A stretch of DNA of 64,000 nucleotides, taken from the IMG/VR virus record IMGVR_UViG_3300030090_003678, positions 1 to 64,000 of that record. One strand, given 5' to 3'. Of this stretch, positions 1-64,000 are shown piece by piece. The notes under the pieces were generated by a model. It saw only the letters and a program-made list of their open reading frames with translations, was not told the DNA's origin and made no database searches. The number at the start of each line of letters is the position of its first letter. Position 1 is the stretch's first letter. The DNA is from an uncultured virus (IMG/VR IMGVR_UViG_3300030090_003678) (taxonomy: Duplodnaviria > Heunggongvirae > Uroviricota > Caudoviricetes). A program made the translations under genes and the position numbers.

Positions 1-874
1 AAGCATGACCGAGAGAAGAACAAGTTTGAGTATTACCTAATTAGTGGTGGCGACAAAGAAGCTATCATGAAATGGTTGGGCTGTGCTGAAGAACATTTGA
101 TTCTTGCTTCAAGTCTTGAATCAGTTACTAGAAGTAAGAGCAATAACTCTGGTGCTAGTTACAGAAGTAAAGTATGTGTCTGGGATTACAGTCGTGGTCA
201 ATGGAAAGATGTTGAAGTAGACATGGAAGAAGGTGGTCTATACTTCGAGATCAATCGCTATGAGATTGTTGGTCGTGATGGCAACCGCATGGGTGATTGG
301 AATAACATCAGAAAGTTCAATGAGCTACTCACAGATATTGGCTGTGAGATTGATGAAGAAGTTCCTATCTATGGCATCAAGAGTCAAGAGCTAAAGAAGA
401 AGAAGTTTAATGCTGATGGTCAGTGGACTAACTACTTCGAGTACATGCAGTCGGCATACAATGATCGCATTACTGAAGTCCTTGAGTGGAATGTTGAACA
501 CATTGCTTGGAGACAACATGAAACTTCTGAACGTGAACTTGTTGCTAACTGGTTGTCTGAAGTAGACAATCTACCTGAANNNNNNNNNNGAAGAGATACG
601 AGAGTATGTTGATGACTACAAGTGGTATCGTTCAAACGAAAAGCTGTGGGTTGCTATGAGTTCGCTAAAGAGATACCTCGGTTTGGGTCGTGGACTTCAG
701 GATGATGTCGATGTAGACCCTGATGAGTGGAATAACAGAGAGAGTAAGATCGCTGAGACTTTCCCTGTACTGAACTACACTCAGCTTCACTCATACTACG
801 ACAATGAAGCAGAAAGAGACATTCGCAAAGCACACATTCTGGACTACATCAAGTTGGTTCTAACTAATAAATAA
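1..874 (+). CDS. rIIA: rIIA-like protein, C-terminal part (5' truncated, interrupted by N gap at 580-589)
   Basis: Frame is open from base 1 to the gap, and a second frame is open from the gap to TAA at 874. Call rests on position directly upstream of the rIIB-like gene. Confidence 0.55.
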
Positions 875-898
875 TTTCTTAACTTTAGGAGTATTGAT

Positions 899-1729
899 AT
901 GAGTTACATTGTAAGTAACAAAGGCGTTGTAAATTGTGTTGTCGCTGGTAAGACCTACACCTTCGACAAAAACCATCCGAACTATACCAAGTTAGTAGGT
1001 CACTTGATTGATAGTAATGTTGAATACTTTGAAGCTGACTATGATGTTGTTGCGGCAATAGACAACTTCTGTGAAGGATACATTGATGTCAAGAATGGTA
1101 CGCTTCAGTGGGATGGTATTGAGATGCCAGAACTATTCACTGAGCGTATCTTGAAGATGAAGACTGAAGGGTTCAACTTCCAACCAATGTTGGAGTTCTT
1201 AAACAACATGAATGAGAATCCTTCTGACCATGCTATTGTGGAGTTGTTTGACTTCATGCAACATGAACACTTACCTATCACTGATGATGGTCACTTCCTT
1301 GCATACAAGGCTGTGAACAAAGACTTCAAAGATAAGTGGAGTGGAACCTTTGATAACTCAGTTGGTAATACAGTTGAAGTTGATCGAGGTAATGTTGATA
1401 GCAATCGTAACAATGGTTGTAGTAAGGGACTGCATNNNNNNNNNNCTTTGGATTATGTCAAAGACTATGGAAGTGAAGATGGTGGCGACCAGTTCTTAGT
1501 GGTCAAAGTCAATCCTATGGATGTTGTGAGTGTACCTCACGATTCACGATACCAGAAATTGCGTTGTTGCAAGTACGAGGTTGTGGCTCTGTTCACTGAT
1601 CCACTCAAGGATTCCGTTGAGATGAGCGACAAGCCACCTGTAGAGGTCGAAGTGACTCACTACGATGAGGCATGGCGAGATAATGTTCGTGAACGTATCG
1701 AGTCACTCACGGCTCTTATGACCGTGTAG
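899..1729 (+). CDS. rIIB: rIIB-like protector from prophage-induced early lysis
   Basis: Motifs LPITDDGHFLAYKAV, DNSVGNTVEV..R..VD, CSKGLH, VKVNPMDVVSVP, KLRCCKYEVV typical of rIIB; AGGAG RBS upstream. Confidence 0.85.
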   Translation: MSYIVSNKGVVNCVVAGKTYTFDKNHPNYTKLVGHLIDSNVEYFEADYDVVAAIDNFCEGYIDVKNGTLQWDGIEMPELFTERILKMKTEGFNFQPMLEFLNNMNENPSDHAIVELFDFMQHEHLPITDDGHFLAYKAVNKDFKDKWSGTFDNSVGNTVEVDRGNVDSNRNNGCSKGLHXXXXLDYVKDYGSEDGGDQFLVVKVNPMDVVSVPHDSRYQKLRCCKYEVVALFTDPLKDSVEMSDKPPVEVEVTHYDEAWRDNVRERIESLTALMTV

Positions 1730-1740
1730 TATTTCAGGGA

Positions 1741-1806
1741 GGCCGATGCTCGTTGCATCGGTCAGGGCGGCAGGTTGCCCATACAGCCTGTCGTCCTTTA
1801 TTCTTT
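1741..1806 (+). terminator. Tandem hairpins ending in an intrinsic terminator after rIIB
   Basis: GGCCGATGC/GCATCGGTC hairpin, then AGGGCGGCAGGTTG/CAGCCTGTCGTCCT hairpin followed by TTATTCTTT. Confidence 0.7.
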
Positions 1807-1820
1807 AATGAGGTGTAAAA

Positions 1821-2231
1821 ATGAATTATGTTTACATCATAATAAAGCATAGACTTTTTCCAGTTCTTTGCTTCACGATTCTTTTTGGTATCTTCGTAGT
1901 TCCAAGAATACTCTTCCGGTTCCAACACTTTTTTGAAAGAATTGGCACTCTACCAAGTAAAAATAGTATGTGGATGGAAAAGGAAAAAGAAACCGATGAG
2001 GTTTTGATAGAGGAGGCTCACACCCCTTCAATATTTGAATTGATTGAGGAAGCTGTTCAGCCTGAATTATCAACTTCTCAGGATGTAATTGATGATGCTG
2101 TATCGGCATTGAGGAACATAGGATTCACTAAAAAGGCAGCTGTGGTCGCCGTAAATAATGCTTGTATTAATGAAAAGTTTGATGATCCAGTTGTCCTTGT
2201 AAAAGCCACACTAAGTAGATCAAATGTTTAA
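1821..2231 (+). CDS. Membrane-anchored protein with RuvA C-terminal-like domain
   Basis: N-terminal hydrophobic helix; C-terminal DDAVSALRNIGFTKKAAVVAV...LVKATL resembles RuvA domain III. Confidence 0.55.
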   Translation: MNYVYIIIKHRLFPVLCFTILFGIFVVPRILFRFQHFFERIGTLPSKNSMWMEKEKETDEVLIEEAHTPSIFELIEEAVQPELSTSQDVIDDAVSALRNIGFTKKAAVVAVNNACINEKFDDPVVLVKATLSRSNV

Positions 2232-2233
2232 TT

Positions 2234-2243
2234 GTGTATAATA
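2234..2243 (+). promoter_or_regulatory. GTGTATAATA promoter motif, copy 1
   Basis: Exact decamer, intergenic, 10 nt before ATG 2254. Confidence 0.65.
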
Positions 2244-2253
2244 AGGTAGAGAT

Positions 2254-2850
2254 ATGAATAGGTTAAGAGGGATGACCGCATACTTATGCGGCGCTATGGA
2301 TAGGGTAGAAGATGGTGGAGTTAAGTGGAGAAACTATATTACTCCTAAACTTCAAGAACTTGGTGTTGGTGTTTTAGACCCCTGCGATAAAGCGAGCGAC
2401 TATGGCACTGAAGATCAGGACACAAGAGGCTTAATAAATAGCTTCAAGAAGTCCGGTAAATACAATCAAGTCTCTGAAATAATGAAACCTATTTGTGCTA
2501 TTGATTTAAGAATGGTTGACATCGCTCATTTTATAGTGATGAGTTTAGATGTTGACACCCACCTATGTGGTTCCTACCACGAAGCATCAGTAGCCATAGC
2601 TCAAAAGAAACCTGTTGTGATAATGTGCAAACAGGGGAAGGAAAATTTACCGAACTGGATGTTTGGTGTAGTTCCTCATGAAATGGTATTTTCAAACTGG
2701 AGTGAACTATTGGAGTATTTACGTCATGTTGACGAAGATGATGATGCAAAACATATGAACCGTTGGCGGTTCTTTGACTTCGATAAGGTTTACAACAATG
2801 ATAGATTTACAATTCAATCGCAGAGACTTCATGCGGATAGGGGGAATTAG
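2254..2850 (+). CDS. Nucleoside 2-deoxyribosyltransferase / dNMP N-glycosidase-like protein
   Basis: YLCGAM, VLDP, DLRMVDIAHFIV, GSYHE..AIAQKKPV motifs of the NDT/Rcl fold. Confidence 0.7.
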   Translation: MNRLRGMTAYLCGAMDRVEDGGVKWRNYITPKLQELGVGVLDPCDKASDYGTEDQDTRGLINSFKKSGKYNQVSEIMKPICAIDLRMVDIAHFIVMSLDVDTHLCGSYHEASVAIAQKKPVVIMCKQGKENLPNWMFGVVPHEMVFSNWSELLEYLRHVDEDDDAKHMNRWRFFDFDKVYNNDRFTIQSQRLHADRGN

Positions 2851-4030
2851 TGCTGGTTTAAGCACGGTTGGTCTATCCGATATTAAAGCTCAAGATGCTC
2901 CTGTCTGCTTGTCACCAAATGATAAGTCCGTCATATGGGTATGGCTTGGTGGTGGAGCAACACAAGTAGAAACATTCGATCCTAAACCAGATGCTCCTGA
3001 CAACGTAAGAGCAGTTAATGGTTGGGTTAAAACAAATGCTGGTTATAGAATTGGTGCTGACTGGGAAAACTTAGCAACAGTTGGTGATAAGATGACTGTT
3101 GTGAGGTCATTTGCTCATGGCAATGCCAGTCACAGAACTGGGACTCATTGGGTGATGACTGGTTATAACAGTACAGACAACACACCACTGTCACCAGCTT
3201 ACAACCCTTCATACGGTTCTATAGTTGCCAGTTCGTATGGGTCAAACAATCCAATTACTGGTATGCCAGCCTATGTAAGAGTTAATAACATAACTTATGA
3301 TGGTGGTGCTTGGTTAGGCACTGACTACAAACCTTATGAAGCCACTGGTGAAGGTGTAAAAAATCTACAACTTAAAGTAGATAGAGAGCATTTTCTCGGT
3401 CGTCAGGATTTACTGACGGGTCTTGATAGATTGCGAAACAATACTAGCTTGCGCGATCAATCCTACAATATGCTTCTTGGTAATATTGCTGACGCTTTCG
3501 ATATAAAGAAAGAAGACCCAAAGAATTTAGAAGAGTATGGAAGTGGTATTGGAGAACAGCTACTTCTCGCTAGAAGACTTGCCGAAAGAGGCACTAAGTT
3601 CGTCACAATCCAATATGGCGGCTGGGATATGCACTCTAATATCTCTAAGTCATTAAAGAGCAGGGTTCCACCAGTTGATAAAGCTCTTGCTACATTAATA
3701 AAAGATATTCACAACAGAGGTCTTAATAAAGACGTTATGGTGGTTGTCACTGGTGAATTTGGTCGTACCTATAAGATTAATGCTAATTCAGGTAGAGATC
3801 ATTGGCCTAGATTATCACCATTGATGATTTCTGGTGGAGACTTCTTTACGGGTTATGCTCTTGGTGAATCTACTTCTAAAGCGGAAGAACCAAAGACAGA
3901 CCCATATAATCCACAGAATTTAACAGCAACATTACTTAAACATTTTGGTATTGACCAACATACACAGAGATTAGACATGGCTGGAAGGCCACGTTATTTC
4001 TTGGATGTTGGCACAGAATCTATTATCTAA
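2798..4030 (+). CDS. DUF1501 family protein with twin-arginine signal
   Basis: NRRDFMRIG Tat motif; SVIWVWLGGGATQVETFDPKP, GGWDMHSN, VVTGEFGRT..IN...GRDHWP signatures. Confidence 0.88.
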   Translation: MIDLQFNRRDFMRIGGISAGLSTVGLSDIKAQDAPVCLSPNDKSVIWVWLGGGATQVETFDPKPDAPDNVRAVNGWVKTNAGYRIGADWENLATVGDKMTVVRSFAHGNASHRTGTHWVMTGYNSTDNTPLSPAYNPSYGSIVASSYGSNNPITGMPAYVRVNNITYDGGAWLGTDYKPYEATGEGVKNLQLKVDREHFLGRQDLLTGLDRLRNNTSLRDQSYNMLLGNIADAFDIKKEDPKNLEEYGSGIGEQLLLARRLAERGTKFVTIQYGGWDMHSNISKSLKSRVPPVDKALATLIKDIHNRGLNKDVMVVVTGEFGRTYKINANSGRDHWPRLSPLMISGGDFFTGYALGESTSKAEEPKTDPYNPQNLTATLLKHFGIDQHTQRLDMAGRPRYFLDVGTESII

Positions 4031-4080
4031 TAGATATTGAGGAGGATTTGTCACTAGGAGCCTAACATTCGAGGTGGCAA

Positions 4081-4200
4081 ATGAAAAATTTTTGTTCAAT
4101 AATAAACTTTATTTGTGCTAATGCTTTTTACATAAGCGGCACAATGTTTTTCGTATCTTTGATTTACTTCCTTAAAAAATTCACGTTATTGGGGTGGTAA
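4081..4200 (+). CDS. Small hydrophobic protein (39 aa)
   Basis: ORF MKNFCSIINFICANAFYISGTMFFVSLIYFLKKFTLLGW read manually; GAGGTG RBS; fills the intergenic gap. Confidence 0.5.
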   Translation: MKNFCSIINFICANAFYISGTMFFVSLIYFLKKFTLLGW

Positions 4201-4201
4201 T

Positions 4202-4429
4202 ATGAAGATACTAATTTTTGTTTTATTCTTTGGGGTTAATGATTGCCCCATAGAAAAAGAGATTTACAGAAACTTCACTGGAATCAAAAGAGTGGACAAT
4301 TTTCTATACAGGGAACAGAAAAGATTTTGGAAACAAAAACAAAGAGAAGAAAAGAAAGAGGTTAAAAATGAGAAAGAATCTTATTTTATTCGCAATGTTA
4401 CTGACGTTCTGTTCAATGTCAAACGCTGA
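4202..4429 (+). CDS. Hypothetical protein
   Basis: ORF starts one base after the previous stop; hydrophobic N-terminus. Confidence 0.45.
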   Translation: MKILIFVLFFGVNDCPIEKEIYRNFTGIKRVDNFLYREQKRFWKQKQREEKKEVKNEKESYFIRNVTDVLFNVKR

Positions 4430-4832
4430 TGAAACACAACGAAAGGTTATTGAACCTCCAACTACGGCGAGGCCGCAATCGACTCAACAAAGAAGAGTTG
4501 TTAAGCCTCCAACCACAGTGAGGCCGCAATTACCTCAAGGATTTGGAAGACCTATACAAAGACCTATGGGGTTTGGCAAACAGGAGTGGCAAAAACCACA
4601 ACAGCAAAAACCTCAACAACAACAGGTTAGACCTAGCCATAACTATAGACATGGAAGCATAATAATCGGTAGACCATATGTTCATCCATTTAATTATCCT
4701 TCCGTAGAGACTAGGTATCATCCAGTATATGGCTTTTACAGAATATATCACCCTCCTGTGATTATACAACCACAACCTGTTCCGGTTTATCCAATGCCGT
4801 TTAGCGGGTTTTACTTTCAATTTAGGTTTTAA
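4368..4832 (+). CDS. Secreted Pro/Gln/Tyr-rich low-complexity protein
   Basis: Signal peptide MRKNLILFAMLLTFCSMSNA; internal PPTT.RPQ duplication; GAGG RBS. Confidence 0.65.
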   Translation: MRKNLILFAMLLTFCSMSNADETQRKVIEPPTTARPQSTQQRRVVKPPTTVRPQLPQGFGRPIQRPMGFGKQEWQKPQQQKPQQQQVRPSHNYRHGSIIIGRPYVHPFNYPSVETRYHPVYGFYRIYHPPVIIQPQPVPVYPMPFSGFYFQFRF

Positions 4833-4834
4833 CA

Positions 4835-5170
4835 ATGAAGAAACTAAACATGCTTTGCCTAGCAATAATGGCAATTACGATAGGATGTTTAGGATTGACA
4901 AACTATAAACAAGGAAAAAGAATCAGCCAACTTGAAGGAGATATGTATCTCACTAACGCATACCTTAACAACACTTCAATGAAACTTGAGATGTTTTTAG
5001 AGATGATAGAAGATGAGATGCACTCATCAATAAAAAGAATATCAAGACCGATAGCAAGAGAAGAGGTTATAAAGGGCTTCCGAGAATTTGCTGAGAACTT
5101 CCGTAACGCAGGAGTTCAGAAAGGTTCTTCTAATGAAATCCCTAATGAGAAATCTGACGGGGATAAGTAA
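4835..5170 (+). CDS. Membrane-anchored coiled-coil hypothetical protein
   Basis: N-terminal hydrophobic segment followed by a helical region. Confidence 0.6.
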   Translation: MKKLNMLCLAIMAITIGCLGLTNYKQGKRISQLEGDMYLTNAYLNNTSMKLEMFLEMIEDEMHSSIKRISRPIAREEVIKGFREFAENFRNAGVQKGSSNEIPNEKSDGDK

Positions 5171-5288
5171 AGAGGACTGTGTACTTTTTAGAAGATATGT
5201 AATTTTGTTGACTCTATTTTTAATGCCCATCTTGTTTGCGGCTTTATCTTTGGGGCTTTTGATAGACATTTATTTAAGTGTCAAGTGA
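5133..5288 (+). CDS. Small membrane protein
   Basis: Single hydrophobic helix; start uncertain. Confidence 0.4.
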   Translation: MKSLMRNLTGISKEDCVLFRRYVILLTLFLMPILFAALSLGLLIDIYLSVK

Positions 5289-5467
5289 GTGTTGATATGA
5301 AACTAATAGACAGAATAAATAAGGAAGTCATTGTTATACTAGTAGTGGCAGGCTTATTGTTTGCTTCTACTTTTATAGGAATGGCTTTACTAATAGATTT
5401 GGAAAACAAGCAGACTAAAGATGCAGGATCAAATAATACACAACAAGTCTTGGATGACTCTAGGTGA
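5285..5467 (+). CDS. Small membrane protein
   Basis: Single hydrophobic helix; GTGA overlap with the upstream ORF. Confidence 0.45.
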   Translation: MSVDMKLIDRINKEVIVILVVAGLLFASTFIGMALLIDLENKQTKDAGSNNTQQVLDDSR

Positions 5468-6410
5468 TTGCAACTACGAGATAGACCACGACGATGATTC
5501 AATACCAGAATCCGGCGTGGTCTATTGCAATATAGAACACATACACAAATTCTTTGCTAAGTGCAAAAAGACCACTAACAGGTATATAGTTGTTAGTGGT
5601 TTTAGCGATTATGGGTTGGCTATACAGAGAGAGCATCCCGTATCTATGGACATGAGAAAGGCTCTACCTTTCATCGAGCAAGCAATTACACCAGAAATGG
5701 GTTACGGCAATTTAGACGTACCACCAAGATGTGAACTAGAACGGTGTAATATAGAAGACGAATACTCTATCAAATGCTATGCCTTTACTTACTCTACTTT
5801 ACCAGAGATTCCAGACAATGTAGTAAAGTGGTTTCTTGTTAATACAATGACGAGAGATCGAAGAGTAACCAGTATTCCTTTGGGTGTTGGCAAAGACGCT
5901 CCGAAAGACGTTTGTTCTACGGTATCTAACCAGATTTGGAATTTTGATCGGGGAATTTTGACTGACAAGATTTCAAAAGTCAAATCAGGAAGTTCCAACT
6001 GGGTGTATTTGAATTGGCAAGATAATACTATTGAAAGAGCAAATCTTAAGAGTGGATTCATTAACGCAAATCCTGAGTGGGTTAATATAGTTAGACAACC
6101 AAAACCTTACTTAGATTATTTAGAAGACTTAAAAAATCATGTATTCACCCTGTGTCCTGAAGGTAATGGTGTAGACTGTTATAGGATCATGGAGTGCTTA
6201 TATTGCGGGTCAATACCTATAGTCTCTAATGAGCCAGCATATGACTACCTGCACGGCCTTCCTCATGTTAGAGTAAACTCTTGGAATGAAGTACACCCTA
6301 AGTTACTGCAAGAAAACCTTGAAATAATTATGAAAAGCAGTTACGATATGGATAAAATAAAGCTAGACTACTGGAAAAATCTTATAGAATCTTCTCGGAA
6401 TTTATTATAA
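5454..6410 (+). CDS. Exostosin-like (GT47-related) glycosyltransferase
   Basis: C-terminal FTLCPEGNGVDCYRIMECLYCGSIPIV matches the exostosin F.L.P.G.G....R..EAL..G.IP pattern; start could be 5421. Confidence 0.7.
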   Translation: MTLGDCNYEIDHDDDSIPESGVVYCNIEHIHKFFAKCKKTTNRYIVVSGFSDYGLAIQREHPVSMDMRKALPFIEQAITPEMGYGNLDVPPRCELERCNIEDEYSIKCYAFTYSTLPEIPDNVVKWFLVNTMTRDRRVTSIPLGVGKDAPKDVCSTVSNQIWNFDRGILTDKISKVKSGSSNWVYLNWQDNTIERANLKSGFINANPEWVNIVRQPKPYLDYLEDLKNHVFTLCPEGNGVDCYRIMECLYCGSIPIVSNEPAYDYLHGLPHVRVNSWNEVHPKLLQENLEIIMKSSYDMDKIKLDYWKNLIESSRNLL

Positions 6411-6420
6411 GGGTGAGCAT

Positions 6421-6540
6421 ATGACTGGTCTGTACGCTGGTCTAACCGCTTGGGCTATAGAATTAACGATTGCGTTTGCGTTCTTATGGCTACTCAAGCG
6501 AGAAGAGAAAAAAGTTATTGAAAGAAGGAAAAAGAAATAA
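6421..6540 (+). CDS. Small membrane protein (39 aa)
   Basis: ORF MTGLYAGLTAWAIELTIAFAFLWLLKREEKKVIERRKKK read manually; abuts the next ATG. Confidence 0.55.
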   Translation: MTGLYAGLTAWAIELTIAFAFLWLLKREEKKVIERRKKK

Positions 6541-7653
6541 ATGGGATTTCTAAATTCAACACACAACATCAACCTTTCGTGTCCTATTAACCAGTTAGGT
6601 TACGGAGTGACCGGATTAAACCTATCTAAAGCCTTGAGCGAATTAAAGCAAACAGTGGCTTTGTTTGTCATAGGTAATGTAGAAGCTCCTGAGCAGTACC
6701 ATGAGGATTTGAAACAGATGATTTCAAACTCCCGTATGCCTGATTGGAACGCTCCTTCTATCAGAATCTGGCATCAGCACGATATGACCCAATTCGTGGG
6801 TAGAGGCGAAAAATATGGGTTTCCCATTTTTGAGCTTGATAAATTTACAGATCTTGAGAAGCACCACCTTGCTTACTTGGATAAATGGTTTGTAACGTCT
6901 GAGTGGTCAAAATCTATACTCGTAGACCAACTTAAATCTATCAATGGTGAGGATCACATGAATGAAAAAACAACTGTGATACCTCTAGGAGTTGATCGTT
7001 CCATTTTTCGTGAATCGGTTTCTCACAGACCAGAAACGATATTCTACAACTGTGGAAAGTGGGAAGTGAGAAAAGGACATGATGTTCTAGTCAAGGCGTT
7101 CAACGAAGCGTTCAACGAAGATGATGACGTTGAGCTATGGATGATGTGCGACAATCCTTTCTATAACGAAGAAGACAACTTCAAATGGGAAAGGCTATAT
7201 CGTTCATCAAAGTTGGGTGGCAAAGTTCGAGTCATACCAAGACAACAATCACAACAAGATGTCTACAACATCATGAGCCAAACAGATTGCGGTGTATTTC
7301 CATCAAAAGCTGAGGGTTGGAATTTAGAACTATTAGAAATGATGTCTTGTGGAAAGCAAGTCATAGCAACTAACTATTCTTCTCATACAGAATTCTGTAA
7401 TGAAGATAATTGCATGTTGGTCGAAACTGAGGAGCTTGAAGACGCTCATGACGGAAAATGGTTTAGAGGTCAAGGCCAATGGGCTAAGATCGGAGATAAA
7501 GAAATATCTAAGCTGGCAGAACTCATGAGAGAAGTCCACGAAAAGAAAAAGAAGGACGAACTCAATATAAACCAAGCTGGAGTAGATACGGCCAAAAAAT
7601 TCAGCTGGGAAAACTCAGCCAAAAAAATAATTGAAAGATTGGAAGAAGAATGA
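6541..7653 (+). CDS. GT4-like (GT-B) glycosyltransferase
   Basis: GYG, IPLGVD, RKGHDVL, FPSKAEGWNLELLEMMSCGKQVIAT, FSWENSA. Confidence 0.88.
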   Translation: MGFLNSTHNINLSCPINQLGYGVTGLNLSKALSELKQTVALFVIGNVEAPEQYHEDLKQMISNSRMPDWNAPSIRIWHQHDMTQFVGRGEKYGFPIFELDKFTDLEKHHLAYLDKWFVTSEWSKSILVDQLKSINGEDHMNEKTTVIPLGVDRSIFRESVSHRPETIFYNCGKWEVRKGHDVLVKAFNEAFNEDDDVELWMMCDNPFYNEEDNFKWERLYRSSKLGGKVRVIPRQQSQQDVYNIMSQTDCGVFPSKAEGWNLELLEMMSCGKQVIATNYSSHTEFCNEDNCMLVETEELEDAHDGKWFRGQGQWAKIGDKEISKLAELMREVHEKKKKDELNINQAGVDTAKKFSWENSAKKIIERLEEE

Positions 7654-8339
7654 TTCATATAATTAATGCGGCTGGAGGATCAGAAGAAGTTGATTCTATT
7701 CAGTACGAAGGCTCTCCGAATGAGAGAGACAAAAACTATATGGCAAAAGAGCATCCGCTCGTAACCATAGACTGGAGAGAGATATTACCTCCTCCTCCAA
7801 AAAATTCTAGCGAAATTACTAGACTAGAGCTAAAAGAAGTCGAGCGTGTAACCCGCAATCTGACACAAGAACAATTCGACCTTGTAATGGAAGTAGACAA
7901 AGAACCAGTCAATGCTTTCATGCCTTATCTAAAAAGAAACAACATTGAGTTTCCGAAAGAACTCGTGGATTTAGCTTTAGAAAATGTTTATCCAGTATGG
8001 TTAAAGCTGAAATACTTACATAGAAGAGCGAGGCCGTTTCAAGTCGCTCCGCATCTCGGATTTGTTATTTCAGTAATACAAACTTCAACTCATCAAACTC
8101 CAGCGTATCCTAGTGGGCATCAAACAGAAGGCGCATTGTATGCTGAGATTCTATCTGATATTTATCCAGAACATAAAACTGGATTCTATGAAGCTGCCGG
8201 AATGGTAGGTATGGCTAGAATGTTACAAGGAGTCCATTATCCTAGCGATAACGAAGCCGCAATGAGAGTGGCAAGAATCTGCTGGGAAAACATTAAGGAA
8301 AACTTAGATGATAAATGGACTGATATTATCAAAGGATAG
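7650..8339 (+). CDS. PAP2 / vanadium-haloperoxidase-family acid phosphatase
   Basis: K......RP (KYLHRRARP), PAYPSGH, RMLQGVHYPSD motifs. Confidence 0.85.
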   Translation: MIHIINAAGGSEEVDSIQYEGSPNERDKNYMAKEHPLVTIDWREILPPPPKNSSEITRLELKEVERVTRNLTQEQFDLVMEVDKEPVNAFMPYLKRNNIEFPKELVDLALENVYPVWLKLKYLHRRARPFQVAPHLGFVISVIQTSTHQTPAYPSGHQTEGALYAEILSDIYPEHKTGFYEAAGMVGMARMLQGVHYPSDNEAAMRVARICWENIKENLDDKWTDIIKG

Positions 8340-9150
8340 AGCTTCACAACTAAGATTTCTACTTGAGAGTATACATTACAATATGCCCTCATTTTTTAAT
8401 GAAATCAGGGTGATCCACACTTCATCTACAGAAGACTTTGCCAAAGGCTATGAAAAACTAAAGTCGGAAGAGATACTGCCAAACATTGTGTGGCAAGAAG
8501 AAGTTGACTTTGTAGAAGATTTTCTAGGATACTTGAATTCATGCGAGTCTGAATATATTTGCGGAATAGTAGATGACTGTGTGATTTACAAAAGAGTCTC
8601 TACAAATCCCGAATTTGTTGAGAGCATGATAACAGATGATGTATTTTGTTTTTCAATGAGGCTTGGGTTAAACACAACTGTACAAAATTATCTAGACCCA
8701 GATAGACATGGAGAAGTAAAGCTCAAAAAATATGATTACAATCCAGTTGTTATAAAATGGAATTGGAAGGAGTGGGATTCTACTATGAATTTTGGCTATC
8801 CAATATCTTTAGATGGTCATATATTTAGAACCAAAGAGTTAGCTGAGTTATCAAACAACCACAAGTTCGATTATTTACGTCAATGGGAAGGAGTCATTGC
8901 AGGAAAGTCTAGGAAAGAAGTAGAGAGACCAAACATGGCATCCTACCATCAGAGTATACTATTTAGTATTCCATGTAATTGTGTTCAAGACCCTCCTCTT
9001 GTTTCAGGTCAGATGTTTTACCACTCTGAAGAAGAGTTGAATGAAAAGTATCTGAACAACGAGGTTATATCTTGGGATAAGATGCAGTACGCCTTTCAAA
9101 ATGTGAATTGGTCACACAACGAAATTAAAATTTTATTTGAGGAGATGTAA
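8308..9150 (+). CDS. Putative GT-A glycosyltransferase (paralog of 17954..18838)
   Basis: ILSKDRASQL..LLES start, VDD motif, SMRLG, YPISLDGHIF. Confidence 0.6.
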   Translation: MINGLILSKDRASQLRFLLESIHYNMPSFFNEIRVIHTSSTEDFAKGYEKLKSEEILPNIVWQEEVDFVEDFLGYLNSCESEYICGIVDDCVIYKRVSTNPEFVESMITDDVFCFSMRLGLNTTVQNYLDPDRHGEVKLKKYDYNPVVIKWNWKEWDSTMNFGYPISLDGHIFRTKELAELSNNHKFDYLRQWEGVIAGKSRKEVERPNMASYHQSILFSIPCNCVQDPPLVSGQMFYHSEEELNEKYLNNEVISWDKMQYAFQNVNWSHNEIKILFEEM

Positions 9151-9366
9151 GTGATGCCAGCACCAAAGATACATTTTATAAATTACTTAAAACAAAAAGC
9201 AGAGTCGGAGAGAGACAAAGCTCTTGGATCTCTTGGCCTTTTATTAGATAAATCTGTTGGTATAGGAGATCACTCCACAGGAGACTTCTATGCAAATTTG
9301 GATGAAGCTCTAGATGCTTTAGTGGATGCAGAAGATAGGCTAGAGGTATTAAGTAAGTATTTTTAA
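9151..9366 (+). CDS. Hypothetical protein
   Basis: Helical ORF with VGIGDHS, in operon context. Confidence 0.6.
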   Translation: MMPAPKIHFINYLKQKAESERDKALGSLGLLLDKSVGIGDHSTGDFYANLDEALDALVDAEDRLEVLSKYF

Positions 9367-9367
9367 T

Positions 9368-9769
9368 ATGTTAAAAGCTATAAAACGTTTCTTCGCAAAA
9401 AGAAAGCTAGAGAAAAAGTCTCCAGCTTATCTAAAGTATTACCTAGATGATGAAGGTAATATATTTGTTGATTTCAAGTGGGACAACAAGATAGATAAAA
9501 ATGCAGATGGTCTTTTTGCTTCTTTGCTTTTTGAGTCTAGCAGCGGTAAGCTAATAGAAGATGTATTAGAATTTATTGAATCAGAGTGCGAAAAAGCAGG
9601 TAAAACTAAGGACTTCGAGGCTTTTGGGGCTAAATTAACGCTGTATAGAATGGGTGCTTTTGTTGAATTGTCAGAAAAACTACAAGAAAAGACCCAATCT
9701 TTAGATGACGAAGTCGTAGTTAAACCAACAGATGTAGCTACAACCATCCTGAAGGAGAATAATCCTTAA
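9368..9769 (+). CDS. Hypothetical protein
   Basis: ORF in operon context. Confidence 0.6.
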   Translation: MLKAIKRFFAKRKLEKKSPAYLKYYLDDEGNIFVDFKWDNKIDKNADGLFASLLFESSSGKLIEDVLEFIESECEKAGKTKDFEAFGAKLTLYRMGAFVELSEKLQEKTQSLDDEVVVKPTDVATTILKENNP

Positions 9770-9771
9770 AA

Positions 9772-9781
9772 GTGTATAATA
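9772..9781 (+). promoter_or_regulatory. GTGTATAATA promoter motif, copy 2
   Basis: Exact decamer, intergenic, upstream of ATG 9813. Confidence 0.65.
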
Positions 9782-9812
9782 AGTAAGAACGTTTTTTCCT
9801 CGGAGCTGTATC

Positions 9813-10412
9813 ATGATAGACAAAAAAATAGCTTGGGAACGATGGGATGAGGACGTAATAGATCAAGAAATCGCTGAAGATTTCTATGAGCAATATGAAG
9901 ACGAAGAAGATAGGGAAATGGCAGAAGATGCTTTGTCCTTCTTAGATAAAATACCATCTCTCGTCACTACGCCAATGGGTATGTACCAACTTCATGACAA
10001 AATGAACGTCATGAACCAATTCGATTGTTGGATGGCACATACAAACTTTGATATAACAAAGTCCATTCAGTCTAAGGTAGAAAAAATAGAAGGCGTAGAG
10101 CTTCTAAATGTGATGTCTAGATATAGATTTTTTATTGGGTTGGGTAGACTGTTTGAGTTTTCTGACGTTAGAAAATCTATAGAAGAAGCATTATGTGATC
10201 CATTTAAAATGGACGAAGACACAACAGAAACCGTAGAAGCAATAAAGCAATCTTTATCCTCTGATAAATTTTGGACTATTTTTGTATCTCGTGAAGGAGA
10301 TATACTTTACAGTAGTACAAACAAAGAAGACGACAAAGATTATTTAAACGAACTAAAATCATATAATAATCAAAAGAATAAATTTGGTGGTTTAATACTT
10401 AACAATGAATAA
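9813..10412 (+). CDS. Hypothetical protein
   Basis: 199-aa ORF with GGAG RBS and acidic N-terminus. Confidence 0.7.
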   Translation: MIDKKIAWERWDEDVIDQEIAEDFYEQYEDEEDREMAEDALSFLDKIPSLVTTPMGMYQLHDKMNVMNQFDCWMAHTNFDITKSIQSKVEKIEGVELLNVMSRYRFFIGLGRLFEFSDVRKSIEEALCDPFKMDEDTTETVEAIKQSLSSDKFWTIFVSREGDILYSSTNKEDDKDYLNELKSYNNQKNKFGGLILNNE

Positions 10413-10557
10413 TTTCTTCTACAAGCTCCAAAAAATGTCACAAGACAGTGATAGTGGAGTTGAGGTTTTCATTGATGAAGACGGAGAAGTCGAGTTTGAA
10501 ATAGACTTAGATATTTTCCTAGCAGCTTTACAAGAGTGGAGAGATCAAGATGAATAA
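10405..10557 (+). CDS. Small acidic protein (50 aa)
   Basis: ORF MNNFFYKLQKMSQDSDSGVEVFIDEDGEVEFEIDLDIFLAALQEWRDQDE read manually; overlaps both neighbours by a few nt. Confidence 0.55.
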   Translation: MNNFFYKLQKMSQDSDSGVEVFIDEDGEVEFEIDLDIFLAALQEWRDQDE

Positions 10558-11134
10558 AAAGACTTCAGAATTGAGCGAAGACTTTTTGCTTGAATCTGGA
10601 AGAATTTTTATTCGAGGAGAGATAGACGAAGAGACCGAAGAAAAACTTACGCTTTCTCTTAGACATTTATTAATGAAGAAAGCATCCGCCGCCTATATCT
10701 ATATAAATTCCGAAGGGGGTGATGTCGATTCTGCTTGCGCTATGATTGATGAAATCAACGGCGCTAAAAATAGCGGTTTAGAAGTAAACACAATATCTTT
10801 TGGCAAATCTTATTCAGCCGCAGCGTACCTGCTTACATTTGGTTCGCGTAGATACGCAACCGAAAACTCTACGATAATGCTTCATCCAATACTCTTTGAT
10901 TTAGATATGGATTACATAGCCAACCAAAGAGCCTATACTTCTTATACCGATAAAAAATACGATGACATTATCAGCAAAGTAGCAAGGAACTGCGGCAAAA
11001 AAACAAAGCCATCAATTCAAAAGTTCAGGTCTGAAATACAGCATGGACTTTGGCTAAGCCCACGAGAGGCCAAAAAATTAAAAGTAATAGATGAAATTTG
11101 GGATTACTCAAAGGAGTCTAAAATTGCTTACTGA
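10550..11134 (+). CDS. clpP: ClpP-like protease subunit
   Basis: RIFIRGEI, YINSEGGDV, YSAAAYLL (Ser), IMLHP (His), WLSPREA...VIDEI. Confidence 0.85.
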   Translation: MNKKTSELSEDFLLESGRIFIRGEIDEETEEKLTLSLRHLLMKKASAAYIYINSEGGDVDSACAMIDEINGAKNSGLEVNTISFGKSYSAAAYLLTFGSRRYATENSTIMLHPILFDLDMDYIANQRAYTSYTDKKYDDIISKVARNCGKKTKPSIQKFRSEIQHGLWLSPREAKKLKVIDEIWDYSKESKIAY

Positions 11135-11756
11135 ATTAGCTTGTTATAACCAAGATTCTACCTACAAGGATATATTAGAAACAATTTTTGTAGGAACACA
11201 GAAGGATGTTAGCTGTATAGCAATACCTTCAGGTTTCATGTCTAGAGTATCTGAGTTCTTATCTCATCAAAAATTCTCTGCGGCTATCGACTTCCCGTAT
11301 GGCCTTAGTAGCACTCAGGTTAGAGTTCATGAAATTATACTAGCAGCCAGACAAGGCGCTTCTTTTATAGACCTAGTAATAAATAATAGCTATGTAAAAG
11401 AAAAAAACTGGCGAAAAATAAAGGACGATATCAAGTCTTGCAAGGCGGTTTGTGAACAAAACAATGTAGAAATGCGAGCAATTATTGAATATAGGCTATT
11501 TCCAGTTGATACGGTCTTACTGATCTGTGAACTCCTATCTTCTCAAGGCATCACAAACATAATAAACTCAACTGGTTTTTTAGTAGATGATATTAGCGAT
11601 AACGCTATTATTTCCTATGAAATAGCTAAAAATACAGGTTGTTTAGTAACACCTTGCGTGAGGGCATTTGATAGGTCTCATGTAGACCTATTCAAAGATA
11701 TGAATGTTCATGCACTTAGAATAATGTCCGCCAAAATAATAAGTGACATAATCTGA
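11091..11756 (+). CDS. deoC: Deoxyribose-phosphate aldolase-like protein, degenerate active site
   Basis: IDFPYG, GASFIDLVIN, RAIIE, NSTGF; true start may be a later TTG near 11124. Confidence 0.7.
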   Translation: MKFGITQRSLKLLTELACYNQDSTYKDILETIFVGTQKDVSCIAIPSGFMSRVSEFLSHQKFSAAIDFPYGLSSTQVRVHEIILAARQGASFIDLVINNSYVKEKNWRKIKDDIKSCKAVCEQNNVEMRAIIEYRLFPVDTVLLICELLSSQGITNIINSTGFLVDDISDNAIISYEIAKNTGCLVTPCVRAFDRSHVDLFKDMNVHALRIMSAKIISDII

Positions 11757-11758
11757 TG

Positions 11759-11768
11759 GTGTATAATA
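11759..11768 (+). promoter_or_regulatory. GTGTATAATA promoter motif, copy 3
   Basis: Exact decamer, intergenic, upstream of ATG 11843. Confidence 0.65.
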
Positions 11769-11842
11769 TATATAGGGACTGGATTTTATTGTTGGACAAA
11801 AAGGAACTGTGCAGAATAGTCATATTATAGAAAGGCTTAAAA

Positions 11843-12472
11843 ATGGCTGTAAGCACACATAAACAAGAAGCTGTATCTGGCAACGGATACAACCCTGACA
11901 AGGGAACTATTCTTAACGGCGGTAATATTTCTGGTAGCAAGTTTCAAGCAAAATCTCCTATTGATACCGTAAGAGGCTTGAAGCAAAGTGGTGCAATGGT
12001 TATTGATAGCGATTGGACTAATGAAGCTAAATCTGATGGAACTATTGCTTACTTCCCAACAGTTCGTACTGCAACCAATACTGGTTTCATTATGAGAGGT
12101 GGAGTAGGCAACCAAGTTGGTGGAGTTGCTTCATTCAATCCTATTGAAATCAATGGTTCTGATACTACTTCTCGTCCTAATGGAAATATCCATAAGATTG
12201 TTAAGAGTGTACAACAAGGTACTTGGGCAGATCGAACATTCGATATTCTCACTGGTACTTTAGTTAAAGGAACTAATGCTGGAACAGCATATAACTTCGT
12301 GCAGAAAGATGGTTCTACTGCTGCGATTGATGATGCTGCATCTCCAACTAGATCAACTCCGGGTGAATTCTATATCCTATCTAACTTCACAGACTTTGAC
12401 GGCACTAGCGTAAGCGGTGACGGAACTGGCGCTGAAAATATGATGGATTATAGCGCTATCACTGGTGGTTAA
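11843..12472 (+). CDS. Gly/Thr/Ser-rich putative virion protein
   Basis: Composition typical of beta-rich structural proteins; no recognised catalytic motif. Confidence 0.5.
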   Translation: MAVSTHKQEAVSGNGYNPDKGTILNGGNISGSKFQAKSPIDTVRGLKQSGAMVIDSDWTNEAKSDGTIAYFPTVRTATNTGFIMRGGVGNQVGGVASFNPIEINGSDTTSRPNGNIHKIVKSVQQGTWADRTFDILTGTLVKGTNAGTAYNFVQKDGSTAAIDDAASPTRSTPGEFYILSNFTDFDGTSVSGDGTGAENMMDYSAITGG

Positions 12473-12496
12473 TTTTAGTTCAATTTGAGGTGTATC

Positions 12497-12808
12497 ATGA
12501 GTCCAGAAATGCCAGCACTTGCCGCAGTTATAGCGGTCACTATGGGATTGATAAAGGTAATCGAGATGTTGATTAACAAGAATTCTAGTAAGGGATCAAT
12601 TTTGACAGGTGAAGAAAGAGGTTGGTTACAAGGATTACATGACTTGCACGAAAAGTGCGATACCGATGGCACTCCTTTAGTTTACGTTCCTAGAAGTTGG
12701 GCTGAGATTCAACGTAATATGCAGCACGTAATGACTAAGATCGTTAACGACCAAAGAAGGATTGCTGATATTTTGGAAAGAATTGACAAAAAACTAGATG
12801 ATAAATAG
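12497..12808 (+). CDS. Membrane-anchored coiled-coil protein
   Basis: N-terminal TM helix, C-terminal coiled coil; GAGGTG RBS. Confidence 0.6.
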   Translation: MSPEMPALAAVIAVTMGLIKVIEMLINKNSSKGSILTGEERGWLQGLHDLHEKCDTDGTPLVYVPRSWAEIQRNMQHVMTKIVNDQRRIADILERIDKKLDDK

Positions 12809-12815
12809 TTAGTTG

Positions 12816-12853
12816 AGAGGACGCAGCCAAGCGTTGCGTCCTCTATTTTTTTT
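12816..12853 (+). terminator. Intrinsic terminator
   Basis: AGAGGACGCAGC/GTTGCGTCCTCT stem followed by a T run. Confidence 0.85.
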
Positions 12854-12864
12854 GGAGAAATAAA

Positions 12865-13107
12865 ATGAAAGAAGCAATAAAAAGCAAAAAGGGAATCATG
12901 GCAATAGTGTCAATAATTATGGCACTAGCACTTGCTATTTGGCAAAACGGAGGACTTGATGGAATTATTATAGACGTTCCGGGATCTGATCCCATTGAAG
13001 TTAATATTCCAGAAAGTTGTGAAGATTGTGAAGAGGCTTGTAAGTGCGATATTGATGGTGGCGATTGTGTCTGCGACACTGGTTGCTCCTGCCCTATCTG
13101 CGCCTGA
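12865..13107 (+). CDS. Small membrane protein with Cys-rich tail
   Basis: TM helix, then CEDCEEACKC....CVCDTGCSCPIC; GGAG RBS. Confidence 0.6.
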   Translation: MKEAIKSKKGIMAIVSIIMALALAIWQNGGLDGIIIDVPGSDPIEVNIPESCEDCEEACKCDIDGGDCVCDTGCSCPICA

Positions 13108-13537
13108 TAACTATGAAGTAGAAGTAGTTGAATATTGCGACTACATAGAACTTAATCATGTTTACAGGTACGACGAAATAGACGAGAGAGTGGTCTGCTA
13201 TATGAAGCAGGCCATTTTCTGGTCTTTTAGGTATGACGTTTTACTACCAGTTAGGAATAAAGAAGGTAAGCTGACTGACGAATACAAAATGACTTCTAGT
13301 TTTGTCATAAGGGATTACGTTGTACTAAAAGAAGGATGGAGCAACAAACAAAACGTAAGATGGCATTTTATTAATGGTAAGTGGCATTTTACTTTCTATG
13401 ACATGAATAGTGACACTTACTTACGGGTTATATGCGATAGTATAAAGACAAGCCACACAAACTACGACGTTGAACGTAGAAATCTTAAACTAATAAAAAA
13501 AGAATTCAGACATGAGTTCATGGAGAAAAGAGAATGA
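13028..13537 (+). CDS. Secreted hypothetical protein
   Basis: GTG start at 13028 gives signal peptide MKRLVSAILMVAIVSATLVAPALSA; ATG 13055 is the alternative. Confidence 0.6.
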   Translation: MKRLVSAILMVAIVSATLVAPALSAPDNYEVEVVEYCDYIELNHVYRYDEIDERVVCYMKQAIFWSFRYDVLLPVRNKEGKLTDEYKMTSSFVIRDYVVLKEGWSNKQNVRWHFINGKWHFTFYDMNSDTYLRVICDSIKTSHTNYDVERRNLKLIKKEFRHEFMEKRE

Positions 13538-13926
13538 AATATCCAAAAATTAGAGCAGAATGGCGACCAATCGAGAACCTTGATATAAATGTGACAAGCC
13601 AAGAATTTAAAATTTATGTCAACGGTATAAGAAAAGGCAAAGAGATTTTTGACCGTTGGGTCAGAGATCATGAATTTTTCGTGCCAGCTTGGGATGAAAA
13701 AGGAAATCTTTTAGAAGAACCGACAAGAATACATTACACTGTCGAAGCCAAAACTGATAACTTTGCATCTGAAGTTGTGGCTTCAAATGTTATAGAACTA
13801 CAAAGTATTGCTATTGATGAAAACCCAACGGACTTGAAGGTGTCCGTAATGCCCTTTCCGCAATTTTATCAAGAACACAATCCGTCAGGTTCAAGCGTTT
13901 CTATCGTGGCTAGTGGGGTTATTTAG
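13534..13926 (+). CDS. Hypothetical protein
   Basis: ATGA-coupled ORF, beta-rich pattern. Confidence 0.6.
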   Translation: MKYPKIRAEWRPIENLDINVTSQEFKIYVNGIRKGKEIFDRWVRDHEFFVPAWDEKGNLLEEPTRIHYTVEAKTDNFASEVVASNVIELQSIAIDENPTDLKVSVMPFPQFYQEHNPSGSSVSIVASGVI

Positions 13927-15186
13927 ATGAACTGGCAAGACATTCACGATCAAGCCATCGTATTCGATTGGCACAATCACGGCACACTTAAAAATTTCTT
14001 GTTCGACCGTTCTCTTGACGGTAAAGATTCTAGGTTCTTGACTAAATTATTCAAAAGGTCTTTCTGGCCTTTGAGTGAAAGAAACACTTTACCAAAGATG
14101 GAAGAAGGAGGATTAAACGTAGTTCTTTCGACTTCCTATATACCTGAAATAGAATGGGTGGACGATCAAAAGCTAATTAAGTTTTTGAAATGGTTGTATC
14201 CATCAGTAAACAAAAGAGTCTTTCAACCAACTTACTTTGATGCAACTAATGCGATGATGGATCGCATGGAAGAAGAAGTAGAATTGTACAATGATGTTTC
14301 TCTGATTTTAGATTCTGACAGCAAATTTAAGTTTGTAAAAAGCATCAAAGAATTAGAAGATGCTATTGTTAATAGTGACATAGCCATGATTCATTCTGTT
14401 GAAGGAGGTCATTCACTTAATGGAGAGCTAGCAAAGAAAAGAGTAGAAGAATCCACTGCCTTGAAACCACTCATTGAAAACGAATTGCTGAAAAACCTTG
14501 AGCATTTTTACGACAGAGGCGTGGCTTATCTTACTCTTGCTCACTTTTATCCAAATCATTTAGTGTCTCCTGTATTTCCATATCCAGAATATGGGATTAA
14601 GAAAAGTAACTGGAAGAACTTGATGGCAGGCTGGGATATGAATAAAGGTCTAACTTCTATAGGCAAAAAGGTTGTAGAAGCGATGAAAGACATGGGTATG
14701 ATAATAGATATAACCCATTGCACGCCCAAAGCCCGTTCTGAAGTGTATGATATAGTAGGAAATGACTTATCAAAAGTTGTGGCTAGCCATATCGGTGCAT
14801 TTTCTGTTAATCCAGACCCTTTGAATTTGGAAGACTGGGAAATAAAATGGTTGGCAGATCATAATTGTTTGATAGGCATAATATTTATGAATTACTGGCT
14901 TAGTCCTATAGATACAGGTCTGGGCTTGAAGTACATAGAAAAAACAATAGACCATATAATAAATGTAGCTGGCGATGAAGTCTTGGCTATAGGGACTGAT
15001 TTCGATGGATTCACTGATCCACCAGATGAGATAACAGACATTTCTGAACTTCCTAGATTAACTAGATATCTAAAATGTTTTAGATCAGGTATTGGTGAGG
15101 ATAAATATTCAAATGAAACAATAGCCAATATACTTGGCAGAAACTCCTTACGTTTTATCCTAGAAGGATGGGGCAAGAAAAAATGA
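13927..15186 (+). CDS. Peptidase M19 (membrane dipeptidase family) amidohydrolase
   Basis: DWHNH, SVEGGHSL, YLTLAH, IIDITH, ASH, IGTDFDG motifs. Confidence 0.88.
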   Translation: MNWQDIHDQAIVFDWHNHGTLKNFLFDRSLDGKDSRFLTKLFKRSFWPLSERNTLPKMEEGGLNVVLSTSYIPEIEWVDDQKLIKFLKWLYPSVNKRVFQPTYFDATNAMMDRMEEEVELYNDVSLILDSDSKFKFVKSIKELEDAIVNSDIAMIHSVEGGHSLNGELAKKRVEESTALKPLIENELLKNLEHFYDRGVAYLTLAHFYPNHLVSPVFPYPEYGIKKSNWKNLMAGWDMNKGLTSIGKKVVEAMKDMGMIIDITHCTPKARSEVYDIVGNDLSKVVASHIGAFSVNPDPLNLEDWEIKWLADHNCLIGIIFMNYWLSPIDTGLGLKYIEKTIDHIINVAGDEVLAIGTDFDGFTDPPDEITDISELPRLTRYLKCFRSGIGEDKYSNETIANILGRNSLRFILEGWGKKK

Positions 15187-15821
15187 AAAAATACATAGAA
15201 GCATTAAAACAATACGCTGACCAAGCAACTACTAGTGATGCAAAAACTGGAGCTTGCTGGCAAGGTTATGAAAGAGTACCTAATACAAAAAAAGGAGAAC
15301 CGGGTTCTTGTAGAAAAATTGGATCAAGTAAAGCAGATAATGATCCTACTATAAGTGATGCAAAAACTGGTGCTTGCTGGGAGGGCTATCAAAGAGTTCC
15401 TAACACTAAGAAAGGTGAGCCGGGTTCTTGTGAAAAAATTAATGCAGGAGAAACAGAGGCGGATTATAAATATGAAAATCCAAAAACTGGTGAAATATTT
15501 ATATACTCACGAAGAGGAACTTATAGAAAGAATGGAACAAATTTAATCTATAAGGGAATTGCAGAAAAGTCAGAGGCTGCTGAATACCAAGGAAGAAAAG
15601 TAACATTAAACAAACCATTCTTAACACCAGATGGGCCAAAGAAACGTTCTGTTTATGTAAAGAACGATAAAGGTAATGTTGTTAAAGTAAACTTTGGTGA
15701 CCCTAATATGAAAATCAAGAAGAACGACCCAGAAAGACGTAAGAGTTTTAGAGCTAGGCATAACTGCGATAATCCGGGTCCTAAATGGAAGGCAAGATAT
15801 TGGTCTTGTAAAATGTGGTAA
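15183..15821 (+). CDS. Phage protein with two CW.GY repeats and basic C-terminal domain
   Basis: Two copies of SDAKTGACW.GY.RVPNTKKGEPGSC.KI; C-terminal VNFGDPNM...SFRARHNC...ARYWSC domain that I recall from large phage proteins. Confidence 0.65.
   Translation: MKKYIEALKQYADQATTSDAKTGACWQGYERVPNTKKGEPGSCRKIGSSKADNDPTISDAKTGACWEGYQRVPNTKKGEPGSCEKINAGETEADYKYENPKTGEIFIYSRRGTYRKNGTNLIYKGIAEKSEAAEYQGRKVTLNKPFLTPDGPKKRSVYVKNDKGNVVKVNFGDPNMKIKKNDPERRKSFRARHNCDNPGPKWKARYWSCKMW
15234..15440 (+). repeat. Imperfect 87-bp direct repeat, period 120 bp (15234-15320, 15354-15440)
   Basis: Both copies start AGTGATGCAAAAACTGG and end CCGGGTTCTTGT..AAAAATT. Confidence 0.9.
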
Positions 15822-15822
15822 C

Positions 15823-16110
15823 ATGGCAAATAATAATAGACTACAATCTATCTTAGAGAAACGTCGTCAAAGACATCAGATTAAGTCTGAAAAAAAAGAC
15901 GACAAAGTAGAAAAGAAAGAAAGTAAAAGGGATTACAGACTTGAAAAAATCAATGCTGTAAAAGAGAAAATCTACGCTGTTGCAGCCAAAAGGAAGTGGC
16001 TGTTTTTGATCATAGCAGCTGCGATAGTAGCCTACTTAGTCATTTTCAAAGGCGGGTTTAGCTTTGGTGGCGGGTCAGGCATTTTAGAGAAGATTAAAAG
16101 CTTCTTTTAA
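15823..16110 (+). CDS. Basic protein with C-terminal TM helix
   Basis: Charged N-terminus, WLFLIIAAAIVAYLVIF helix. Confidence 0.65.
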   Translation: MANNNRLQSILEKRRQRHQIKSEKKDDKVEKKESKRDYRLEKINAVKEKIYAVAAKRKWLFLIIAAAIVAYLVIFKGGFSFGGGSGILEKIKSFF

Positions 16111-16133
16111 TTTTTTTATTAAGGAAAAGAACT

Positions 16134-16313
16134 ATGGAAAAGGTAAAAGCCTTATTCAAGAGTCGTCGTTTTTGGACTGCCATTGGTGGTGTGGTTGTAG
16201 TAGCCGCTCAGGAAACACTTGGATTAGATCCAGAAACAACCAACAGAATTGTTGCACTTGCTGTAGCATGGATTCTTGGAGATTCGTTGAGAGTCACATC
16301 TGAAAGCGAATAA
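16134..16313 (+). CDS. Holin-like small two-helix membrane protein (59 aa)
   Basis: ORF MEKVKALFKSRRFWTAIGGVVVVAAQETLGLDPETTNRIVALAVAWILGDSLRVTSESE read manually; KSRRFW plus two hydrophobic helices; TAAGGA RBS. Confidence 0.55.
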   Translation: MEKVKALFKSRRFWTAIGGVVVVAAQETLGLDPETTNRIVALAVAWILGDSLRVTSESE

Positions 16314-16325
16314 TAAGTAAACAAT

Positions 16326-16392
16326 AGCAATAGTCCACCTATTCCCATTATTCTCACCTTTCGCACCCTTGTAGGTGGGCTGTTGCTTTTTT
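16326..16392 (+). terminator. Long stem with 30-nt pyrimidine-rich loop and T tail
   Basis: AGCAATAGTCCACCTA pairs with TAGGTGGGCTGTTGCT (16 bp including G-U), followed by TTTTT. Confidence 0.6.
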
Positions 16393-16405
16393 ATTGGATA
16401 GTATT

Positions 16406-16690
16406 ATGGAACCAAAAGAAAAACATCTTTTAATATTCTCGGCAAAATGGTGTGGTCCTTGTAGAATGATGAAAGCTCATGTTTGGAGTGATCCAAGTGT
16501 TGAGAAGAAATTAAAATCATTCAACTCTGTAAATTTTCTAGATATAGACGACCCTAATTCTCATGGTATAGCACGCGCTTACAGAGTTCAGGCAGTTCCA
16601 ACTATATATATAGTTGACGAAGAAGGTACACCCATAAAAGCTGGTAGCACTATGGATGTAAATGGAACACTTAACTTCTTAGGTAATTAA
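16406..16690 (+). CDS. Thioredoxin (WCGPC)
   Basis: FSAKWCGPCRMM and VQAVPT cis-Pro loop. Confidence 0.88.
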   Translation: MEPKEKHLLIFSAKWCGPCRMMKAHVWSDPSVEKKLKSFNSVNFLDIDDPNSHGIARAYRVQAVPTIYIVDEEGTPIKAGSTMDVNGTLNFLGN

Positions 16691-16693
16691 AAA

Positions 16694-16993
16694 ATGAGCG
16701 TCTCAAACCATCAAGTAGTAGTATTCATTGCAGAATGGTGTCCTCACTGTAAGCAAATGAAGGACAATGTCTGGACGGATAATACAGTAGTGAAGTCAGT
16801 TAAAAGATTTCATGGGGGAAAACCTGCATTTGTTGTTTGTAGTAGACCACAAAACAGATATTTAGTGGATGAATTTGAAATAGAGAAGTACCCAACAGTT
16901 GTGATAATGGACGAAGATCACAATATCAAGAAAAGAGCGAACAATATGAACTCAAGCGACTTAGTTGAATTTTTAGACGAGTTTAATGGATAG
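16694..16993 (+). CDS. Thioredoxin-fold protein (WCPHC)
   Basis: FIAEWCPHCKQM and IEKYPT. Confidence 0.85.
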   Translation: MSVSNHQVVVFIAEWCPHCKQMKDNVWTDNTVVKSVKRFHGGKPAFVVCSRPQNRYLVDEFEIEKYPTVVIMDEDHNIKKRANNMNSSDLVEFLDEFNG

Positions 16994-17957
16994 ATCATCT
17001 AAAATACTAGTGACTGGCGGTCAAGGGTGGATAGGTAAAAAGCTAGGAGCTTACCTAGCTGAATCTGGTTTTGACAATGTGTTTTCTTTGGCTGGATCAA
17101 GAAGCGGAATTGATTTAGGTCTAGACTCAACTCTAGGCTGGGCTTTTAATGTCAATCCAGAAATAGTTGTTCACTTAGCGACTAGATTCCCTACAAAGGA
17201 AAACTGCTTAGAGTATCCAGCATCGTTGATGTTTGAAAATATGTTCGTGACTGCTAAAGTCATGGAAGAAGCCAGAATGAACGGCTGCAAGAAATTCATA
17301 ATGGTTTGGGATTCTTGCTGTTATCCAGAGCATCAAATACTGCCACACAAAGAGTCTGAACTTTGGGAAGGTGCGCCTTTCTGGACGCAAAGGTATTATG
17401 GTACTGCGGCTAAAGCTGCTATGGAATTAAACATGGCTTATAGCACTCAATACGAAGACTTCATTGGTATTAACCTTATATTCCCAGAAGTCTATGGGCC
17501 AAATAGTAGATTTAATCCCAACAGAAACTCTGTTATAGAATCCGTAATAACGAATATAGCAGCAGCAAAAGAATATGAATACGATCTTCCAGTTCAAGCT
17601 TCAAGTAAATGCACAAGAGATTTCTTATATGTTGACGACGCTGTAAGAGCAATTCATCATGCGATAGAATACACGCATGAGCCAAATACATTTAATGTCT
17701 CTCAAGGAGACGACATAAGCATCAAAGAACTTCACGAGCTAGTGGCAGAACTCTACGAATACAAAAAAGAAATACTTTGGGAAGAAACCGCGCTAGATAT
17801 AAAGGAAAGAACATTCCTAGATATATCTCTTATTAAAAAAGAAATCGGTTGGCATCCACAAACAAGTATGAAGGAAGGGCTAAAGGAAACAATTAAGTGG
17901 CACAAAGAGAACTTAGAAGTTACTTTTGTTTCTAAAGATTCGTTACTAGTAAAATGA
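16986..17957 (+). CDS. GDP-L-fucose synthase-like extended SDR, divergent
   Basis: ILVTGGQGWIG, SCCYP, YGP, RDFLYVDD, GW.PQ....EGL..T. Confidence 0.75.
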   Translation: MDRSSKILVTGGQGWIGKKLGAYLAESGFDNVFSLAGSRSGIDLGLDSTLGWAFNVNPEIVVHLATRFPTKENCLEYPASLMFENMFVTAKVMEEARMNGCKKFIMVWDSCCYPEHQILPHKESELWEGAPFWTQRYYGTAAKAAMELNMAYSTQYEDFIGINLIFPEVYGPNSRFNPNRNSVIESVITNIAAAKEYEYDLPVQASSKCTRDFLYVDDAVRAIHHAIEYTHEPNTFNVSQGDDISIKELHELVAELYEYKKEILWEETALDIKERTFLDISLIKKEIGWHPQTSMKEGLKETIKWHKENLEVTFVSKDSLLVK

Positions 17958-18838
17958 TCAACGCAATCATACTATCTAAAGACAAGGCTCCACAACTTCA
18001 TCTACTAATAGAGAGTCTTCAAAGAAATAACCCAAACCTCTTTGATATAAGGGTTATATACGAAACAACAAATAATGTTTATGAACAGGGCTACGAGAAG
18101 TTAAAAACCTTTTATTCCGCAAAAGACAGGTTTGGGTTAAACTTCCCAATCAAGTGGTTTGAAAGAGAATCCGAAAACCTTAGCACAGACATTCTTAATC
18201 ACACTCCAGACTCTAGAGATTTATCTTGTGTATTCAATGATGAAAACATAGTCTTCGACAGATTGGCTTCCTATAAGAAAGTCATAAAGCTGTTTAGAAC
18301 AAATCAAGTCACCGCCTTGTCTCTAAGGTTGGGAAACAACACGGTGGTGCAAAACCCATATAGTGCAAATAACTTCTTCATTAATAAACCAGAAGAAGGG
18401 GAGTTTGTTCTAGATAGATTCCTGTTATGGGATGCCACAAAAATAAAACCGTATACTAATTTTGCGATGCCATTCTCGCACAATGGACATATATACACCA
18501 CAAAACTACTAAAATACATAGTTGGTCAAACAGTCATAAAAGAACTAGACGACTTTGAAAAAAATCTTCAAGACAACTTGTATATGGGAGCCTTTGGTGG
18601 ATTGATACCTCCAACAATGGCTTGTCCAGAATACAGTATCTGCATTAATAACTCAGCGAAGAAAGTATCTGACAAAACAAGTTCCGATTTTGGAACGACT
18701 GATTTTGGACTCAATGATAGATACGTAAATGGCTTCATAATTGATTATGACTTTTTTAATTTTGCGCATATTTCTAAGCCATACCAAGAATTTATAACGA
18801 GATTTAAACGTGAAAATCATTTGTACTACAGTCATTAG
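17954..18838 (+). CDS. Putative GT-A glycosyltransferase (paralog of 8308..9150)
   Basis: ILSKDKAPQL.LLIES, SLRLG.NT.VQN, PFSHNGHIY shared with the paralog. Confidence 0.6.
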   Translation: MINAIILSKDKAPQLHLLIESLQRNNPNLFDIRVIYETTNNVYEQGYEKLKTFYSAKDRFGLNFPIKWFERESENLSTDILNHTPDSRDLSCVFNDENIVFDRLASYKKVIKLFRTNQVTALSLRLGNNTVVQNPYSANNFFINKPEEGEFVLDRFLLWDATKIKPYTNFAMPFSHNGHIYTTKLLKYIVGQTVIKELDDFEKNLQDNLYMGAFGGLIPPTMACPEYSICINNSAKKVSDKTSSDFGTTDFGLNDRYVNGFIIDYDFFNFAHISKPYQEFITRFKRENHLYYSH

Positions 18839-19736
18839 GGCTGCTAAACAAGGAGACATACATGGAGGATTGTATGTCATAGATATAGACTCAGGAGAAG
18901 TAATTCATCATGCGCCTTATGAAAGAGATTTTGTCAATGATAATGAGCGTGGAGGAGAAAGAGGTCTTCGTGGCATTTGCGTTCTTCGTGATCGCATACT
19001 CGTGGCTGATTCTGCTGGCTTTATCGAATTAGATAAAAACACTTACGAGATAAAAAGAACGCATCAGAATAAAGACTACTTTAAAAGTATTCACGAAATT
19101 GCTTTTCACGACGATCACTTGTGGGTCACTTCTACTGCTTATGATGCGTTAGCAAAAGTCGATTTAGATTTTAATGTTGTTGATTTCTGGGATTTTCAAG
19201 GGAAGAGCTTAGAAAATTCAAAACTATTGACAGGAAAGAAGCAAATAAGACAGGAAGAAAAACAAGAAGACGACAACTACCACATCAATTCTGTTTGTAT
19301 TAATGATGGGAAGGTTTTTGTCTCTGGTTTACTCACTCCTCTTTATGACTTTGAGACAATGGATTCTGTTTGTGGTAGTCCTTCAATGAACGCTCATGGC
19401 TTTCCTTCGGTTTACAGCTTTGTTCACAACTTCTACAAATACGATGACTGTTTCATTGCTAACCTGACTAGTTTTAGCGCCATTGGTATATCAAAGGACG
19501 GCGAAGATTTTGAAATTCATAAAGTTCCAGCAGCCAAAAGAGCCATATACCATATTGATTCAATCGCAGCTAATAACTGGAATCGCGGGCTTGTCAGGTA
19601 CGGAGACAAAATAATTATTGGATCAACACCAGCTAGGATATTGGTTTTTGATATTCCAACAAGGACTTTTGAAAAAGAAATAAAGTTAGAGAAAGATATG
19701 AGGCACGCCATACACGGCTTGGAGATTATTCAATGA
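18810..19736 (+). CDS. Beta-propeller protein
   Basis: Repeated blade-like segments GLRGI, SIHEI, HINSV, VHN, WNRGL; GTG start. Confidence 0.6.
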   Translation: MKIICTTVIRAAKQGDIHGGLYVIDIDSGEVIHHAPYERDFVNDNERGGERGLRGICVLRDRILVADSAGFIELDKNTYEIKRTHQNKDYFKSIHEIAFHDDHLWVTSTAYDALAKVDLDFNVVDFWDFQGKSLENSKLLTGKKQIRQEEKQEDDNYHINSVCINDGKVFVSGLLTPLYDFETMDSVCGSPSMNAHGFPSVYSFVHNFYKYDDCFIANLTSFSAIGISKDGEDFEIHKVPAAKRAIYHIDSIAANNWNRGLVRYGDKIIIGSTPARILVFDIPTRTFEKEIKLEKDMRHAIHGLEIIQ

Positions 19737-19927
19737 AGTTAGATGAGAAGATCGCAGAAAAAAACCTAGCGAAAAAGATGCAAATTTCAAAAAATACTCA
19801 CGCTTGGGTATTGCCGAAGCAAAACGGCTTCTATAAAATGGTGGCTTACTATAGGGGAAAAACCCCTATTTGGGTGCATCCAGAATACGCTCTTCAAGAG
19901 AAGAAAAAGAAGTCATCTAAGGGCTAA
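19733..19927 (+). CDS. Small basic hypothetical protein
   Basis: ATGA-coupled ORF. Confidence 0.5.
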   Translation: MKLDEKIAEKNLAKKMQISKNTHAWVLPKQNGFYKMVAYYRGKTPIWVHPEYALQEKKKKSSKG

Positions 19928-20007
19928 ATCTGGTTCAGCCCAAGTAGGTCTTACTTGAACAAACTTACAGCCTCTTTGGGAAATTGAAAACCGGCTTGGT
20001 TGAAATC

Positions 20008-20017
20008 GTGTATAATA
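20008..20017 (+). promoter_or_regulatory. GTGTATAATA promoter motif, copy 4
   Basis: Exact decamer immediately 5' of the structured RNA and nrdA. Confidence 0.65.
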
Positions 20018-20018
20018 C

Positions 20019-20172
20019 CTTGTTGGGTTATAAAGAGCTTCCTACAGACGGAGAGCTAGAGCGACACCAACTCAACAAGCCCTTGTCGCACCAAGTGAGT
20101 AGTTTAATAAAAATTTTTTTAGTAAGTTTCCTCTAACAAATTGCTTGGTTCACAAGTGTCGCTCTATTTTTT
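20019..20172 (+). ncRNA. Candidate structured RNA / nrdA leader with pseudoknot potential
   Basis: Pairings 20019-20029/20069-20079, 20036-20042/20050-20057, 20057-20067/20156-20166 (perfect 11 bp), 20082-20098/20141-20156; ends in T6. Confidence 0.55.
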
Positions 20173-20197
20173 GTAAGAGGCGTATAGCGGATAGATT

Positions 20198-22654
20198 ATG
20201 ACATCAGATATTAAGGTTAAGAAGCGCAACGGACGATTAGAACAGATAAACCTAGATAAGATTAACAAATGCGTAGAGAGAGCCTGTGACGGCCTTACTG
20301 ACGTATCGGTTAGCGAAGTTGTATTAGATGCAAGTCTACAGCTATACAACAAAATTACGACATCTGAAATAGACACCGCTCTTATAATGTCGGCTCGTTC
20401 TAAAATAGAGCAAGAACCAAACTATAATTATGTAGCCACGAACTTATTACTCTCTAGCTTGTATAAAGAAGTTTTTGGTAAGAGTGTAAATGGTGATTTC
20501 CAAGAAGAATACAAAAGCTGTTTTATAAAACACATAAAAGCTCTTGTTAAAGAAGATCGGCTTAGCGAATCTATGCTAAGTTACGACTTGGAGTTTCTAA
20601 GCGAAAACCTGTCTATAGATAGAGATAAAAATTTCAAGTATTTAGGAATACAAACTCTTTACGATAGATACTTCATACACAAAGAAGGTCGTCGTATGGA
20701 AACTCCACAAGCGTTCTATATGCGGGTCGCAATGGGTCTTTGTTTGAATGAAGAAAATAAAGAAGAAAGAGCCGTTGAAATATACAACATGATGTCTGAG
20801 TTTAGATACTCGCCTTCTACTCCTACTCTTTTTAATAGTGGAACTTGCCACTCTCAATTATCGTCCTGTTATTTAAGTACAGTAGATGACTCTATTGATG
20901 GCATCTTTGGAACTATTCACGGTCAGGCTAGACTTTCAAAGTATGCTGGAGGTCTTGGTGTAGATTGGAGTTCTGTTCGTTCTACTGGTTCTTACATTAA
21001 GGGAACAAATGGTCAGTCTTCTGGATTAATTCCTTGGTTGAAGATATTTAATGATACTCTTGTCGGGGTTAATCAAGGCGGTAAACGAAAAGGTGCTGGA
21101 TGCGCTTACCTAGAAGTGTGGCATCTTGACGTTGAAGATTTTTTAGACCTCAGAAAAAACACAGGTGATGATCGTCGCCGTTGTCATGATATGAATACTG
21201 CATTATGGATTTGCGATGAGTTCATGTTAGCGGCTCAGAAAGGAAGGGATTGGTATTTGTTTGATCCGTCCGAATGTCCTGACCTGCACGAAACATACGG
21301 CAAAAAATTCACCAGAACTTATAACAAATATAAAAAAATGGCGAAAGAGGGAGGGATCAAAAACTTCCGTGTCATAAACGCCAAAGACTTATGGAAGAAG
21401 ATGCTGAAGTCTCTTTACGAAACAGGGCATCCATGGGTTACTTTTAAAGACCCTTCTAATATTCGCTATAGTAATAAGCATGAAGGTGTTGTTCATTCTT
21501 CCAATTTATGTACAGAAATACTTCTTCATACAAAGCCAACTCTGTATGAAGATGGTGAAGTTGTTGAAGTAGGAGAGACTGCTGTTTGTAACTTGGCTTC
21601 TATCAATCTTGAAAACCATATTAAGGTTCGCACTATTGATTGGAAGAAATTGCAACGAACAGTAGAGGTGGCAGTCAGAGGATTGGATAATGTTATTGAT
21701 CTCAATTTCTATCCAACCAAAGAAGCCGCCAAGTCTAACCTGCGAAATCGTCCTATTGGTTTAGGTATTATGGGTACTCACGGCTTGCTACATAAGCTAG
21801 GAGTTGTTTACAACTCCCAAGATGCTGTTGTTCTCTGTGGCAAGATACAAGAATTCATCTCTTACCATGCTATTCTTACTTCTTCTAAGCTAGCGAAGGA
21901 GCGAGGACACTACGAATCTTATGAGGGTTCTGAGTGGAGTTTTGGTAATTTGCCTATCGACACTTATTGTCGATTGATGAACGAGAGATACCCAGAACAC
22001 TTAAAGAGCGGTAAAGATAATCACTATAAACCTTCCGACTTTGAGCAAATGGATTGGAACAAAGTTAGAAGTCATATAGCTGAATATGGAATGAGAAATT
22101 CAAATGTTATGGCTATCGCTCCTACTGCAACAATTTCTTACATACAAGGATGCTCACAATCTATTGAGCCTGACTACTCAGTTCTTTTTGTTTACTCAAC
22201 ATTGAGCGGAGAGTTCACAATGATTAATGAGCATTTTGTAGAAGTGGCGAAAAAGAAAGGGATATGGGGCAAAGACTTGATTGAAGCCCTTAAAGCCGCT
22301 GATGGAGATGTGATGTCTATTAATTTAGATGAAGAAATACAGCGAGAATTCAAAAGTGCATTTGATATAGAACCGAAAATTCTAATAGATGCTGCCGCCG
22401 AAAGGCAGAAATGGATTGATATGGGAGAATCCCTCAATCTATACAACAAAGGAACAAGCCTTAAATATCTCAACGATATGTATATGCACGCTTGGGAGCA
22501 AGGTTTGAAGACTACATATTATTTAAGAAGCAAAGCAGCAACTAGACTTGAAAAGTCTACTGTTGTTGCCGCCAAAGAAGAAGTACCTGAAGAAGATTTG
22601 AGTCAGGTAAAGGCGTGTTCTTTGGAAGATCCAGATTGTGAAAGTTGTCAGTAA
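20198..22654 (+). CDS. nrdA: Ribonucleotide reductase class I alpha subunit with ATP cone
   Basis: VKKRNG ATP cone, TPTLFN, SSCYL, NQGGKRKGA, SNLCTEI, VCNLAS, APTATIS, TTYYLR, C-terminal CxxC. Confidence 0.97.
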   Translation: MTSDIKVKKRNGRLEQINLDKINKCVERACDGLTDVSVSEVVLDASLQLYNKITTSEIDTALIMSARSKIEQEPNYNYVATNLLLSSLYKEVFGKSVNGDFQEEYKSCFIKHIKALVKEDRLSESMLSYDLEFLSENLSIDRDKNFKYLGIQTLYDRYFIHKEGRRMETPQAFYMRVAMGLCLNEENKEERAVEIYNMMSEFRYSPSTPTLFNSGTCHSQLSSCYLSTVDDSIDGIFGTIHGQARLSKYAGGLGVDWSSVRSTGSYIKGTNGQSSGLIPWLKIFNDTLVGVNQGGKRKGAGCAYLEVWHLDVEDFLDLRKNTGDDRRRCHDMNTALWICDEFMLAAQKGRDWYLFDPSECPDLHETYGKKFTRTYNKYKKMAKEGGIKNFRVINAKDLWKKMLKSLYETGHPWVTFKDPSNIRYSNKHEGVVHSSNLCTEILLHTKPTLYEDGEVVEVGETAVCNLASINLENHIKVRTIDWKKLQRTVEVAVRGLDNVIDLNFYPTKEAAKSNLRNRPIGLGIMGTHGLLHKLGVVYNSQDAVVLCGKIQEFISYHAILTSSKLAKERGHYESYEGSEWSFGNLPIDTYCRLMNERYPEHLKSGKDNHYKPSDFEQMDWNKVRSHIAEYGMRNSNVMAIAPTATISYIQGCSQSIEPDYSVLFVYSTLSGEFTMINEHFVEVAKKKGIWGKDLIEALKAADGDVMSINLDEEIQREFKSAFDIEPKILIDAAAERQKWIDMGESLNLYNKGTSLKYLNDMYMHAWEQGLKTTYYLRSKAATRLEKSTVVAAKEEVPEEDLSQVKACSLEDPDCESCQ

Positions 22655-23661
22655 TGAAGAAGACTAAAGAAATTATTTCGGATAAAGTTGCAGTAGTTAA
22701 TCAAATCCTTCCCCACACAAATAAATGGGCTTGGGATTTATTCATTGATGGCGCAGCCAATAATTGGATGCCAACAGAAATATCAATGGCAAAGGATATT
22801 GAGCAATGGAGATCAGACTCATTGACCAATGATGAAAAGCTGGTGGTCAAAAGATCGCTTGGTTTTTTTGCTGGTTCAGAGTCTTTAGTTGCAAATAACC
22901 TTTTGCTTAGCATATTCAAATATGTTACTGATCCTGAATGTCGCCAATACATCTTAAGACAAGCATACGAAGAAAGCCTACATAATCTTACAGTAGTATA
23001 CTGCTGTGATTCTCTTGGGTTGAAGATCGACGAAGTTTACCAAGCTTACAATTCGATCCCTAGCATAAAGTCTAAAGACGAGTTCTTAATGAACATCTGC
23101 ACAGATATAAATCGTCCAGACTTTAATATCAATACTCTAGAAGGTAAGAGAGAATTCCTAAGAAATATCATTACCTACTACGTCATATGCGAAGGAATCT
23201 TTTTCTTCTCTGGTTTTGCAATGCTACTTTCTTTTAATAGACAAAATAAGCTTCCCGGAATTGGAGAGCAAATTCAATACACGCTTCGTGATGAAAGTCT
23301 ACATATTAAATTTGGAACTAATTTGATTAATAGAATCAGAGAAGATAATCCAAAAGTTTGGACTAAAGCGTTTGAAAAAGAAACTTTGGAACATATAGAC
23401 AAAGCCATGGAACTTGAGCTTGCCTACGCAAGAGATGTTCTTCCAAATGGCATTCTAGGTCTGAACTCAGATATGTTTATTGACTATGTTCAATTCATAG
23501 CAAATAGAAGACTAGAAAATCTAAATTTACCAAGTCCATATGAAGACACTAAAAATCCATTTCCGTGGATGAGTGAAATAATTGACTTGGAAAAATGTAA
23601 AAACTTTTTTGAAACTCGCGTAACTGAATACGCAGTAGGAAATATAGAGGACGATTTTTAA
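22654..23661 (+). CDS. nrdB: Ribonucleotide reductase beta subunit, class Ic-like
   Basis: WMPTEI, FFAGSESLV, EESLH, EGIFFFSGF, RDESLH, NFFETRV.EY. Confidence 0.95.
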   Translation: MKKTKEIISDKVAVVNQILPHTNKWAWDLFIDGAANNWMPTEISMAKDIEQWRSDSLTNDEKLVVKRSLGFFAGSESLVANNLLLSIFKYVTDPECRQYILRQAYEESLHNLTVVYCCDSLGLKIDEVYQAYNSIPSIKSKDEFLMNICTDINRPDFNINTLEGKREFLRNIITYYVICEGIFFFSGFAMLLSFNRQNKLPGIGEQIQYTLRDESLHIKFGTNLINRIREDNPKVWTKAFEKETLEHIDKAMELELAYARDVLPNGILGLNSDMFIDYVQFIANRRLENLNLPSPYEDTKNPFPWMSEIIDLEKCKNFFETRVTEYAVGNIEDDF

Positions 23662-23662
23662 T

Positions 23663-24010
23663 ATGAAGGCCAAGCTAGCAGAGGAATACTCAGCAATAGG
23701 CGAAATAAGCAAATTAGTTTACCAAGACGACTCTCCAATTCATGGATTGGGATTGTTTGCCAAAGAAAATATTCCAAACAAAACTTTCATTCATGACACA
23801 CATATTTGGAGCAATATGGCTAATAGCTATATAAATCTAAAACCTAATTGCATGTACAACCATAGCACTAAGCCTAACTGCAAGGTTGGCAGGACGGGCA
23901 ATAGAATTAGACTCGAAAGCATAACATCTATAAAAAAGGGTGATGAGCTTCTTGTAGACTATAATCAAAATCCTGAAATAGAATTACCACAAGAAGATTG
24001 GATAAATTGA
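23663..24010 (+). CDS. SET-domain protein-lysine methyltransferase
   Basis: SPIHGLGLFA, YNHS..PNC, IKKGDELLVDY. Confidence 0.88.
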   Translation: MKAKLAEEYSAIGEISKLVYQDDSPIHGLGLFAKENIPNKTFIHDTHIWSNMANSYINLKPNCMYNHSTKPNCKVGRTGNRIRLESITSIKKGDELLVDYNQNPEIELPQEDWIN

Positions 24011-24444
24011 TGGAACTTGGCTATAAACATTTTGAAGTTAAACGGTTGTATGATTCTGCTAAAGCTCCAACCAAAGGACATATGGATGATGCCGGTTGGG
24101 ATTTGTACGCCTTTGAAACAATCTCTATACCTGCTGGAGCGACTGTTCTTGTTTCTACTGGTATTGCTATGGCTATTCCTAAAGGCTATGTGGCTTTAAT
24201 ATGGGACAGATCTTCAATGGGCGTAAAGGGAGTACATAGACATGCAGGAGTTATAGACTCTGGTTATAGAGGCGAAGTAAAAGTTTGCCTGCACAATACA
24301 ACAAAAGAACCGTATCATATAGATAGAGGCGATAGAATCGCACAAATGTTAATACAAGAAGCCCCAAACTTTATTCAACATGTAGTTCATGAACTAGATT
24401 CTACCAATAGGGGCGATGGAGGGTTTGGTTCAACAGGTAAGTAG
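24010..24444 (+). CDS. dut: Trimeric dUTPase
   Basis: AGWDL, RSS, GVIDSGYRGE, RIAQ, RGDGGFGSTG. Confidence 0.96.
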   Translation: MELGYKHFEVKRLYDSAKAPTKGHMDDAGWDLYAFETISIPAGATVLVSTGIAMAIPKGYVALIWDRSSMGVKGVHRHAGVIDSGYRGEVKVCLHNTTKEPYHIDRGDRIAQMLIQEAPNFIQHVVHELDSTNRGDGGFGSTGK

Positions 24445-24445
24445 T

Positions 24446-25114
24446 ATGGCTAGAAAAAAGAACAATGAGTCAGGATATACTACTAGACGGAAGGCTTTAA
24501 AGCCTAAAACGGAAAATCAGACAGAGTACATCAAAATCATATCAGAAAATGATGTAACTTTTTGTACAGGCCCAGCAGGTACTGGTAAAACAGCAGTAGC
24601 GGTTGGTTTAGCTTGTGATTATTTATTAGATAAAAGAGTTGAAAAGATAGTTGTTACTAGACCTGTAATTGAGTCTGGTAGAGGATTGGGTTTCTTGCCG
24701 GGAACTTTTGAAGAGAAAATTCATCCATATTTAGTTCCTGTATTAGAAGAGATGCAGTATAGACTGAATAGCAATAGGGTTCAGGCATATAGAGAAGAAG
24801 GAAAAATTGAAGTTGTTCCTTTGGAATATATGAGAGGCAGAAATTTTCACAACTGTTTTATGATATTAGATGAGGCTCAAAATGCTACGTTTGAACAATT
24901 AAAAATGTTTATAACTAGAATTGGTTGGGACTCAAAGGCTGTCATCAATGGCGATATTGACCAAACAGATCTAATTACCAAAGATCGAGGTGGTTTAGAA
25001 GAATTCCTCGAAAGGCTTGATGGGGTTGATGGTGTTGGTATTGCTGAATTGACAGAAGATGATATAATTAGGAACAAGATTATTTCTCGTATTCTGGATG
25101 CACTCTACGACTAA
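24446..25114 (+). CDS. phoH: PhoH-family ATPase
   Basis: GPAGTGKT, TRP, GFLPG, YMRGR, LDEAQN, TRIG, GD..Q.D. Confidence 0.95.
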   Translation: MARKKNNESGYTTRRKALKPKTENQTEYIKIISENDVTFCTGPAGTGKTAVAVGLACDYLLDKRVEKIVVTRPVIESGRGLGFLPGTFEEKIHPYLVPVLEEMQYRLNSNRVQAYREEGKIEVVPLEYMRGRNFHNCFMILDEAQNATFEQLKMFITRIGWDSKAVINGDIDQTDLITKDRGGLEEFLERLDGVDGVGIAELTEDDIIRNKIISRILDALYD

Positions 25115-25476
25115 TGCCTACTTACGACTACCTATGTAACGAATGTGGTTGTGAATTTGAGCAATCACATGGCTTTGGTAAAAACCCTGAGCCGTGTGAA
25201 AGTTGTGGGTCTTCAGATATTAAAATTGTAATGAACCAAGTTCCAATGGCCTTCGTAAAGGGCGAAGCAAAAACTTTAGGCCAGCTTGCTGATAGAAATA
25301 CCGCTAAGATGGGTAGCTATGAACTTAGCGAAAAAAGAGCGAAGCAAGAAGAAGGAAACCTGAAGAAACAAAAACCTAAAGACTGGTGGCAGAAATCTGG
25401 AAACGCCACTTCTTCAGATATAAACAAGATGTCGGCTTCTCAAAAAGCGAAGTACATTAAAGACGGAAAAAAATGA
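25114..25476 (+). CDS. FmdB-family zinc ribbon protein
   Basis: MPTYDYLCNECGCEFE...CESCGS. Confidence 0.85.
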   Translation: MPTYDYLCNECGCEFEQSHGFGKNPEPCESCGSSDIKIVMNQVPMAFVKGEAKTLGQLADRNTAKMGSYELSEKRAKQEEGNLKKQKPKDWWQKSGNATSSDINKMSASQKAKYIKDGKK

Positions 25477-25745
25477 GCGAAAAAGAAGTCATTATCGTCG
25501 AAGATTTAGAGTACAAAGAGATTACTTGCGCGGATTGCGAGAAGCCTTTGTTGAATCTTTTACGAAAATCTAAGTCTGATAAAAAATGTAGATTGCTTGT
25601 AAACTGTCCTTACTGCGGTGGTCAAAGCTGGATGGTTGAAATGAAAGGTGATTATTTTCAAGCACCTTCTGAAGGTCTAGGTCTTGGAGCAATGGACGAA
25701 AACAATGACACTTTTATTTTGGATATGGTGAAGATTAATGCCTGA
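25473..25745 (+). CDS. Zinc-ribbon hypothetical protein
   Basis: CADC...CPYC. Confidence 0.65.
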   Translation: MSEKEVIIVEDLEYKEITCADCEKPLLNLLRKSKSDKKCRLLVNCPYCGGQSWMVEMKGDYFQAPSEGLGLGAMDENNDTFILDMVKINA

Positions 25746-26061
25746 TGAAGATATATCAGAATTTATAGATAACATAGATGTCGTATATACTTTCTATAGC
25801 AAAGATGGAATAGTTGTAGAGGACAATGTTGAAGAAGCTTGTGCTTACATTGCGACGGTAAACGAAAAAGTAAGTTATTGGGTAAAGACTTTCCGTAACT
25901 CGTTGTTTGATCCTCAAGGAATGGATGCGAGCAAAATAAACTCAATTCATACTAAGTTCACCAAAACAAACAAAGAATCTTTTGACTATTACGTTAAGTA
26001 TCTAACAAACAAACAACGTAATGATTTTACTTGGGCTAGCAGAGGAATGATTGATGTCTAA
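25738..26061 (+). CDS. Hypothetical protein
   Basis: Coupled ORF. Confidence 0.65.
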   Translation: MPDEDISEFIDNIDVVYTFYSKDGIVVEDNVEEACAYIATVNEKVSYWVKTFRNSLFDPQGMDASKINSIHTKFTKTNKESFDYYVKYLTNKQRNDFTWASRGMIDV

Positions 26062-26386
26062 AAAGAAAAAGTCAGGAAAACTCACTAAGGTAGAAAAATT
26101 CTACATAGAAAACAATCTCGACAAGGATATTGCAGATATAGCTAATGACCTGAACAGAACTGACTCAGTAGTTAATAAATATATTGACTCAATAGAGGAA
26201 GAAAAAGATACAGGTCATATCGCAAGCAGCAAACAAAATCCTGATGTCAGCAATCTAATGGGCTACAATGATCGTGGTTCTACAGTTATGACCCCAGCTG
26301 CTTCAGAGCGTTCAGATGAAACAAGAACAACGCGCGTCAATACTGGTAAGTACGAAGGTATTATTCATACGATCAAAGAAAAATGA
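26054..26386 (+). CDS. Putative HTH protein
   Basis: LT..EKFYI....DIADIANDLNRT..VV resembles an HTH. Confidence 0.55.
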   Translation: MSKKKKSGKLTKVEKFYIENNLDKDIADIANDLNRTDSVVNKYIDSIEEEKDTGHIASSKQNPDVSNLMGYNDRGSTVMTPAASERSDETRTTRVNTGKYEGIIHTIKEK

Positions 26387-26865
26387 GCGTTTTTGTAAGC
26401 AAAGAACTAGATACTTACATCAGTGTCTATTCTGATTCTAATCCAATTTGGATAGCCACATTGTCAAATGACGAAGTTATTTATCAAGACGATGGTAGGC
26501 CAGATGTAGAACCATCAAGTGCTTGGCTAAGGCTGAGGCAGTATTGCAAAGAAAATGATTTGTATATAACCAATATGAAGGTTAGGAATAGATCTCATAT
26601 TGAAGACGCTGGTTCAAATTATGACGGCTACTTCTTCTGCAAAGGAGCAGGAGCTTTAATGTTTGGGGACTTTACAGTCCACACGTTTAATATAGGCGTA
26701 TTAGAGAATGGGAAGCTTAGAGTTAGAACTTGGCGACTTCCTGAACTAATACCAGAGAGATTTGAAGAGAGAGACCCTTATGAGTCTCCAGAGTGTTTGA
26801 TAATTAAGAAGGGTGTATTGGATGAACAAAGGTTACAAGCATCGGACGACAGGTCAGTCATGTAA
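26383..26865 (+). CDS. Hypothetical protein
   Basis: ATGA-coupled ORF. Confidence 0.65.
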   Translation: MSVFVSKELDTYISVYSDSNPIWIATLSNDEVIYQDDGRPDVEPSSAWLRLRQYCKENDLYITNMKVRNRSHIEDAGSNYDGYFFCKGAGALMFGDFTVHTFNIGVLENGKLRVRTWRLPELIPERFEERDPYESPECLIIKKGVLDEQRLQASDDRSVM

Positions 26866-27247
26866 CGCTGCTCAGTACATAGCAGAGCTATGTTGTTTAA
26901 GAGAAGCAGAAAAAGAAAATGTTGGTAGGCCAGCATATGCTTTGTGGAACACTGAAAAGTGGCAAAAGAAATATAAAAGCCAAGTGACAAAAGCCTACAA
27001 TCTTCTCAACAAGTATAGCGATAAAGCTATCATCAATGCCTTAAATTCTTACAAAGGCAAAAGAATATATTCTTTGCGCGTTAAGTTTCTTGAGCCAATT
27101 ATAGAGGCTGAGCAAAAAAAGATAGATGAAATAAATAGCAAAGAAATTAAAGAAATAGAGTATAAAGACGCTACCTTAGAAAAACCAAGACAGCCTTTTG
27201 GTAAAAAAAGCAGACTGTCAGAACTAGAGGACTTTGACAATGAGTGA
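26822..27247 (+). CDS. Hypothetical protein
   Basis: Basic helical ORF preceding recA. Confidence 0.65.
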   Translation: MNKGYKHRTTGQSCNAAQYIAELCCLREAEKENVGRPAYALWNTEKWQKKYKSQVTKAYNLLNKYSDKAIINALNSYKGKRIYSLRVKFLEPIIEAEQKKIDEINSKEIKEIEYKDATLEKPRQPFGKKSRLSELEDFDNE

Positions 27248-28307
27248 CGCAGCATTAAAAAATATTACGAAAAAGTATGGAAACATTCTGGTTAATGGAG
27301 CTGACGTTTTTGAAGAGCTACAAGACATGCAGGTTATTCCTGTCAGTCCTTCTTTAGACTATGCTCTTGGAGGTGGTTTTCGTGAAGGAACTTGGGTTCA
27401 AATGATTGGAGATCCAAAGTCTGGCAAAACTACAACCGCCTTACAGTTCGCAGCTAATTGTCAGAAAAAAGAATATGGTGAAAGACCAATCTTTTACGTC
27501 AATGTAGAAGGCAGGTTAAGCACAAAAAACTTTGAAGGAGTTCATGGGTTAGATGCGGGTAAGATCACTGTTGTTCAATCTGAAGCAGAAACACTTAGCG
27601 CAGAAAAGTATTTAGGCGCTGTAGAAAAGATTGTTAAATCACATCCTAATTGTGTCGTCATTATTGATTCAATATCTAGCTTTATAGCACAGAAAGATTT
27701 AGATGAAGAAGTTAGAGGTGACTACAGGCCGGGAGTTCCTAAGATACTATCTAACTTCTGCAAGAAAATGAGTAGTGTAGTTCCTAAGCAAAAAGCCATT
27801 ATTATTATGATAACGCACTTCATTGCTAACACTGGTGGTATGGGCAAAAAGAAAGTTGCTGATGGAGGTGTAAAGGTTCGCTATCAAGCAGACACCATAT
27901 TAGAGATCGCTTGGATTCAGGCATGGAAAGAAAAAAATGATGGTCGTCAAATTGGCCAAGCTCTTCATTGGAAAGTAGTAACATCTGCTCTTGGTGGATT
28001 TGTAGGATCTGAAGCCATTGGTTGGCTTCGTTACGGTACAGGCATTGATTACAAGCAAGAACTGTTCGATCAAGCAAACGACTTCGATTTAATCTCAGCG
28101 GCTGGAGCATGGTACACTTGCGACTTTTTGGTTGACGATCCTAAACCAATCAAGAAGCTATTGGAAGCTGAAGGCATCGACAAAGAAGATGAAGAAAAAA
28201 TCACGAAGCTGGTCAAGTTCCAAGGTCAACAAAGGCTAAGAGATTTTCTCGACACAAACGATCTCTGGCCTGCTTTACAGAATTCATTAAAGGAAATGTT
28301 GTTTTGA
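27240..28307 (+). CDS. recA: RecA/UvsX-like recombinase
   Basis: SLDYALGGG, GDPKSGKTT Walker A, IIDSI Walker B, GG..VRY, GID...EL, AGAWY. Confidence 0.92.
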   Translation: MSDAALKNITKKYGNILVNGADVFEELQDMQVIPVSPSLDYALGGGFREGTWVQMIGDPKSGKTTTALQFAANCQKKEYGERPIFYVNVEGRLSTKNFEGVHGLDAGKITVVQSEAETLSAEKYLGAVEKIVKSHPNCVVIIDSISSFIAQKDLDEEVRGDYRPGVPKILSNFCKKMSSVVPKQKAIIIMITHFIANTGGMGKKKVADGGVKVRYQADTILEIAWIQAWKEKNDGRQIGQALHWKVVTSALGGFVGSEAIGWLRYGTGIDYKQELFDQANDFDLISAAGAWYTCDFLVDDPKPIKKLLEAEGIDKEDEEKITKLVKFQGQQRLRDFLDTNDLWPALQNSLKEMLF

Positions 28308-28727
28308 AAGCCGTAGGTTTTGATGGCCGAGAAAGAAATTGGAACCTATCAAAATGCGTAGTTTTAGGGAATCAGACAAGACCTCGAAGTAAATTACACA
28401 TTTTGGCAAGAAAAATTCTTAAAGAGCAGTTCCCTTATGATACAATCCTTGAGGAAGTTCCTCTTGTCGGCTCCCACAAGCCTTCGAGAAAGTCTACTCT
28501 CTATGTGGATTTTTTTGTACCTTCTCACTCTCTTGCCATAGAGGTTCATGGGAGGCAGCATTTTGAATTTGTTGCTCATTTTCATGGNNNNNNNNNNGGG
28601 CTTTAGGAAGTCTAAGGCCAGAGATCGTGACAAGGCAAATTGGTTAGAAAACAATAACATAGATTTGATTATATTAAGCTATTCAGGTACTGAAGATGAG
28701 TGGAAACAATCTATTATCAATAGATAA
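28304..28727 (+). CDS. Vsr/DUF559-like endonuclease (interrupted by N gap 28588-28597)
   Basis: VDFF....LAIEVHGRQH; after the gap another frame continues GFRKSKARDRDKANWLENNNI to TAA 28727. Confidence 0.7.
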
Positions 28728-29175
28728 GCTAGATGAGTTCATGGATAAGTTAGACAATTACATGTCTGACATTATTCATGTTGATCCAAATCCAGAAATA
28801 GAAAAAGTTCTGTCACTAACTAGCTTTGAACTTAAGTCTCTAACACCAGAAGAGTGTTGTGAAAAAGCTTATGCAATATACAACTATTGCAACTTTTTGC
28901 AGAAAAAGCACAACAAAGAATTAGCTAGAGCTAAGTGGTGTGAAGAATTTATAAACTATGCAGTCTCAAAGGTTTCAAACCAGTTCGATAAATACACTAA
29001 ATGGGAAGTTAAGGTTAACTCTGTAATAAGAGAAGACGACTTCGTGCAAAAGGTTTGGAGAGTCAAGAGGGTCATAGATGGAAATGTGACTTCTTCTTCA
29101 GAAATAATTAGAGACATCAGAAAACAAGCAGATACGTTACTCGAACTTAGCAGAAGAAAGCAGAGTAGAGGTTAA
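28696..29175 (+). CDS. Helical protein, possibly UvsY-like recombination mediator
   Basis: All-helical, about 150 aa, near recA; function assigned from context only. Confidence 0.35.
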   Translation: MSGNNLLSIDKLDEFMDKLDNYMSDIIHVDPNPEIEKVLSLTSFELKSLTPEECCEKAYAIYNYCNFLQKKHNKELARAKWCEEFINYAVSKVSNQFDKYTKWEVKVNSVIREDDFVQKVWRVKRVIDGNVTSSSEIIRDIRKQADTLLELSRRKQSRG

Positions 29176-29177
29176 TT

Positions 29178-29636
29178 ATGTCACCATTAGAAATGATAAA
29201 GAACGGATTACTTAACAATGATCTTAAAGAAATTGCTCAAGGTTATAATGCCCTCACGGGAGAAAGCATCTCAATCGGAGGCGAAGAACCAATCGCAGAA
29301 ATGCCAGAAGCACCTAGAAGTCAACCATACGCAGAAACCGAACAGCCACCAGTGCAGGTGCGGTCGTCGGACTTAGACTTCTCAGTAAAACCAAGAGAAG
29401 AACAACAAACAAAGTATGGAAGAAGACAATCAATACAGGTTGGGGAAAATAAATTTGTTGATAATGGAACAGAAGCAAAGGGTGCTGAGTTTGAAACTCC
29501 CGATGTTCCTCTAACTCCTAGAAGATCTCCTGTGAAGATGGTTGAAGTTACTTGCCATAATTGTGGAAAAAAAGAAGAAATTAATCCTAGATACAAAGTA
29601 GGTACTTATCATCGTTGCAGTGAATGTTTAGGTTAA
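29178..29636 (+). CDS. Hypothetical protein with C-terminal zinc ribbon
   Basis: CHNC...CSEC; GAGG RBS. Confidence 0.65.
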   Translation: MSPLEMIKNGLLNNDLKEIAQGYNALTGESISIGGEEPIAEMPEAPRSQPYAETEQPPVQVRSSDLDFSVKPREEQQTKYGRRQSIQVGENKFVDNGTEAKGAEFETPDVPLTPRRSPVKMVEVTCHNCGKKEEINPRYKVGTYHRCSECLG

Positions 29637-29645
29637 GCAGATTAA

Positions 29646-31139
29646 ATGAAAAAAGAACTTAGTGATGTTGTTTCAGAAAGAGCCGTGCTTGCTGGTTTGA
29701 TACGGCATGGAAAAAATGCTTTTATTGATATTGATGGAAAGCTAAACGAAGGATCGTTTACGCTAGAAGAAAACACAATAATTTGGAGTTGTCTTGCAAA
29801 ACTATTTGAGACTTCGGATACAGTTGATTTGTCTAGCCTTTATGCGGCAGCAAAATCAATAGACTTAGACTCAGTTTTTATGAAGCGTGTCCCTAAAGAC
29901 TATTACAAAACTCTTCAGTCCATAAACGTAGAGTTAAGCAATGTTAAGGAACATGCAAAAATTTTAATTAAGTATGCGATAGCTAGAGAAGTAGACAGGA
30001 AAGCAACTCAAATAAAGTCAAACATCAGGGATATTAACATTGCTGACAGTACACCGACTGGAATAGTTAGTGTAGCTGAAGCGGCTGTGTTTAACCTCAT
30101 TGATGATTTTCATGGTCAAGCAGAGAATGAACCCACCGACATTGGAGAAGACATTGACGACTACATCCAGAGCTTGATTGATAACCCCAAAGAGATGATG
30201 GGTTTGAGTACAGGATTTCCACGCTTCGATAAAGCTATTGGTGGAGGTTTAAGAAGAGGGAATGTTGATCTAATTGCGGCCAGAGCTAAAGCTGGTAAGA
30301 GTTTGTTTGCAGATAGTGTAGCCTTGCATGTTGCCGGAAATCTTGGAATACCAGTCTTAATGTTAGACACAGAAATGTCTAGAGAAGATCATATTCATCG
30401 ACTACTAGCAAACATGTCTGATATAGAAATCAATGATATATCCACTGGTCAATTTGGAAAGTCTAGTGGTCTACAAGAAAGAATAAAACAAGGCGTAGAA
30501 AAATTAAAAGAGCTTCCTTACAAATACGTCACAATAGCTGGAACGAGCTTTGATGAAACGCTCTCTATCATGAGAAGGTGGTTAAGAAGAGAAGTTGGTT
30601 ATGACGAAAACGGCAATACCAATCCATGTTTAGTAATTTATGACTACCTCAAACTTACAAGCTCTGCACAAATGAATGACATGAAAGAGTTTCAGGCTCT
30701 CGGATACCAGATGCAACAACTCGTGAATTTTACTATTAAAGAAAAAGTTCCATGCTTATCGTTTGTGCAGTTGAACAGAGATGGAATTACTCGTGAGTCA
30801 GAAGATGTCATTAGTGGGTCTGACAGACTGTCTTGGTTTTGCAGCAGCCTAACTATCTTCAAAAAGAAGTCAGAAGAAGAGTTAGCAGAAGACGCTGGAG
30901 AAAGCGGAAATAGAAAATTGGTTCCACTAATAGCTCGTCATGGAGGCGGTCTAGCAGACGACTTTGATTATATTAACATGAGCCTCAATGGTGCTTTTGG
31001 AAGAATAGACGAAGGGTTCACAAAGTCAGAGTACATCCTAGCTAATAAAAAACAAAAAGAAGGATTTGAAAACGAAGTTAGCGATAAAGAAGAAGGCTTT
31101 GTAGTTGAGGAGGAAATTGATGAAGACAAGCCTTTCTAA
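29646..31139 (+). CDS. dnaB: DnaB-like replicative helicase
   Basis: SERAVLAG, GLSTGF..FD, AARAKAGKS, TEMS, YDYL, QLNR, SGSD, ARHG. Confidence 0.95.
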   Translation: MKKELSDVVSERAVLAGLIRHGKNAFIDIDGKLNEGSFTLEENTIIWSCLAKLFETSDTVDLSSLYAAAKSIDLDSVFMKRVPKDYYKTLQSINVELSNVKEHAKILIKYAIAREVDRKATQIKSNIRDINIADSTPTGIVSVAEAAVFNLIDDFHGQAENEPTDIGEDIDDYIQSLIDNPKEMMGLSTGFPRFDKAIGGGLRRGNVDLIAARAKAGKSLFADSVALHVAGNLGIPVLMLDTEMSREDHIHRLLANMSDIEINDISTGQFGKSSGLQERIKQGVEKLKELPYKYVTIAGTSFDETLSIMRRWLRREVGYDENGNTNPCLVIYDYLKLTSSAQMNDMKEFQALGYQMQQLVNFTIKEKVPCLSFVQLNRDGITRESEDVISGSDRLSWFCSSLTIFKKKSEEELAEDAGESGNRKLVPLIARHGGGLADDFDYINMSLNGAFGRIDEGFTKSEYILANKKQKEGFENEVSDKEEGFVVEEEIDEDKPF

Positions 31140-32205
31140 AACAAAGCTCTCGGCAAAAGAACTAAAAAAGCTTTCAGACAAAGCCGCAAAAAGAATTTCT
31201 TTTATACTTTTTCATTTTGGTTATAGATCAAATGATTGTGGCGACAACGTGTTTTGCCCCTGTCCAATACATGGCGGAGACAATCCAACTGGTTTTTCCA
31301 TGAACACTGATGAATCCAGTACGTACTTTGGGAATTGGGCATGTTGGACTAATCATTGTCACGAAGAGCATATAAACACACCGATAGGTCTTATAAGAGC
31401 GTTGATGTCAATAAGAGAAGACCGAGAAGTAAACTTTCAAGAAGCCATTGAGTACACAATAAAGCTGACTGAAACAGACCTAGAAACTTTAGCAAAAGAA
31501 TCAGAAGGCTTTGAGTTTGACACATGTGATTCAAAAGTAGAAAGAGAACACCAAAAAAGACAAAGGAACATAGATGGTGGTGTTGCAAGAGAAAAAGTCA
31601 GGTCTTCATTAGTCATACCGCCAGAGTATTATATTAAAAGAGGATACACAGCTGAAGTTTTAGACCAGTTTGATGTAGGCACTTGCCCAAGAGCTAAGAA
31701 TCCTTCCATGAGAGATAGGGTTATTGTTCCTGTCTATGATGATGACTTTGAGTGTATGGTCGGCCATCTTGGTAGAACACAGCATGAAAATTATCAGGGA
31801 AGGAAGTGGGTCAACTCAGAAGGTTTTTATACAGGAGTCTGGCTTTATGGCTATTGGTTGTCAAAGCCTTTTATAAACAAAACTAAGTCAGCCATACTAG
31901 TTGAAGGACAGGGAGATGTTTGGAGGCTTTGGGAAGCTGGTATAAAAAACGTAGTTGGTATCTTTGGTGCGAGTTTATCCGATGCCCAAATGAGAATACT
32001 AGAAACGTCTTCTGCCCTTACTATCATTCCTCTGACAGACAACGATCAAGCTGGCATCAAAGCAAGAGAGTCAATTAAGAAGAAGTGTGGTAGGATGTTT
32101 AATATAGTAGAAGTTGACTTACCAGCCAAAGACGTTGGCGAACTTTCTGTGTCCGAAATAAATAAAATCATAAAACCACAAATTGAGGGTCTATACAATG
32201 ACTAG
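31120..32205 (+). CDS. dnaG: DnaG-like primase
   Basis: CPIH..CWT..C zinc finger; R..VP, GR, KW.NS; TOPRIM LVEG..D and DND.AG. Confidence 0.92.
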   Translation: MKTSLSKTKLSAKELKKLSDKAAKRISFILFHFGYRSNDCGDNVFCPCPIHGGDNPTGFSMNTDESSTYFGNWACWTNHCHEEHINTPIGLIRALMSIREDREVNFQEAIEYTIKLTETDLETLAKESEGFEFDTCDSKVEREHQKRQRNIDGGVAREKVRSSLVIPPEYYIKRGYTAEVLDQFDVGTCPRAKNPSMRDRVIVPVYDDDFECMVGHLGRTQHENYQGRKWVNSEGFYTGVWLYGYWLSKPFINKTKSAILVEGQGDVWRLWEAGIKNVVGIFGASLSDAQMRILETSSALTIIPLTDNDQAGIKARESIKKKCGRMFNIVEVDLPAKDVGELSVSEINKIIKPQIEGLYND

Positions 32206-32959
32206 AATAATTGGATTTTCTGGAGCCAAGCAAAGCGGCAAGACTACTTGCTGCAAGTTTCTTCATGGCTATCAAATGAGACTTTTTGATTCAATAGAAA
32301 AATTCTTAATGGATACGGATGGGAATTTAATCATCAATGCTATCTATATGGATGATAAGGGAGAAGAGACTAAAGGCTTAGGCATACTAGACATTGAACG
32401 TAGAGATGCTGAGTTTATTGAATATGCATCAACTAAAATATGGCCTTTCGTGCAGTCATTCAGTTTCGCAGACCCATTAAAGGCTATCTCAATGCAGTTA
32501 TTTGGCCTAACTGAAGAACAGTGCTTTGGAACTGACGAACAAAAGAATACACCCATCAACATTAAATGGGAAAATATGCCGTTGATTGGAAACAGAACTG
32601 GATTCATGTCAGCTAGAGAATTCTTGCAATATTTTGGAACAGACGTTTGCAGAAGAATTAAAGACAGCATCTGGGTTGATAGCTGCATAAAAAGAATACT
32701 ACAAAGCGGAACAGAAATGGCTATTGTTCCAGATGTTAGATTTCCTAATGAAGTCAAAGCAATACAAGAAGCTGGAGGTAAAGTAATAAGGCTTGATAGA
32801 AAACCTCACGAAGATGGTCATCCTAGCGAAGTCGCTTTGGATACCTACAAAGGTTTTGATTATTACATCAAAAACCATGACATGACTATTGATGAAACCA
32901 ACATGAAACTGCTAGATGTCCTAAAGGAGTGGGGATGGCTACAAACAAAAAGTTTATAA
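32198..32959 (+). CDS. Deoxynucleoside monophosphate kinase
   Basis: GFSGAKQSGKTT, SFADPLK, REFLQYFGTD, DVRFPNE, H.SE. Confidence 0.9.
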   Translation: MTRIIGFSGAKQSGKTTCCKFLHGYQMRLFDSIEKFLMDTDGNLIINAIYMDDKGEETKGLGILDIERRDAEFIEYASTKIWPFVQSFSFADPLKAISMQLFGLTEEQCFGTDEQKNTPINIKWENMPLIGNRTGFMSAREFLQYFGTDVCRRIKDSIWVDSCIKRILQSGTEMAIVPDVRFPNEVKAIQEAGGKVIRLDRKPHEDGHPSEVALDTYKGFDYYIKNHDMTIDETNMKLLDVLKEWGWLQTKSL

Positions 32960-33510
32960 GTATTCCATGGGATGACGGAATGGTCACTCGTGCAAGAAAA
33001 AAAGCCAATCAACTTGGAAAGATAAATAACTCTATCCTAAAAGGTGGCGGTAATGCGGCAGGCTATCTAGGAGAAGAAGCTGTAGCTGCTTACATAAAGG
33101 CCGAAATAATTAGCTGCAATGATGGTAATGACAAATATGATTATGATATATGGTCTAACGATGAGCGCAGGATAGAAATAAAGACTAAAAGAAGAACAGT
33201 TGAACCGAGAGATTACTATGATGTATCAGTTGCTAAAACAAGTGCGCATCAAAGACCCGATCTCTACATTTTTGTAAGCATTGAATTTGAAGATATGAAG
33301 ATGGTCAAAGGTAAGCGCGCTTACTATGGCATCAAAAACATTTGGATAGTAGGGCAGGCAGAGCCTGAAGATTATTTTGCTAGAGCCAAAATTTGGAGGG
33401 CTGGAGATATTGATAAACGAAATGGTTTTAAAACACATGTAGATATGTACAACCTGCCCATATCAGAAATAGATGAGTTAGATGATAGTTTGCTACCACA
33501 GGAGCAGTAG
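32935..33510 (+). CDS. PD-(D/E)XK-like nuclease-fold protein
   Basis: GYLGE, YDYD, IEIKTK pattern. Confidence 0.55.
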   Translation: MATNKKFISIPWDDGMVTRARKKANQLGKINNSILKGGGNAAGYLGEEAVAAYIKAEIISCNDGNDKYDYDIWSNDERRIEIKTKRRTVEPRDYYDVSVAKTSAHQRPDLYIFVSIEFEDMKMVKGKRAYYGIKNIWIVGQAEPEDYFARAKIWRAGDIDKRNGFKTHVDMYNLPISEIDELDDSLLPQEQ

Positions 33511-34501
33511 TCTTGGAACGCTAGAGTTTTGCCAGCAAAAATATTTTTTGCAATACAACCTCTCCTTCAAAGACAAAACCAACGCAAAAGCCTTGATGGG
33601 TACTATTACCCATAAAGTCATGCAGACTCTTGGAGACAAGAAAGTCGCAATGAATAAAGGTCTTGATATTGTAGAAGACGAAGAGACTGGCAGGAACCTG
33701 ACATTAGAAGAGTGTGACAATCTTGAGCTTTTGAACAATATAGCTTTCGATTATTACACAAACGCTTTCCCAGAAGTCAATCTTGGAGAGAAAGAAAAAA
33801 GGCAATGTCTTCGCTGGGCAGAAAAAGCTGTAGCTTATCAAGATGGATTGTTAGATCCTAGAAACCAAAACGTATTTGCGACTGAGTTATTTTTTGACAT
33901 AGAGATAAAAAAACCTTGGGCAAAATACAAGTATGAATTTGAAGGGCAAACAATAGAAGGATACTTATCAATAAAAGGCACTGTTGACCTCATCCTAGAA
34001 CATGGTGACGGATACTACGAAATACTAGATTACAAAACTGGAAAAAGAATAAACTGGGCAACAGGAGAAGAGAAGACTCACGAAAAACTACAGAAGGACA
34101 CACAATTACTTCTTTACTATTACGCCCTAAAGAATATGTATCCAGACAAGGAATTCTCAGTCAGCATTTATTACATCAATGACGGCGGACTATTCTCAAT
34201 GGTGTTTGATGAAGAAGATTATGAAAAAGCCGAACAGATACTCAGAAAGAAGTTTGAGCAGATAAGAGACATAGAACAACCAAAACTCCTATCTAATGAA
34301 AACAAGCATTGGAAATGCCAGAAGTTATGTAAGTTCAGTCAGCCCTACAAAGAAGGTGCTGAAAAAAGTGTTTGTCAATACATCAGAGACCAGATAAAAG
34401 GTCGAGGTATTGTCGAAGTTGTTGAAAAGTTTGGAAAAATTGAAAAGATCGCCACTTATGGAGATGGCGGCGGAAGATTAGCAGAAGATAATAAAAAATG
34501 A
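33482..34501 (+). CDS. Cas4/AddB-like PD-(D/E)XK exonuclease
   Basis: C...Y, GT..H, E, GTVDL, ILDYKTG, QL.LY and C-terminal C...C....C cluster. Confidence 0.85.
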   Translation: MIVCYHRSSSLGTLEFCQQKYFLQYNLSFKDKTNAKALMGTITHKVMQTLGDKKVAMNKGLDIVEDEETGRNLTLEECDNLELLNNIAFDYYTNAFPEVNLGEKEKRQCLRWAEKAVAYQDGLLDPRNQNVFATELFFDIEIKKPWAKYKYEFEGQTIEGYLSIKGTVDLILEHGDGYYEILDYKTGKRINWATGEEKTHEKLQKDTQLLLYYYALKNMYPDKEFSVSIYYINDGGLFSMVFDEEDYEKAEQILRKKFEQIRDIEQPKLLSNENKHWKCQKLCKFSQPYKEGAEKSVCQYIRDQIKGRGIVEVVEKFGKIEKIATYGDGGGRLAEDNKK

Positions 34502-36408
34502 GTTGGACTCCACTACACCTACATACGCATTACAGTTTACTAGATGGCCTCTCTAAGCCCTCACAGGTCGCCTCACGCTGCTCAAAGCTCGGCTATACCT
34601 CCTGTGCTATGACAGATCACGGCACTATATCTGGAGCTGTGGCCTTCACACAGGCAATGAAGAAAAAGAACATCAAACCAATACTTGGGTGTGAGTTCTA
34701 CCTAAGCCAGCAAGATTGCACAATTAAAAACGAGGAAAATAGGAAGCTCAGTCACCTTTGCGTGTTAGCTAAAAACAAGCAGGGTTGGGACAATCTAATT
34801 CAGGCAGTATCAAAAAGTAATGACGAAGAAAATTATTACTACAAACCAAGACTAGATCTTTCTACTCTAGGTCAGTTTTCTGATAACCTAATTGCTTTTT
34901 CTGGTCATCTAGGAAGTGATTTGGCCAATGCAATATTTGTTGATGTGAAGTCTGCGTATAACGCCGTAACGATTGACGAAGTCAAGAGGTACACACATCC
35001 CGAATGGGATAAAAAGGTTCTAGAGATAGCCAATAAATATAGAGATATATTTGGTAAAGACAATTTCTTCATAGAAATACAAACCATTGATGAAGAAAAC
35101 TCTCCTGCTTCAAATTTGGTAGCGCAAGGATTGAGATACATCGCTAAAAAATATGGATTCAGAACAGTTGCTACTGCTGACTCTCATTATCCAGAAAAGC
35201 AAGATGCTAATGACCAACTCTTGTTGTTATGTTCTTCTTTGAAGACAACTCTTCCAAAGATAAGAAAGAAGCTCAAAGAAACTGGAGACTCGGCTTTTAC
35301 TGGCTTCATGAGGTCTAACAATTTTCATATACCTTCATTGGAAGAAATGCAGGCAGTCAATACTCCTCAAGAAATTGCTACAGCAATGGAAATCGCTGAT
35401 ATGTGTGAGGAGTATGATATTTTAGGCAAGCCAATGCTTCCTAAATTCAAATGCCCCAAAGAACAAACAGAAGAGCAATATCTCAGAAACCTATGTCGTG
35501 ATGGATGGAAAAATGTATTAATGCCAACAGGCAAAGTTAATACCCAATCGGCAAAAGATTTATACACAGAGAGAATTAAAGCAGAGCTTGATGTCATTAG
35601 TGAAGCCAATCTTTCTGGTTATTTTTTGATTGTTAGAGATATTGTTAATAGTGTGCATGAAAGAAATCATATTCCGGGTCCCGGAAGAGGTTCTGCTGCT
35701 GGATGTTTAGTGTCATACTTAGTTGGTATAACTCAAGTAGACCCAATTGAATATGGCTTAATTTTTGAAAGATTTTACAATGCTGGAAGAAATACTGCTG
35801 ATAGAGTCTCCTTGCCTGATATTGATATTGATGTACCAGCTACTAAGCGCGATGAAACCATCGACTATATCCGACAAAAGTACGGAAACGAAAGAGTTGG
35901 TCAGATGGTAACTTTTGGTAGACTGCAAGGACGAAGCGCATTAAAAGAAGTTCTGCGCATGAATGAGGCTTGCGGTTTTGAAGAAATGAACAATATAACC
36001 AAAAGTCTTCCGCACGAACATGAAGTATCCGATCAATTAGCTGAAATGGAAGAGTCTTCTGTTATAAAATGGACTCTAATGAATCAACCTGAATCTTTGC
36101 GTGGCTATTGCCGATTAAATGATGATGGTGAGCTTGAAGGAGACTACGCAAAAGTATTTGAACAAGCCATGAGAATTGAGGGGACTTTCAAATCTCAAGG
36201 AAAGCACGCTGCTGGCGTAGTCATATCTTCACATAACTTAGATCAAGTATGCCCTATGGTGAGAGACAAAAAAGGATCAGAAAAAATTGCTGGTCTTGAA
36301 ATGAATGATTTAGAAGCTATGGGTCATGTAAAATTCGATATATTGGGAATCTCATTGATGGATAAAATTATGGGTGTGAGAAACCAACTAGAGAAAGCAG
36401 ATGCATAA
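34498..36408 (+). CDS. dnaE: DNA polymerase III alpha, N-terminal polypeptide (PHP and catalytic palm)
   Basis: HLHTHYSLLDG, TDHG, GRGSAAG, FERF, PDIDID, HAAGVV, KFDILG, then stop. Confidence 0.95.
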   Translation: MSWTPLHLHTHYSLLDGLSKPSQVASRCSKLGYTSCAMTDHGTISGAVAFTQAMKKKNIKPILGCEFYLSQQDCTIKNEENRKLSHLCVLAKNKQGWDNLIQAVSKSNDEENYYYKPRLDLSTLGQFSDNLIAFSGHLGSDLANAIFVDVKSAYNAVTIDEVKRYTHPEWDKKVLEIANKYRDIFGKDNFFIEIQTIDEENSPASNLVAQGLRYIAKKYGFRTVATADSHYPEKQDANDQLLLLCSSLKTTLPKIRKKLKETGDSAFTGFMRSNNFHIPSLEEMQAVNTPQEIATAMEIADMCEEYDILGKPMLPKFKCPKEQTEEQYLRNLCRDGWKNVLMPTGKVNTQSAKDLYTERIKAELDVISEANLSGYFLIVRDIVNSVHERNHIPGPGRGSAAGCLVSYLVGITQVDPIEYGLIFERFYNAGRNTADRVSLPDIDIDVPATKRDETIDYIRQKYGNERVGQMVTFGRLQGRSALKEVLRMNEACGFEEMNNITKSLPHEHEVSDQLAEMEESSVIKWTLMNQPESLRGYCRLNDDGELEGDYAKVFEQAMRIEGTFKSQGKHAAGVVISSHNLDQVCPMVRDKKGSEKIAGLEMNDLEAMGHVKFDILGISLMDKIMGVRNQLEKADA

Positions 36409-36619
36409 AAAAAGCCACAGAGAGTCCATAAAAGAAAAGATAACAAACGGAAGATACGTTGAGTATAGAGGCTTATCTATTTGTAAGATAAATGATTTTT
36501 ACCCTCTTACTAACGGGAAAATAAAATACCAAGTTCACTCATATTACTTTAGTGAGCTTTATGAAGATATTGAAGAAGCGTTAGATAGATTTTTTGAGAT
36601 AAGAAGGAAAATTAGATGA
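36401..36619 (+). CDS. Hypothetical protein
   Basis: Coupled ORF between dnaE-N and the exonuclease. Confidence 0.55.
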   Translation: MHKKSHRESIKEKITNGRYVEYRGLSICKINDFYPLTNGKIKYQVHSYYFSELYEDIEEALDRFFEIRRKIR

Positions 36620-37299
36620 ATTATAGAGACATTATTGTCTTTGATTTTGAAACTGGATCAAGGAATCCAGATAGAACTCAGCCAGTACAAATTGCCGCAG
36701 TTGCCATACATGGGCGAAAACTAACAATTCAACCTGATGGTTATTTCAATAGCTTGATGCGTCCAATATTTGACGATGAAGAAGCTTTAGAGCTTGGGTT
36801 AGACCCAATAGAAGACGAAGCTCTTGCCGTGAACGGTAAAACAAGAGAAGAGCTAGCAAAGGCTCCATCCGCTAAAACAGTATGGAAGAAGTTCACTAAT
36901 TTTGTAAACAAATACAACTTCAAAAAAACACCTTATTATGCCCCAATAGCCGCTGGATATAACATTGTCGGCTTTGATATGCCTATAGTTCAAAGATTGT
37001 GCGATATGTATGGGCCAATAGACAAAAAGACAGGAAAACAAACTTTGTTTAATAAAATCCACAGGATCGACGTAATGGATAATGTCTGGATGTGGATGGA
37101 AAACAATGCTGATGTAAAATCCCTAAGCATGGATTCCATGAGAGACTTATTTGGCATGAGCAAAGAAAACGCTCATGATGCGTTACAAGACGTTAAAGAT
37201 ACCGCCAATCTTATGATTGGCTTTATGAAACTACATCGCCGTGTTGCACCTAAAGTTAAATTTGAAAAGGCGTTTGCAGATGGAAACATCCACATATAA
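36616..37299 (+). CDS. DEDDh 3'-5' exonuclease (DnaQ/epsilon-like)
   Basis: DFETG, GYNIVGFD, HDALQDV. Confidence 0.9.
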   Translation: MNYRDIIVFDFETGSRNPDRTQPVQIAAVAIHGRKLTIQPDGYFNSLMRPIFDDEEALELGLDPIEDEALAVNGKTREELAKAPSAKTVWKKFTNFVNKYNFKKTPYYAPIAAGYNIVGFDMPIVQRLCDMYGPIDKKTGKQTLFNKIHRIDVMDNVWMWMENNADVKSLSMDSMRDLFGMSKENAHDALQDVKDTANLMIGFMKLHRRVAPKVKFEKAFADGNIHI

Positions 37300-38017
37300 A
37301 GAAGAAGTCTGGAAGCAATTAAATGCTATTTCAAAAAAGTCTTGGAGAATGGCTTTAAAGCAATTATTTTCAGACCCAACAAACAGATCTCAAGTTGACG
37401 CTTTGAGAAAAGAAAATGATCTAACAGCAGCTTACGAATTTGGTGTTTACTCTGGAAAGAGCATAGTAGAAATTGCAAACAACATAGTAGATATTGAAGT
37501 TATTTATGGCTTTGACTCTTTTCAAGGTTTGCCAGACAACACCGATAAAGAAAGAAAAGACTCCATAGCAAAATCAGATTTTTACCAATGGAAGTCTGGA
37601 GATTTCGATGCCTCCAGTCTTTATGAAACCAAAGACGTTAAATCTTTCTTAAGTGAAATTTTTGCAGAAAATTTAAATACGCCAGTGCATTTAATAGAGG
37701 GTTGGTTTAGCAAAACTCTCAACAAAGAAACCATAAGAAAATACGACTTGAAGCCAGCGTCTTATATTGACATTGATGTTGATACTTATTCTTCTTGTTG
37801 CGAAGTGTTGGACTTTGTTTTCGATAATCAAATTGCTGTTTCTGGAACAGTTATTGGATTTGACGATTGGGGTGGAACTGTTAACTGGAAAACTTTTGGA
37901 GATGGTGTTTCCAAATCTTTCGTAGACTCTCTAAAAAAACATGGAGTTGAAGCGGATTTTGTGGTTCAGGTAGGAGCTTCTTATCCTCATGTACATAGAT
38001 TATATTTGGTAAGGTGA
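37280..38017 (+). CDS. TylF/MycF-like sugar O-methyltransferase
   Basis: EFGVYSG.S, GFDSFQGLP, GWFSKTL, IDVDTY, FDDW. Confidence 0.85.
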   Translation: METSTYKEEVWKQLNAISKKSWRMALKQLFSDPTNRSQVDALRKENDLTAAYEFGVYSGKSIVEIANNIVDIEVIYGFDSFQGLPDNTDKERKDSIAKSDFYQWKSGDFDASSLYETKDVKSFLSEIFAENLNTPVHLIEGWFSKTLNKETIRKYDLKPASYIDIDVDTYSSCCEVLDFVFDNQIAVSGTVIGFDDWGGTVNWKTFGDGVSKSFVDSLKKHGVEADFVVQVGASYPHVHRLYLVR

Positions 38018-38024
38018 TTGTCTT

Positions 38025-39611
38025 ATGAATACTTTTGATCCACTTAAAGTTAGCTTTAATGATGAGGCAACTTGGGACTTGATTTGTTCTGGACATACTA
38101 AAGGAGTCTTTCAGCTTGAAAGTAATCTCGGTAAGTCTTGGGCTAAACGAGTTAAGCCTAGAAATGTTGAAGAACTTGCTGCGTTAATTTCTATCATCAG
38201 GCCGGGTACATTAAAAGCCATTCAAGATGGCAAGTCAATGACCCAAAGGTTTGTTGACAGAAAAAACCTAACCGAAGAAATAATTTATATCCATGACTCC
38301 CTTGAGCCAATCCTCAAGAACACTCAAGGAGTTCTTGTGTATCAAGAGCAGTCTATGCAGATAGCGCAGCAGCTAGCTGGATTTGACCTTCAAGAAGCCG
38401 ACAATCTAAGAAAAGCGATTGGAAAGAAAAAAGCCGATCTAATGGCTAAAATCAAAAAGCAATTCTTAGCAGGCACAAAAAAGAAAGGCATAGTAGATGC
38501 AACGACGGCAGAAGAAATATTTAGTTGGATCGAAAAGTCCAGCCGTTATGCTTTTAACAAGTCTCATGCAGTCTCTTATGCAATTTGCGCTTATTGGAGT
38601 GCTTACGCTAAAGCACATTATCCACTTGAGTTTTACTGCAACTATCTTCTGCATTCGTCGAGCAAGATAGATCCTCAGCTTGAAGTAAAACAATTAGTAA
38701 ATGACGCAAAAAATAATGAGATATACATCAATCCTCCATCTGTAAAAGCAATAAATGCGAAGACAGACATAATCGACAAAGAAATTTATTTCGGTTTATT
38801 AGATGTAAAGACTGTTGGTGAGCGACAGGTAAACAAATTCAAAGAAGTTGTTGAAGATAACGAAATTCGCATTAATAAAGATCTGAAAGATTGGTCTTGG
38901 TATGAATTTCTAGTTCTTGCTTCACCTAGCCTTAGTTCTAGAATGCTTGTTGCGGTCATATCTGTTGGCTTTTTTAGTCATCTACCAGAATCTAGGTCTA
39001 GAATGATTGACGAGCTAGATACTTGGAATGAGCTTACCAAAAAAGAAAAAGAATGGGCAATTGATAACTTCCATAGATTCGACAACATAATAGACTTGCT
39101 GGTAGCATTGGCTCCAACCAAAAAAGAAGGTGGTGGAACTTTCAACTCAAAAAGGTCAATCAAGATAAAAGACTTAGTGATTCAATGCAAGAACCCTTCT
39201 TACTCCCTGAATGATGACCCAGAATGGGTTATAAGAACAGAAGAGCATTATTTGGGAGTTGCTCTTACTTACTCTAGAGTCGAGGCTTATGACACTAGGC
39301 TAGCTAACACAACAATAAAAGAGTTTGTTGATGGAAAGCGTGGAGATGTTAAAATAGCAGTAACGATATCTGAAGTTAAAAAATGGGTCACTAAAAAAGG
39401 AAAAATGCAAGGATCTGAAATGGCTTTTCTTTGCGTTGAAGATACGACTGGAACACTTGATACTGTCACCGTCTTCTCTGAAAAGTGGAAAGAATACAAG
39501 AATGTACTCTATCCCGGAAATAATGTCATAATTTCTGGAGCTAGCAGTGCTTCAAGCAGAAGACAAATAGATGACGGGCTTGTTGTTCAAGACATTATAG
39601 AGCTGAATTGA
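38025..39611 (+). CDS. dnaE: DNA polymerase III alpha, C-terminal polypeptide (fingers, HhH, OB)
   Basis: GVFQLES, IRPG, LVYQEQ.M, ADNLRKAIGKKK, YAFNKSHA, KAHYP.EF, MAF...ED.TG. Confidence 0.95.
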   Translation: MNTFDPLKVSFNDEATWDLICSGHTKGVFQLESNLGKSWAKRVKPRNVEELAALISIIRPGTLKAIQDGKSMTQRFVDRKNLTEEIIYIHDSLEPILKNTQGVLVYQEQSMQIAQQLAGFDLQEADNLRKAIGKKKADLMAKIKKQFLAGTKKKGIVDATTAEEIFSWIEKSSRYAFNKSHAVSYAICAYWSAYAKAHYPLEFYCNYLLHSSSKIDPQLEVKQLVNDAKNNEIYINPPSVKAINAKTDIIDKEIYFGLLDVKTVGERQVNKFKEVVEDNEIRINKDLKDWSWYEFLVLASPSLSSRMLVAVISVGFFSHLPESRSRMIDELDTWNELTKKEKEWAIDNFHRFDNIIDLLVALAPTKKEGGGTFNSKRSIKIKDLVIQCKNPSYSLNDDPEWVIRTEEHYLGVALTYSRVEAYDTRLANTTIKEFVDGKRGDVKIAVTISEVKKWVTKKGKMQGSEMAFLCVEDTTGTLDTVTVFSEKWKEYKNVLYPGNNVIISGASSASSRRQIDDGLVVQDIIELN

Positions 39612-39636
39612 CAAAAAATACTTTTACATATAACAT
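39608..39636 (+). promoter_or_regulatory. Sigma70-type promoter upstream of ssb and sigma gene
   Basis: TTGACA (39608-39613), 17-nt spacer, TAACAT (39631-39636). Confidence 0.65.
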
Positions 39637-39666
39637 TTATATAACCATCAAACATACGAGGAATAG

Positions 39667-40029
39667 ATGAATACCATTTCTAATTACTGTCGTTTTATTG
39701 GAAAAATGGTCAGCAATCCAAAACTAACTGAGTTTGAAGCTACTAGTTTATGTACATTCACTCTAGCGATAAATGAGTATCGTAGAGAAAAGAATGGCGA
39801 AAAGAAAAAGACTGTTAATTACTTTGACTTTGAAGCTTGGGATAGCGGCGGACTTGCCATCAATAAACATTGCGAAAAAGGTGACATAATCGACCTAGTT
39901 GCTTCAGCAAGAAACAATTCTTGGATTGATAAAAATGGAGAGAAAAGATACGCAACGAAGTTTAGGGTAAAAGAATTCAAACTATTTAACACAACTAGGA
40001 ATAAAGAACCTTCAGGTGTCGAAGAATAA
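39667..40029 (+). CDS. ssb: Single-stranded DNA-binding protein
   Basis: N...IG....P, FTLAIN, F....W, KGD, W.DKNGEKR; lacks the DDDIPF tail. Confidence 0.85.
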   Translation: MNTISNYCRFIGKMVSNPKLTEFEATSLCTFTLAINEYRREKNGEKKKTVNYFDFEAWDSGGLAINKHCEKGDIIDLVASARNNSWIDKNGEKRYATKFRVKEFKLFNTTRNKEPSGVEE

Positions 40030-40501
40030 AAAAGCGTTAGACGCTAAAGAGCTTGAGGAAAAACTCATCCAAGACAATTACGGGTTGGTTATTTCACAGG
40101 CTCTTCGTTTTTTTGAAGACCCTAACTTTGACGATTACGTTCAGGCCGGTTTGATAGGCTTGCTAAAAGCAATCAGAAAATACGATAGTAGTAAATCCCA
40201 GTTTGTGAAATATGCTGCTACTTGCATAAAAAACTCTATATCCAGTTTGCAGAAAAAAATAAACAATCATGGATCAAAAAAGGTAAGAGTTGTAATAGAG
40301 CAAGACAAGCAATATTCAACAAAAGAGCGATTAAAAAACTTATTGCCAGAATCCATATCTGATGACGATAGGTTTATACTAAATTGCAGAATAGAGGGAT
40401 ATACCAACTCAGAGATAGCTAGCTTCATGATGTCTAACAAGAATGAAATTAAGAGCAGAATAGAAATCATAATAAAAACTTTGCAAGATCACAATAAATG
40501 A
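40016..40501 (+). CDS. Phage RNA polymerase sigma factor (regions 2 and 4)
   Basis: DDYVQAGLIGLLKAIRKYD....F.KYA..CI (region 2), EGYTNSEIA (region 4). Confidence 0.85.
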   Translation: MSKNKKALDAKELEEKLIQDNYGLVISQALRFFEDPNFDDYVQAGLIGLLKAIRKYDSSKSQFVKYAATCIKNSISSLQKKINNHGSKKVRVVIEQDKQYSTKERLKNLLPESISDDDRFILNCRIEGYTNSEIASFMMSNKNEIKSRIEIIIKTLQDHNK

Positions 40502-42129
40502 GAAAAAAAAGAATACTATTTTGCGGCGAGGCTACATATCTTAATACTGGATATGCTACTTATCTTCGTGAAATTATGAAAAGGCTGCACGCCACTGGAA
40601 AGTATGAGTTAGCAGAGTTCGCTAGCTATGGAGAACAGGGCAGTCCAAGTGCATCATCTATTCCTTGGCATTTTTACGGAAATCTTCCAGTAAATGATGA
40701 GCAAAAAGAAGTATACGACTCGGTTCCCACAAACCAATTTGGTGAATGGAAATTTGAGGCTGTGCTTTTGGATTTTCTTCCTGATATTGTTTGCGACATT
40801 CGAGACTTTTGGATGCTTGAGTTTCAGGAAAGATCTCCGTTCAGACCTTACTATCATTGGGTGATAATGCCCACTGTTGATGCGTTTCCTCAAAATGAAC
40901 AATGGTTAGCAACTTTTGCTAATGCAGACGGTGTCTTCAATTATTCAGATTGGGGACATGATGTGCTAAAAAAAGAATCGAACGGCAAAATCAAATGCTT
41001 AGGTTCTGCTCCTCCTTCTGCTGACGCTGCTTATGTCCCTGTAGAAGACAAGCAAAAACACAAGATGAGTTTTGGTTTTGATCCCAAAGCAAAGTTTGTT
41101 GGCACGGTAATGAGAAATCAGAGAAGGAAACTATTTCCCGATCTATTTGAAGCATTCAGACTATTCCTCGATATGTCTGGAGATAATGACACTTATCTAT
41201 ATTGCCATACAAGCTATCCTGATCTCGGCTGGGATATACCAAAACTATTAAACCAATACTCCTTGTCTAGTAAAGTTCTATTTACCTATGTCTGTAATAA
41301 CTGCGGACATACTTTTCCCTCATTCTTTTCTGATGCTAGAAGAAAATGCGGATCTTGCGGTAAATTCTCTGCTGGACTATCAAATGTTCAAAAAGGAGTA
41401 TCTTACGAATACTTAGCAAGCACAATGAATATATTTGATTTGTATATTCAATATGCAAATAGCGAGGGGTTTGGTTTACCTCAAGTAGAAGCAGCGGCTT
41501 GCGGTGTTCCAGTTATGAGTGTTGATTATTCAGCAATGAGTAGCGTAGTAAGAAAATTAGGTGGAGTCCCACTAAAAACAAAAGCTTTATACAACGAAGT
41601 GGAAACAGCCTGCAATAGAGCAGTCCCAGATAACGAGAACACAGCAAGAGAGATTAAAAAGTTTTTTGATCTTAGCGAAGTCGAAAGAAAGTCTTTATCT
41701 AATACAACAAGACTAAATTTTCAAAAATACTATCAATGGGATAAAACAGCCAAGAAGTGGGAAGAATACTTTGACAGTGTAGACATTAGGCCATCAAACC
41801 AAAGTTGGGGCGCTCCTGCTAAATTACATCAGCCATCACCTCAGTTGAATATTGATCTACCTCCTTCGGAATATGCTAGGTGGTTAATAACAGATGTGTT
41901 AGGAGAGCAAGAAAAATTAGGAACATACTTTGAGTCTAGGTTAATACGAGACCTGAACTATGGAATGTATATCAATGGTGCTGGAGAAATGTATCTCAAT
42001 GAAGACTCCTATAAATTTGTTAAGCCAAACTATGAAGAGTTTGGGCAAGAAGAAGCTTACGAAATGATGGTTGGCCTCTGCAACAGAAGGAATCAATGGG
42101 AACAAAAAAGGAAAGACCTTTTATCATGA
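40498..42129 (+). CDS. GT4-like glycosyltransferase with inserted zinc ribbon
   Basis: TGYA, RNQRRK, SEGFGLPQVEAAACGVP; CNNC...CGSC insertion. Confidence 0.88.
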   Translation: MRKKRILFCGEATYLNTGYATYLREIMKRLHATGKYELAEFASYGEQGSPSASSIPWHFYGNLPVNDEQKEVYDSVPTNQFGEWKFEAVLLDFLPDIVCDIRDFWMLEFQERSPFRPYYHWVIMPTVDAFPQNEQWLATFANADGVFNYSDWGHDVLKKESNGKIKCLGSAPPSADAAYVPVEDKQKHKMSFGFDPKAKFVGTVMRNQRRKLFPDLFEAFRLFLDMSGDNDTYLYCHTSYPDLGWDIPKLLNQYSLSSKVLFTYVCNNCGHTFPSFFSDARRKCGSCGKFSAGLSNVQKGVSYEYLASTMNIFDLYIQYANSEGFGLPQVEAAACGVPVMSVDYSAMSSVVRKLGGVPLKTKALYNEVETACNRAVPDNENTAREIKKFFDLSEVERKSLSNTTRLNFQKYYQWDKTAKKWEEYFDSVDIRPSNQSWGAPAKLHQPSPQLNIDLPPSEYARWLITDVLGEQEKLGTYFESRLIRDLNYGMYINGAGEMYLNEDSYKFVKPNYEEFGQEEAYEMMVGLCNRRNQWEQKRKDLLS

Positions 42130-43238
42130 AAGTCCTTTACATAGGTTGTTATAGAGATGGTACTGGTTGGGGGCAAGCAGCCATAGATTACATACTTGCT
42201 ATGGATCTTGCAGGAATTGATGTAGTTCCTAGACCAATCAAGCTTAACTCTAGAAATCATCAGCCACCAAAAAGAATCTTGGAGTTAGAGGCCAAGAGTT
42301 CAAGCGGTGCGGATATATGTATTCAACATACATTGCCGCACTTAATGGATTACAGCAATAAATTCAAAAAGAACATTGCTCTTTATGCTACAGAGACAGA
42401 CAGTTTTGTTGATTCTGGCTGGTCTAGAAAAATCAATATGATGGACGAAGCATGGGTGATAAACAACCAAATGGTCGAATCCTCAAAGAAAAGCGGAGTC
42501 AATATACCAATAAAGGTTGTTCCTCATGCTAGTGATGTAAAAAAGTTTTATAAAAAGTACGACAAGCTTACATTGCCGCAAGCAGAAGGAAATTTTGTCT
42601 TTTACACGATTGCTGATCTGAACAAAAGAAAAAATCTTGAATCTTTTATAAGAGCTTTTCATACTGAGTTTGAGCCTTCAGAGCCTGTTTCAATACTTAT
42701 TAAGTCATCGAAATATGGAATGGCCGCAGAAGATACGGCAAAAAACATAAAAGATATATGCAACAAAGTAAAGTCTGGTATTAAAAAATTCATCAGCCTC
42801 GATGCTTACAAAGAAGACCTAATAATCGCAGATTTTATTAACGATGAAGCAATTTGTGGAATACATGAAAGCTGTGATTGTTTTGTGATGCCCAGCTATG
42901 GAGAGGCTTGGTGCATCCCTGCTTTTGACGCTATGGGGTTTGGCAATACTCCTATCTGTACGAATGTTGGTGGAATGGCTGACTTCGTTGGACATGCTGG
43001 ATTCTTGATTGAGGGGAGGCTAGAGCCTGTTAGAGACATGACAGAGACTTTTGCAGACCTGTTTACTGGAAACGAAAATTGGCTATCTATTGACGAGCTA
43101 GAGCTTATGAAAGTAATGAGACATGTTTATGAAAACAAAGACGAGCTATCAAGGATGCGTCAAGAAGGTTTAGAACAAGCACAGAAGTATTGTCATAAGA
43201 ATATTGGCGATTTAATGAAGGGGTTGTTAGATGCTTAG
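42126..43238 (+). CDS. GT4-like glycosyltransferase
   Basis: TGWG, RKNL, PSYGEAWCIPAFDAMGFG. Confidence 0.88.
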   Translation: MKVLYIGCYRDGTGWGQAAIDYILAMDLAGIDVVPRPIKLNSRNHQPPKRILELEAKSSSGADICIQHTLPHLMDYSNKFKKNIALYATETDSFVDSGWSRKINMMDEAWVINNQMVESSKKSGVNIPIKVVPHASDVKKFYKKYDKLTLPQAEGNFVFYTIADLNKRKNLESFIRAFHTEFEPSEPVSILIKSSKYGMAAEDTAKNIKDICNKVKSGIKKFISLDAYKEDLIIADFINDEAICGIHESCDCFVMPSYGEAWCIPAFDAMGFGNTPICTNVGGMADFVGHAGFLIEGRLEPVRDMTETFADLFTGNENWLSIDELELMKVMRHVYENKDELSRMRQEGLEQAQKYCHKNIGDLMKGLLDA

Positions 43239-44244
43239 TCCAATCACTTCGATAATTAGAGCAGCCACCAGAAAGAAAGAAGATAAGCTCAATATTCTCA
43301 CTTTCCCAACGCATGAGCGTTATGAAAGCATGTTGGCTAAAACTGGTCATAACTTTTACGCATATCGAGCAGAAGGAATAAAAGACTGGAACGAGACTTA
43401 TGCCAAAATTCCAGAAAATTACACTCTTCTAGATCCTGCTCTTGGAGATGCTCAAGTTCCTCAGTATGTTGATTTTGATTTAGTTCTTTCGCAGAACAAG
43501 TTTGGTCAATTTCAAAAAGCAATACAGCTATCAAAGACTCTGCACCTACCCCTCATTAGCTTAGAGCATACACTTCCTATGCCTCAATGGGATAGCAATG
43601 TTATGACGCAAGTTAGGAACATGAGAGGTGATTTGAATCTTTTTATATCAAAATACAGCATTAATGCTTGGGGATGGGAAGATAAGAGCGACACGAGTGT
43701 CATAACTCATGGAATAGATACGGATTTGTTCTGTCCAGCGGATGTTGAAAGAAGCGACGAAATCCTATCAGTCGTTAATGATTGGATAAACAGAGATTGG
43801 TGTTGCGGTTTCAATATATGGAGAGAGACAATAGATGGATTGCCTTATAAAGTTGTTGGCGATACACCCGGTTTGTCTAAGCCAGCGTCTTCTACTGAAG
43901 AACTAGTCTCAAACTACCAGACCAGTAGAATATTTTTGAATACTTCAACAATATCTCCAGTTCCAACAGCTTTAATGGAGGCAATGTCTTGTGGGTGTGC
44001 TGTAGTCTCTACTGCAACCTGCATGATTCCAGAAGTCATAAAACATGGAGAGAATGGATTTATAACAAACGATCCTAGAGAAATGAAAGAATATTTAGTT
44101 CAGCTTTTGAACGACGAAGACTTATCAAAAGAAATGGGTGAAAAAGCTAGAGAAAGCATTGTTTCTAGGTATTCTGCTGACAAATTTGTTACTAAATGGA
44201 ATAAGTTTTTAGACATTGCGTCTAGAAAAGTTTATAGAGGCTAA
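43231..44244 (+). CDS. GT4-like glycosyltransferase
   Basis: HGIDTDLF, LMEAMSCGCAVVST, HGENG. Confidence 0.88.
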   Translation: MLSPITSIIRAATRKKEDKLNILTFPTHERYESMLAKTGHNFYAYRAEGIKDWNETYAKIPENYTLLDPALGDAQVPQYVDFDLVLSQNKFGQFQKAIQLSKTLHLPLISLEHTLPMPQWDSNVMTQVRNMRGDLNLFISKYSINAWGWEDKSDTSVITHGIDTDLFCPADVERSDEILSVVNDWINRDWCCGFNIWRETIDGLPYKVVGDTPGLSKPASSTEELVSNYQTSRIFLNTSTISPVPTALMEAMSCGCAVVSTATCMIPEVIKHGENGFITNDPREMKEYLVQLLNDEDLSKEMGEKARESIVSRYSADKFVTKWNKFLDIASRKVYRG

Positions 44245-44245
44245 T

Positions 44246-44710
44246 ATGAAAATTAGAATAACTGTAGGCGCTAATGAGCAACTAAGTGGGTATGTAAACA
44301 TAGATCCAATTAGCAAGTTTAATGACTTAGCAATAGACATACGAGATTTAAGTGAGGTTGTAGAGAACTCTGAATGTAGAGAAATCTTGGCTGAAGATGT
44401 TATTGATTTTCTTGAAAAAAAGGAATCGTTTACGGTAATATCAAATTGGATTAGTAAATTAAGACATGGCGGCAAAATAATAATTACCTCAGTGGACGCT
44501 CATGTGACCAGCGGACTACTATATAAAGGAAAGATAGAATTAAGCACATTTAACAAGCTTATGCATGGAAATTTTACTGCACCTTGGGATGTTAAACTTA
44601 GTCATAGCACTATAGAAGAGATGTCTAGTTTCCTTATCTCTCAAGGGTTGGTAATTAACAAAAAAAGACAAAATGGCCCACATATGATAATAGAGGCAGA
44701 AAGACCATGA
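44246..44710 (+). CDS. SAM-methyltransferase-like protein, degenerate motif I
   Basis: ITVGA....GYVNID, DIRDL, EILA.DVIDF, W...L..GG.I. Confidence 0.6.
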   Translation: MKIRITVGANEQLSGYVNIDPISKFNDLAIDIRDLSEVVENSECREILAEDVIDFLEKKESFTVISNWISKLRHGGKIIITSVDAHVTSGLLYKGKIELSTFNKLMHGNFTAPWDVKLSHSTIEEMSSFLISQGLVINKKRQNGPHMIIEAERP

Positions 44711-45558
44711 CAGACGAATTGTCAGATTTATTTTCCGAAATGCAAGATTCGGGAACCAAAAAAGAAACATCGGAATTGGTGACTTCTTGTGAAGATTGTA
44801 TTTTTCTAGAAGACCTTGATTGCAAACTTGGCAATATATCTAAGTACCAAAAAAGAGGAGTACGAGTATTGCAATCAGAAGGCAAGGAAGGTCAACCAAC
44901 ACTAACTGTTGGCACTATATGCCATACATATAGAACAGAGCTATGGGAATTAGCCAACGATGATGCAGAGGATATACTCGACGTTTTGGAATCGGAGACC
45001 GACCCAAAAGTTGGATTTTTCATCCTAGTAAAAAATAATCATGAAGGACTAGAAAGAAGCATAAAATCAATTCTCGACCAAGAGATATTTTCAGCAAAGT
45101 ATATTTTAGTAAGTTCTACTCATGAAACTGATCAAATAGAAATAATACAAAAAACACAATCAATTCTTGCAGGCACAGAAATACCATATAAGGTTCAACG
45201 AATTCTTGAAGAAGAAGTGACAGATGATCAATTTATAGACTTGTCATTTTCTAACGCAAAAAACGGCTATTATTGCGTATTAGAGTGTGGACATGAAATA
45301 CCAAGTGATTTAATAAAAATACTACACAAAGCTTTAGTATTTGATCTTCATAGCGTAGCTTATGTAGAGGGTTACGAAGGAGTAAATGGAAGAACAGTAC
45401 AATGCTCAATGCACAAGTTCCTTATTGGAAATAAAGGAGCAACAGTAAAAACAAAGATATTAGAAGGCGAAGACTACGACAGACAACAAGCTAAATCAGA
45501 GCTGAGACCAATAAGAAAAGATTCAATGGTAAAAACTTGGGATGAACTAAGAAAATGA
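44707..45558 (+). CDS. Hypothetical protein, Cys cluster plus possible degenerate GT-A domain
   Basis: CEDC...C...C; LERSIKSILDQ resembles the GT2 N-terminus. Confidence 0.45.
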   Translation: MTDELSDLFSEMQDSGTKKETSELVTSCEDCIFLEDLDCKLGNISKYQKRGVRVLQSEGKEGQPTLTVGTICHTYRTELWELANDDAEDILDVLESETDPKVGFFILVKNNHEGLERSIKSILDQEIFSAKYILVSSTHETDQIEIIQKTQSILAGTEIPYKVQRILEEEVTDDQFIDLSFSNAKNGYYCVLECGHEIPSDLIKILHKALVFDLHSVAYVEGYEGVNGRTVQCSMHKFLIGNKGATVKTKILEGEDYDRQQAKSELRPIRKDSMVKTWDELRK

Positions 45559-46322
45559 GCCTACCTAAAGTAACAATACTGATTGCAAATTATAACGATG
45601 AAGATTATCTAGACAGATGTATTGAAAGCGCTATAAATCAAGACTATCCGGGACATTTAAATATATGTATCGTAGATGATGGATCTACAGATAGTTCTTG
45701 GGAGATAATCCAGTCTTACTTTGATGATAAAGATGGAGATTTATTAGAGAAGACAAATACTGGCAGGTTTGGCAACACAAACTTGACTGCTATAAAAAGT
45801 AAAAATGGAGGACCTAGTCCTGCAAGGAACATAGGAATAAACCATACGCTCAATGATACAGATATATATGCAATATTGGACTCAGACGATGAAATGTATG
45901 AAGACAAAATAAGTAGTTGCGTCTCAGTATTTGGAAAAGGTGGTGGAGCTATTGGAGTTGTATATGGAGATTATGATGTTCTTCATACATCGACTGGAAA
46001 AATAATAAGAGAGTATAAAGAGCCTTACAATAGGAGAAGGTTGGTAAGAGAGTGTATAGTTCATAGCGGATCTCTCATACTAAAAGAAGCATTAGTTTCT
46101 GTCCAAGAAGACACAGGTTTTTATGATGAAAATATGCGCACCTGTGAAGATTATGATTTGTGGATGAGAATTAGCGAAAAATACATCATAGCCCATGTTC
46201 CTAAATCATTGACTAAGGTTAGAGTGACTGGGGACAACTCTTCATTCATTGTGAACCAAGAGATCTGGCAAAAAAATTGGTCCAGAGTAATGGAAAAAAT
46301 GCAAGCAAGATTAAATGGCTAA
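45555..46322 (+). CDS. GT2 glycosyltransferase
   Basis: IANYN, VDDGSTD, NGGPSPARN, LDSDD, EDYDLWMR. Confidence 0.93.
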   Translation: MSLPKVTILIANYNDEDYLDRCIESAINQDYPGHLNICIVDDGSTDSSWEIIQSYFDDKDGDLLEKTNTGRFGNTNLTAIKSKNGGPSPARNIGINHTLNDTDIYAILDSDDEMYEDKISSCVSVFGKGGGAIGVVYGDYDVLHTSTGKIIREYKEPYNRRRLVRECIVHSGSLILKEALVSVQEDTGFYDENMRTCEDYDLWMRISEKYIIAHVPKSLTKVRVTGDNSSFIVNQEIWQKNWSRVMEKMQARLNG

Positions 46323-47022
46323 TAGATTCACCACAAAAATTAAAAAGAGTGGATCGGGCTTGAAGCCAGAAAACCCTCTATCAGTAGTTATACCTGTAGC
46401 AGGTATGGGTCATAGGATGAAGTCTTATGGCCCAAAATGTTTGCTGCAAGCAAACCAACAAGAAACCATACTAGAAAAGACAATAAAGAATATAAAAAAA
46501 GAATATCCTTTTTCTGACATAATAGTCGTAGCAGGTTTTGAATCTGAAAAAATAGTAAAAACTTTGCCACACGACATAAGAATTGTAGAAAATTACAATT
46601 ATCAGGATAGCAATATAGTAGAGAGTATAAGGCTTGGCATTAATGCATCTTCACATGAAAACATTATGGTTATATATGGAGATTTAATTTTTAATGTTTA
46701 CTCAATACGTCATATAACCTCAGATGGTTCTTGTATAATTGTGGATTCAAAGTCCAGATTCAAGGACGAGGAGATAGGAGTCACAGTTGTTGATGATCAC
46801 GTTACAGCTTTTGCTTACGGGTTATCAAAAAAATGGTCTCAAATAGTCTACCTAGAAGGCAAAGAATTTTTTGCTATGAAAAAACTATGTTCAGATAAGA
46901 GAAAAAACAAACTCTATTTATTTGAATTGCTTAATATTATGATCAACAACGGACATCAAATAAAAGCAAAAGAACCCAAGGGTATGTTAATAAAAGAAAT
47001 AGATTCACTAAAGGATTTGTAA
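46315..47022 (+). CDS. Sugar/choline-phosphate nucleotidyltransferase (LicC-like)
   Basis: IPVAGMGHRM...PKCLL, VAGF, YGDLIF, EIDS..DL. Confidence 0.85.
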   Translation: MANRFTTKIKKSGSGLKPENPLSVVIPVAGMGHRMKSYGPKCLLQANQQETILEKTIKNIKKEYPFSDIIVVAGFESEKIVKTLPHDIRIVENYNYQDSNIVESIRLGINASSHENIMVIYGDLIFNVYSIRHITSDGSCIIVDSKSRFKDEEIGVTVVDDHVTAFAYGLSKKWSQIVYLEGKEFFAMKKLCSDKRKNKLYLFELLNIMINNGHQIKAKEPKGMLIKEIDSLKDL

Positions 47023-47171
47023 TGGGAAATTATTGGGGTTGGATTAAAAACAACTACAAATGGTACGCTTGGAAATACGTAGAAGACAAAGTTAAAGTCA
47101 AGCTTGGACCATTTTATACGATAGAAGAAGCACAAGAAGCGGCAGAAGAATATGAAAATTCTAATAAGTAG
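47022..47171 (+). CDS. Small Trp-rich hypothetical protein (49 aa)
   Basis: TAATG-coupled ORF MGNYWGWIKNNYKWYAW...LGPFYTIEEAQEAAEEY read manually. Confidence 0.55.
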   Translation: MGNYWGWIKNNYKWYAWKYVEDKVKVKLGPFYTIEEAQEAAEEYENSNK

Positions 47172-48201
47172 TGACGGACCTCATGCTCATTATTATATAA
47201 GACAAGCGTGGGGAAAAGTATTTTCTTCAATAGGACATCAAGTTTCTTTGTGGGATATAAACACAAAGAGTGTTTTTGATGCATTTGATGAGTTTGAACC
47301 TGATATCTTCATGGGGCAAACATACAATGTTACCGAAGGCTTAGTGCAGTGTATTAAAGAAAGACCTCACTTAAAAGTTGCAATGCGAGCATCTGATTGG
47401 GGTGAATTTCAGGACAATATCGACCTTGATAAGTATCCAATTCTTGTTGCTCAAGAAAAAGAAAAGAAGCTACTTGACCGATTAAAGAAAGAAACAGGAA
47501 AACCAGACTTTGTTCACAATCATTACACACAAAGCTGGATAGATGTGACACACAACCGCTGGCAAGACATGTTAGGCATTAAGCCTGTTTCACTAATACA
47601 TGCCGCAGACCTGTATGATTTCCACCCAAAACCAAGACTTAGCGTGTTAGATTGCGACATAGCGTTTGTGGGAGGTTACTGGCCTTACAAGGCGGAACGA
47701 CTTGACCCATATATTGTCAGTTTGTGTCATCCTGTTGGTGATTACAAAATAAAAATATTTGGCTCCAACTGGCCTGTAGTTCAAAATCATGGAGTAATTG
47801 CCACAGACAACATCTCATCTCTTTTTGCTTCCGCTAAGGTTTGTTTGAATGTCAGCGAGCCTCACTCTCAAGACTTTGGTTACGACATCATAGAACGTCC
47901 ATTTAAAATATTGTCTAGTGGTGGGTTTTGCATATCCGACTATGTAGAGTCAATGGCAAACGAAGTGTTTACAAATAATGAGATCGTTTTTGCTAAGACC
48001 CCAAAAGAATTTAAGCAACTAATTGACTACTATGTTAATAACCCAAACGAAAGAGTACCCTATATGCAATCTGGCTATCAGTGCGTTATAGAAAATCATA
48101 CATACTTTGAAAGAGTAGAAACAATACTTCTAGAGCTAGGATTGAGCAACGAAGCTGCAAAATGCGCGCAGGCTAAACTAGCACTTTTTGGAGATGAATA
48201 A
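47152..48201 (+). CDS. CgeB-like GT-B glycosyltransferase
   Basis: DIAFVG, KVCLN, ERPF.I...GGF.ISD, HTY.ERV. Confidence 0.82.
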   Translation: MKILISSDGPHAHYYIRQAWGKVFSSIGHQVSLWDINTKSVFDAFDEFEPDIFMGQTYNVTEGLVQCIKERPHLKVAMRASDWGEFQDNIDLDKYPILVAQEKEKKLLDRLKKETGKPDFVHNHYTQSWIDVTHNRWQDMLGIKPVSLIHAADLYDFHPKPRLSVLDCDIAFVGGYWPYKAERLDPYIVSLCHPVGDYKIKIFGSNWPVVQNHGVIATDNISSLFASAKVCLNVSEPHSQDFGYDIIERPFKILSSGGFCISDYVESMANEVFTNNEIVFAKTPKEFKQLIDYYVNNPNERVPYMQSGYQCVIENHTYFERVETILLELGLSNEAAKCAQAKLALFGDE

Positions 48202-49142
48202 TGGCCACTTTAGTAACTGGAGGCAATGGCTTTGTAGGACAGCACCTAATAAAGACATTGAAAGAAAACAGCTCTGTTTTTGGAAAGATAATTAATGTTA
48301 GCAGGAGAGAGTTTAACTCTCCTTACGTTGACATGAATTACAGATGCGATCTGGGTACATCTGATTATAATGATCCTGAATTCTACTGTCTGCGTTATAT
48401 TATGAAGACGCATGACCCAGAATATATCTTTCACTTAGCAAGTAAAGCCACAGTAAAGATGGATGGCACTGAGCCATTCGATATTATTCAAGACAATATC
48501 TTAAGTACGCAGAAAATCTGTGAATGGGCGCCGAAAGGCGCTAGAGTGGTTCTTGCCTCATCAGTTATTGTCTATGGTGACTGGATGTTCCAAGAAGACG
48601 ATGTTAGACCATACGTCGAAACGGATCGTACAGAACCAACTTCAATTTATGGAATGACTAAGCGAGCCTCCGAAGGAGTATTAAAATATCACACCAGCAC
48701 GGAACAAATAAATGGCGTTTCGGCTCGTATGTGTGCTACTGTTGGGCGTGGTCTTACCCACGGAGTTGTTTATGATTTTATTAGGAAAATTCTAAACAAT
48801 CCCACATTAGAAGCTTTAGGAAGCTTTCCCGGTTCCACAAAACCATATATGCATGTTGATGATCTAGTCAAAGCCTTATCTTTATTGGCCTTGAAAAAGA
48901 AAGCTAGCGGAGAGTTTAATGTAGTACCGGACGATGTTATAAACATTCAAGAAGTAGCAGAGTCTGTAATGGACGGTTTGGATGTTTACAAAGAGATAGA
49001 ATGGCTGGGAGATGGAGCCAACTGGAAGGGCGACAACAAAATAATATCAGCAAGTAATCAAAAACTAAAAGACTTAGGTTGGTCTCCAGACTACACATCA
49101 AAGCAAGCAATAAAAAAATCAGTAGAAGACTCAAAAGCATGA
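48201..49142 (+). CDS. NAD-dependent nucleotide-sugar epimerase/dehydratase
   Basis: LVTGGNGFVG, FHLAS, ASS..VYG, YGMTK. Confidence 0.9.
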   Translation: MATLVTGGNGFVGQHLIKTLKENSSVFGKIINVSRREFNSPYVDMNYRCDLGTSDYNDPEFYCLRYIMKTHDPEYIFHLASKATVKMDGTEPFDIIQDNILSTQKICEWAPKGARVVLASSVIVYGDWMFQEDDVRPYVETDRTEPTSIYGMTKRASEGVLKYHTSTEQINGVSARMCATVGRGLTHGVVYDFIRKILNNPTLEALGSFPGSTKPYMHVDDLVKALSLLALKKKASGEFNVVPDDVINIQEVAESVMDGLDVYKEIEWLGDGANWKGDNKIISASNQKLKDLGWSPDYTSKQAIKKSVEDSKA

Positions 49143-50161
49143 AAATTTTTTTCTGCCCTTTAATGCCAGTACAGATGCATGACGCAAGTTCTGTATCAGA
49201 TTACCAATCAGACATGGTATTCCATGGATTGGTTAAAACTCTAGGTAAAGACTTGCATACAAGCCATAAAATGTGGTGGCATCACAAAAAAGAAAAAGAT
49301 TCAAGACCCGAAGACTTCAAAAGAATATGGGGAAAAGGGTTCACTATGTATGGTCTTTTGGATGAAGACGAATACACAAGAGTAGAACCCAACCAAGAAG
49401 ACGAAAATTATGATGCTGTGGTGATTCCTATTCATCATACGTTTACCCAACAAGATACGATGTTAGATAATTTTGTCACACATTTTATTAATAAAGGGTA
49501 CAGCAGGAACCAGATCATTGTAGTCGATGGATGGGACAGAGAATATGTGAACGAGTCTATTGCTAAGAAATGCACATACTACAAGAGAGAGATGGCCGAT
49601 TCGTTGTTGAGACACAAAGTTAAGCCAATATCTTTTGCTTTTCCATTAGAAAAAATACGTGAGCTGAACGACGACAATAGGACTTTGCCTTTTGCTCCTC
49701 TTATTCCAGTAAACCAATCAATTGACCCAAGCTATATGTCTACTTACAAATACGATGCTGAAGATTCGTATTACGACATGTATCAACAGTCTTTCTTTTC
49801 TTATACTTCAAAAAAGGGCGGATGGGATACCTTGAGGCATTATGAAATATTAGCTAATGGATCTATTCCATTTTTTGTTGATATAGAATACTGTCCGCAA
49901 TACACTTTATGGAAATGGCCTAAAAATAGTTTGTGCCGAGCAAAATATCAGTATGGAGGCGTTCCTAATTTAGAAAAAGGTGAAACTTGGAGAAAGAAAC
50001 CTCTTCGTCATTGTGGGTTTGTTGTCAAGGAATCTCCGGGAAGTTTATCGGAGGAGTTCAATATTGAAGAATGGAAGGCTATGAGAAACAAGTTATACGA
50101 ATGGTTAAAAACAGAAGGTTCTACAAACTCTTTAGCTGAATATATACTAGGTAATGTCTAA
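49139..50161 (+). CDS. Putative GT-B glycosyltransferase
   Basis: KKGGWDTLRHYEILANGSIP resembles the GT-B C-terminal R..E....G.IP motif. Confidence 0.55.
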   Translation: MKIFFCPLMPVQMHDASSVSDYQSDMVFHGLVKTLGKDLHTSHKMWWHHKKEKDSRPEDFKRIWGKGFTMYGLLDEDEYTRVEPNQEDENYDAVVIPIHHTFTQQDTMLDNFVTHFINKGYSRNQIIVVDGWDREYVNESIAKKCTYYKREMADSLLRHKVKPISFAFPLEKIRELNDDNRTLPFAPLIPVNQSIDPSYMSTYKYDAEDSYYDMYQQSFFSYTSKKGGWDTLRHYEILANGSIPFFVDIEYCPQYTLWKWPKNSLCRAKYQYGGVPNLEKGETWRKKPLRHCGFVVKESPGSLSEEFNIEEWKAMRNKLYEWLKTEGSTNSLAEYILGNV

Positions 50162-50874
50162 TGATTAAAAACGCTTACTGTCTTTGTTTAGATAAAAGAA
50201 AAGAACATTGGGAAGAATTAAAAGAGCAATGCGAATCGAAAGGTATAAAGTTCAACCCTTTTGTTGTTGGGCAAGGCGAGATACTAAGCATTGATGAATA
50301 CGATAGGTTTGATGGCGAAATATCAAACTATGCTAGAAGCTTTTGGGGATATGGTGGAAGTGACAATGATACTCCAGAGGAAGTAAAAAGAAAGGTTACA
50401 AATCACTACAACGCTTTCCAGTCTCATAAAGAAATGGCAAAGAGAGCTTTAGCACAGGGCGATGAGCATGTTTTGTTTTTAGAAGATGATGCCTACTTTA
50501 CAGATAGATACGATGAAGTAATGGACTCATTGAAAGACCAACTAGAGCATCTAGTTTACGACGTTCTTTATTTAGGATGGTGGATAGGAAACGAAGGCGA
50601 TGAGTTTAATCAAAAAATAGAAGATGGATGGAATAACAACAAAGAGTCTGGCTTAGGAAATGCAAGCAGGATTGGTGGTTTTCACGGCGTGATACTATCT
50701 AGAAGAATGCTAGATATAATAACAAGACTAGAAGCAATAAATCCTATTGACTCACAACTCAGCAAGTTTTTTCACGACAAAATTAAATCTTATTACGTTA
50801 TGCCTAAGATAGTACATGACAAGGGTATATTTAGTGAATGCGAACAATCCATTACAAAAAGATTGAAATTGTAG
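50161..50874 (+). CDS. GT25-like glycosyltransferase
   Basis: YCLCLDKR.E.W, SH, LFLEDDA, LYLG, PID. Confidence 0.78.
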   Translation: MIKNAYCLCLDKRKEHWEELKEQCESKGIKFNPFVVGQGEILSIDEYDRFDGEISNYARSFWGYGGSDNDTPEEVKRKVTNHYNAFQSHKEMAKRALAQGDEHVLFLEDDAYFTDRYDEVMDSLKDQLEHLVYDVLYLGWWIGNEGDEFNQKIEDGWNNNKESGLGNASRIGGFHGVILSRRMLDIITRLEAINPIDSQLSKFFHDKIKSYYVMPKIVHDKGIFSECEQSITKRLKL

Positions 50875-50893
50875 ACAGAATTATTTTTTTTCT

Positions 50894-50902
50894 TGTTATA
50901 AT
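50894..50902 (+). promoter_or_regulatory. Extended -10 promoter (TGTTATAAT)
   Basis: TGnTATAAT in AT-rich intergenic DNA; GGAG RBS before ATG 50943. Confidence 0.55.
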
Positions 50903-50942
50903 AATAGCAGGATGGTCAAGATAATACACACGGAGTTAAAAT

Positions 50943-51878
50943 ATGACTAAAATACTTGTCACTGGCGGTGGTGGTTATGTGGGAAATGTTCTTTGTAGAC
51001 ATCTTTTGGACAAAGGGTATCAAGTTAAATGTATCGACAATTTTCACAAGGGACAATGTGACGCAATCATCCCATTAGCAACAAACCCTAACTTTGAGTT
51101 TGAATATGGTGATGTAACAGTATTAGAACAAATGAAGGAGGCTGTTCGTGGGTGTGATGCTATTATTCACCTTGCTGCTATTGTTGGCTTTCCGGCTTGC
51201 AAATCCCAACCCGCTTTGGCGACGGCGGTAAATGTAGAAGGCACTAGAAATATGCTTTTTGCAAGAGAATCTTACAACCCAAAGATGCCTTTTGTCTATG
51301 CGTCTACAGGTAGCGTATATGGAAAAGTAGAGGATTTATGTACAGAAGAATCTCCTCTAAATGCCGTGTCTCTTTACGGGGTGAACAAGAGAGTCGCAGA
51401 AGAGATGGTTGCTACTCAAGACAATACTGTATCTTTTCGCTTTGCAACTGGGTTTGGTGTTAGCCCATGTATGCGGGTGAATCTGCTCGTAAACGACTTT
51501 GTTTACCAAGCTATCACAAACAATATACTAACTATTTTCCAAGCAGACTTCCGTAGAACCTTTATTCATGTAAGAGATATGGCTAAAGCTTTCACTATGG
51601 GCGTAGAAAATATGGGAAATTGGAATCATAAAGTTTATAACTGTGGCGCGAATCATCTCAACTGGACTAAGCGAGAACTTGCAGAATATGTAAAAGAACA
51701 CACTGGCTGCTTTGTTCATTATGAAGAAATTGGAACGGATGCAGATCAAAGAGATTATGAAGTTAGCTATGATAAACTAGAAAACGAAGGATTTGTTTGC
51801 GACGTAGATATGCAAACGGGTATTCAAGAACTTATTAAAGTCGCTCCTATTTTACAAATAAGGCATCAATACGCATGA
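50943..51878 (+). CDS. NAD-dependent nucleotide-sugar epimerase/dehydratase
   Basis: ILVTGGGGYVG, HLAAIVG, ASTGSVYG, YGVNK, R.FIHVRD. Confidence 0.9.
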   Translation: MTKILVTGGGGYVGNVLCRHLLDKGYQVKCIDNFHKGQCDAIIPLATNPNFEFEYGDVTVLEQMKEAVRGCDAIIHLAAIVGFPACKSQPALATAVNVEGTRNMLFARESYNPKMPFVYASTGSVYGKVEDLCTEESPLNAVSLYGVNKRVAEEMVATQDNTVSFRFATGFGVSPCMRVNLLVNDFVYQAITNNILTIFQADFRRTFIHVRDMAKAFTMGVENMGNWNHKVYNCGANHLNWTKRELAEYVKEHTGCFVHYEEIGTDADQRDYEVSYDKLENEGFVCDVDMQTGIQELIKVAPILQIRHQYA

Positions 51879-52828
51879 TAGATTTAGAAGGCAAAAAAGT
51901 TCTAGTCACTGGTGGCGAAGGATTTTTAGGTACTGCAATTTGCAAAAAGCTAAGAGAAAAAGGCGCAGAGCCAATAATCTTAAGGCACAGCCAAGTCAAT
52001 ATGCATGACTTACAAGCAATCATACTGTTTATGACATCTGTTAAGCCAGACTATTGCATACATGCTGCTGGCTACAATGGCGGTATTGAATTCAATAGGA
52101 TGTATCCTGCCGACATTCTTTACTCTAATACAGTCATGGGACTGAACATTCATCACGCCTGCGAATATTTAAATGTCAAAAAGATTGTCTCAATTATGAC
52201 ATCTTGCGCCTATCCTGATACAGGCATGGAAGTGTTGGAAGAAGACACTTTCTGGGATGGACAACCAAACAAAACTATTAGAGCGCATGGTATAGCAAAA
52301 AGAACCCTACAGACAGCAGCAGAGGCGTATAATGACCAATACGAATTAGATGCGGTTACTGTTTGTGTTACAAACCTATATGGCCCAAATGATACTTTTA
52401 ATCTAGTGAGAACAAAAGTTGTTGGGGCTTTAATAAGAAAGTTTGCAGAAGCTGTCATTGAAGAAGATGATACAGTAGAATGTTGGGGTACAGGCGCTCC
52501 AATGAGAGAATTTATGTATGTTGATGATGCAGCAGAAGCTATCATCCAAGCATTGATTGTTTACGATGACAACACAAAACCTCTAAATATTGGAACGGGA
52601 AAAGATATCAGCATTAAACAACTTGTTGAATATATTAGGTCTGCTGTTAAATATGAAGGTGAAGTATTTTGGAACACAGAAAAACCAGATGGCCAGATGA
52701 AAAAACTTCTAGACACATCAAGAATGAAAGAGATTATTGACATCAATCCTATTTCAGTAGAAGAAGGTATAAAAAAGACCGTCGATTGGTATGTAATAAA
52801 TAAAGAAAAAGCTGATGCAAAAAAATAA
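51875..52828 (+). CDS. fcl: GDP-L-fucose synthase-like epimerase/reductase
   Basis: VLVTGGEGFLG, GGI..N..YPA, SCAYP, NLYGPND.F, WGTGAPMREF.YVDD, KPDG. Confidence 0.85.
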   Translation: MIDLEGKKVLVTGGEGFLGTAICKKLREKGAEPIILRHSQVNMHDLQAIILFMTSVKPDYCIHAAGYNGGIEFNRMYPADILYSNTVMGLNIHHACEYLNVKKIVSIMTSCAYPDTGMEVLEEDTFWDGQPNKTIRAHGIAKRTLQTAAEAYNDQYELDAVTVCVTNLYGPNDTFNLVRTKVVGALIRKFAEAVIEEDDTVECWGTGAPMREFMYVDDAAEAIIQALIVYDDNTKPLNIGTGKDISIKQLVEYIRSAVKYEGEVFWNTEKPDGQMKKLLDTSRMKEIIDINPISVEEGIKKTVDWYVINKEKADAKK

Positions 52829-53288
52829 AAAAATCGGTTTTATGGTTGACGATACTAGCAATAGCCAGTTATCTTTTAACCTTATAAAAAATGCAAACGA
52901 ATTTTTGGAAAGCAACTCAGATGATATAGTTGTCTTTTTTGAGAACTCCACATCTAGTGTTTTAAATCCAAACTTTTCAATAATGTCTGTAAATGAAATT
53001 TGGAACTTTACTGGTTCTTTGATAGCTACTAATGTTTCTACCTCAATATCAATGAGAAAGTGTTTTGCTCCACAAAAAAAGTTTTTTTATGTTTGGGATC
53101 TAGAATGGACTAGACCACAAGGTAAAAACTTTGAACACATCGTGCAAGCTTACACAGACCCAGAAACTACCCTAATAGCTAGAAGCAAAGAACACGCAGT
53201 AGCTATAGAAAACTACTGCAACAGAAAAGTCGAACATATAGTAGAAGATTTTAATATGGAAAAATTAGCGAGGATTACAAATGAGTAG
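52815..53288 (+). CDS. Hypothetical protein, possible GT-B N-terminal half
   Basis: Rossmann-like alternation, FYVWDLEW; glycan cluster context. Confidence 0.45.
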   Translation: MQKNKKIGFMVDDTSNSQLSFNLIKNANEFLESNSDDIVVFFENSTSSVLNPNFSIMSVNEIWNFTGSLIATNVSTSISMRKCFAPQKKFFYVWDLEWTRPQGKNFEHIVQAYTDPETTLIARSKEHAVAIENYCNRKVEHIVEDFNMEKLARITNE

Positions 53289-54069
53289 TGCATTTATCAA
53301 CAAGTATAAAGAGTATATCATTGAGCAATATGTAAACGAGAAAAAGAGTACATATGAAATTGCTCAGGAACTGAAGACTTACCCAAATAAGGTTAGGAGA
53401 GCTTTGAACACTCTAGGAGTTCCTCTTCGAGATAAGAGTTCCGCACAGACAGTAGCTATTGAAAGCGGTCGTCACGAGCATCCAACTAGAGGAAAGAAGA
53501 GAACCGAAGCTGAAAAAGTAGCCATCAGCAATGGAATGGCAAACTATTGGGATAGCATGGAAGAAGAAGAAAGAAAGCGAAGGTCTGAGCTTTCCAAAAA
53601 GCAATGGGCTGAAATGTCTGAAGAAGAAAAAGCGAACTTGAGAAAGTTAGCAGCAGAAGCGGTAAGAAAAGCATCAAAAGAAGGCTCAAAAATCGAAAAG
53701 TTTATTTACGAAGGCTTGACAAAACTAGGCTACGAAGTTATCTTTCATAAGCGTGGGTTAATAGCTAATGACAAACTAGAAGTAGACCTATTCTTGCCAG
53801 CAATGAACATCGCCATCGAGATTGATGGCCCAGCTCACTTTCTTCCTATTTGGGGAGAAGAAAGCCTACAAAGACATATTAGATCAGATGCTCAAAAAGC
53901 TGGTTTATTAATAAATAGAGGCTTTGCTGTTTTGCGTGTTAAGAACATCATTCGCAACCTTTCTCAGAAAAACATGAGAGAAACGCTAGAGGCTATTGTA
54001 GAGCAGCTAGTTAAGATTGATAAAAAGTTCCCACCTATATCAAAACGATTAATAGAGATTGAAGCTTAA
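53281..54069 (+). CDS. Homing-endonuclease-like protein (HTH, NUMOD3-like, Vsr/DUF559 nuclease)
   Basis: STYEIAQEL HTH, HPTRGKKRT.......IS, EVDLF....IAIEIDGPAH. Confidence 0.72.
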   Translation: MSSAFINKYKEYIIEQYVNEKKSTYEIAQELKTYPNKVRRALNTLGVPLRDKSSAQTVAIESGRHEHPTRGKKRTEAEKVAISNGMANYWDSMEEEERKRRSELSKKQWAEMSEEEKANLRKLAAEAVRKASKEGSKIEKFIYEGLTKLGYEVIFHKRGLIANDKLEVDLFLPAMNIAIEIDGPAHFLPIWGEESLQRHIRSDAQKAGLLINRGFAVLRVKNIIRNLSQKNMRETLEAIVEQLVKIDKKFPPISKRLIEIEA

Positions 54070-54986
54070 TGTATTCAAATAAAACAATAAAAGAATTGAA
54101 ACAAATTTTGGAAGAACACAATTGCGCCATGCCTAATGGGGCAAAGAAAAAAGATTTAGTTGAATTAGTGGAGGCTATTATGTCCAAAGATGAAGATTTT
54201 GTAACTATGCAGATTGAAAATGAGTTTGATATTTTTGAAGAAACACCAACTCAAGAAGAGGCTGCTGTCATTAAAGAAGTTGTAGGTTCAAATAATGAAG
54301 AGAACCGACCTTCAATGTTTAGTGATGAATGGAATGAGTATGTAATGGCTCACTTTCACACTAATGAATTAATTGATGGCAATCCTATTTGCGCAGGATT
54401 GAGGAGAGTCGCTGAATTATTACTTGGCGATATTGTTGAATCCGGCCCAGAACAGGTATTTCCAGCAACTGATGGATTGGCTCCTGATAGAGCGACTGTG
54501 GTATTCAAAGTTGTTTTTGATTGGATGAATACTGGCCAACAAAGAGTATTCAAAGAGGTTGCAGATGTGTGGCACGGCAATACTGACGATCTGTTCTGCG
54601 CTCATCCTGTTGCTACTGCTAGCACGAGGGCTGAAGGTCGAGCTTTAAGAAAGGCTTTGAAGCTACGATGTCTTGCTGCTGAAGAACTAGCTAAAAAGGA
54701 TATTGTCAATATCGTTCAAGAGAGCGTAAAGCAAGTTCCTACATCCGGCGACTATCAATTAAACGCTGGAATTAGCAGTCAACAAATAGCTTTTGTTGAT
54801 CAAAAATGCAACCAACTAGACATTGATGTCATGGCTTTCATTAACATGGGTAATGGAAAATACAATGACATAAGCAATGTAACTAAAGACAACGCTAAAA
54901 AGATGATTAAAGTGTTAAACAATTATCAAAACGGCGAAGAGATACCAGAAAGTATTAAAAACTATAAGATTAATTGGAGGCAATAA
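54069..54986 (+). CDS. HeH/SAP-like domain fused to possible single-strand annealing domain
   Basis: KTIKELKQIL......KKKDLVEL N-terminus; ATASTRAEGRALRKAL motif. Confidence 0.5.
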   Translation: MYSNKTIKELKQILEEHNCAMPNGAKKKDLVELVEAIMSKDEDFVTMQIENEFDIFEETPTQEEAAVIKEVVGSNNEENRPSMFSDEWNEYVMAHFHTNELIDGNPICAGLRRVAELLLGDIVESGPEQVFPATDGLAPDRATVVFKVVFDWMNTGQQRVFKEVADVWHGNTDDLFCAHPVATASTRAEGRALRKALKLRCLAAEELAKKDIVNIVQESVKQVPTSGDYQLNAGISSQQIAFVDQKCNQLDIDVMAFINMGNGKYNDISNVTKDNAKKMIKVLNNYQNGEEIPESIKNYKINWRQ

Positions 54987-55315
54987 TGAAAGTAACCTAC
55001 ACGAGTGGCAAGATTAGCGTAGAGATTGAAGCAGATACTCAAATTGAGTTGTTTCAAAGACTAGCTAATTTTCAAGAGATTTTCGCAGAAACCAAATGCG
55101 GCAAATGCGATAGTGAAAATATCAGATTCCAAGTTAGGAATGTAGATGACAATCTATACTATGAATTGAAGTGTATGGATTGCGGGGCTAAGCTAGCCTT
55201 CGGCGTTATGAAGAAGGGTGGAAGACTCTTCCCGAAACGTAAGGACAAAGAAGGAAACTGGCTACCTGACGGTGGATGGGTTAAATGGAATCCAGATACA
55301 CAGAGAGAAGAATGA
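54986..55315 (+). CDS. Zinc-ribbon hypothetical protein
   Basis: CGKC...CMDC; GGAGG RBS. Confidence 0.7.
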   Translation: MKVTYTSGKISVEIEADTQIELFQRLANFQEIFAETKCGKCDSENIRFQVRNVDDNLYYELKCMDCGAKLAFGVMKKGGRLFPKRKDKEGNWLPDGGWVKWNPDTQREE

Positions 55316-55929
55316 TAAAGATAGATAAACCCAACCAGTTTGAACCAGCAGGCGTTCCTAGCAGGCACTTTAGAGACGCTCTTTATGCCTCGCTTCTTCA
55401 TGTCAAACCAAAGTATTGCTTGGAGATAGGAACACACATCGGCCAATCTACCGCTGTCTTTCAAAGATACTTTGAAGAACACGAACCTGAAGGTGTCGTG
55501 GTGACTGTTGATATTACTAAGTTGGTAAATATCAAATCATATAATGTTAAACAGATAATCGTCCATCCTCATGTACCTAATTCAGATGAATTTCATAGGG
55601 TGGATGATCATCTTTTAACACATGAAATAGACTCAGTAAAAGAGAACACTAGACTAATACAAGAAGCAATACGAAATTATCCTACAAACTTTTTTGATTT
55701 TTGCTTCCTAGATGGAGACCATCAAAGACAATCTGTAATCAATGACTTTGAAATATCTCGTAATGTATTAGATGGAAGTCAGTATATTCTTTTAGATGAT
55801 ACTGAAGAAGAACATCATGACTCAAAGAGAGTCTATGAAGAAATTGTTTCTAGCCAATCCCACAACGTCTATGACTTCTCGAAGGAATGGGATTGCTACT
55901 GTGGCTGTGCTTTGTTGTGGAACAAATAA
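55312..55929 (+). CDS. Class I SAM-dependent methyltransferase (Methyltransf_24-like)
   Basis: LEIGTHIGQST, TVD, FDFCFLDGDH, LLDD. Confidence 0.85.
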   Translation: MIKIDKPNQFEPAGVPSRHFRDALYASLLHVKPKYCLEIGTHIGQSTAVFQRYFEEHEPEGVVVTVDITKLVNIKSYNVKQIIVHPHVPNSDEFHRVDDHLLTHEIDSVKENTRLIQEAIRNYPTNFFDFCFLDGDHQRQSVINDFEISRNVLDGSQYILLDDTEEEHHDSKRVYEEIVSSQSHNVYDFSKEWDCYCGCALLWNK

Positions 55930-55958
55930 AAAAGCCCCTGTTGATCAGACAGGGGCTT
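55928..55958 (-). terminator. Intrinsic terminator at the convergence of the two transcription blocks
   Basis: AAGCCCCTGT/ACAGGGGCTT 10-bp stem; T run follows on the minus strand. Confidence 0.8.
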
Positions 55959-55982
55959 GCCACGCGCAGCGTGATGGCGAGT

Positions 55983-56693
55983 TTATAGGTACTCTAGCTC
56001 AACGTAGAGTCCGTACTGAGTCTTGCTTCCGATGCTATCGGGAGATGCGGTGATCGCTACATACCAGTCATGCTGATAGTATTGACCTGTATTGGCTGAT
56101 CCATTGCCAGCATACTGACCGCTTGGCCCCGGAGATTTAGCAAGAGGTACGAAGATTCCACTTCCACCAACAGTCTTGGTTCCCGCAGGAAGCCTAGCAC
56201 TAGGATTGGTAGAGGCATTATAAGTACCTTGTGCGTCTGAGCCAGTATGACTCGCGCTTCCCCACCATGTCGAGTCACCAGAACCTTCAATACTATAAGA
56301 TGAAGATGTGTGTAACAGTTCTGCGACTCTAGTAGTTACACCACTAGCTGGATGATTTTTATTGACTCTGTCAAAAATCCTCAGCTTAGCGTTTTGTGTT
56401 CTAACAGCGCTATCGTTGCTAAAACGTATATTAAGACTAGCTTTTTCGTTTGGAATATAAAGCAGTCCAGTTGCTGGAACAACTCCAGCGGCAAAACCTT
56501 TAGTGTCAGTAGAATACTTGACGTTGTTTCCAGCGCCGCCATTATTCGTACCATTACCATCAGTGATAAATGTAGTGTCTTGCCAACTATTTAATTGTAC
56601 TGATTGACCAAAAGATCCACCAAAAAACCCAAGGCCAGAGCCTGAGAGGTTATTTATTGCGGTGCTTCCGGCGAAAAAGCTTATAGATGCCAT
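55983..56693 (-). CDS. Gly/Ser-rich putative virion structural protein
   Basis: Beta-rich composition; TAAGGAG RBS; preceded by GTGTATAATA. Confidence 0.6.
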   Translation of the reverse strand: MASISFFAGSTAINNLSGSGLGFFGGSFGQSVQLNSWQDTTFITDGNGTNNGGAGNNVKYSTDTKGFAAGVVPATGLLYIPNEKASLNIRFSNDSAVRTQNAKLRIFDRVNKNHPASGVTTRVAELLHTSSSYSIEGSGDSTWWGSASHTGSDAQGTYNASTNPSARLPAGTKTVGGSGIFVPLAKSPGPSGQYAGNGSANTGQYYQHDWYVAITASPDSIGSKTQYGLYVELEYL

Positions 56694-56724
56694 ATTAAAT
56701 CTCCTTAGAGCTTATTTACTATAT

Positions 56725-56734
56725 TATTATACAC
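56725..56734 (-). promoter_or_regulatory. GTGTATAATA promoter motif, copy 5
   Basis: TATTATACAC on the plus strand, intergenic, upstream of ATG 56693. Confidence 0.65.
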
Positions 56735-56736
56735 CA

Positions 56737-57351
56737 TTACTCAAAAAACCCTTTTGTTTTCTTATTTGACTCTTCGCCATTTTCATAAGGAAACATTCTA
56801 TTTAATTTGGCTTGTCTTTCTGAACAACCACAATCTTTATTAAATGCTCCAAAGACTGTTTTTGTAGCCTTTTTTAAACCTGTAGCTTTAGTGAACTTAG
56901 CTATAGTATCACCTAGACCTCTAGATTTTTTAGGTATTTCTGGGTCTCCCATAAAGTATTCATTTTTATTGGGAAATACCCTCTCGCCTTCAGCATTAAA
57001 AAAAGTGGTTCCTTCTTGTTCTGTTTGAGTAACATTAATTTTTCCCTTTTCAACCATGACCCTATTAAGAGGATCTTGCATTGGGCCATCTCCTTCTTCC
57101 CACATATCAAAATAACTTTGTCTTGTTTGACATAGTCGATGTAGAGACCTGCTTTTTATACATTGATGTCTATCGCAAAATATTCCAGTTTGTGAGCCGC
57201 TAAACTTGCACTCGCATGGAGTTGTTACTGGAGGCTCGCTACCTGCATATTCTTCTTCTGTTTTATTAATTGTAAAGACCTCTCTTCGCCCTCTCTTTTT
57301 AGGATATTTGGCTAAAGGGTTCTCGTCTTCACTCTTGAAAAAACCTGACAT
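56737..57351 (-). CDS. Hypothetical phage protein with Cys motifs
   Basis: CEC...CDRH.C and GLGDTIAKFTKATG...CGC.ERQ.KLN motif. Confidence 0.7.
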   Translation of the reverse strand: MSGFFKSEDENPLAKYPKKRGRREVFTINKTEEEYAGSEPPVTTPCECKFSGSQTGIFCDRHQCIKSRSLHRLCQTRQSYFDMWEEGDGPMQDPLNRVMVEKGKINVTQTEQEGTTFFNAEGERVFPNKNEYFMGDPEIPKKSRGLGDTIAKFTKATGLKKATKTVFGAFNKDCGCSERQAKLNRMFPYENGEESNKKTKGFFE

Positions 57352-57361
57352 TTTTTTAATC

Positions 57362-60300
57362 CTATTCGTGTATGTTTACATGCATTATTGAATCGCCATG
57401 TGTTCCGTACCTAAGTTCCATATCTTCAAAGTGTGGTCCTAGATAATGGGTCCAGCATTTTTCTTCGCATTGATGAAAGTTTAATGGACCTCTCTCATTG
57501 CAACATATCTGATCGAAACCTAAATAGAAATCCATATTTACTGGTTTATTGCTATTGCCTTGTCTGCAATTATTTACCGGAGGTGGATATCCAATAATAA
57601 TATCAAATGCTCCTCCATGCCTACTCCAAACTGCTCTCCAGTGAGGATCTGCATATTCATTAAACTTTTCATTTTCTGCTTGTGGAGCATAAATAACTCC
57701 TTTAAAGTTTCTAGGAGCTAAACCTATTCCGACTTCGTGACCCATTAACATAGCTTCTGGAGACGATAATTCTAAGAACTTTTCTTTTTGAGTTATCAAG
57801 TTTAATTTTCTATCGTCAGCTGAATTTGCTACAGGTTTTCCAAGATACTTCACAGTACCCTTTACAATCTTAGTACATTCAGCAGGAGTCCTTACGTTCA
57901 AGGTGTTTCCACTACTATCAATACAAACAAATTCATTTATTATTTGTGTATCAATGGATGCTCCAAGAGTTAATCCTGCTTCTCCACATTCTTTCTTTGT
58001 TTTTTGTATAACTGGCCCAATAAACACTCCTGTTGGGCCGCACTCAGATGCTGTAACGCTTTCGGTTACTTCATTGCCATCAACTAAGTATATACATGTT
58101 CCAGCTTGGTCGTCACTAACATCTCTACATTCTTTGTATGGTCGGATTGATTCACATGAATCGCTCATATCACAAAGCCTAGCCATCTCCAAACTTTCCT
58201 GAGAGTCGTCAGGAACATAACTATCATCAGCAGGGAAATAAAATGGGAACTGTTGATCCAACGTATTCAAGTCAACACACGTATCAAACACACTTGAATA
58301 CGTAACATCTCTAACAGAACCGCATGTGTTTATCCACACGCCTTTTACCCAATCATAACCTCTTGATGTACAGGCAGTTTCGTTATCAATTTCGTAAAGG
58401 GTGCAGAAGTGTTGCTCGCAACCAGCTTTCGTGTCTACTTCTGATGGAGGATCAGTAACTTCACCATTTGTATCTTCCCATTTAGTACCTTGTGGGAATT
58501 CACAACTTCCTAATCTGCTAGCTAGACCTCCTTCAGTTATCTTCTCTCCTTCTCCAAAGAATCCAGCATCTTTAGTAACCGTCTTTAATTTTTGTGATGG
58601 GTCATATTCCCAATCGCTTGCTTTTCCAAATCTAGGAGCTGGTTTATTTGCTTCAAGATTGCTTCTTAATTGAGATGCGTCATGAACAACCAACTCTAAT
58701 TCATCATGAAGCGCAAACCTCGTCGCTGCTGTTACTGGCTCCCACCAATGCCAGCCATTTTCTTTGCAGTCTTCCTTGTTGTCATATTTTGCATTTTGAC
58801 AACCACGCTTTCTTACAACATAACTACCATCAGCTGGACCTCTAGGACATCTCATTTCCCTCTGTTCGTTGCCTGAGTCATCTTCATATTTTATTTCTAC
58901 GCACTCAAAACATTGTCCTAGAGGGTTAGTTTTACTAGGAGGTTGACATGGATCTTGCAAATAGAACCCATTAATTTGACAGCCGACAGGACATCCTTCT
59001 ACAAAGAAATCTTTTGCGTCTCCAGTTTTTTGTCCACCACTAATTTCTAATGGTTTTAGATTTAATGGATCTTTGTATTTATACCCATCTTTTTCATCGT
59101 TTCGTCTTCCAATTACCCAATCGCCACCAAATATTCTTTCGCATAAGAATTTGTCTCCATCCATTCCTAATGGACTTTCTGGGTCTCCAGTGTCTTCATA
59201 TAATTGAACCCATTCTCCATTAGTTTGAAATTCAGCTAATCCTCCGGGAGTTACAGGGTTTGGTATTCCTCCAAATCCAACTCTATCACATTCATTTTTA
59301 TCAGTAATAGGATCGCCATTAGAGTCTGTTATTCCTGTGTTTGTTGCTACATCTACACAAGCTCCTTCAGAACACTCATTTATGTCCATTCTGCTTACGT
59401 TCATGCCATAACGGTCATCAACACAGTATCCCATTCTTGTACCTTTGCAGGTGGCGGGATAAACTACGCTACCACTAATAACAACTTTTTCTGCATCAGC
59501 TAGGTCGTGGTCGTAGTGTGTAGCCACTTCTGTGTGCGAAAAATGTGGTATCCAGAGATGTCCATTTCCAACACATGTTGAGTTATTTTTGTATGTATTA
59601 TTTGTACAGAAGTAATCTTCATCTGAATAGATATTTTCAAATGCATTAATCATGACTGGCTCAACTGGCAGTATCTCTGGAATTGGAGTGGTCATTCCTC
59701 CACCAGTATCTACCTCTTTGTACCTAAACATTCTATTCAGATTATCAACGGTTGGTTTCGGACCAATTCTTCCCGGCTGTGTTATAGAACCAGTTGGATC
59801 TGTCCTTAAACTTTCAACATTAGATGGTCCCATAGGAACACCCTTTGGCCACATTGACATGTGTCTGCTAAGAGAAGAATGTGTCTGGTGATCGACCGGC
59901 CATGGATTCAAACCATATGGTTGGGGAAGCTCTAAATTCTGCTTCATGTTCATATAGTCAAAAGTAGTAGCCGATACTGGATTGCCGTTTTGGGTTCTTG
60001 TCCTATCGTAAATTCTAAGATGTCTATTTTTTCTAGGATTTTTTGTGATTAGCTTCGATACATCAGCAACCCTAATTTCCATATACTGACCGCTTCCACG
60101 ACCCGCATCTCCATCTTTGTCTGGAATATTATCCCCTCTTGGGATATCTGTATAGAGTATAGTTCCTCCAGCAGGTAAATATGGATTCCTTGATTTATTA
60201 CTTCTGGAATAACTGCCAAATGTATCCGTTTCTGCTTGTTGTAATTCTGCTAATCCAATACCAATCGGTGTGCCTTTTTCATAAGCGCAATGTCTGCCCC

Positions 60301-63300
60301 CAAACGTAGGTGGATAAGCAGGTATAACTAAAGTAGCCTCTCCTGTTTCTGGATCAACATCTTTAACATACCGAACGGTAAATTGCTCTGCTGGCTTGTT
60401 TGGAATTGGGTCAAATCCATACGATTGACATCTGTGACTTATATCGCCACCAGTAGAACAAGCAACACCGCCGCTCCACAAAGGAGCGCGAATTGGTGGA
60501 CTTCCTCCGCCTGTTCTGAAGGGGTAGTCTATTCCAGTGTATGTACAACATTCCGTATCAACACATGCCCCACTTGGGCCACAATCATTTTTGGATATAC
60601 ATCTTCCAGCAAAAGTATATCTTCTTTCTAACGCACTAGGCTTTCCTGTTTTTCTCCAAGAGTCTCCGGTAATCAACCGTTTTGGTAAACATCCAATTAA
60701 CCCTCCAGTATCGCAAGGTGGCACTCCCGTTACGCCATCAGTTACGTTGTCAACCCTTAGACTCTCAGACCCCAAAAAAGATGTAAATGTACAATTTGTT
60801 ATTTCTGCCCAAATTTCTAAACCATTTTGTCTATAGTTGTCTCCTCCATTAGGTCCAAACCCACCATCAACTATATCACCACTGTTATAAGCCGCCATTG
60901 AAGGTATAGAATTTCCACAGCCCATTACTAATCTAATAAAGTGACCATCTTGTGGCAGACTAGGAGGTCTTGCATTTCTGAATACTAGGTCTGAACTTAG
61001 GCCATCTACTCGCACTCCGCCATTCATTCCTCCATATTGAGGCATATCACAAGCGTTGCAGTCGGCATTTATTGCTACTAACTCATCTCCTGCTTTGAAT
61101 GACGTATAGGGGCTAAAGTCTAAATTTGGTCCAGTTGGTTGGCAAGCTGAAGGCCATTTGAATCTATGCAAGCCTAAATCACATTGATGTGTACCAACTG
61201 TGTTCATTAAAGTCCACTCAGATCTCCAAACAACGCCATCATATTCCATAGGGACATCTAAAGACTGTAATCCCGGACAAGTTTCATCTACAGGTTCATG
61301 GCTATTTGTATGGTCAACACAAGTTTCATCTGCCTCTGTTTGTATATGGAGACCATAACATCCTGTATATGCATCATTATCATATCCTTCATCTCCATTT
61401 CCATTAACGTGACAAGTACCATCTCCAATGTCTTCAACGACTTCGGGTTCATATTTCATCTCAACAAAATTTGGATAACAAGAGCAAGGATCAAATGCCC
61501 AAATATATGCAGACTCAGGTGCATCTGAAACTTTAGTACATGTCGCTGTCAATGCTGAAGTGATCTGAACTACTTCCCCTACATTTTGGTCACCACAATT
61601 TTTCTCTTCTATCCCTGAACATGATTTTGCTTCTTTACATGGCAAATATGGATGTGAACAATTTCCTATAATATCGTTGTTATTGTCAGACACTAACGCT
61701 TCACAATAGGCATCTGCACAACAATCAGTTTCTTTGCCGTCTTTGTCTACTCCTATGTATTGTACTTGTGTGTTTCCTGTTTGACTAACAGTCTTCGTTT
61801 TGGATCGAGAGGTATAAACTGATGAACATTTTCTACAATTAGTTCCCCCACCCATGGTAGGTCTTTTTCTTAAAAACATATTACACTCAGAAACACCACC
61901 AGAGTGCGTTAAAGGAGTAAACGTTTCATCTTTACCATCACAACCCTTTTTCCTCCATTTGAGGGTTTTAATCCGTCCACCATCTTCTGTGCATGTTCCA
62001 AATGTAATGTCAACATTATTTGGGTCTGCTATATGTCTTCTGAACTCATCTTCGCATTCTGGCAAATCTCTAAGATCGCAAGGATGAAAAGTATCAGAAC
62101 AACAATAACCTTCATTTTTTAATGCTTTTGCCGCATTGAAACTTTGGCTATCATCAGCAGTAGGAGCTTCACATTCATCCATGCCGCAGCCAATATAGTC
62201 TAATATCTCGCTAGATTGGCCAGTAACAGTTGCAACTAACTTGTTTGGCATAAAGTGGTCACAGCAAACAGGACATATTCCTTTTTGTTCTATTTGAACA
62301 TAGTAATCATTTGCTCTTTCTTCCCATTTATATCCCGGACCGCCGAAACCAAATCTATATAGACTATCTATTTCATCATCTTCGTAATGTCCAATATACC
62401 CACCTTCAACACCAATATCTTCGTGATGTCCCCAATAATCAAACTCTCCGGTGAATGGACATGTTTTATAAACACCAACACTCGGTTTTCCTTTACCTGA
62501 AGTAAGTTCACTACCAAGATCCAGTATGCCTAAATCGCCATACCAAGCTTGCGACCAACATGTCTTGAAAGGATCGTCATTATTTAAATCAACACAATCT
62601 GCATATCTTCCTTCAATAAACGTAGCGCCTTTAAACTCAAATCCACTTTCTTCACAATCGGATTTGTTGTTTATTCCACCAACTACATCGCCATCGTAGT
62701 CATAACATTTTCCTTTACTTTCACATGCCTCTTTTTGTTCTTCTGTAGTTCCAGAATGAAGATCTTTGTCATTTAAAAGTTTTGCGTCAGCATCTTGACA
62801 TCTATTAACATAAAGCTGGTTTTTGTGGTCTACATCAACGCTAGGGTCGTACATGGTATATACTTGCGCGAGTGCATCACAATCTTCTTTTTTCATAAAT
62901 GCATTGGCGTTTGACTCGTATCCTAGCACTACAGTACAAGTACCATATAAAGCACAATTTATTTCTGCTTCATTATCTGCGGTCTTTTCGTCATCTTCAA
63001 AAGTGTCATAGTTTCTCCAAGAAGTCGTCCATCTCTCAGCAAAGTCCGTACAGTCTGCTTTACTTTTTGGATTTCCGTTTTCGTCTAATGCACCAGTTTT
63101 ATCTATGGTGTTAAAACATATACCAAGAGCATCACAATCTGCTTCCGCACAAGCCTTTCCTCCATCAGATTGCGTTTTATAACAAGTATGTTCTTCGTCT
63201 ATTGGAGCGCCTGAAGCTTCACTATTTGTTATGGTATCGCCTGTTGGAATATGAGTAGACTTTCCATTATTTTGGAATGAGAGCTTGCCGGTATATGTAT

Positions 63301-64000
63301 CTAAACAACGAAATTGTGCAGGTTCTTGAGATGGTATTCCCTTATTTTCTGCCAGCTTTTTAGTGATCCAATTGACTTGTTCAGGCGCTTCTGCTGCACC
63401 CATACCAAGTCGATAGTTCATAATACAACCTTCTTCAACTTCCTCTACACATTCAGTTGTATCAATATTTGCTTTGTTTATTATCCTTCCATCTACTGGA
63501 TACTTGTCGCATGTATATAAGTCGAATGTGTCTAATGTTACATTTTTAATAACAAAGAAGTCAGCTGGTGGAGGAATTTCACCATTAATTATTTCACCGG
63601 AACAAGCGTAGTATTTACTATCGCAACTGAGTTCCCATGTACCTCCGCCGCCTTCCCATACTCCACCACATCCCGGAGGGCCATCTGCATCATCTTTTAC
63701 ACAACCACACTCTTCTCCCGGAGCTTTATCTTGATCAACAGTAAATCCTGAAGGACAGTTCCCATCATCATCCTGCATCTTGCATATATCGGCATCAGCT
63801 TCGCAATCAGTCTTTCTGTCACATACTGTTCCATCTTCTCTTTTCTTTGAACATTTTCCATACTCACACTCTAACTTACTTCCTGCATCAGTTGATGCGT
63901 CCCATTTATAAACAGGTCCAAGACAGTCCTTTTTCTCTAGATCAACTTCTGAGTCGTCAGACAGTCTAATACATTTGCCTTGAGAATCGTCTAGGCAAGC
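57362..64000 (-). CDS. Giant Cys-rich repeat protein, probable virion fibre/surface protein (5' truncated)
   Basis: Frame stays open upstream of ATG 63778 to the window end (checked manually), so more than 2200 aa; recurring C-x(n)-C-x3-G-x2-W units. Confidence 0.75.
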   Translation of the reverse strand, partial: ACLDDSQGKCIRLSDDSEVDLEKKDCLGPVYKWDASTDAGSKLECEYGKCSKKREDGTVCDRKTDCEADADICKMQDDDGNCPSGFTVDQDKAPGEECGCVKDDADGPPGCGGVWEGGGGTWELSCDSKYYACSGEIINGEIPPPADFFVIKNVTLDTFDLYTCDKYPVDGRIINKANIDTTECVEEVEEGCIMNYRLGMGAAEAPEQVNWITKKLAENKGIPSQEPAQFRCLDTYTGKLSFQNNGKSTHIPTGDTITNSEASGAPIDEEHTCYKTQSDGGKACAEADCDALGICFNTIDKTGALDENGNPKSKADCTDFAERWTTSWRNYDTFEDDEKTADNEAEINCALYGTCTVVLGYESNANAFMKKEDCDALAQVYTMYDPSVDVDHKNQLYVNRCQDADAKLLNDKDLHSGTTEEQKEACESKGKCYDYDGDVVGGINNKSDCEESGFEFKGATFIEGRYADCVDLNNDDPFKTCWSQAWYGDLGILDLGSELTSGKGKPSVGVYKTCPFTGEFDYWGHHEDIGVEGGYIGHYEDDEIDSLYRFGFGGPGYKWEERANDYYVQIEQKGICPVCCDHFMPNKLVATVTGQSSEILDYIGCGMDECEAPTADDSQSFNAAKALKNEGYCCSDTFHPCDLRDLPECEDEFRRHIADPNNVDITFGTCTEDGGRIKTLKWRKKGCDGKDETFTPLTHSGGVSECNMFLRKRPTMGGGTNCRKCSSVYTSRSKTKTVSQTGNTQVQYIGVDKDGKETDCCADAYCEALVSDNNNDIIGNCSHPYLPCKEAKSCSGIEEKNCGDQNVGEVVQITSALTATCTKVSDAPESAYIWAFDPCSCYPNFVEMKYEPEVVEDIGDGTCHVNGNGDEGYDNDAYTGCYGLHIQTEADETCVDHTNSHEPVDETCPGLQSLDVPMEYDGVVWRSEWTLMNTVGTHQCDLGLHRFKWPSACQPTGPNLDFSPYTSFKAGDELVAINADCNACDMPQYGGMNGGVRVDGLSSDLVFRNARPPSLPQDGHFIRLVMGCGNSIPSMAAYNSGDIVDGGFGPNGGDNYRQNGLEIWAEITNCTFTSFLGSESLRVDNVTDGVTGVPPCDTGGLIGCLPKRLITGDSWRKTGKPSALERRYTFAGRCISKNDCGPSGACVDTECCTYTGIDYPFRTGGGSPPIRAPLWSGGVACSTGGDISHRCQSYGFDPIPNKPAEQFTVRYVKDVDPETGEATLVIPAYPPTFGGRHCAYEKGTPIGIGLAELQQAETDTFGSYSRSNKSRNPYLPAGGTILYTDIPRGDNIPDKDGDAGRGSGQYMEIRVADVSKLITKNPRKNRHLRIYDRTRTQNGNPVSATTFDYMNMKQNLELPQPYGLNPWPVDHQTHSSLSRHMSMWPKGVPMGPSNVESLRTDPTGSITQPGRIGPKPTVDNLNRMFRYKEVDTGGGMTTPIPEILPVEPVMINAFENIYSDEDYFCTNNTYKNNSTCVGNGHLWIPHFSHTEVATHYDHDLADAEKVVISGSVVYPATCKGTRMGYCVDDRYGMNVSRMDINECSEGACVDVATNTGITDSNGDPITDKNECDRVGFGGIPNPVTPGGLAEFQTNGEWVQLYEDTGDPESPLGMDGDKFLCERIFGGDWVIGRRNDEKDGYKYKDPLNLKPLEISGGQKTGDAKDFFVEGCPVGCQINGFYLQDPCQPPSKTNPLGQCFECVEIKYEDDSGNEQREMRCPRGPADGSYVVRKRGCQNAKYDNKEDCKENGWHWWEPVTAATRFALHDELELVVHDASQLRSNLEANKPAPRFGKASDWEYDPSQKLKTVTKDAGFFGEGEKITEGGLASRLGSCEFPQGTKWEDTNGEVTDPPSEVDTKAGCEQHFCTLYEIDNETACTSRGYDWVKGVWINTCGSVRDVTYSSVFDTCVDLNTLDQQFPFYFPADDSYVPDDSQESLEMARLCDMSDSCESIRPYKECRDVSDDQAGTCIYLVDGNEVTESVTASECGPTGVFIGPVIQKTKKECGEAGLTLGASIDTQIINEFVCIDSSGNTLNVRTPAECTKIVKGTVKYLGKPVANSADDRKLNLITQKEKFLELSSPEAMLMGHEVGIGLAPRNFKGVIYAPQAENEKFNEYADPHWRAVWSRHGGAFDIIIGYPPPVNNCRQGNSNKPVNMDFYLGFDQICCNERGPLNFHQCEEKCWTHYLGPHFEDMELRYGTHGDSIMHVNIHE

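Follow-up and report, generated by a model that had tools for sequence, protein, structure and literature searches.

The locus and its genes

The stretch of DNA analysed here, referred to as the window (64,000 nucleotides), belongs to the record of an uncultured virus of the Caudoviricetes (IMG/VR IMGVR_UViG_3300030090_003678), which is 76,944 bases long and about 51% complete as estimated by CheckV. The record contains rIIB, a split DNA polymerase, a primase, a helicase, a UvsX-like gene, a sigma factor and many sugar-modifying genes. The polymerase (phrog_405) occupies two open reading frames, at 34498-36408 and 38025-39611 of the window, and between its halves lie two further frames, one similar to a polymerase exonuclease subunit and the other to a methyltransferase or glycosyltransferase. 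A frame of 2138 codons on the minus strand (57362-63778) has no PHROG match at E up to 1e-5, and both the coding strand and the GC skew change at about 56 kb. Among cultured phages the highest identity is 48% for NrdA and 35% for the DNA polymerase, so that there is no cultured relative to inspect, and a blastn search with positions 19700-20500 gave no match among GenBank phages.

The element under study lies in a non-coding gap (19928-20197) between a 64-aa open reading frame (19733-19927) and nrdA (20198-22654, plus strand, ATG at 20198), which encodes the large subunit of a class I ribonucleotide reductase (RNR) with an ATP-cone, as assigned by Pfam (Ribonuc_red_lgC 9.4e-184; ATP-cone) and PHROGs. 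It is followed by nrdB (22645-23661, PHROGs), a SET-domain frame, a dUTPase and PhoH, and the gene block downstream of the leader RNA remains on a single strand for about 35 kb. ARAGORN found no tRNA or tmRNA genes in the window. A small hairpin, CAAGTA-GGTC-TTACTTG (19941-19960), without a U-run, lies between the stop codon of the upstream frame and the leader promoter, and AAGTAGGTCTTACT, from the same region, recurs in many relatives (L001-L003, L012, L016-L025).

Elements of the RNA in the window

All the elements described in this section are on the plus strand. The first is a promoter-like -10 element, TATAAT (20011-20016), placed after GTG (20008-20016 for both; GTGTATAATA covers 20008-20017) and without a good -35 element. 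Next comes the 5' strand of helix P1, CTTGTTGGGTT (20019-20029), which forms 11 pairs, one of them G-T, with its 3' strand AACTCAACAAG (20069-20079); a start of transcription about 7 nt past the -10 box would leave about 8 of these pairs. Within the loop closed by P1 are found a conserved A-rich joiner, J1/2 (AUAAAG, 20030-20035), the hairpin P2 (20036-20057; AGCUUCC paired with GGaGAGCU, with one bulged A and a loop at 20043-20049) and the strand AGAGCGACAC (20058-20067). The latter forms a long-range helix, PK, with GUGUCGCUCU (20156-20165), and this helix crosses P1, which is the arrangement of an H-type pseudoknot. With the flanking position included, TAGAGCGACAC (20057-20067) is fully complementary to GTGTCGCTCTA (20156-20166). 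The PK 3' strand (GUGUCGCUCUA, 20156-20166) is followed directly by a run of six U residues (T6, 20167-20172), and this terminator-like site lies 25 nt before nrdA.

Between the P1 3' strand and the U-run the window carries a long, clade-specific hairpin, P3 (20082-20156), composed of P3a (20082-20086/20152-20156), P3b (20090-20098/20141-20149) and an A/U-rich tip; its arms read CTTGT-CGC-ACCAAGTGA (20082-20098) and TTGCTTGGT-TC-ACAAG (20141-20156). The motif UGUCGC (20084-20089), a possible competitor for the PK 5' strand, overlaps the 5' strand of P3a. A first-pass annotation had described a promoter-flanked, pseudoknotted RNA upstream of nrdA, and every helix and motif that it named proved to be in place on inspection of the sequence and in a repeat search, which recovered both 11-nt arm pairs (100% and 91% complementary).

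Taken alone, the sequence of the window gives a signal that is moderate. A perfect 11-bp inverted repeat arose in 3 of 1000 mononucleotide shuffles of positions 20017-20175, and the minimum free energy of this segment (-39.5 kcal/mol, z = -2.28) was equalled by the folds of 5 of 200 shuffles. The evidence from conservation and covariation in relatives is far stronger. A leader peptide was considered as a different use of the same DNA and rejected: the candidate frame (19984-20136) starts 5' of the -10 box, has no Pfam family and contains a 2-nt insertion or deletion between the near-identical loci L001 and L002. Also discarded was an NrdR operator; with the 16-bp palindromic box consensus and up to 3 mismatches, the only match in the window is at 10788, and none lies near 20000.

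Distribution in phages and metagenomes

Relatives were collected from IMG/VR with NrdA as the query, which yielded 141 confirmed stretches; the best 80 were kept, representing 70 loci, and the 260 nt upstream of nrdA were compared. The core of the RNA was described by a covariance model (R1; 68 positions, 16 pairs), which has a single match in the window (20015-20081, spanning P1, P2 and the PK 5' strand; 68.4 bits, E 8.7e-13) and a single match in the whole 76,944-base record. On the 70 nrdA loci the model gave one match each in 48, the window being the 49th match, and none in 16 loci with enough upstream DNA (L029, L052-L059, L061, L063-L066, L069, L070); the remaining 6 are too short upstream to be judged. 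The four further records of 93-145 kb that were scanned contain one significant match each, and extra genomic copies were absent, the sole additional match scoring 17 bits (E 0.16).

A second route to relatives was an exact pattern made of two strands, which is independent of any protein. In IMG/VR this pattern retrieved 43 loci, and a version with a longer gap 20 loci; in metagenomes it retrieved 108 loci, 81 of which score with R1, two borderline partial matches having been set aside. The 185,579 bacterial and archaeal species genomes gave 12 matches to the pattern, which is about the number expected by chance in the author's estimate, and none of the 12 scores with R1, a result that led to the rejection of a bacterial origin. 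At the stringency used, every occurrence of the RNA is in a contig from a phage or from a marine metagenome.

Searches for a known family gave consistently negative results. Rfam 15, applied to positions 19000-21000 with E up to 10, produced five weak matches, none of them over 20008-20197; applied to 12 diverse homologous loci with E up to 5, it produced five weak matches to different families in three loci, none recurrent and none at the gathering score. Among the results listed by full-text literature searches there was no description of an RNR-associated phage RNA, and in the portions of PMC3653736 that were covered the word 'riboswitch' occurs only in the reference list. The RNA, which the first-pass annotation could not assign to a family either, is thus a new family of the structured cis-regulatory leader kind, absent from Rfam 15 and not found in the literature searched.

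Covariation and the pseudoknot

Two of the alignments used, A1 (39 distinct sequences) and A2 (54 sequences, including the copies linked to nrdJ), were made with MAFFT and were not fitted to a structure; A4 (60 sequences) was fitted to the model and therefore leans towards the structure, and A5 contains 48 sequences of the window's clade. The three-helix pseudoknot pairs 83.6% of cells in A1 and 78.9% in A2, against 34-47% (34-45% in A1) in a control in which the partner strand was slid by 1-3 columns, and none of 500 shuffles of A1 reached the observed covariation score.

P1 shows double-sided changes at 10 of its 11 pairs in A1, A2 and A4. P2 shows them at 3 of 5 pairs in A1; in A2 this helix is blurred by a one-column shift introduced by MAFFT, with P1 and PK appearing as in A1, and in A4 two of its three inner pairs change on both sides and the outer A-U and G-C pairs are nearly invariant. 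In the PK helix 94-95% of cells are paired in A1 and A2, and 2 of 10 pairs carry double-sided changes, which in A1 are AU 18 / GC 14 and GC 30 / AU 7. The two crossing helices that make up an H-type pseudoknot are therefore both seen to covary. G-U pairs are present in P1 (one column pair of A1 is GU 21 / GC 18) and in PK (AU 31 / GU 8), which identifies the plus strand as the strand that folds. These observations also led to the rejection of a transcription-primed replication origin, built from a promoter and A/T-rich DNA, since covariation and G-U pairs point to a folded plus-strand RNA.

As the PK 5' strand lies inside the P1 loop and both helices covary, the RNA forms either an H-type pseudoknot, with a hairpin in loop 1 and a large variable domain in loop 3, or two alternating folds; the same pair of options had been put forward in the first-pass annotation, whose proposed test for covariation in the upstream regions of relatives has now found the helices conserved and covarying. 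RNAalifold on its own recovers only PK, because it cannot model pseudoknots. A subgroup of copies linked to nrdJ (L081, L084, L089, L092, L095, L100, L106) has P1 strands that copy the PK strands (GUGUCG in the P1 5' strand, CGACAC in the P1 3' strand), so that a nested fold of two hairpins, P1-5'/PK-5' and P1-3'/PK-3', is about as good as the pseudoknot; this copying could be a built-in switch or the trace of a duplication.

The variable domain is less uniform. In A5 the P3b helix changes on both sides at 8 of its 9 pairs and has 88% of cells paired, and P3a forms at least 4 pairs in 36 of the 48 sequences of the window's clade, as counted by a script that had no control; other clades have different hairpins at the position of P3. 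The competition between UGUYGC and GCGACA, which had been suggested from the window, fares unevenly: the two motifs can pair in 94% of A5 cells, but no pair changes on both sides, and by eye the motif is not seen in clades B, C and D, so that the competitor is a clade-specific possibility. The pairing of CCTCT (20130-20134) with AGAGG (20176-20180) upstream of the nrdA start did not survive comparison, given that just three loci have AGAGG, namely the window and the two relatives nearest to it (L001-L003). For the same lack of conservation, the idea that this pairing sequesters the ribosome site was rejected, and the likely ribosome site is a GGA closer to the ATG than AGAGG.

Conservation is strongest along the PK strand, in the closing A-G/C..G of P2, at a single A in the joiner and at one P1 position, a G that faces either U or C. 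Column 20 of A4, in the joiner, is A in 92% of sequences, and the joiner reads ATAAAAG in the consensus of A1-A3. In the PK 5' strand A, C and A are invariant, and in the 3' strand GTGTCG-T is invariant in 54 sequences; the sequence of the 8-bp core of PK hardly changes, in contrast to the freely varying P1 and P2. The constancy of the AGCGACAC/GUGUCGCU helix across clades whose other helices covary freely, together with the conserved P1 G and its U or C partner, is what would be expected of an operator read by a protein of the phage or the host (a translational repressor, for example, or the reductase itself) that recognizes the invariant helix and the joiner and sets termination or the stability of the mRNA. 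Such an operator is considered quite improbable; conserved helices beside the binding pocket are usual in metabolite riboswitches as well.

Link to ribonucleotide reductase genes

The search with the exact pattern, in which no protein was used, is informative about the genes that follow the RNA. Class I nrdA lies downstream in 28 of the 43 viral loci found in this way, and a different protein in the other 15. The full frames of four of these (L073, L080, L088 and L093, the four that were scanned) encode a B12-dependent class II reductase, with the class II insertion domain and RNR_Alpha, and the distinct members of this set of 15 also give tblastn matches to the L080 protein. With the longer-gap pattern came further class I genes, only about 32% identical to that of the window, and one more class II case. 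In total, an RNR gene lies downstream and on the same strand in all 65 distinct viral copies (51 class I, 14 class II), and the reductases belong to two class I lineages and to class II. The 60 model-positive metagenome loci with flanking sequence agree: RNR is downstream in 56, three end too soon and one (L173) is without it; in L173 no RNR lies within 900 nt, and the genes downstream are a 230-aa frame to which no family was assigned and a cytidylyltransferase.

Some loci depart from the simple arrangement. The apparently interrupted frame of L081 has RNR_Alpha only; this class II gene, on the reverse strand (frames 708-1172 and 1-475), consists of a 155-aa RNR_Alpha frame that stops and a new frame about 230 nt further on, a break that could reflect a frameshift, an intron, or the remnant of an intein or homing endonuclease. 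Genes are inserted between leader and reductase in L088, L180 and L228, the insertion in L088 (1319-1914) comprising a staphylococcal-nuclease-like frame and one of 54 aa.

The gene upstream of the RNA is variable and may be a small frame (64 aa in the window), a matrixin, a trypsin-like peptidase or a dCMP deaminase. Five carriers of nrdJ have a DNA polymerase with 54-84% identity to that of the window, at a similar distance from the RNA, which indicates that the carriers compared form one phage family with a conserved gene order in which the reductase has been swapped. It follows that the two RNR classes are not independent backgrounds and that the class swap is weaker evidence than it first appears; the link of the RNA to both classes may partly reflect the conserved gene order.

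Promoter-like and terminator-like elements in relatives

Most loci share a common layout. Its 5' part consists of the TATAAT box, usually within GTGTATAAT, a P1 that differs between clades, the conserved A-rich joiner and a P2 ending in GCUA; its 3' part consists of A(A/G)AGCG(A/G)CAC, the P1 3' strand, a clade-specific domain of 70-110 nt, AAGUGUCGCU(CU) and, usually, a U-run. An exact TATAAT occupies the equivalent place in 86 of the 110 distinct model-positive copies, with GTG just 5' in 77, and the best -35 element at a spacer of 16-19 has 4 or 5 mismatches in 58 of the 110. A generic scan for promoters and terminators called no site at the element: the promoter is missed because the scan requires a -35 element and none is present, and the terminator because the loop exceeds the 3-8 nt that the scan allows. 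The terminator-like features themselves, a stem of 11 bp followed by T6, are present, with the stem closing 88 nt. What is supported of the first-pass proposal is a pseudoknotted RNA, conserved in the relatives, that bears a promoter-like -10 box and a U-run and is tied to RNR genes.

At least 5 T residues occur within the 10 nt after the PK 3' strand in 86 of the 110 distinct copies. The PK 3' strand stands without a U-run in the other 24, which implies that the pseudoknot is not simply a terminator; in the L027, L045 and L127 types the strand without a U-run is followed by a separate terminator, which argues that the pseudoknot has been conserved for more than termination.

The proposal that the RNA has no regulatory role at all, and either shields the mRNA with a structure at its 5' end or serves as a fixed, leaky terminator at the boundary of a transcription unit, draws on two observations. 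P1 begins at the predicted 5' end, and distant relatives of the phage (L052-L059, L061) have a simple promoter, hairpin and U7 before nrdA. In these relatives, whose NrdA is 60-62% identical, a TTGAC...TAAAGT-type promoter, a short hairpin (ACACACC...GGGGTGT) and T7 take the place of the pseudoknot RNA; this simple leader occupies the last 70 nt or so before the nrdA match (about 2930-3000 in those loci where the match begins at 3001), and its T7 lies about 10 nt from the start of nrdA. In T4-like phages, promoter-plus-stem-loop cassettes have been proposed as unit boundaries of this leaky kind. A stabiliser or a boundary, however, needs no pseudoknot, no invariant 8-bp helix and no joiner conserved across about 110 distinct sequences, and a purely structural role is the least likely of the rival explanations, being highly improbable.

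The 3' side of the 65 distinct viral copies falls into several groups, as read by the author from a table. In about 30 copies, the window included, 14-49 unstructured nt separate the PK 3' strand from the start codon, which leaves no room for another promoter and makes the promoter of the leader the nearest one for the reductase gene; in the window, the reductase mRNA must carry the RNA structure at its 5' end. About 14 copies carry an additional hairpin terminator of canonical form 10-20 nt ahead of the start codon; in about 18 others this hairpin comes together with a spacer, with 131-144 nt to nrdA, and a few have small open reading frames between the RNA and the reductase gene. In the copies with the additional hairpin terminator the RNA could be a transcription unit of its own. 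In two loci, L072 and L112, the RNA is followed neither by a U-run nor by a hairpin and is plainly the 5' UTR of nrdJ. In clade C (L004-L011, L033, L041-L048) a conserved segment of about 30 nt, …GTACAATTGAAATAGTTACAA…, is found between the second terminator and nrdA, 60-80 nt before the start, and this segment could be a separate phage-specific promoter or operator.

These arrangements bear directly on whether the RNA is instead the product of an independent small RNA gene, equipped with a promoter and a terminator, that acts in trans on an RNA or protein of the host or the phage and is adjacent to RNR only through conserved gene order. It has a promoter-like box directly 5' and a U-run directly 3'; an extra strong hairpin terminator follows it in about 32 of the 65 distinct viral copies, in the author's reading of the table; one clade has about 110 nt more before nrdA, including the conserved segment with its possible separate promoter; the 8-bp PK core is almost invariant while P1 and P2 are free to vary, as expected of a recognition site; and the carriers are one related family. 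Set against this, the RNA is always on the same strand and directly before a block headed by RNR, in spite of a variable upstream gene and a swapped reductase class, about 30 distinct copies have no other nearby promoter for nrdA or nrdJ, L072 and L112 have no terminator before nrdJ, and one contig from an RNA library continues from the RNA into nrdA. A gene acting in trans is regarded as unlikely. The first-pass annotation had offered either an attenuator or riboswitch or a standalone RNA; the leader position favours the former, and the latter is kept alive by the extra terminators and by the distances of 130-145 nt to nrdA.

Six RNA runs contain part of the stretch, all of them as contigs, which show neither ends nor strand, and four were compared with the window. 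The bridging contig comes from a marine metatranscriptome; it is identical to positions 20035-20233 and spans the U-run into nrdA. A contig from an oligo-dT library, with 14 differences and therefore from a relative, covers 19926-20190, including DNA upstream of the proposed start, and runs X1 and X3 contain only stretches internal to nrdA. The bridging contig is compatible with read-through and proves little, as contigs of this kind may derive from DNA.

Read-through is also the basis of another proposal, namely that the leader is a processive antitermination RNA which, like put of phage HK022 or EAR of Bacillus, would bind the polymerase and allow it to pass the terminators without any ligand, so that the reductase and replication genes can be expressed. 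In clade D, in L013-L020 and in L127-L140 the promoter and the structured RNA are followed by one or two strong terminators and, 10-20 nt on, by the start codon; as there is no room for another promoter in this layout, expression there requires read-through. An RNA followed by terminators is found in about half of the distinct copies, and in the window the 35-kb one-strand block comes after it. Both put and EAR, the latter of which contains a pseudoknot, share with the phage RNA a promoter-proximal position in cis followed by terminators and then genes. The phage RNA, by contrast, has no Rfam match to any antitermination RNA and a single copy per genome, and its own 3' helix and U-run are terminator-like rather than anti-terminator-like in most copies. 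An antitermination role of this type seems very improbable.

Comparison with known leader RNAs

Structured leaders upstream of RNR genes have precedents. The 2'-deoxyguanosine riboswitches are variants of the purine riboswitch that precede RNR genes in Mesoplasma florum, and the 2'-dG-II type occurs in marine metagenomes. They resemble the phage RNA in being structured 5' leaders of RNR genes with a terminator-type expression platform, and provide a precedent for the sensing of nucleotide pools; they differ in architecture, being purine-family three-way junctions, whereas the phage RNA is an H-type pseudoknot with inserted hairpins. The purine-family models had no match at positions 19000-21000 of the window at E up to 10 or in the 12 homologous loci at E up to 5.

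The closest architectural parallels are the H-type pseudoknot riboswitches SAM-II, SAM-V, preQ1-II and fluoride. These also have a first stem, a loop strand that pairs with the 3' tail, an A-rich loop and conserved base pairs in the docking helix, and it is the docking of the 3' tail that is regulated in them. The phage RNA, on the other hand, is of much greater size: its loop 1 contains a hairpin and its loop 3 a variable domain of 70-110 nt, and a U-run comes directly after its docking helix. None of the four models matched in the Rfam scans of the window region and the 12 loci.

A third group of leaders is formed by the PeSL cassettes of T4-like phages, in which a host-type promoter and a stem-loop precede early genes, nrd genes included. 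Distant relatives of the source phage have exactly such a simple leader; the RNA described here is, in contrast, a conserved multi-helix pseudoknot with covariation and invariant positions.

A cis-acting attenuator as the preferred explanation

The RNA, which is about 150 bases long in this marine phage, probably controls the amount of reductase that is made. Starting from what is observed, namely the helices and their covariation, the folding strand, the promoter-like and terminator-like elements, the single copy per genome and the link to reductase genes, the most economical reading is that of a cis-acting 5' leader that attenuates transcription by means of an H-type pseudoknot, the docked 3' strand completing a terminator shortly upstream of nrdA. 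The start of transcription, termination upon docking, its regulation and the signal we infer, and we give the reading a probability of roughly 0.55.

Under the attenuator model, RNA polymerase would start a few bases past the conserved TATAAT, at about 20022. In the nascent RNA, P1 would enclose P2, the A-rich joiner and the strand AGAGCGACAC, which stays exposed, and P3 would form next. When GUGUCGCUCU emerges it could dock on the exposed strand, and with U6 directly after it the helix would act as a terminator about 25 nt before the nrdA start codon; if docking fails, transcription would continue into nrdA-nrdB and the replication genes. UGUCGC (20084-20089) may, in the clade of the window, capture the exposed strand and so block docking. 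The balance between the two outcomes would be set by a signal, most likely a small molecule of the nucleotide pool and possibly a protein. A point against attenuation is that the terminator would be an unusual one, its 11-bp stem enclosing 88 nt.

A more specific version of the attenuator can be proposed, although tentatively: the RNA might be a new riboswitch class, in which a deoxynucleotide, or a different reporter of the state of the dNTP pool, would occupy a pocket of the pseudoknot, so that the docking 3' strand becomes the terminator stem and the RNR operon is turned off. In four respects the RNA resembles metabolite riboswitches of the H-type pseudoknot kind: its joiner is conserved, its docking helix is near-invariant, its peripheral domain varies and it is linked to a single enzyme. 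The frequency of extra terminators leaves a free-standing small RNA, a put-like antitermination RNA and a protein operator open as well.

Significance

RNR sets the supply of DNA precursors and is among the commonest metabolic genes of marine phages, and little is known of how phages regulate it. The RNA described here is well defined: it is represented by about 110 distinct sequences, three of its helices covary and its docking helix is near-invariant. It precedes both class I and class II reductases in a family of uncultured phages with genomes of roughly 150 kb. It is also compact and open to in vitro tests with E. coli polymerase, for which no cultured host is needed. If it is bound by a protein or acts in the manner of put, it would reveal how the timing of replication genes is set in this phage family. 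Sensing of a metabolite would make it a new riboswitch class, and a rare example of one carried by viruses; if the metabolite is a deoxynucleotide, these phages would have direct feedback, at the level of RNA, on the supply of precursors for their DNA.
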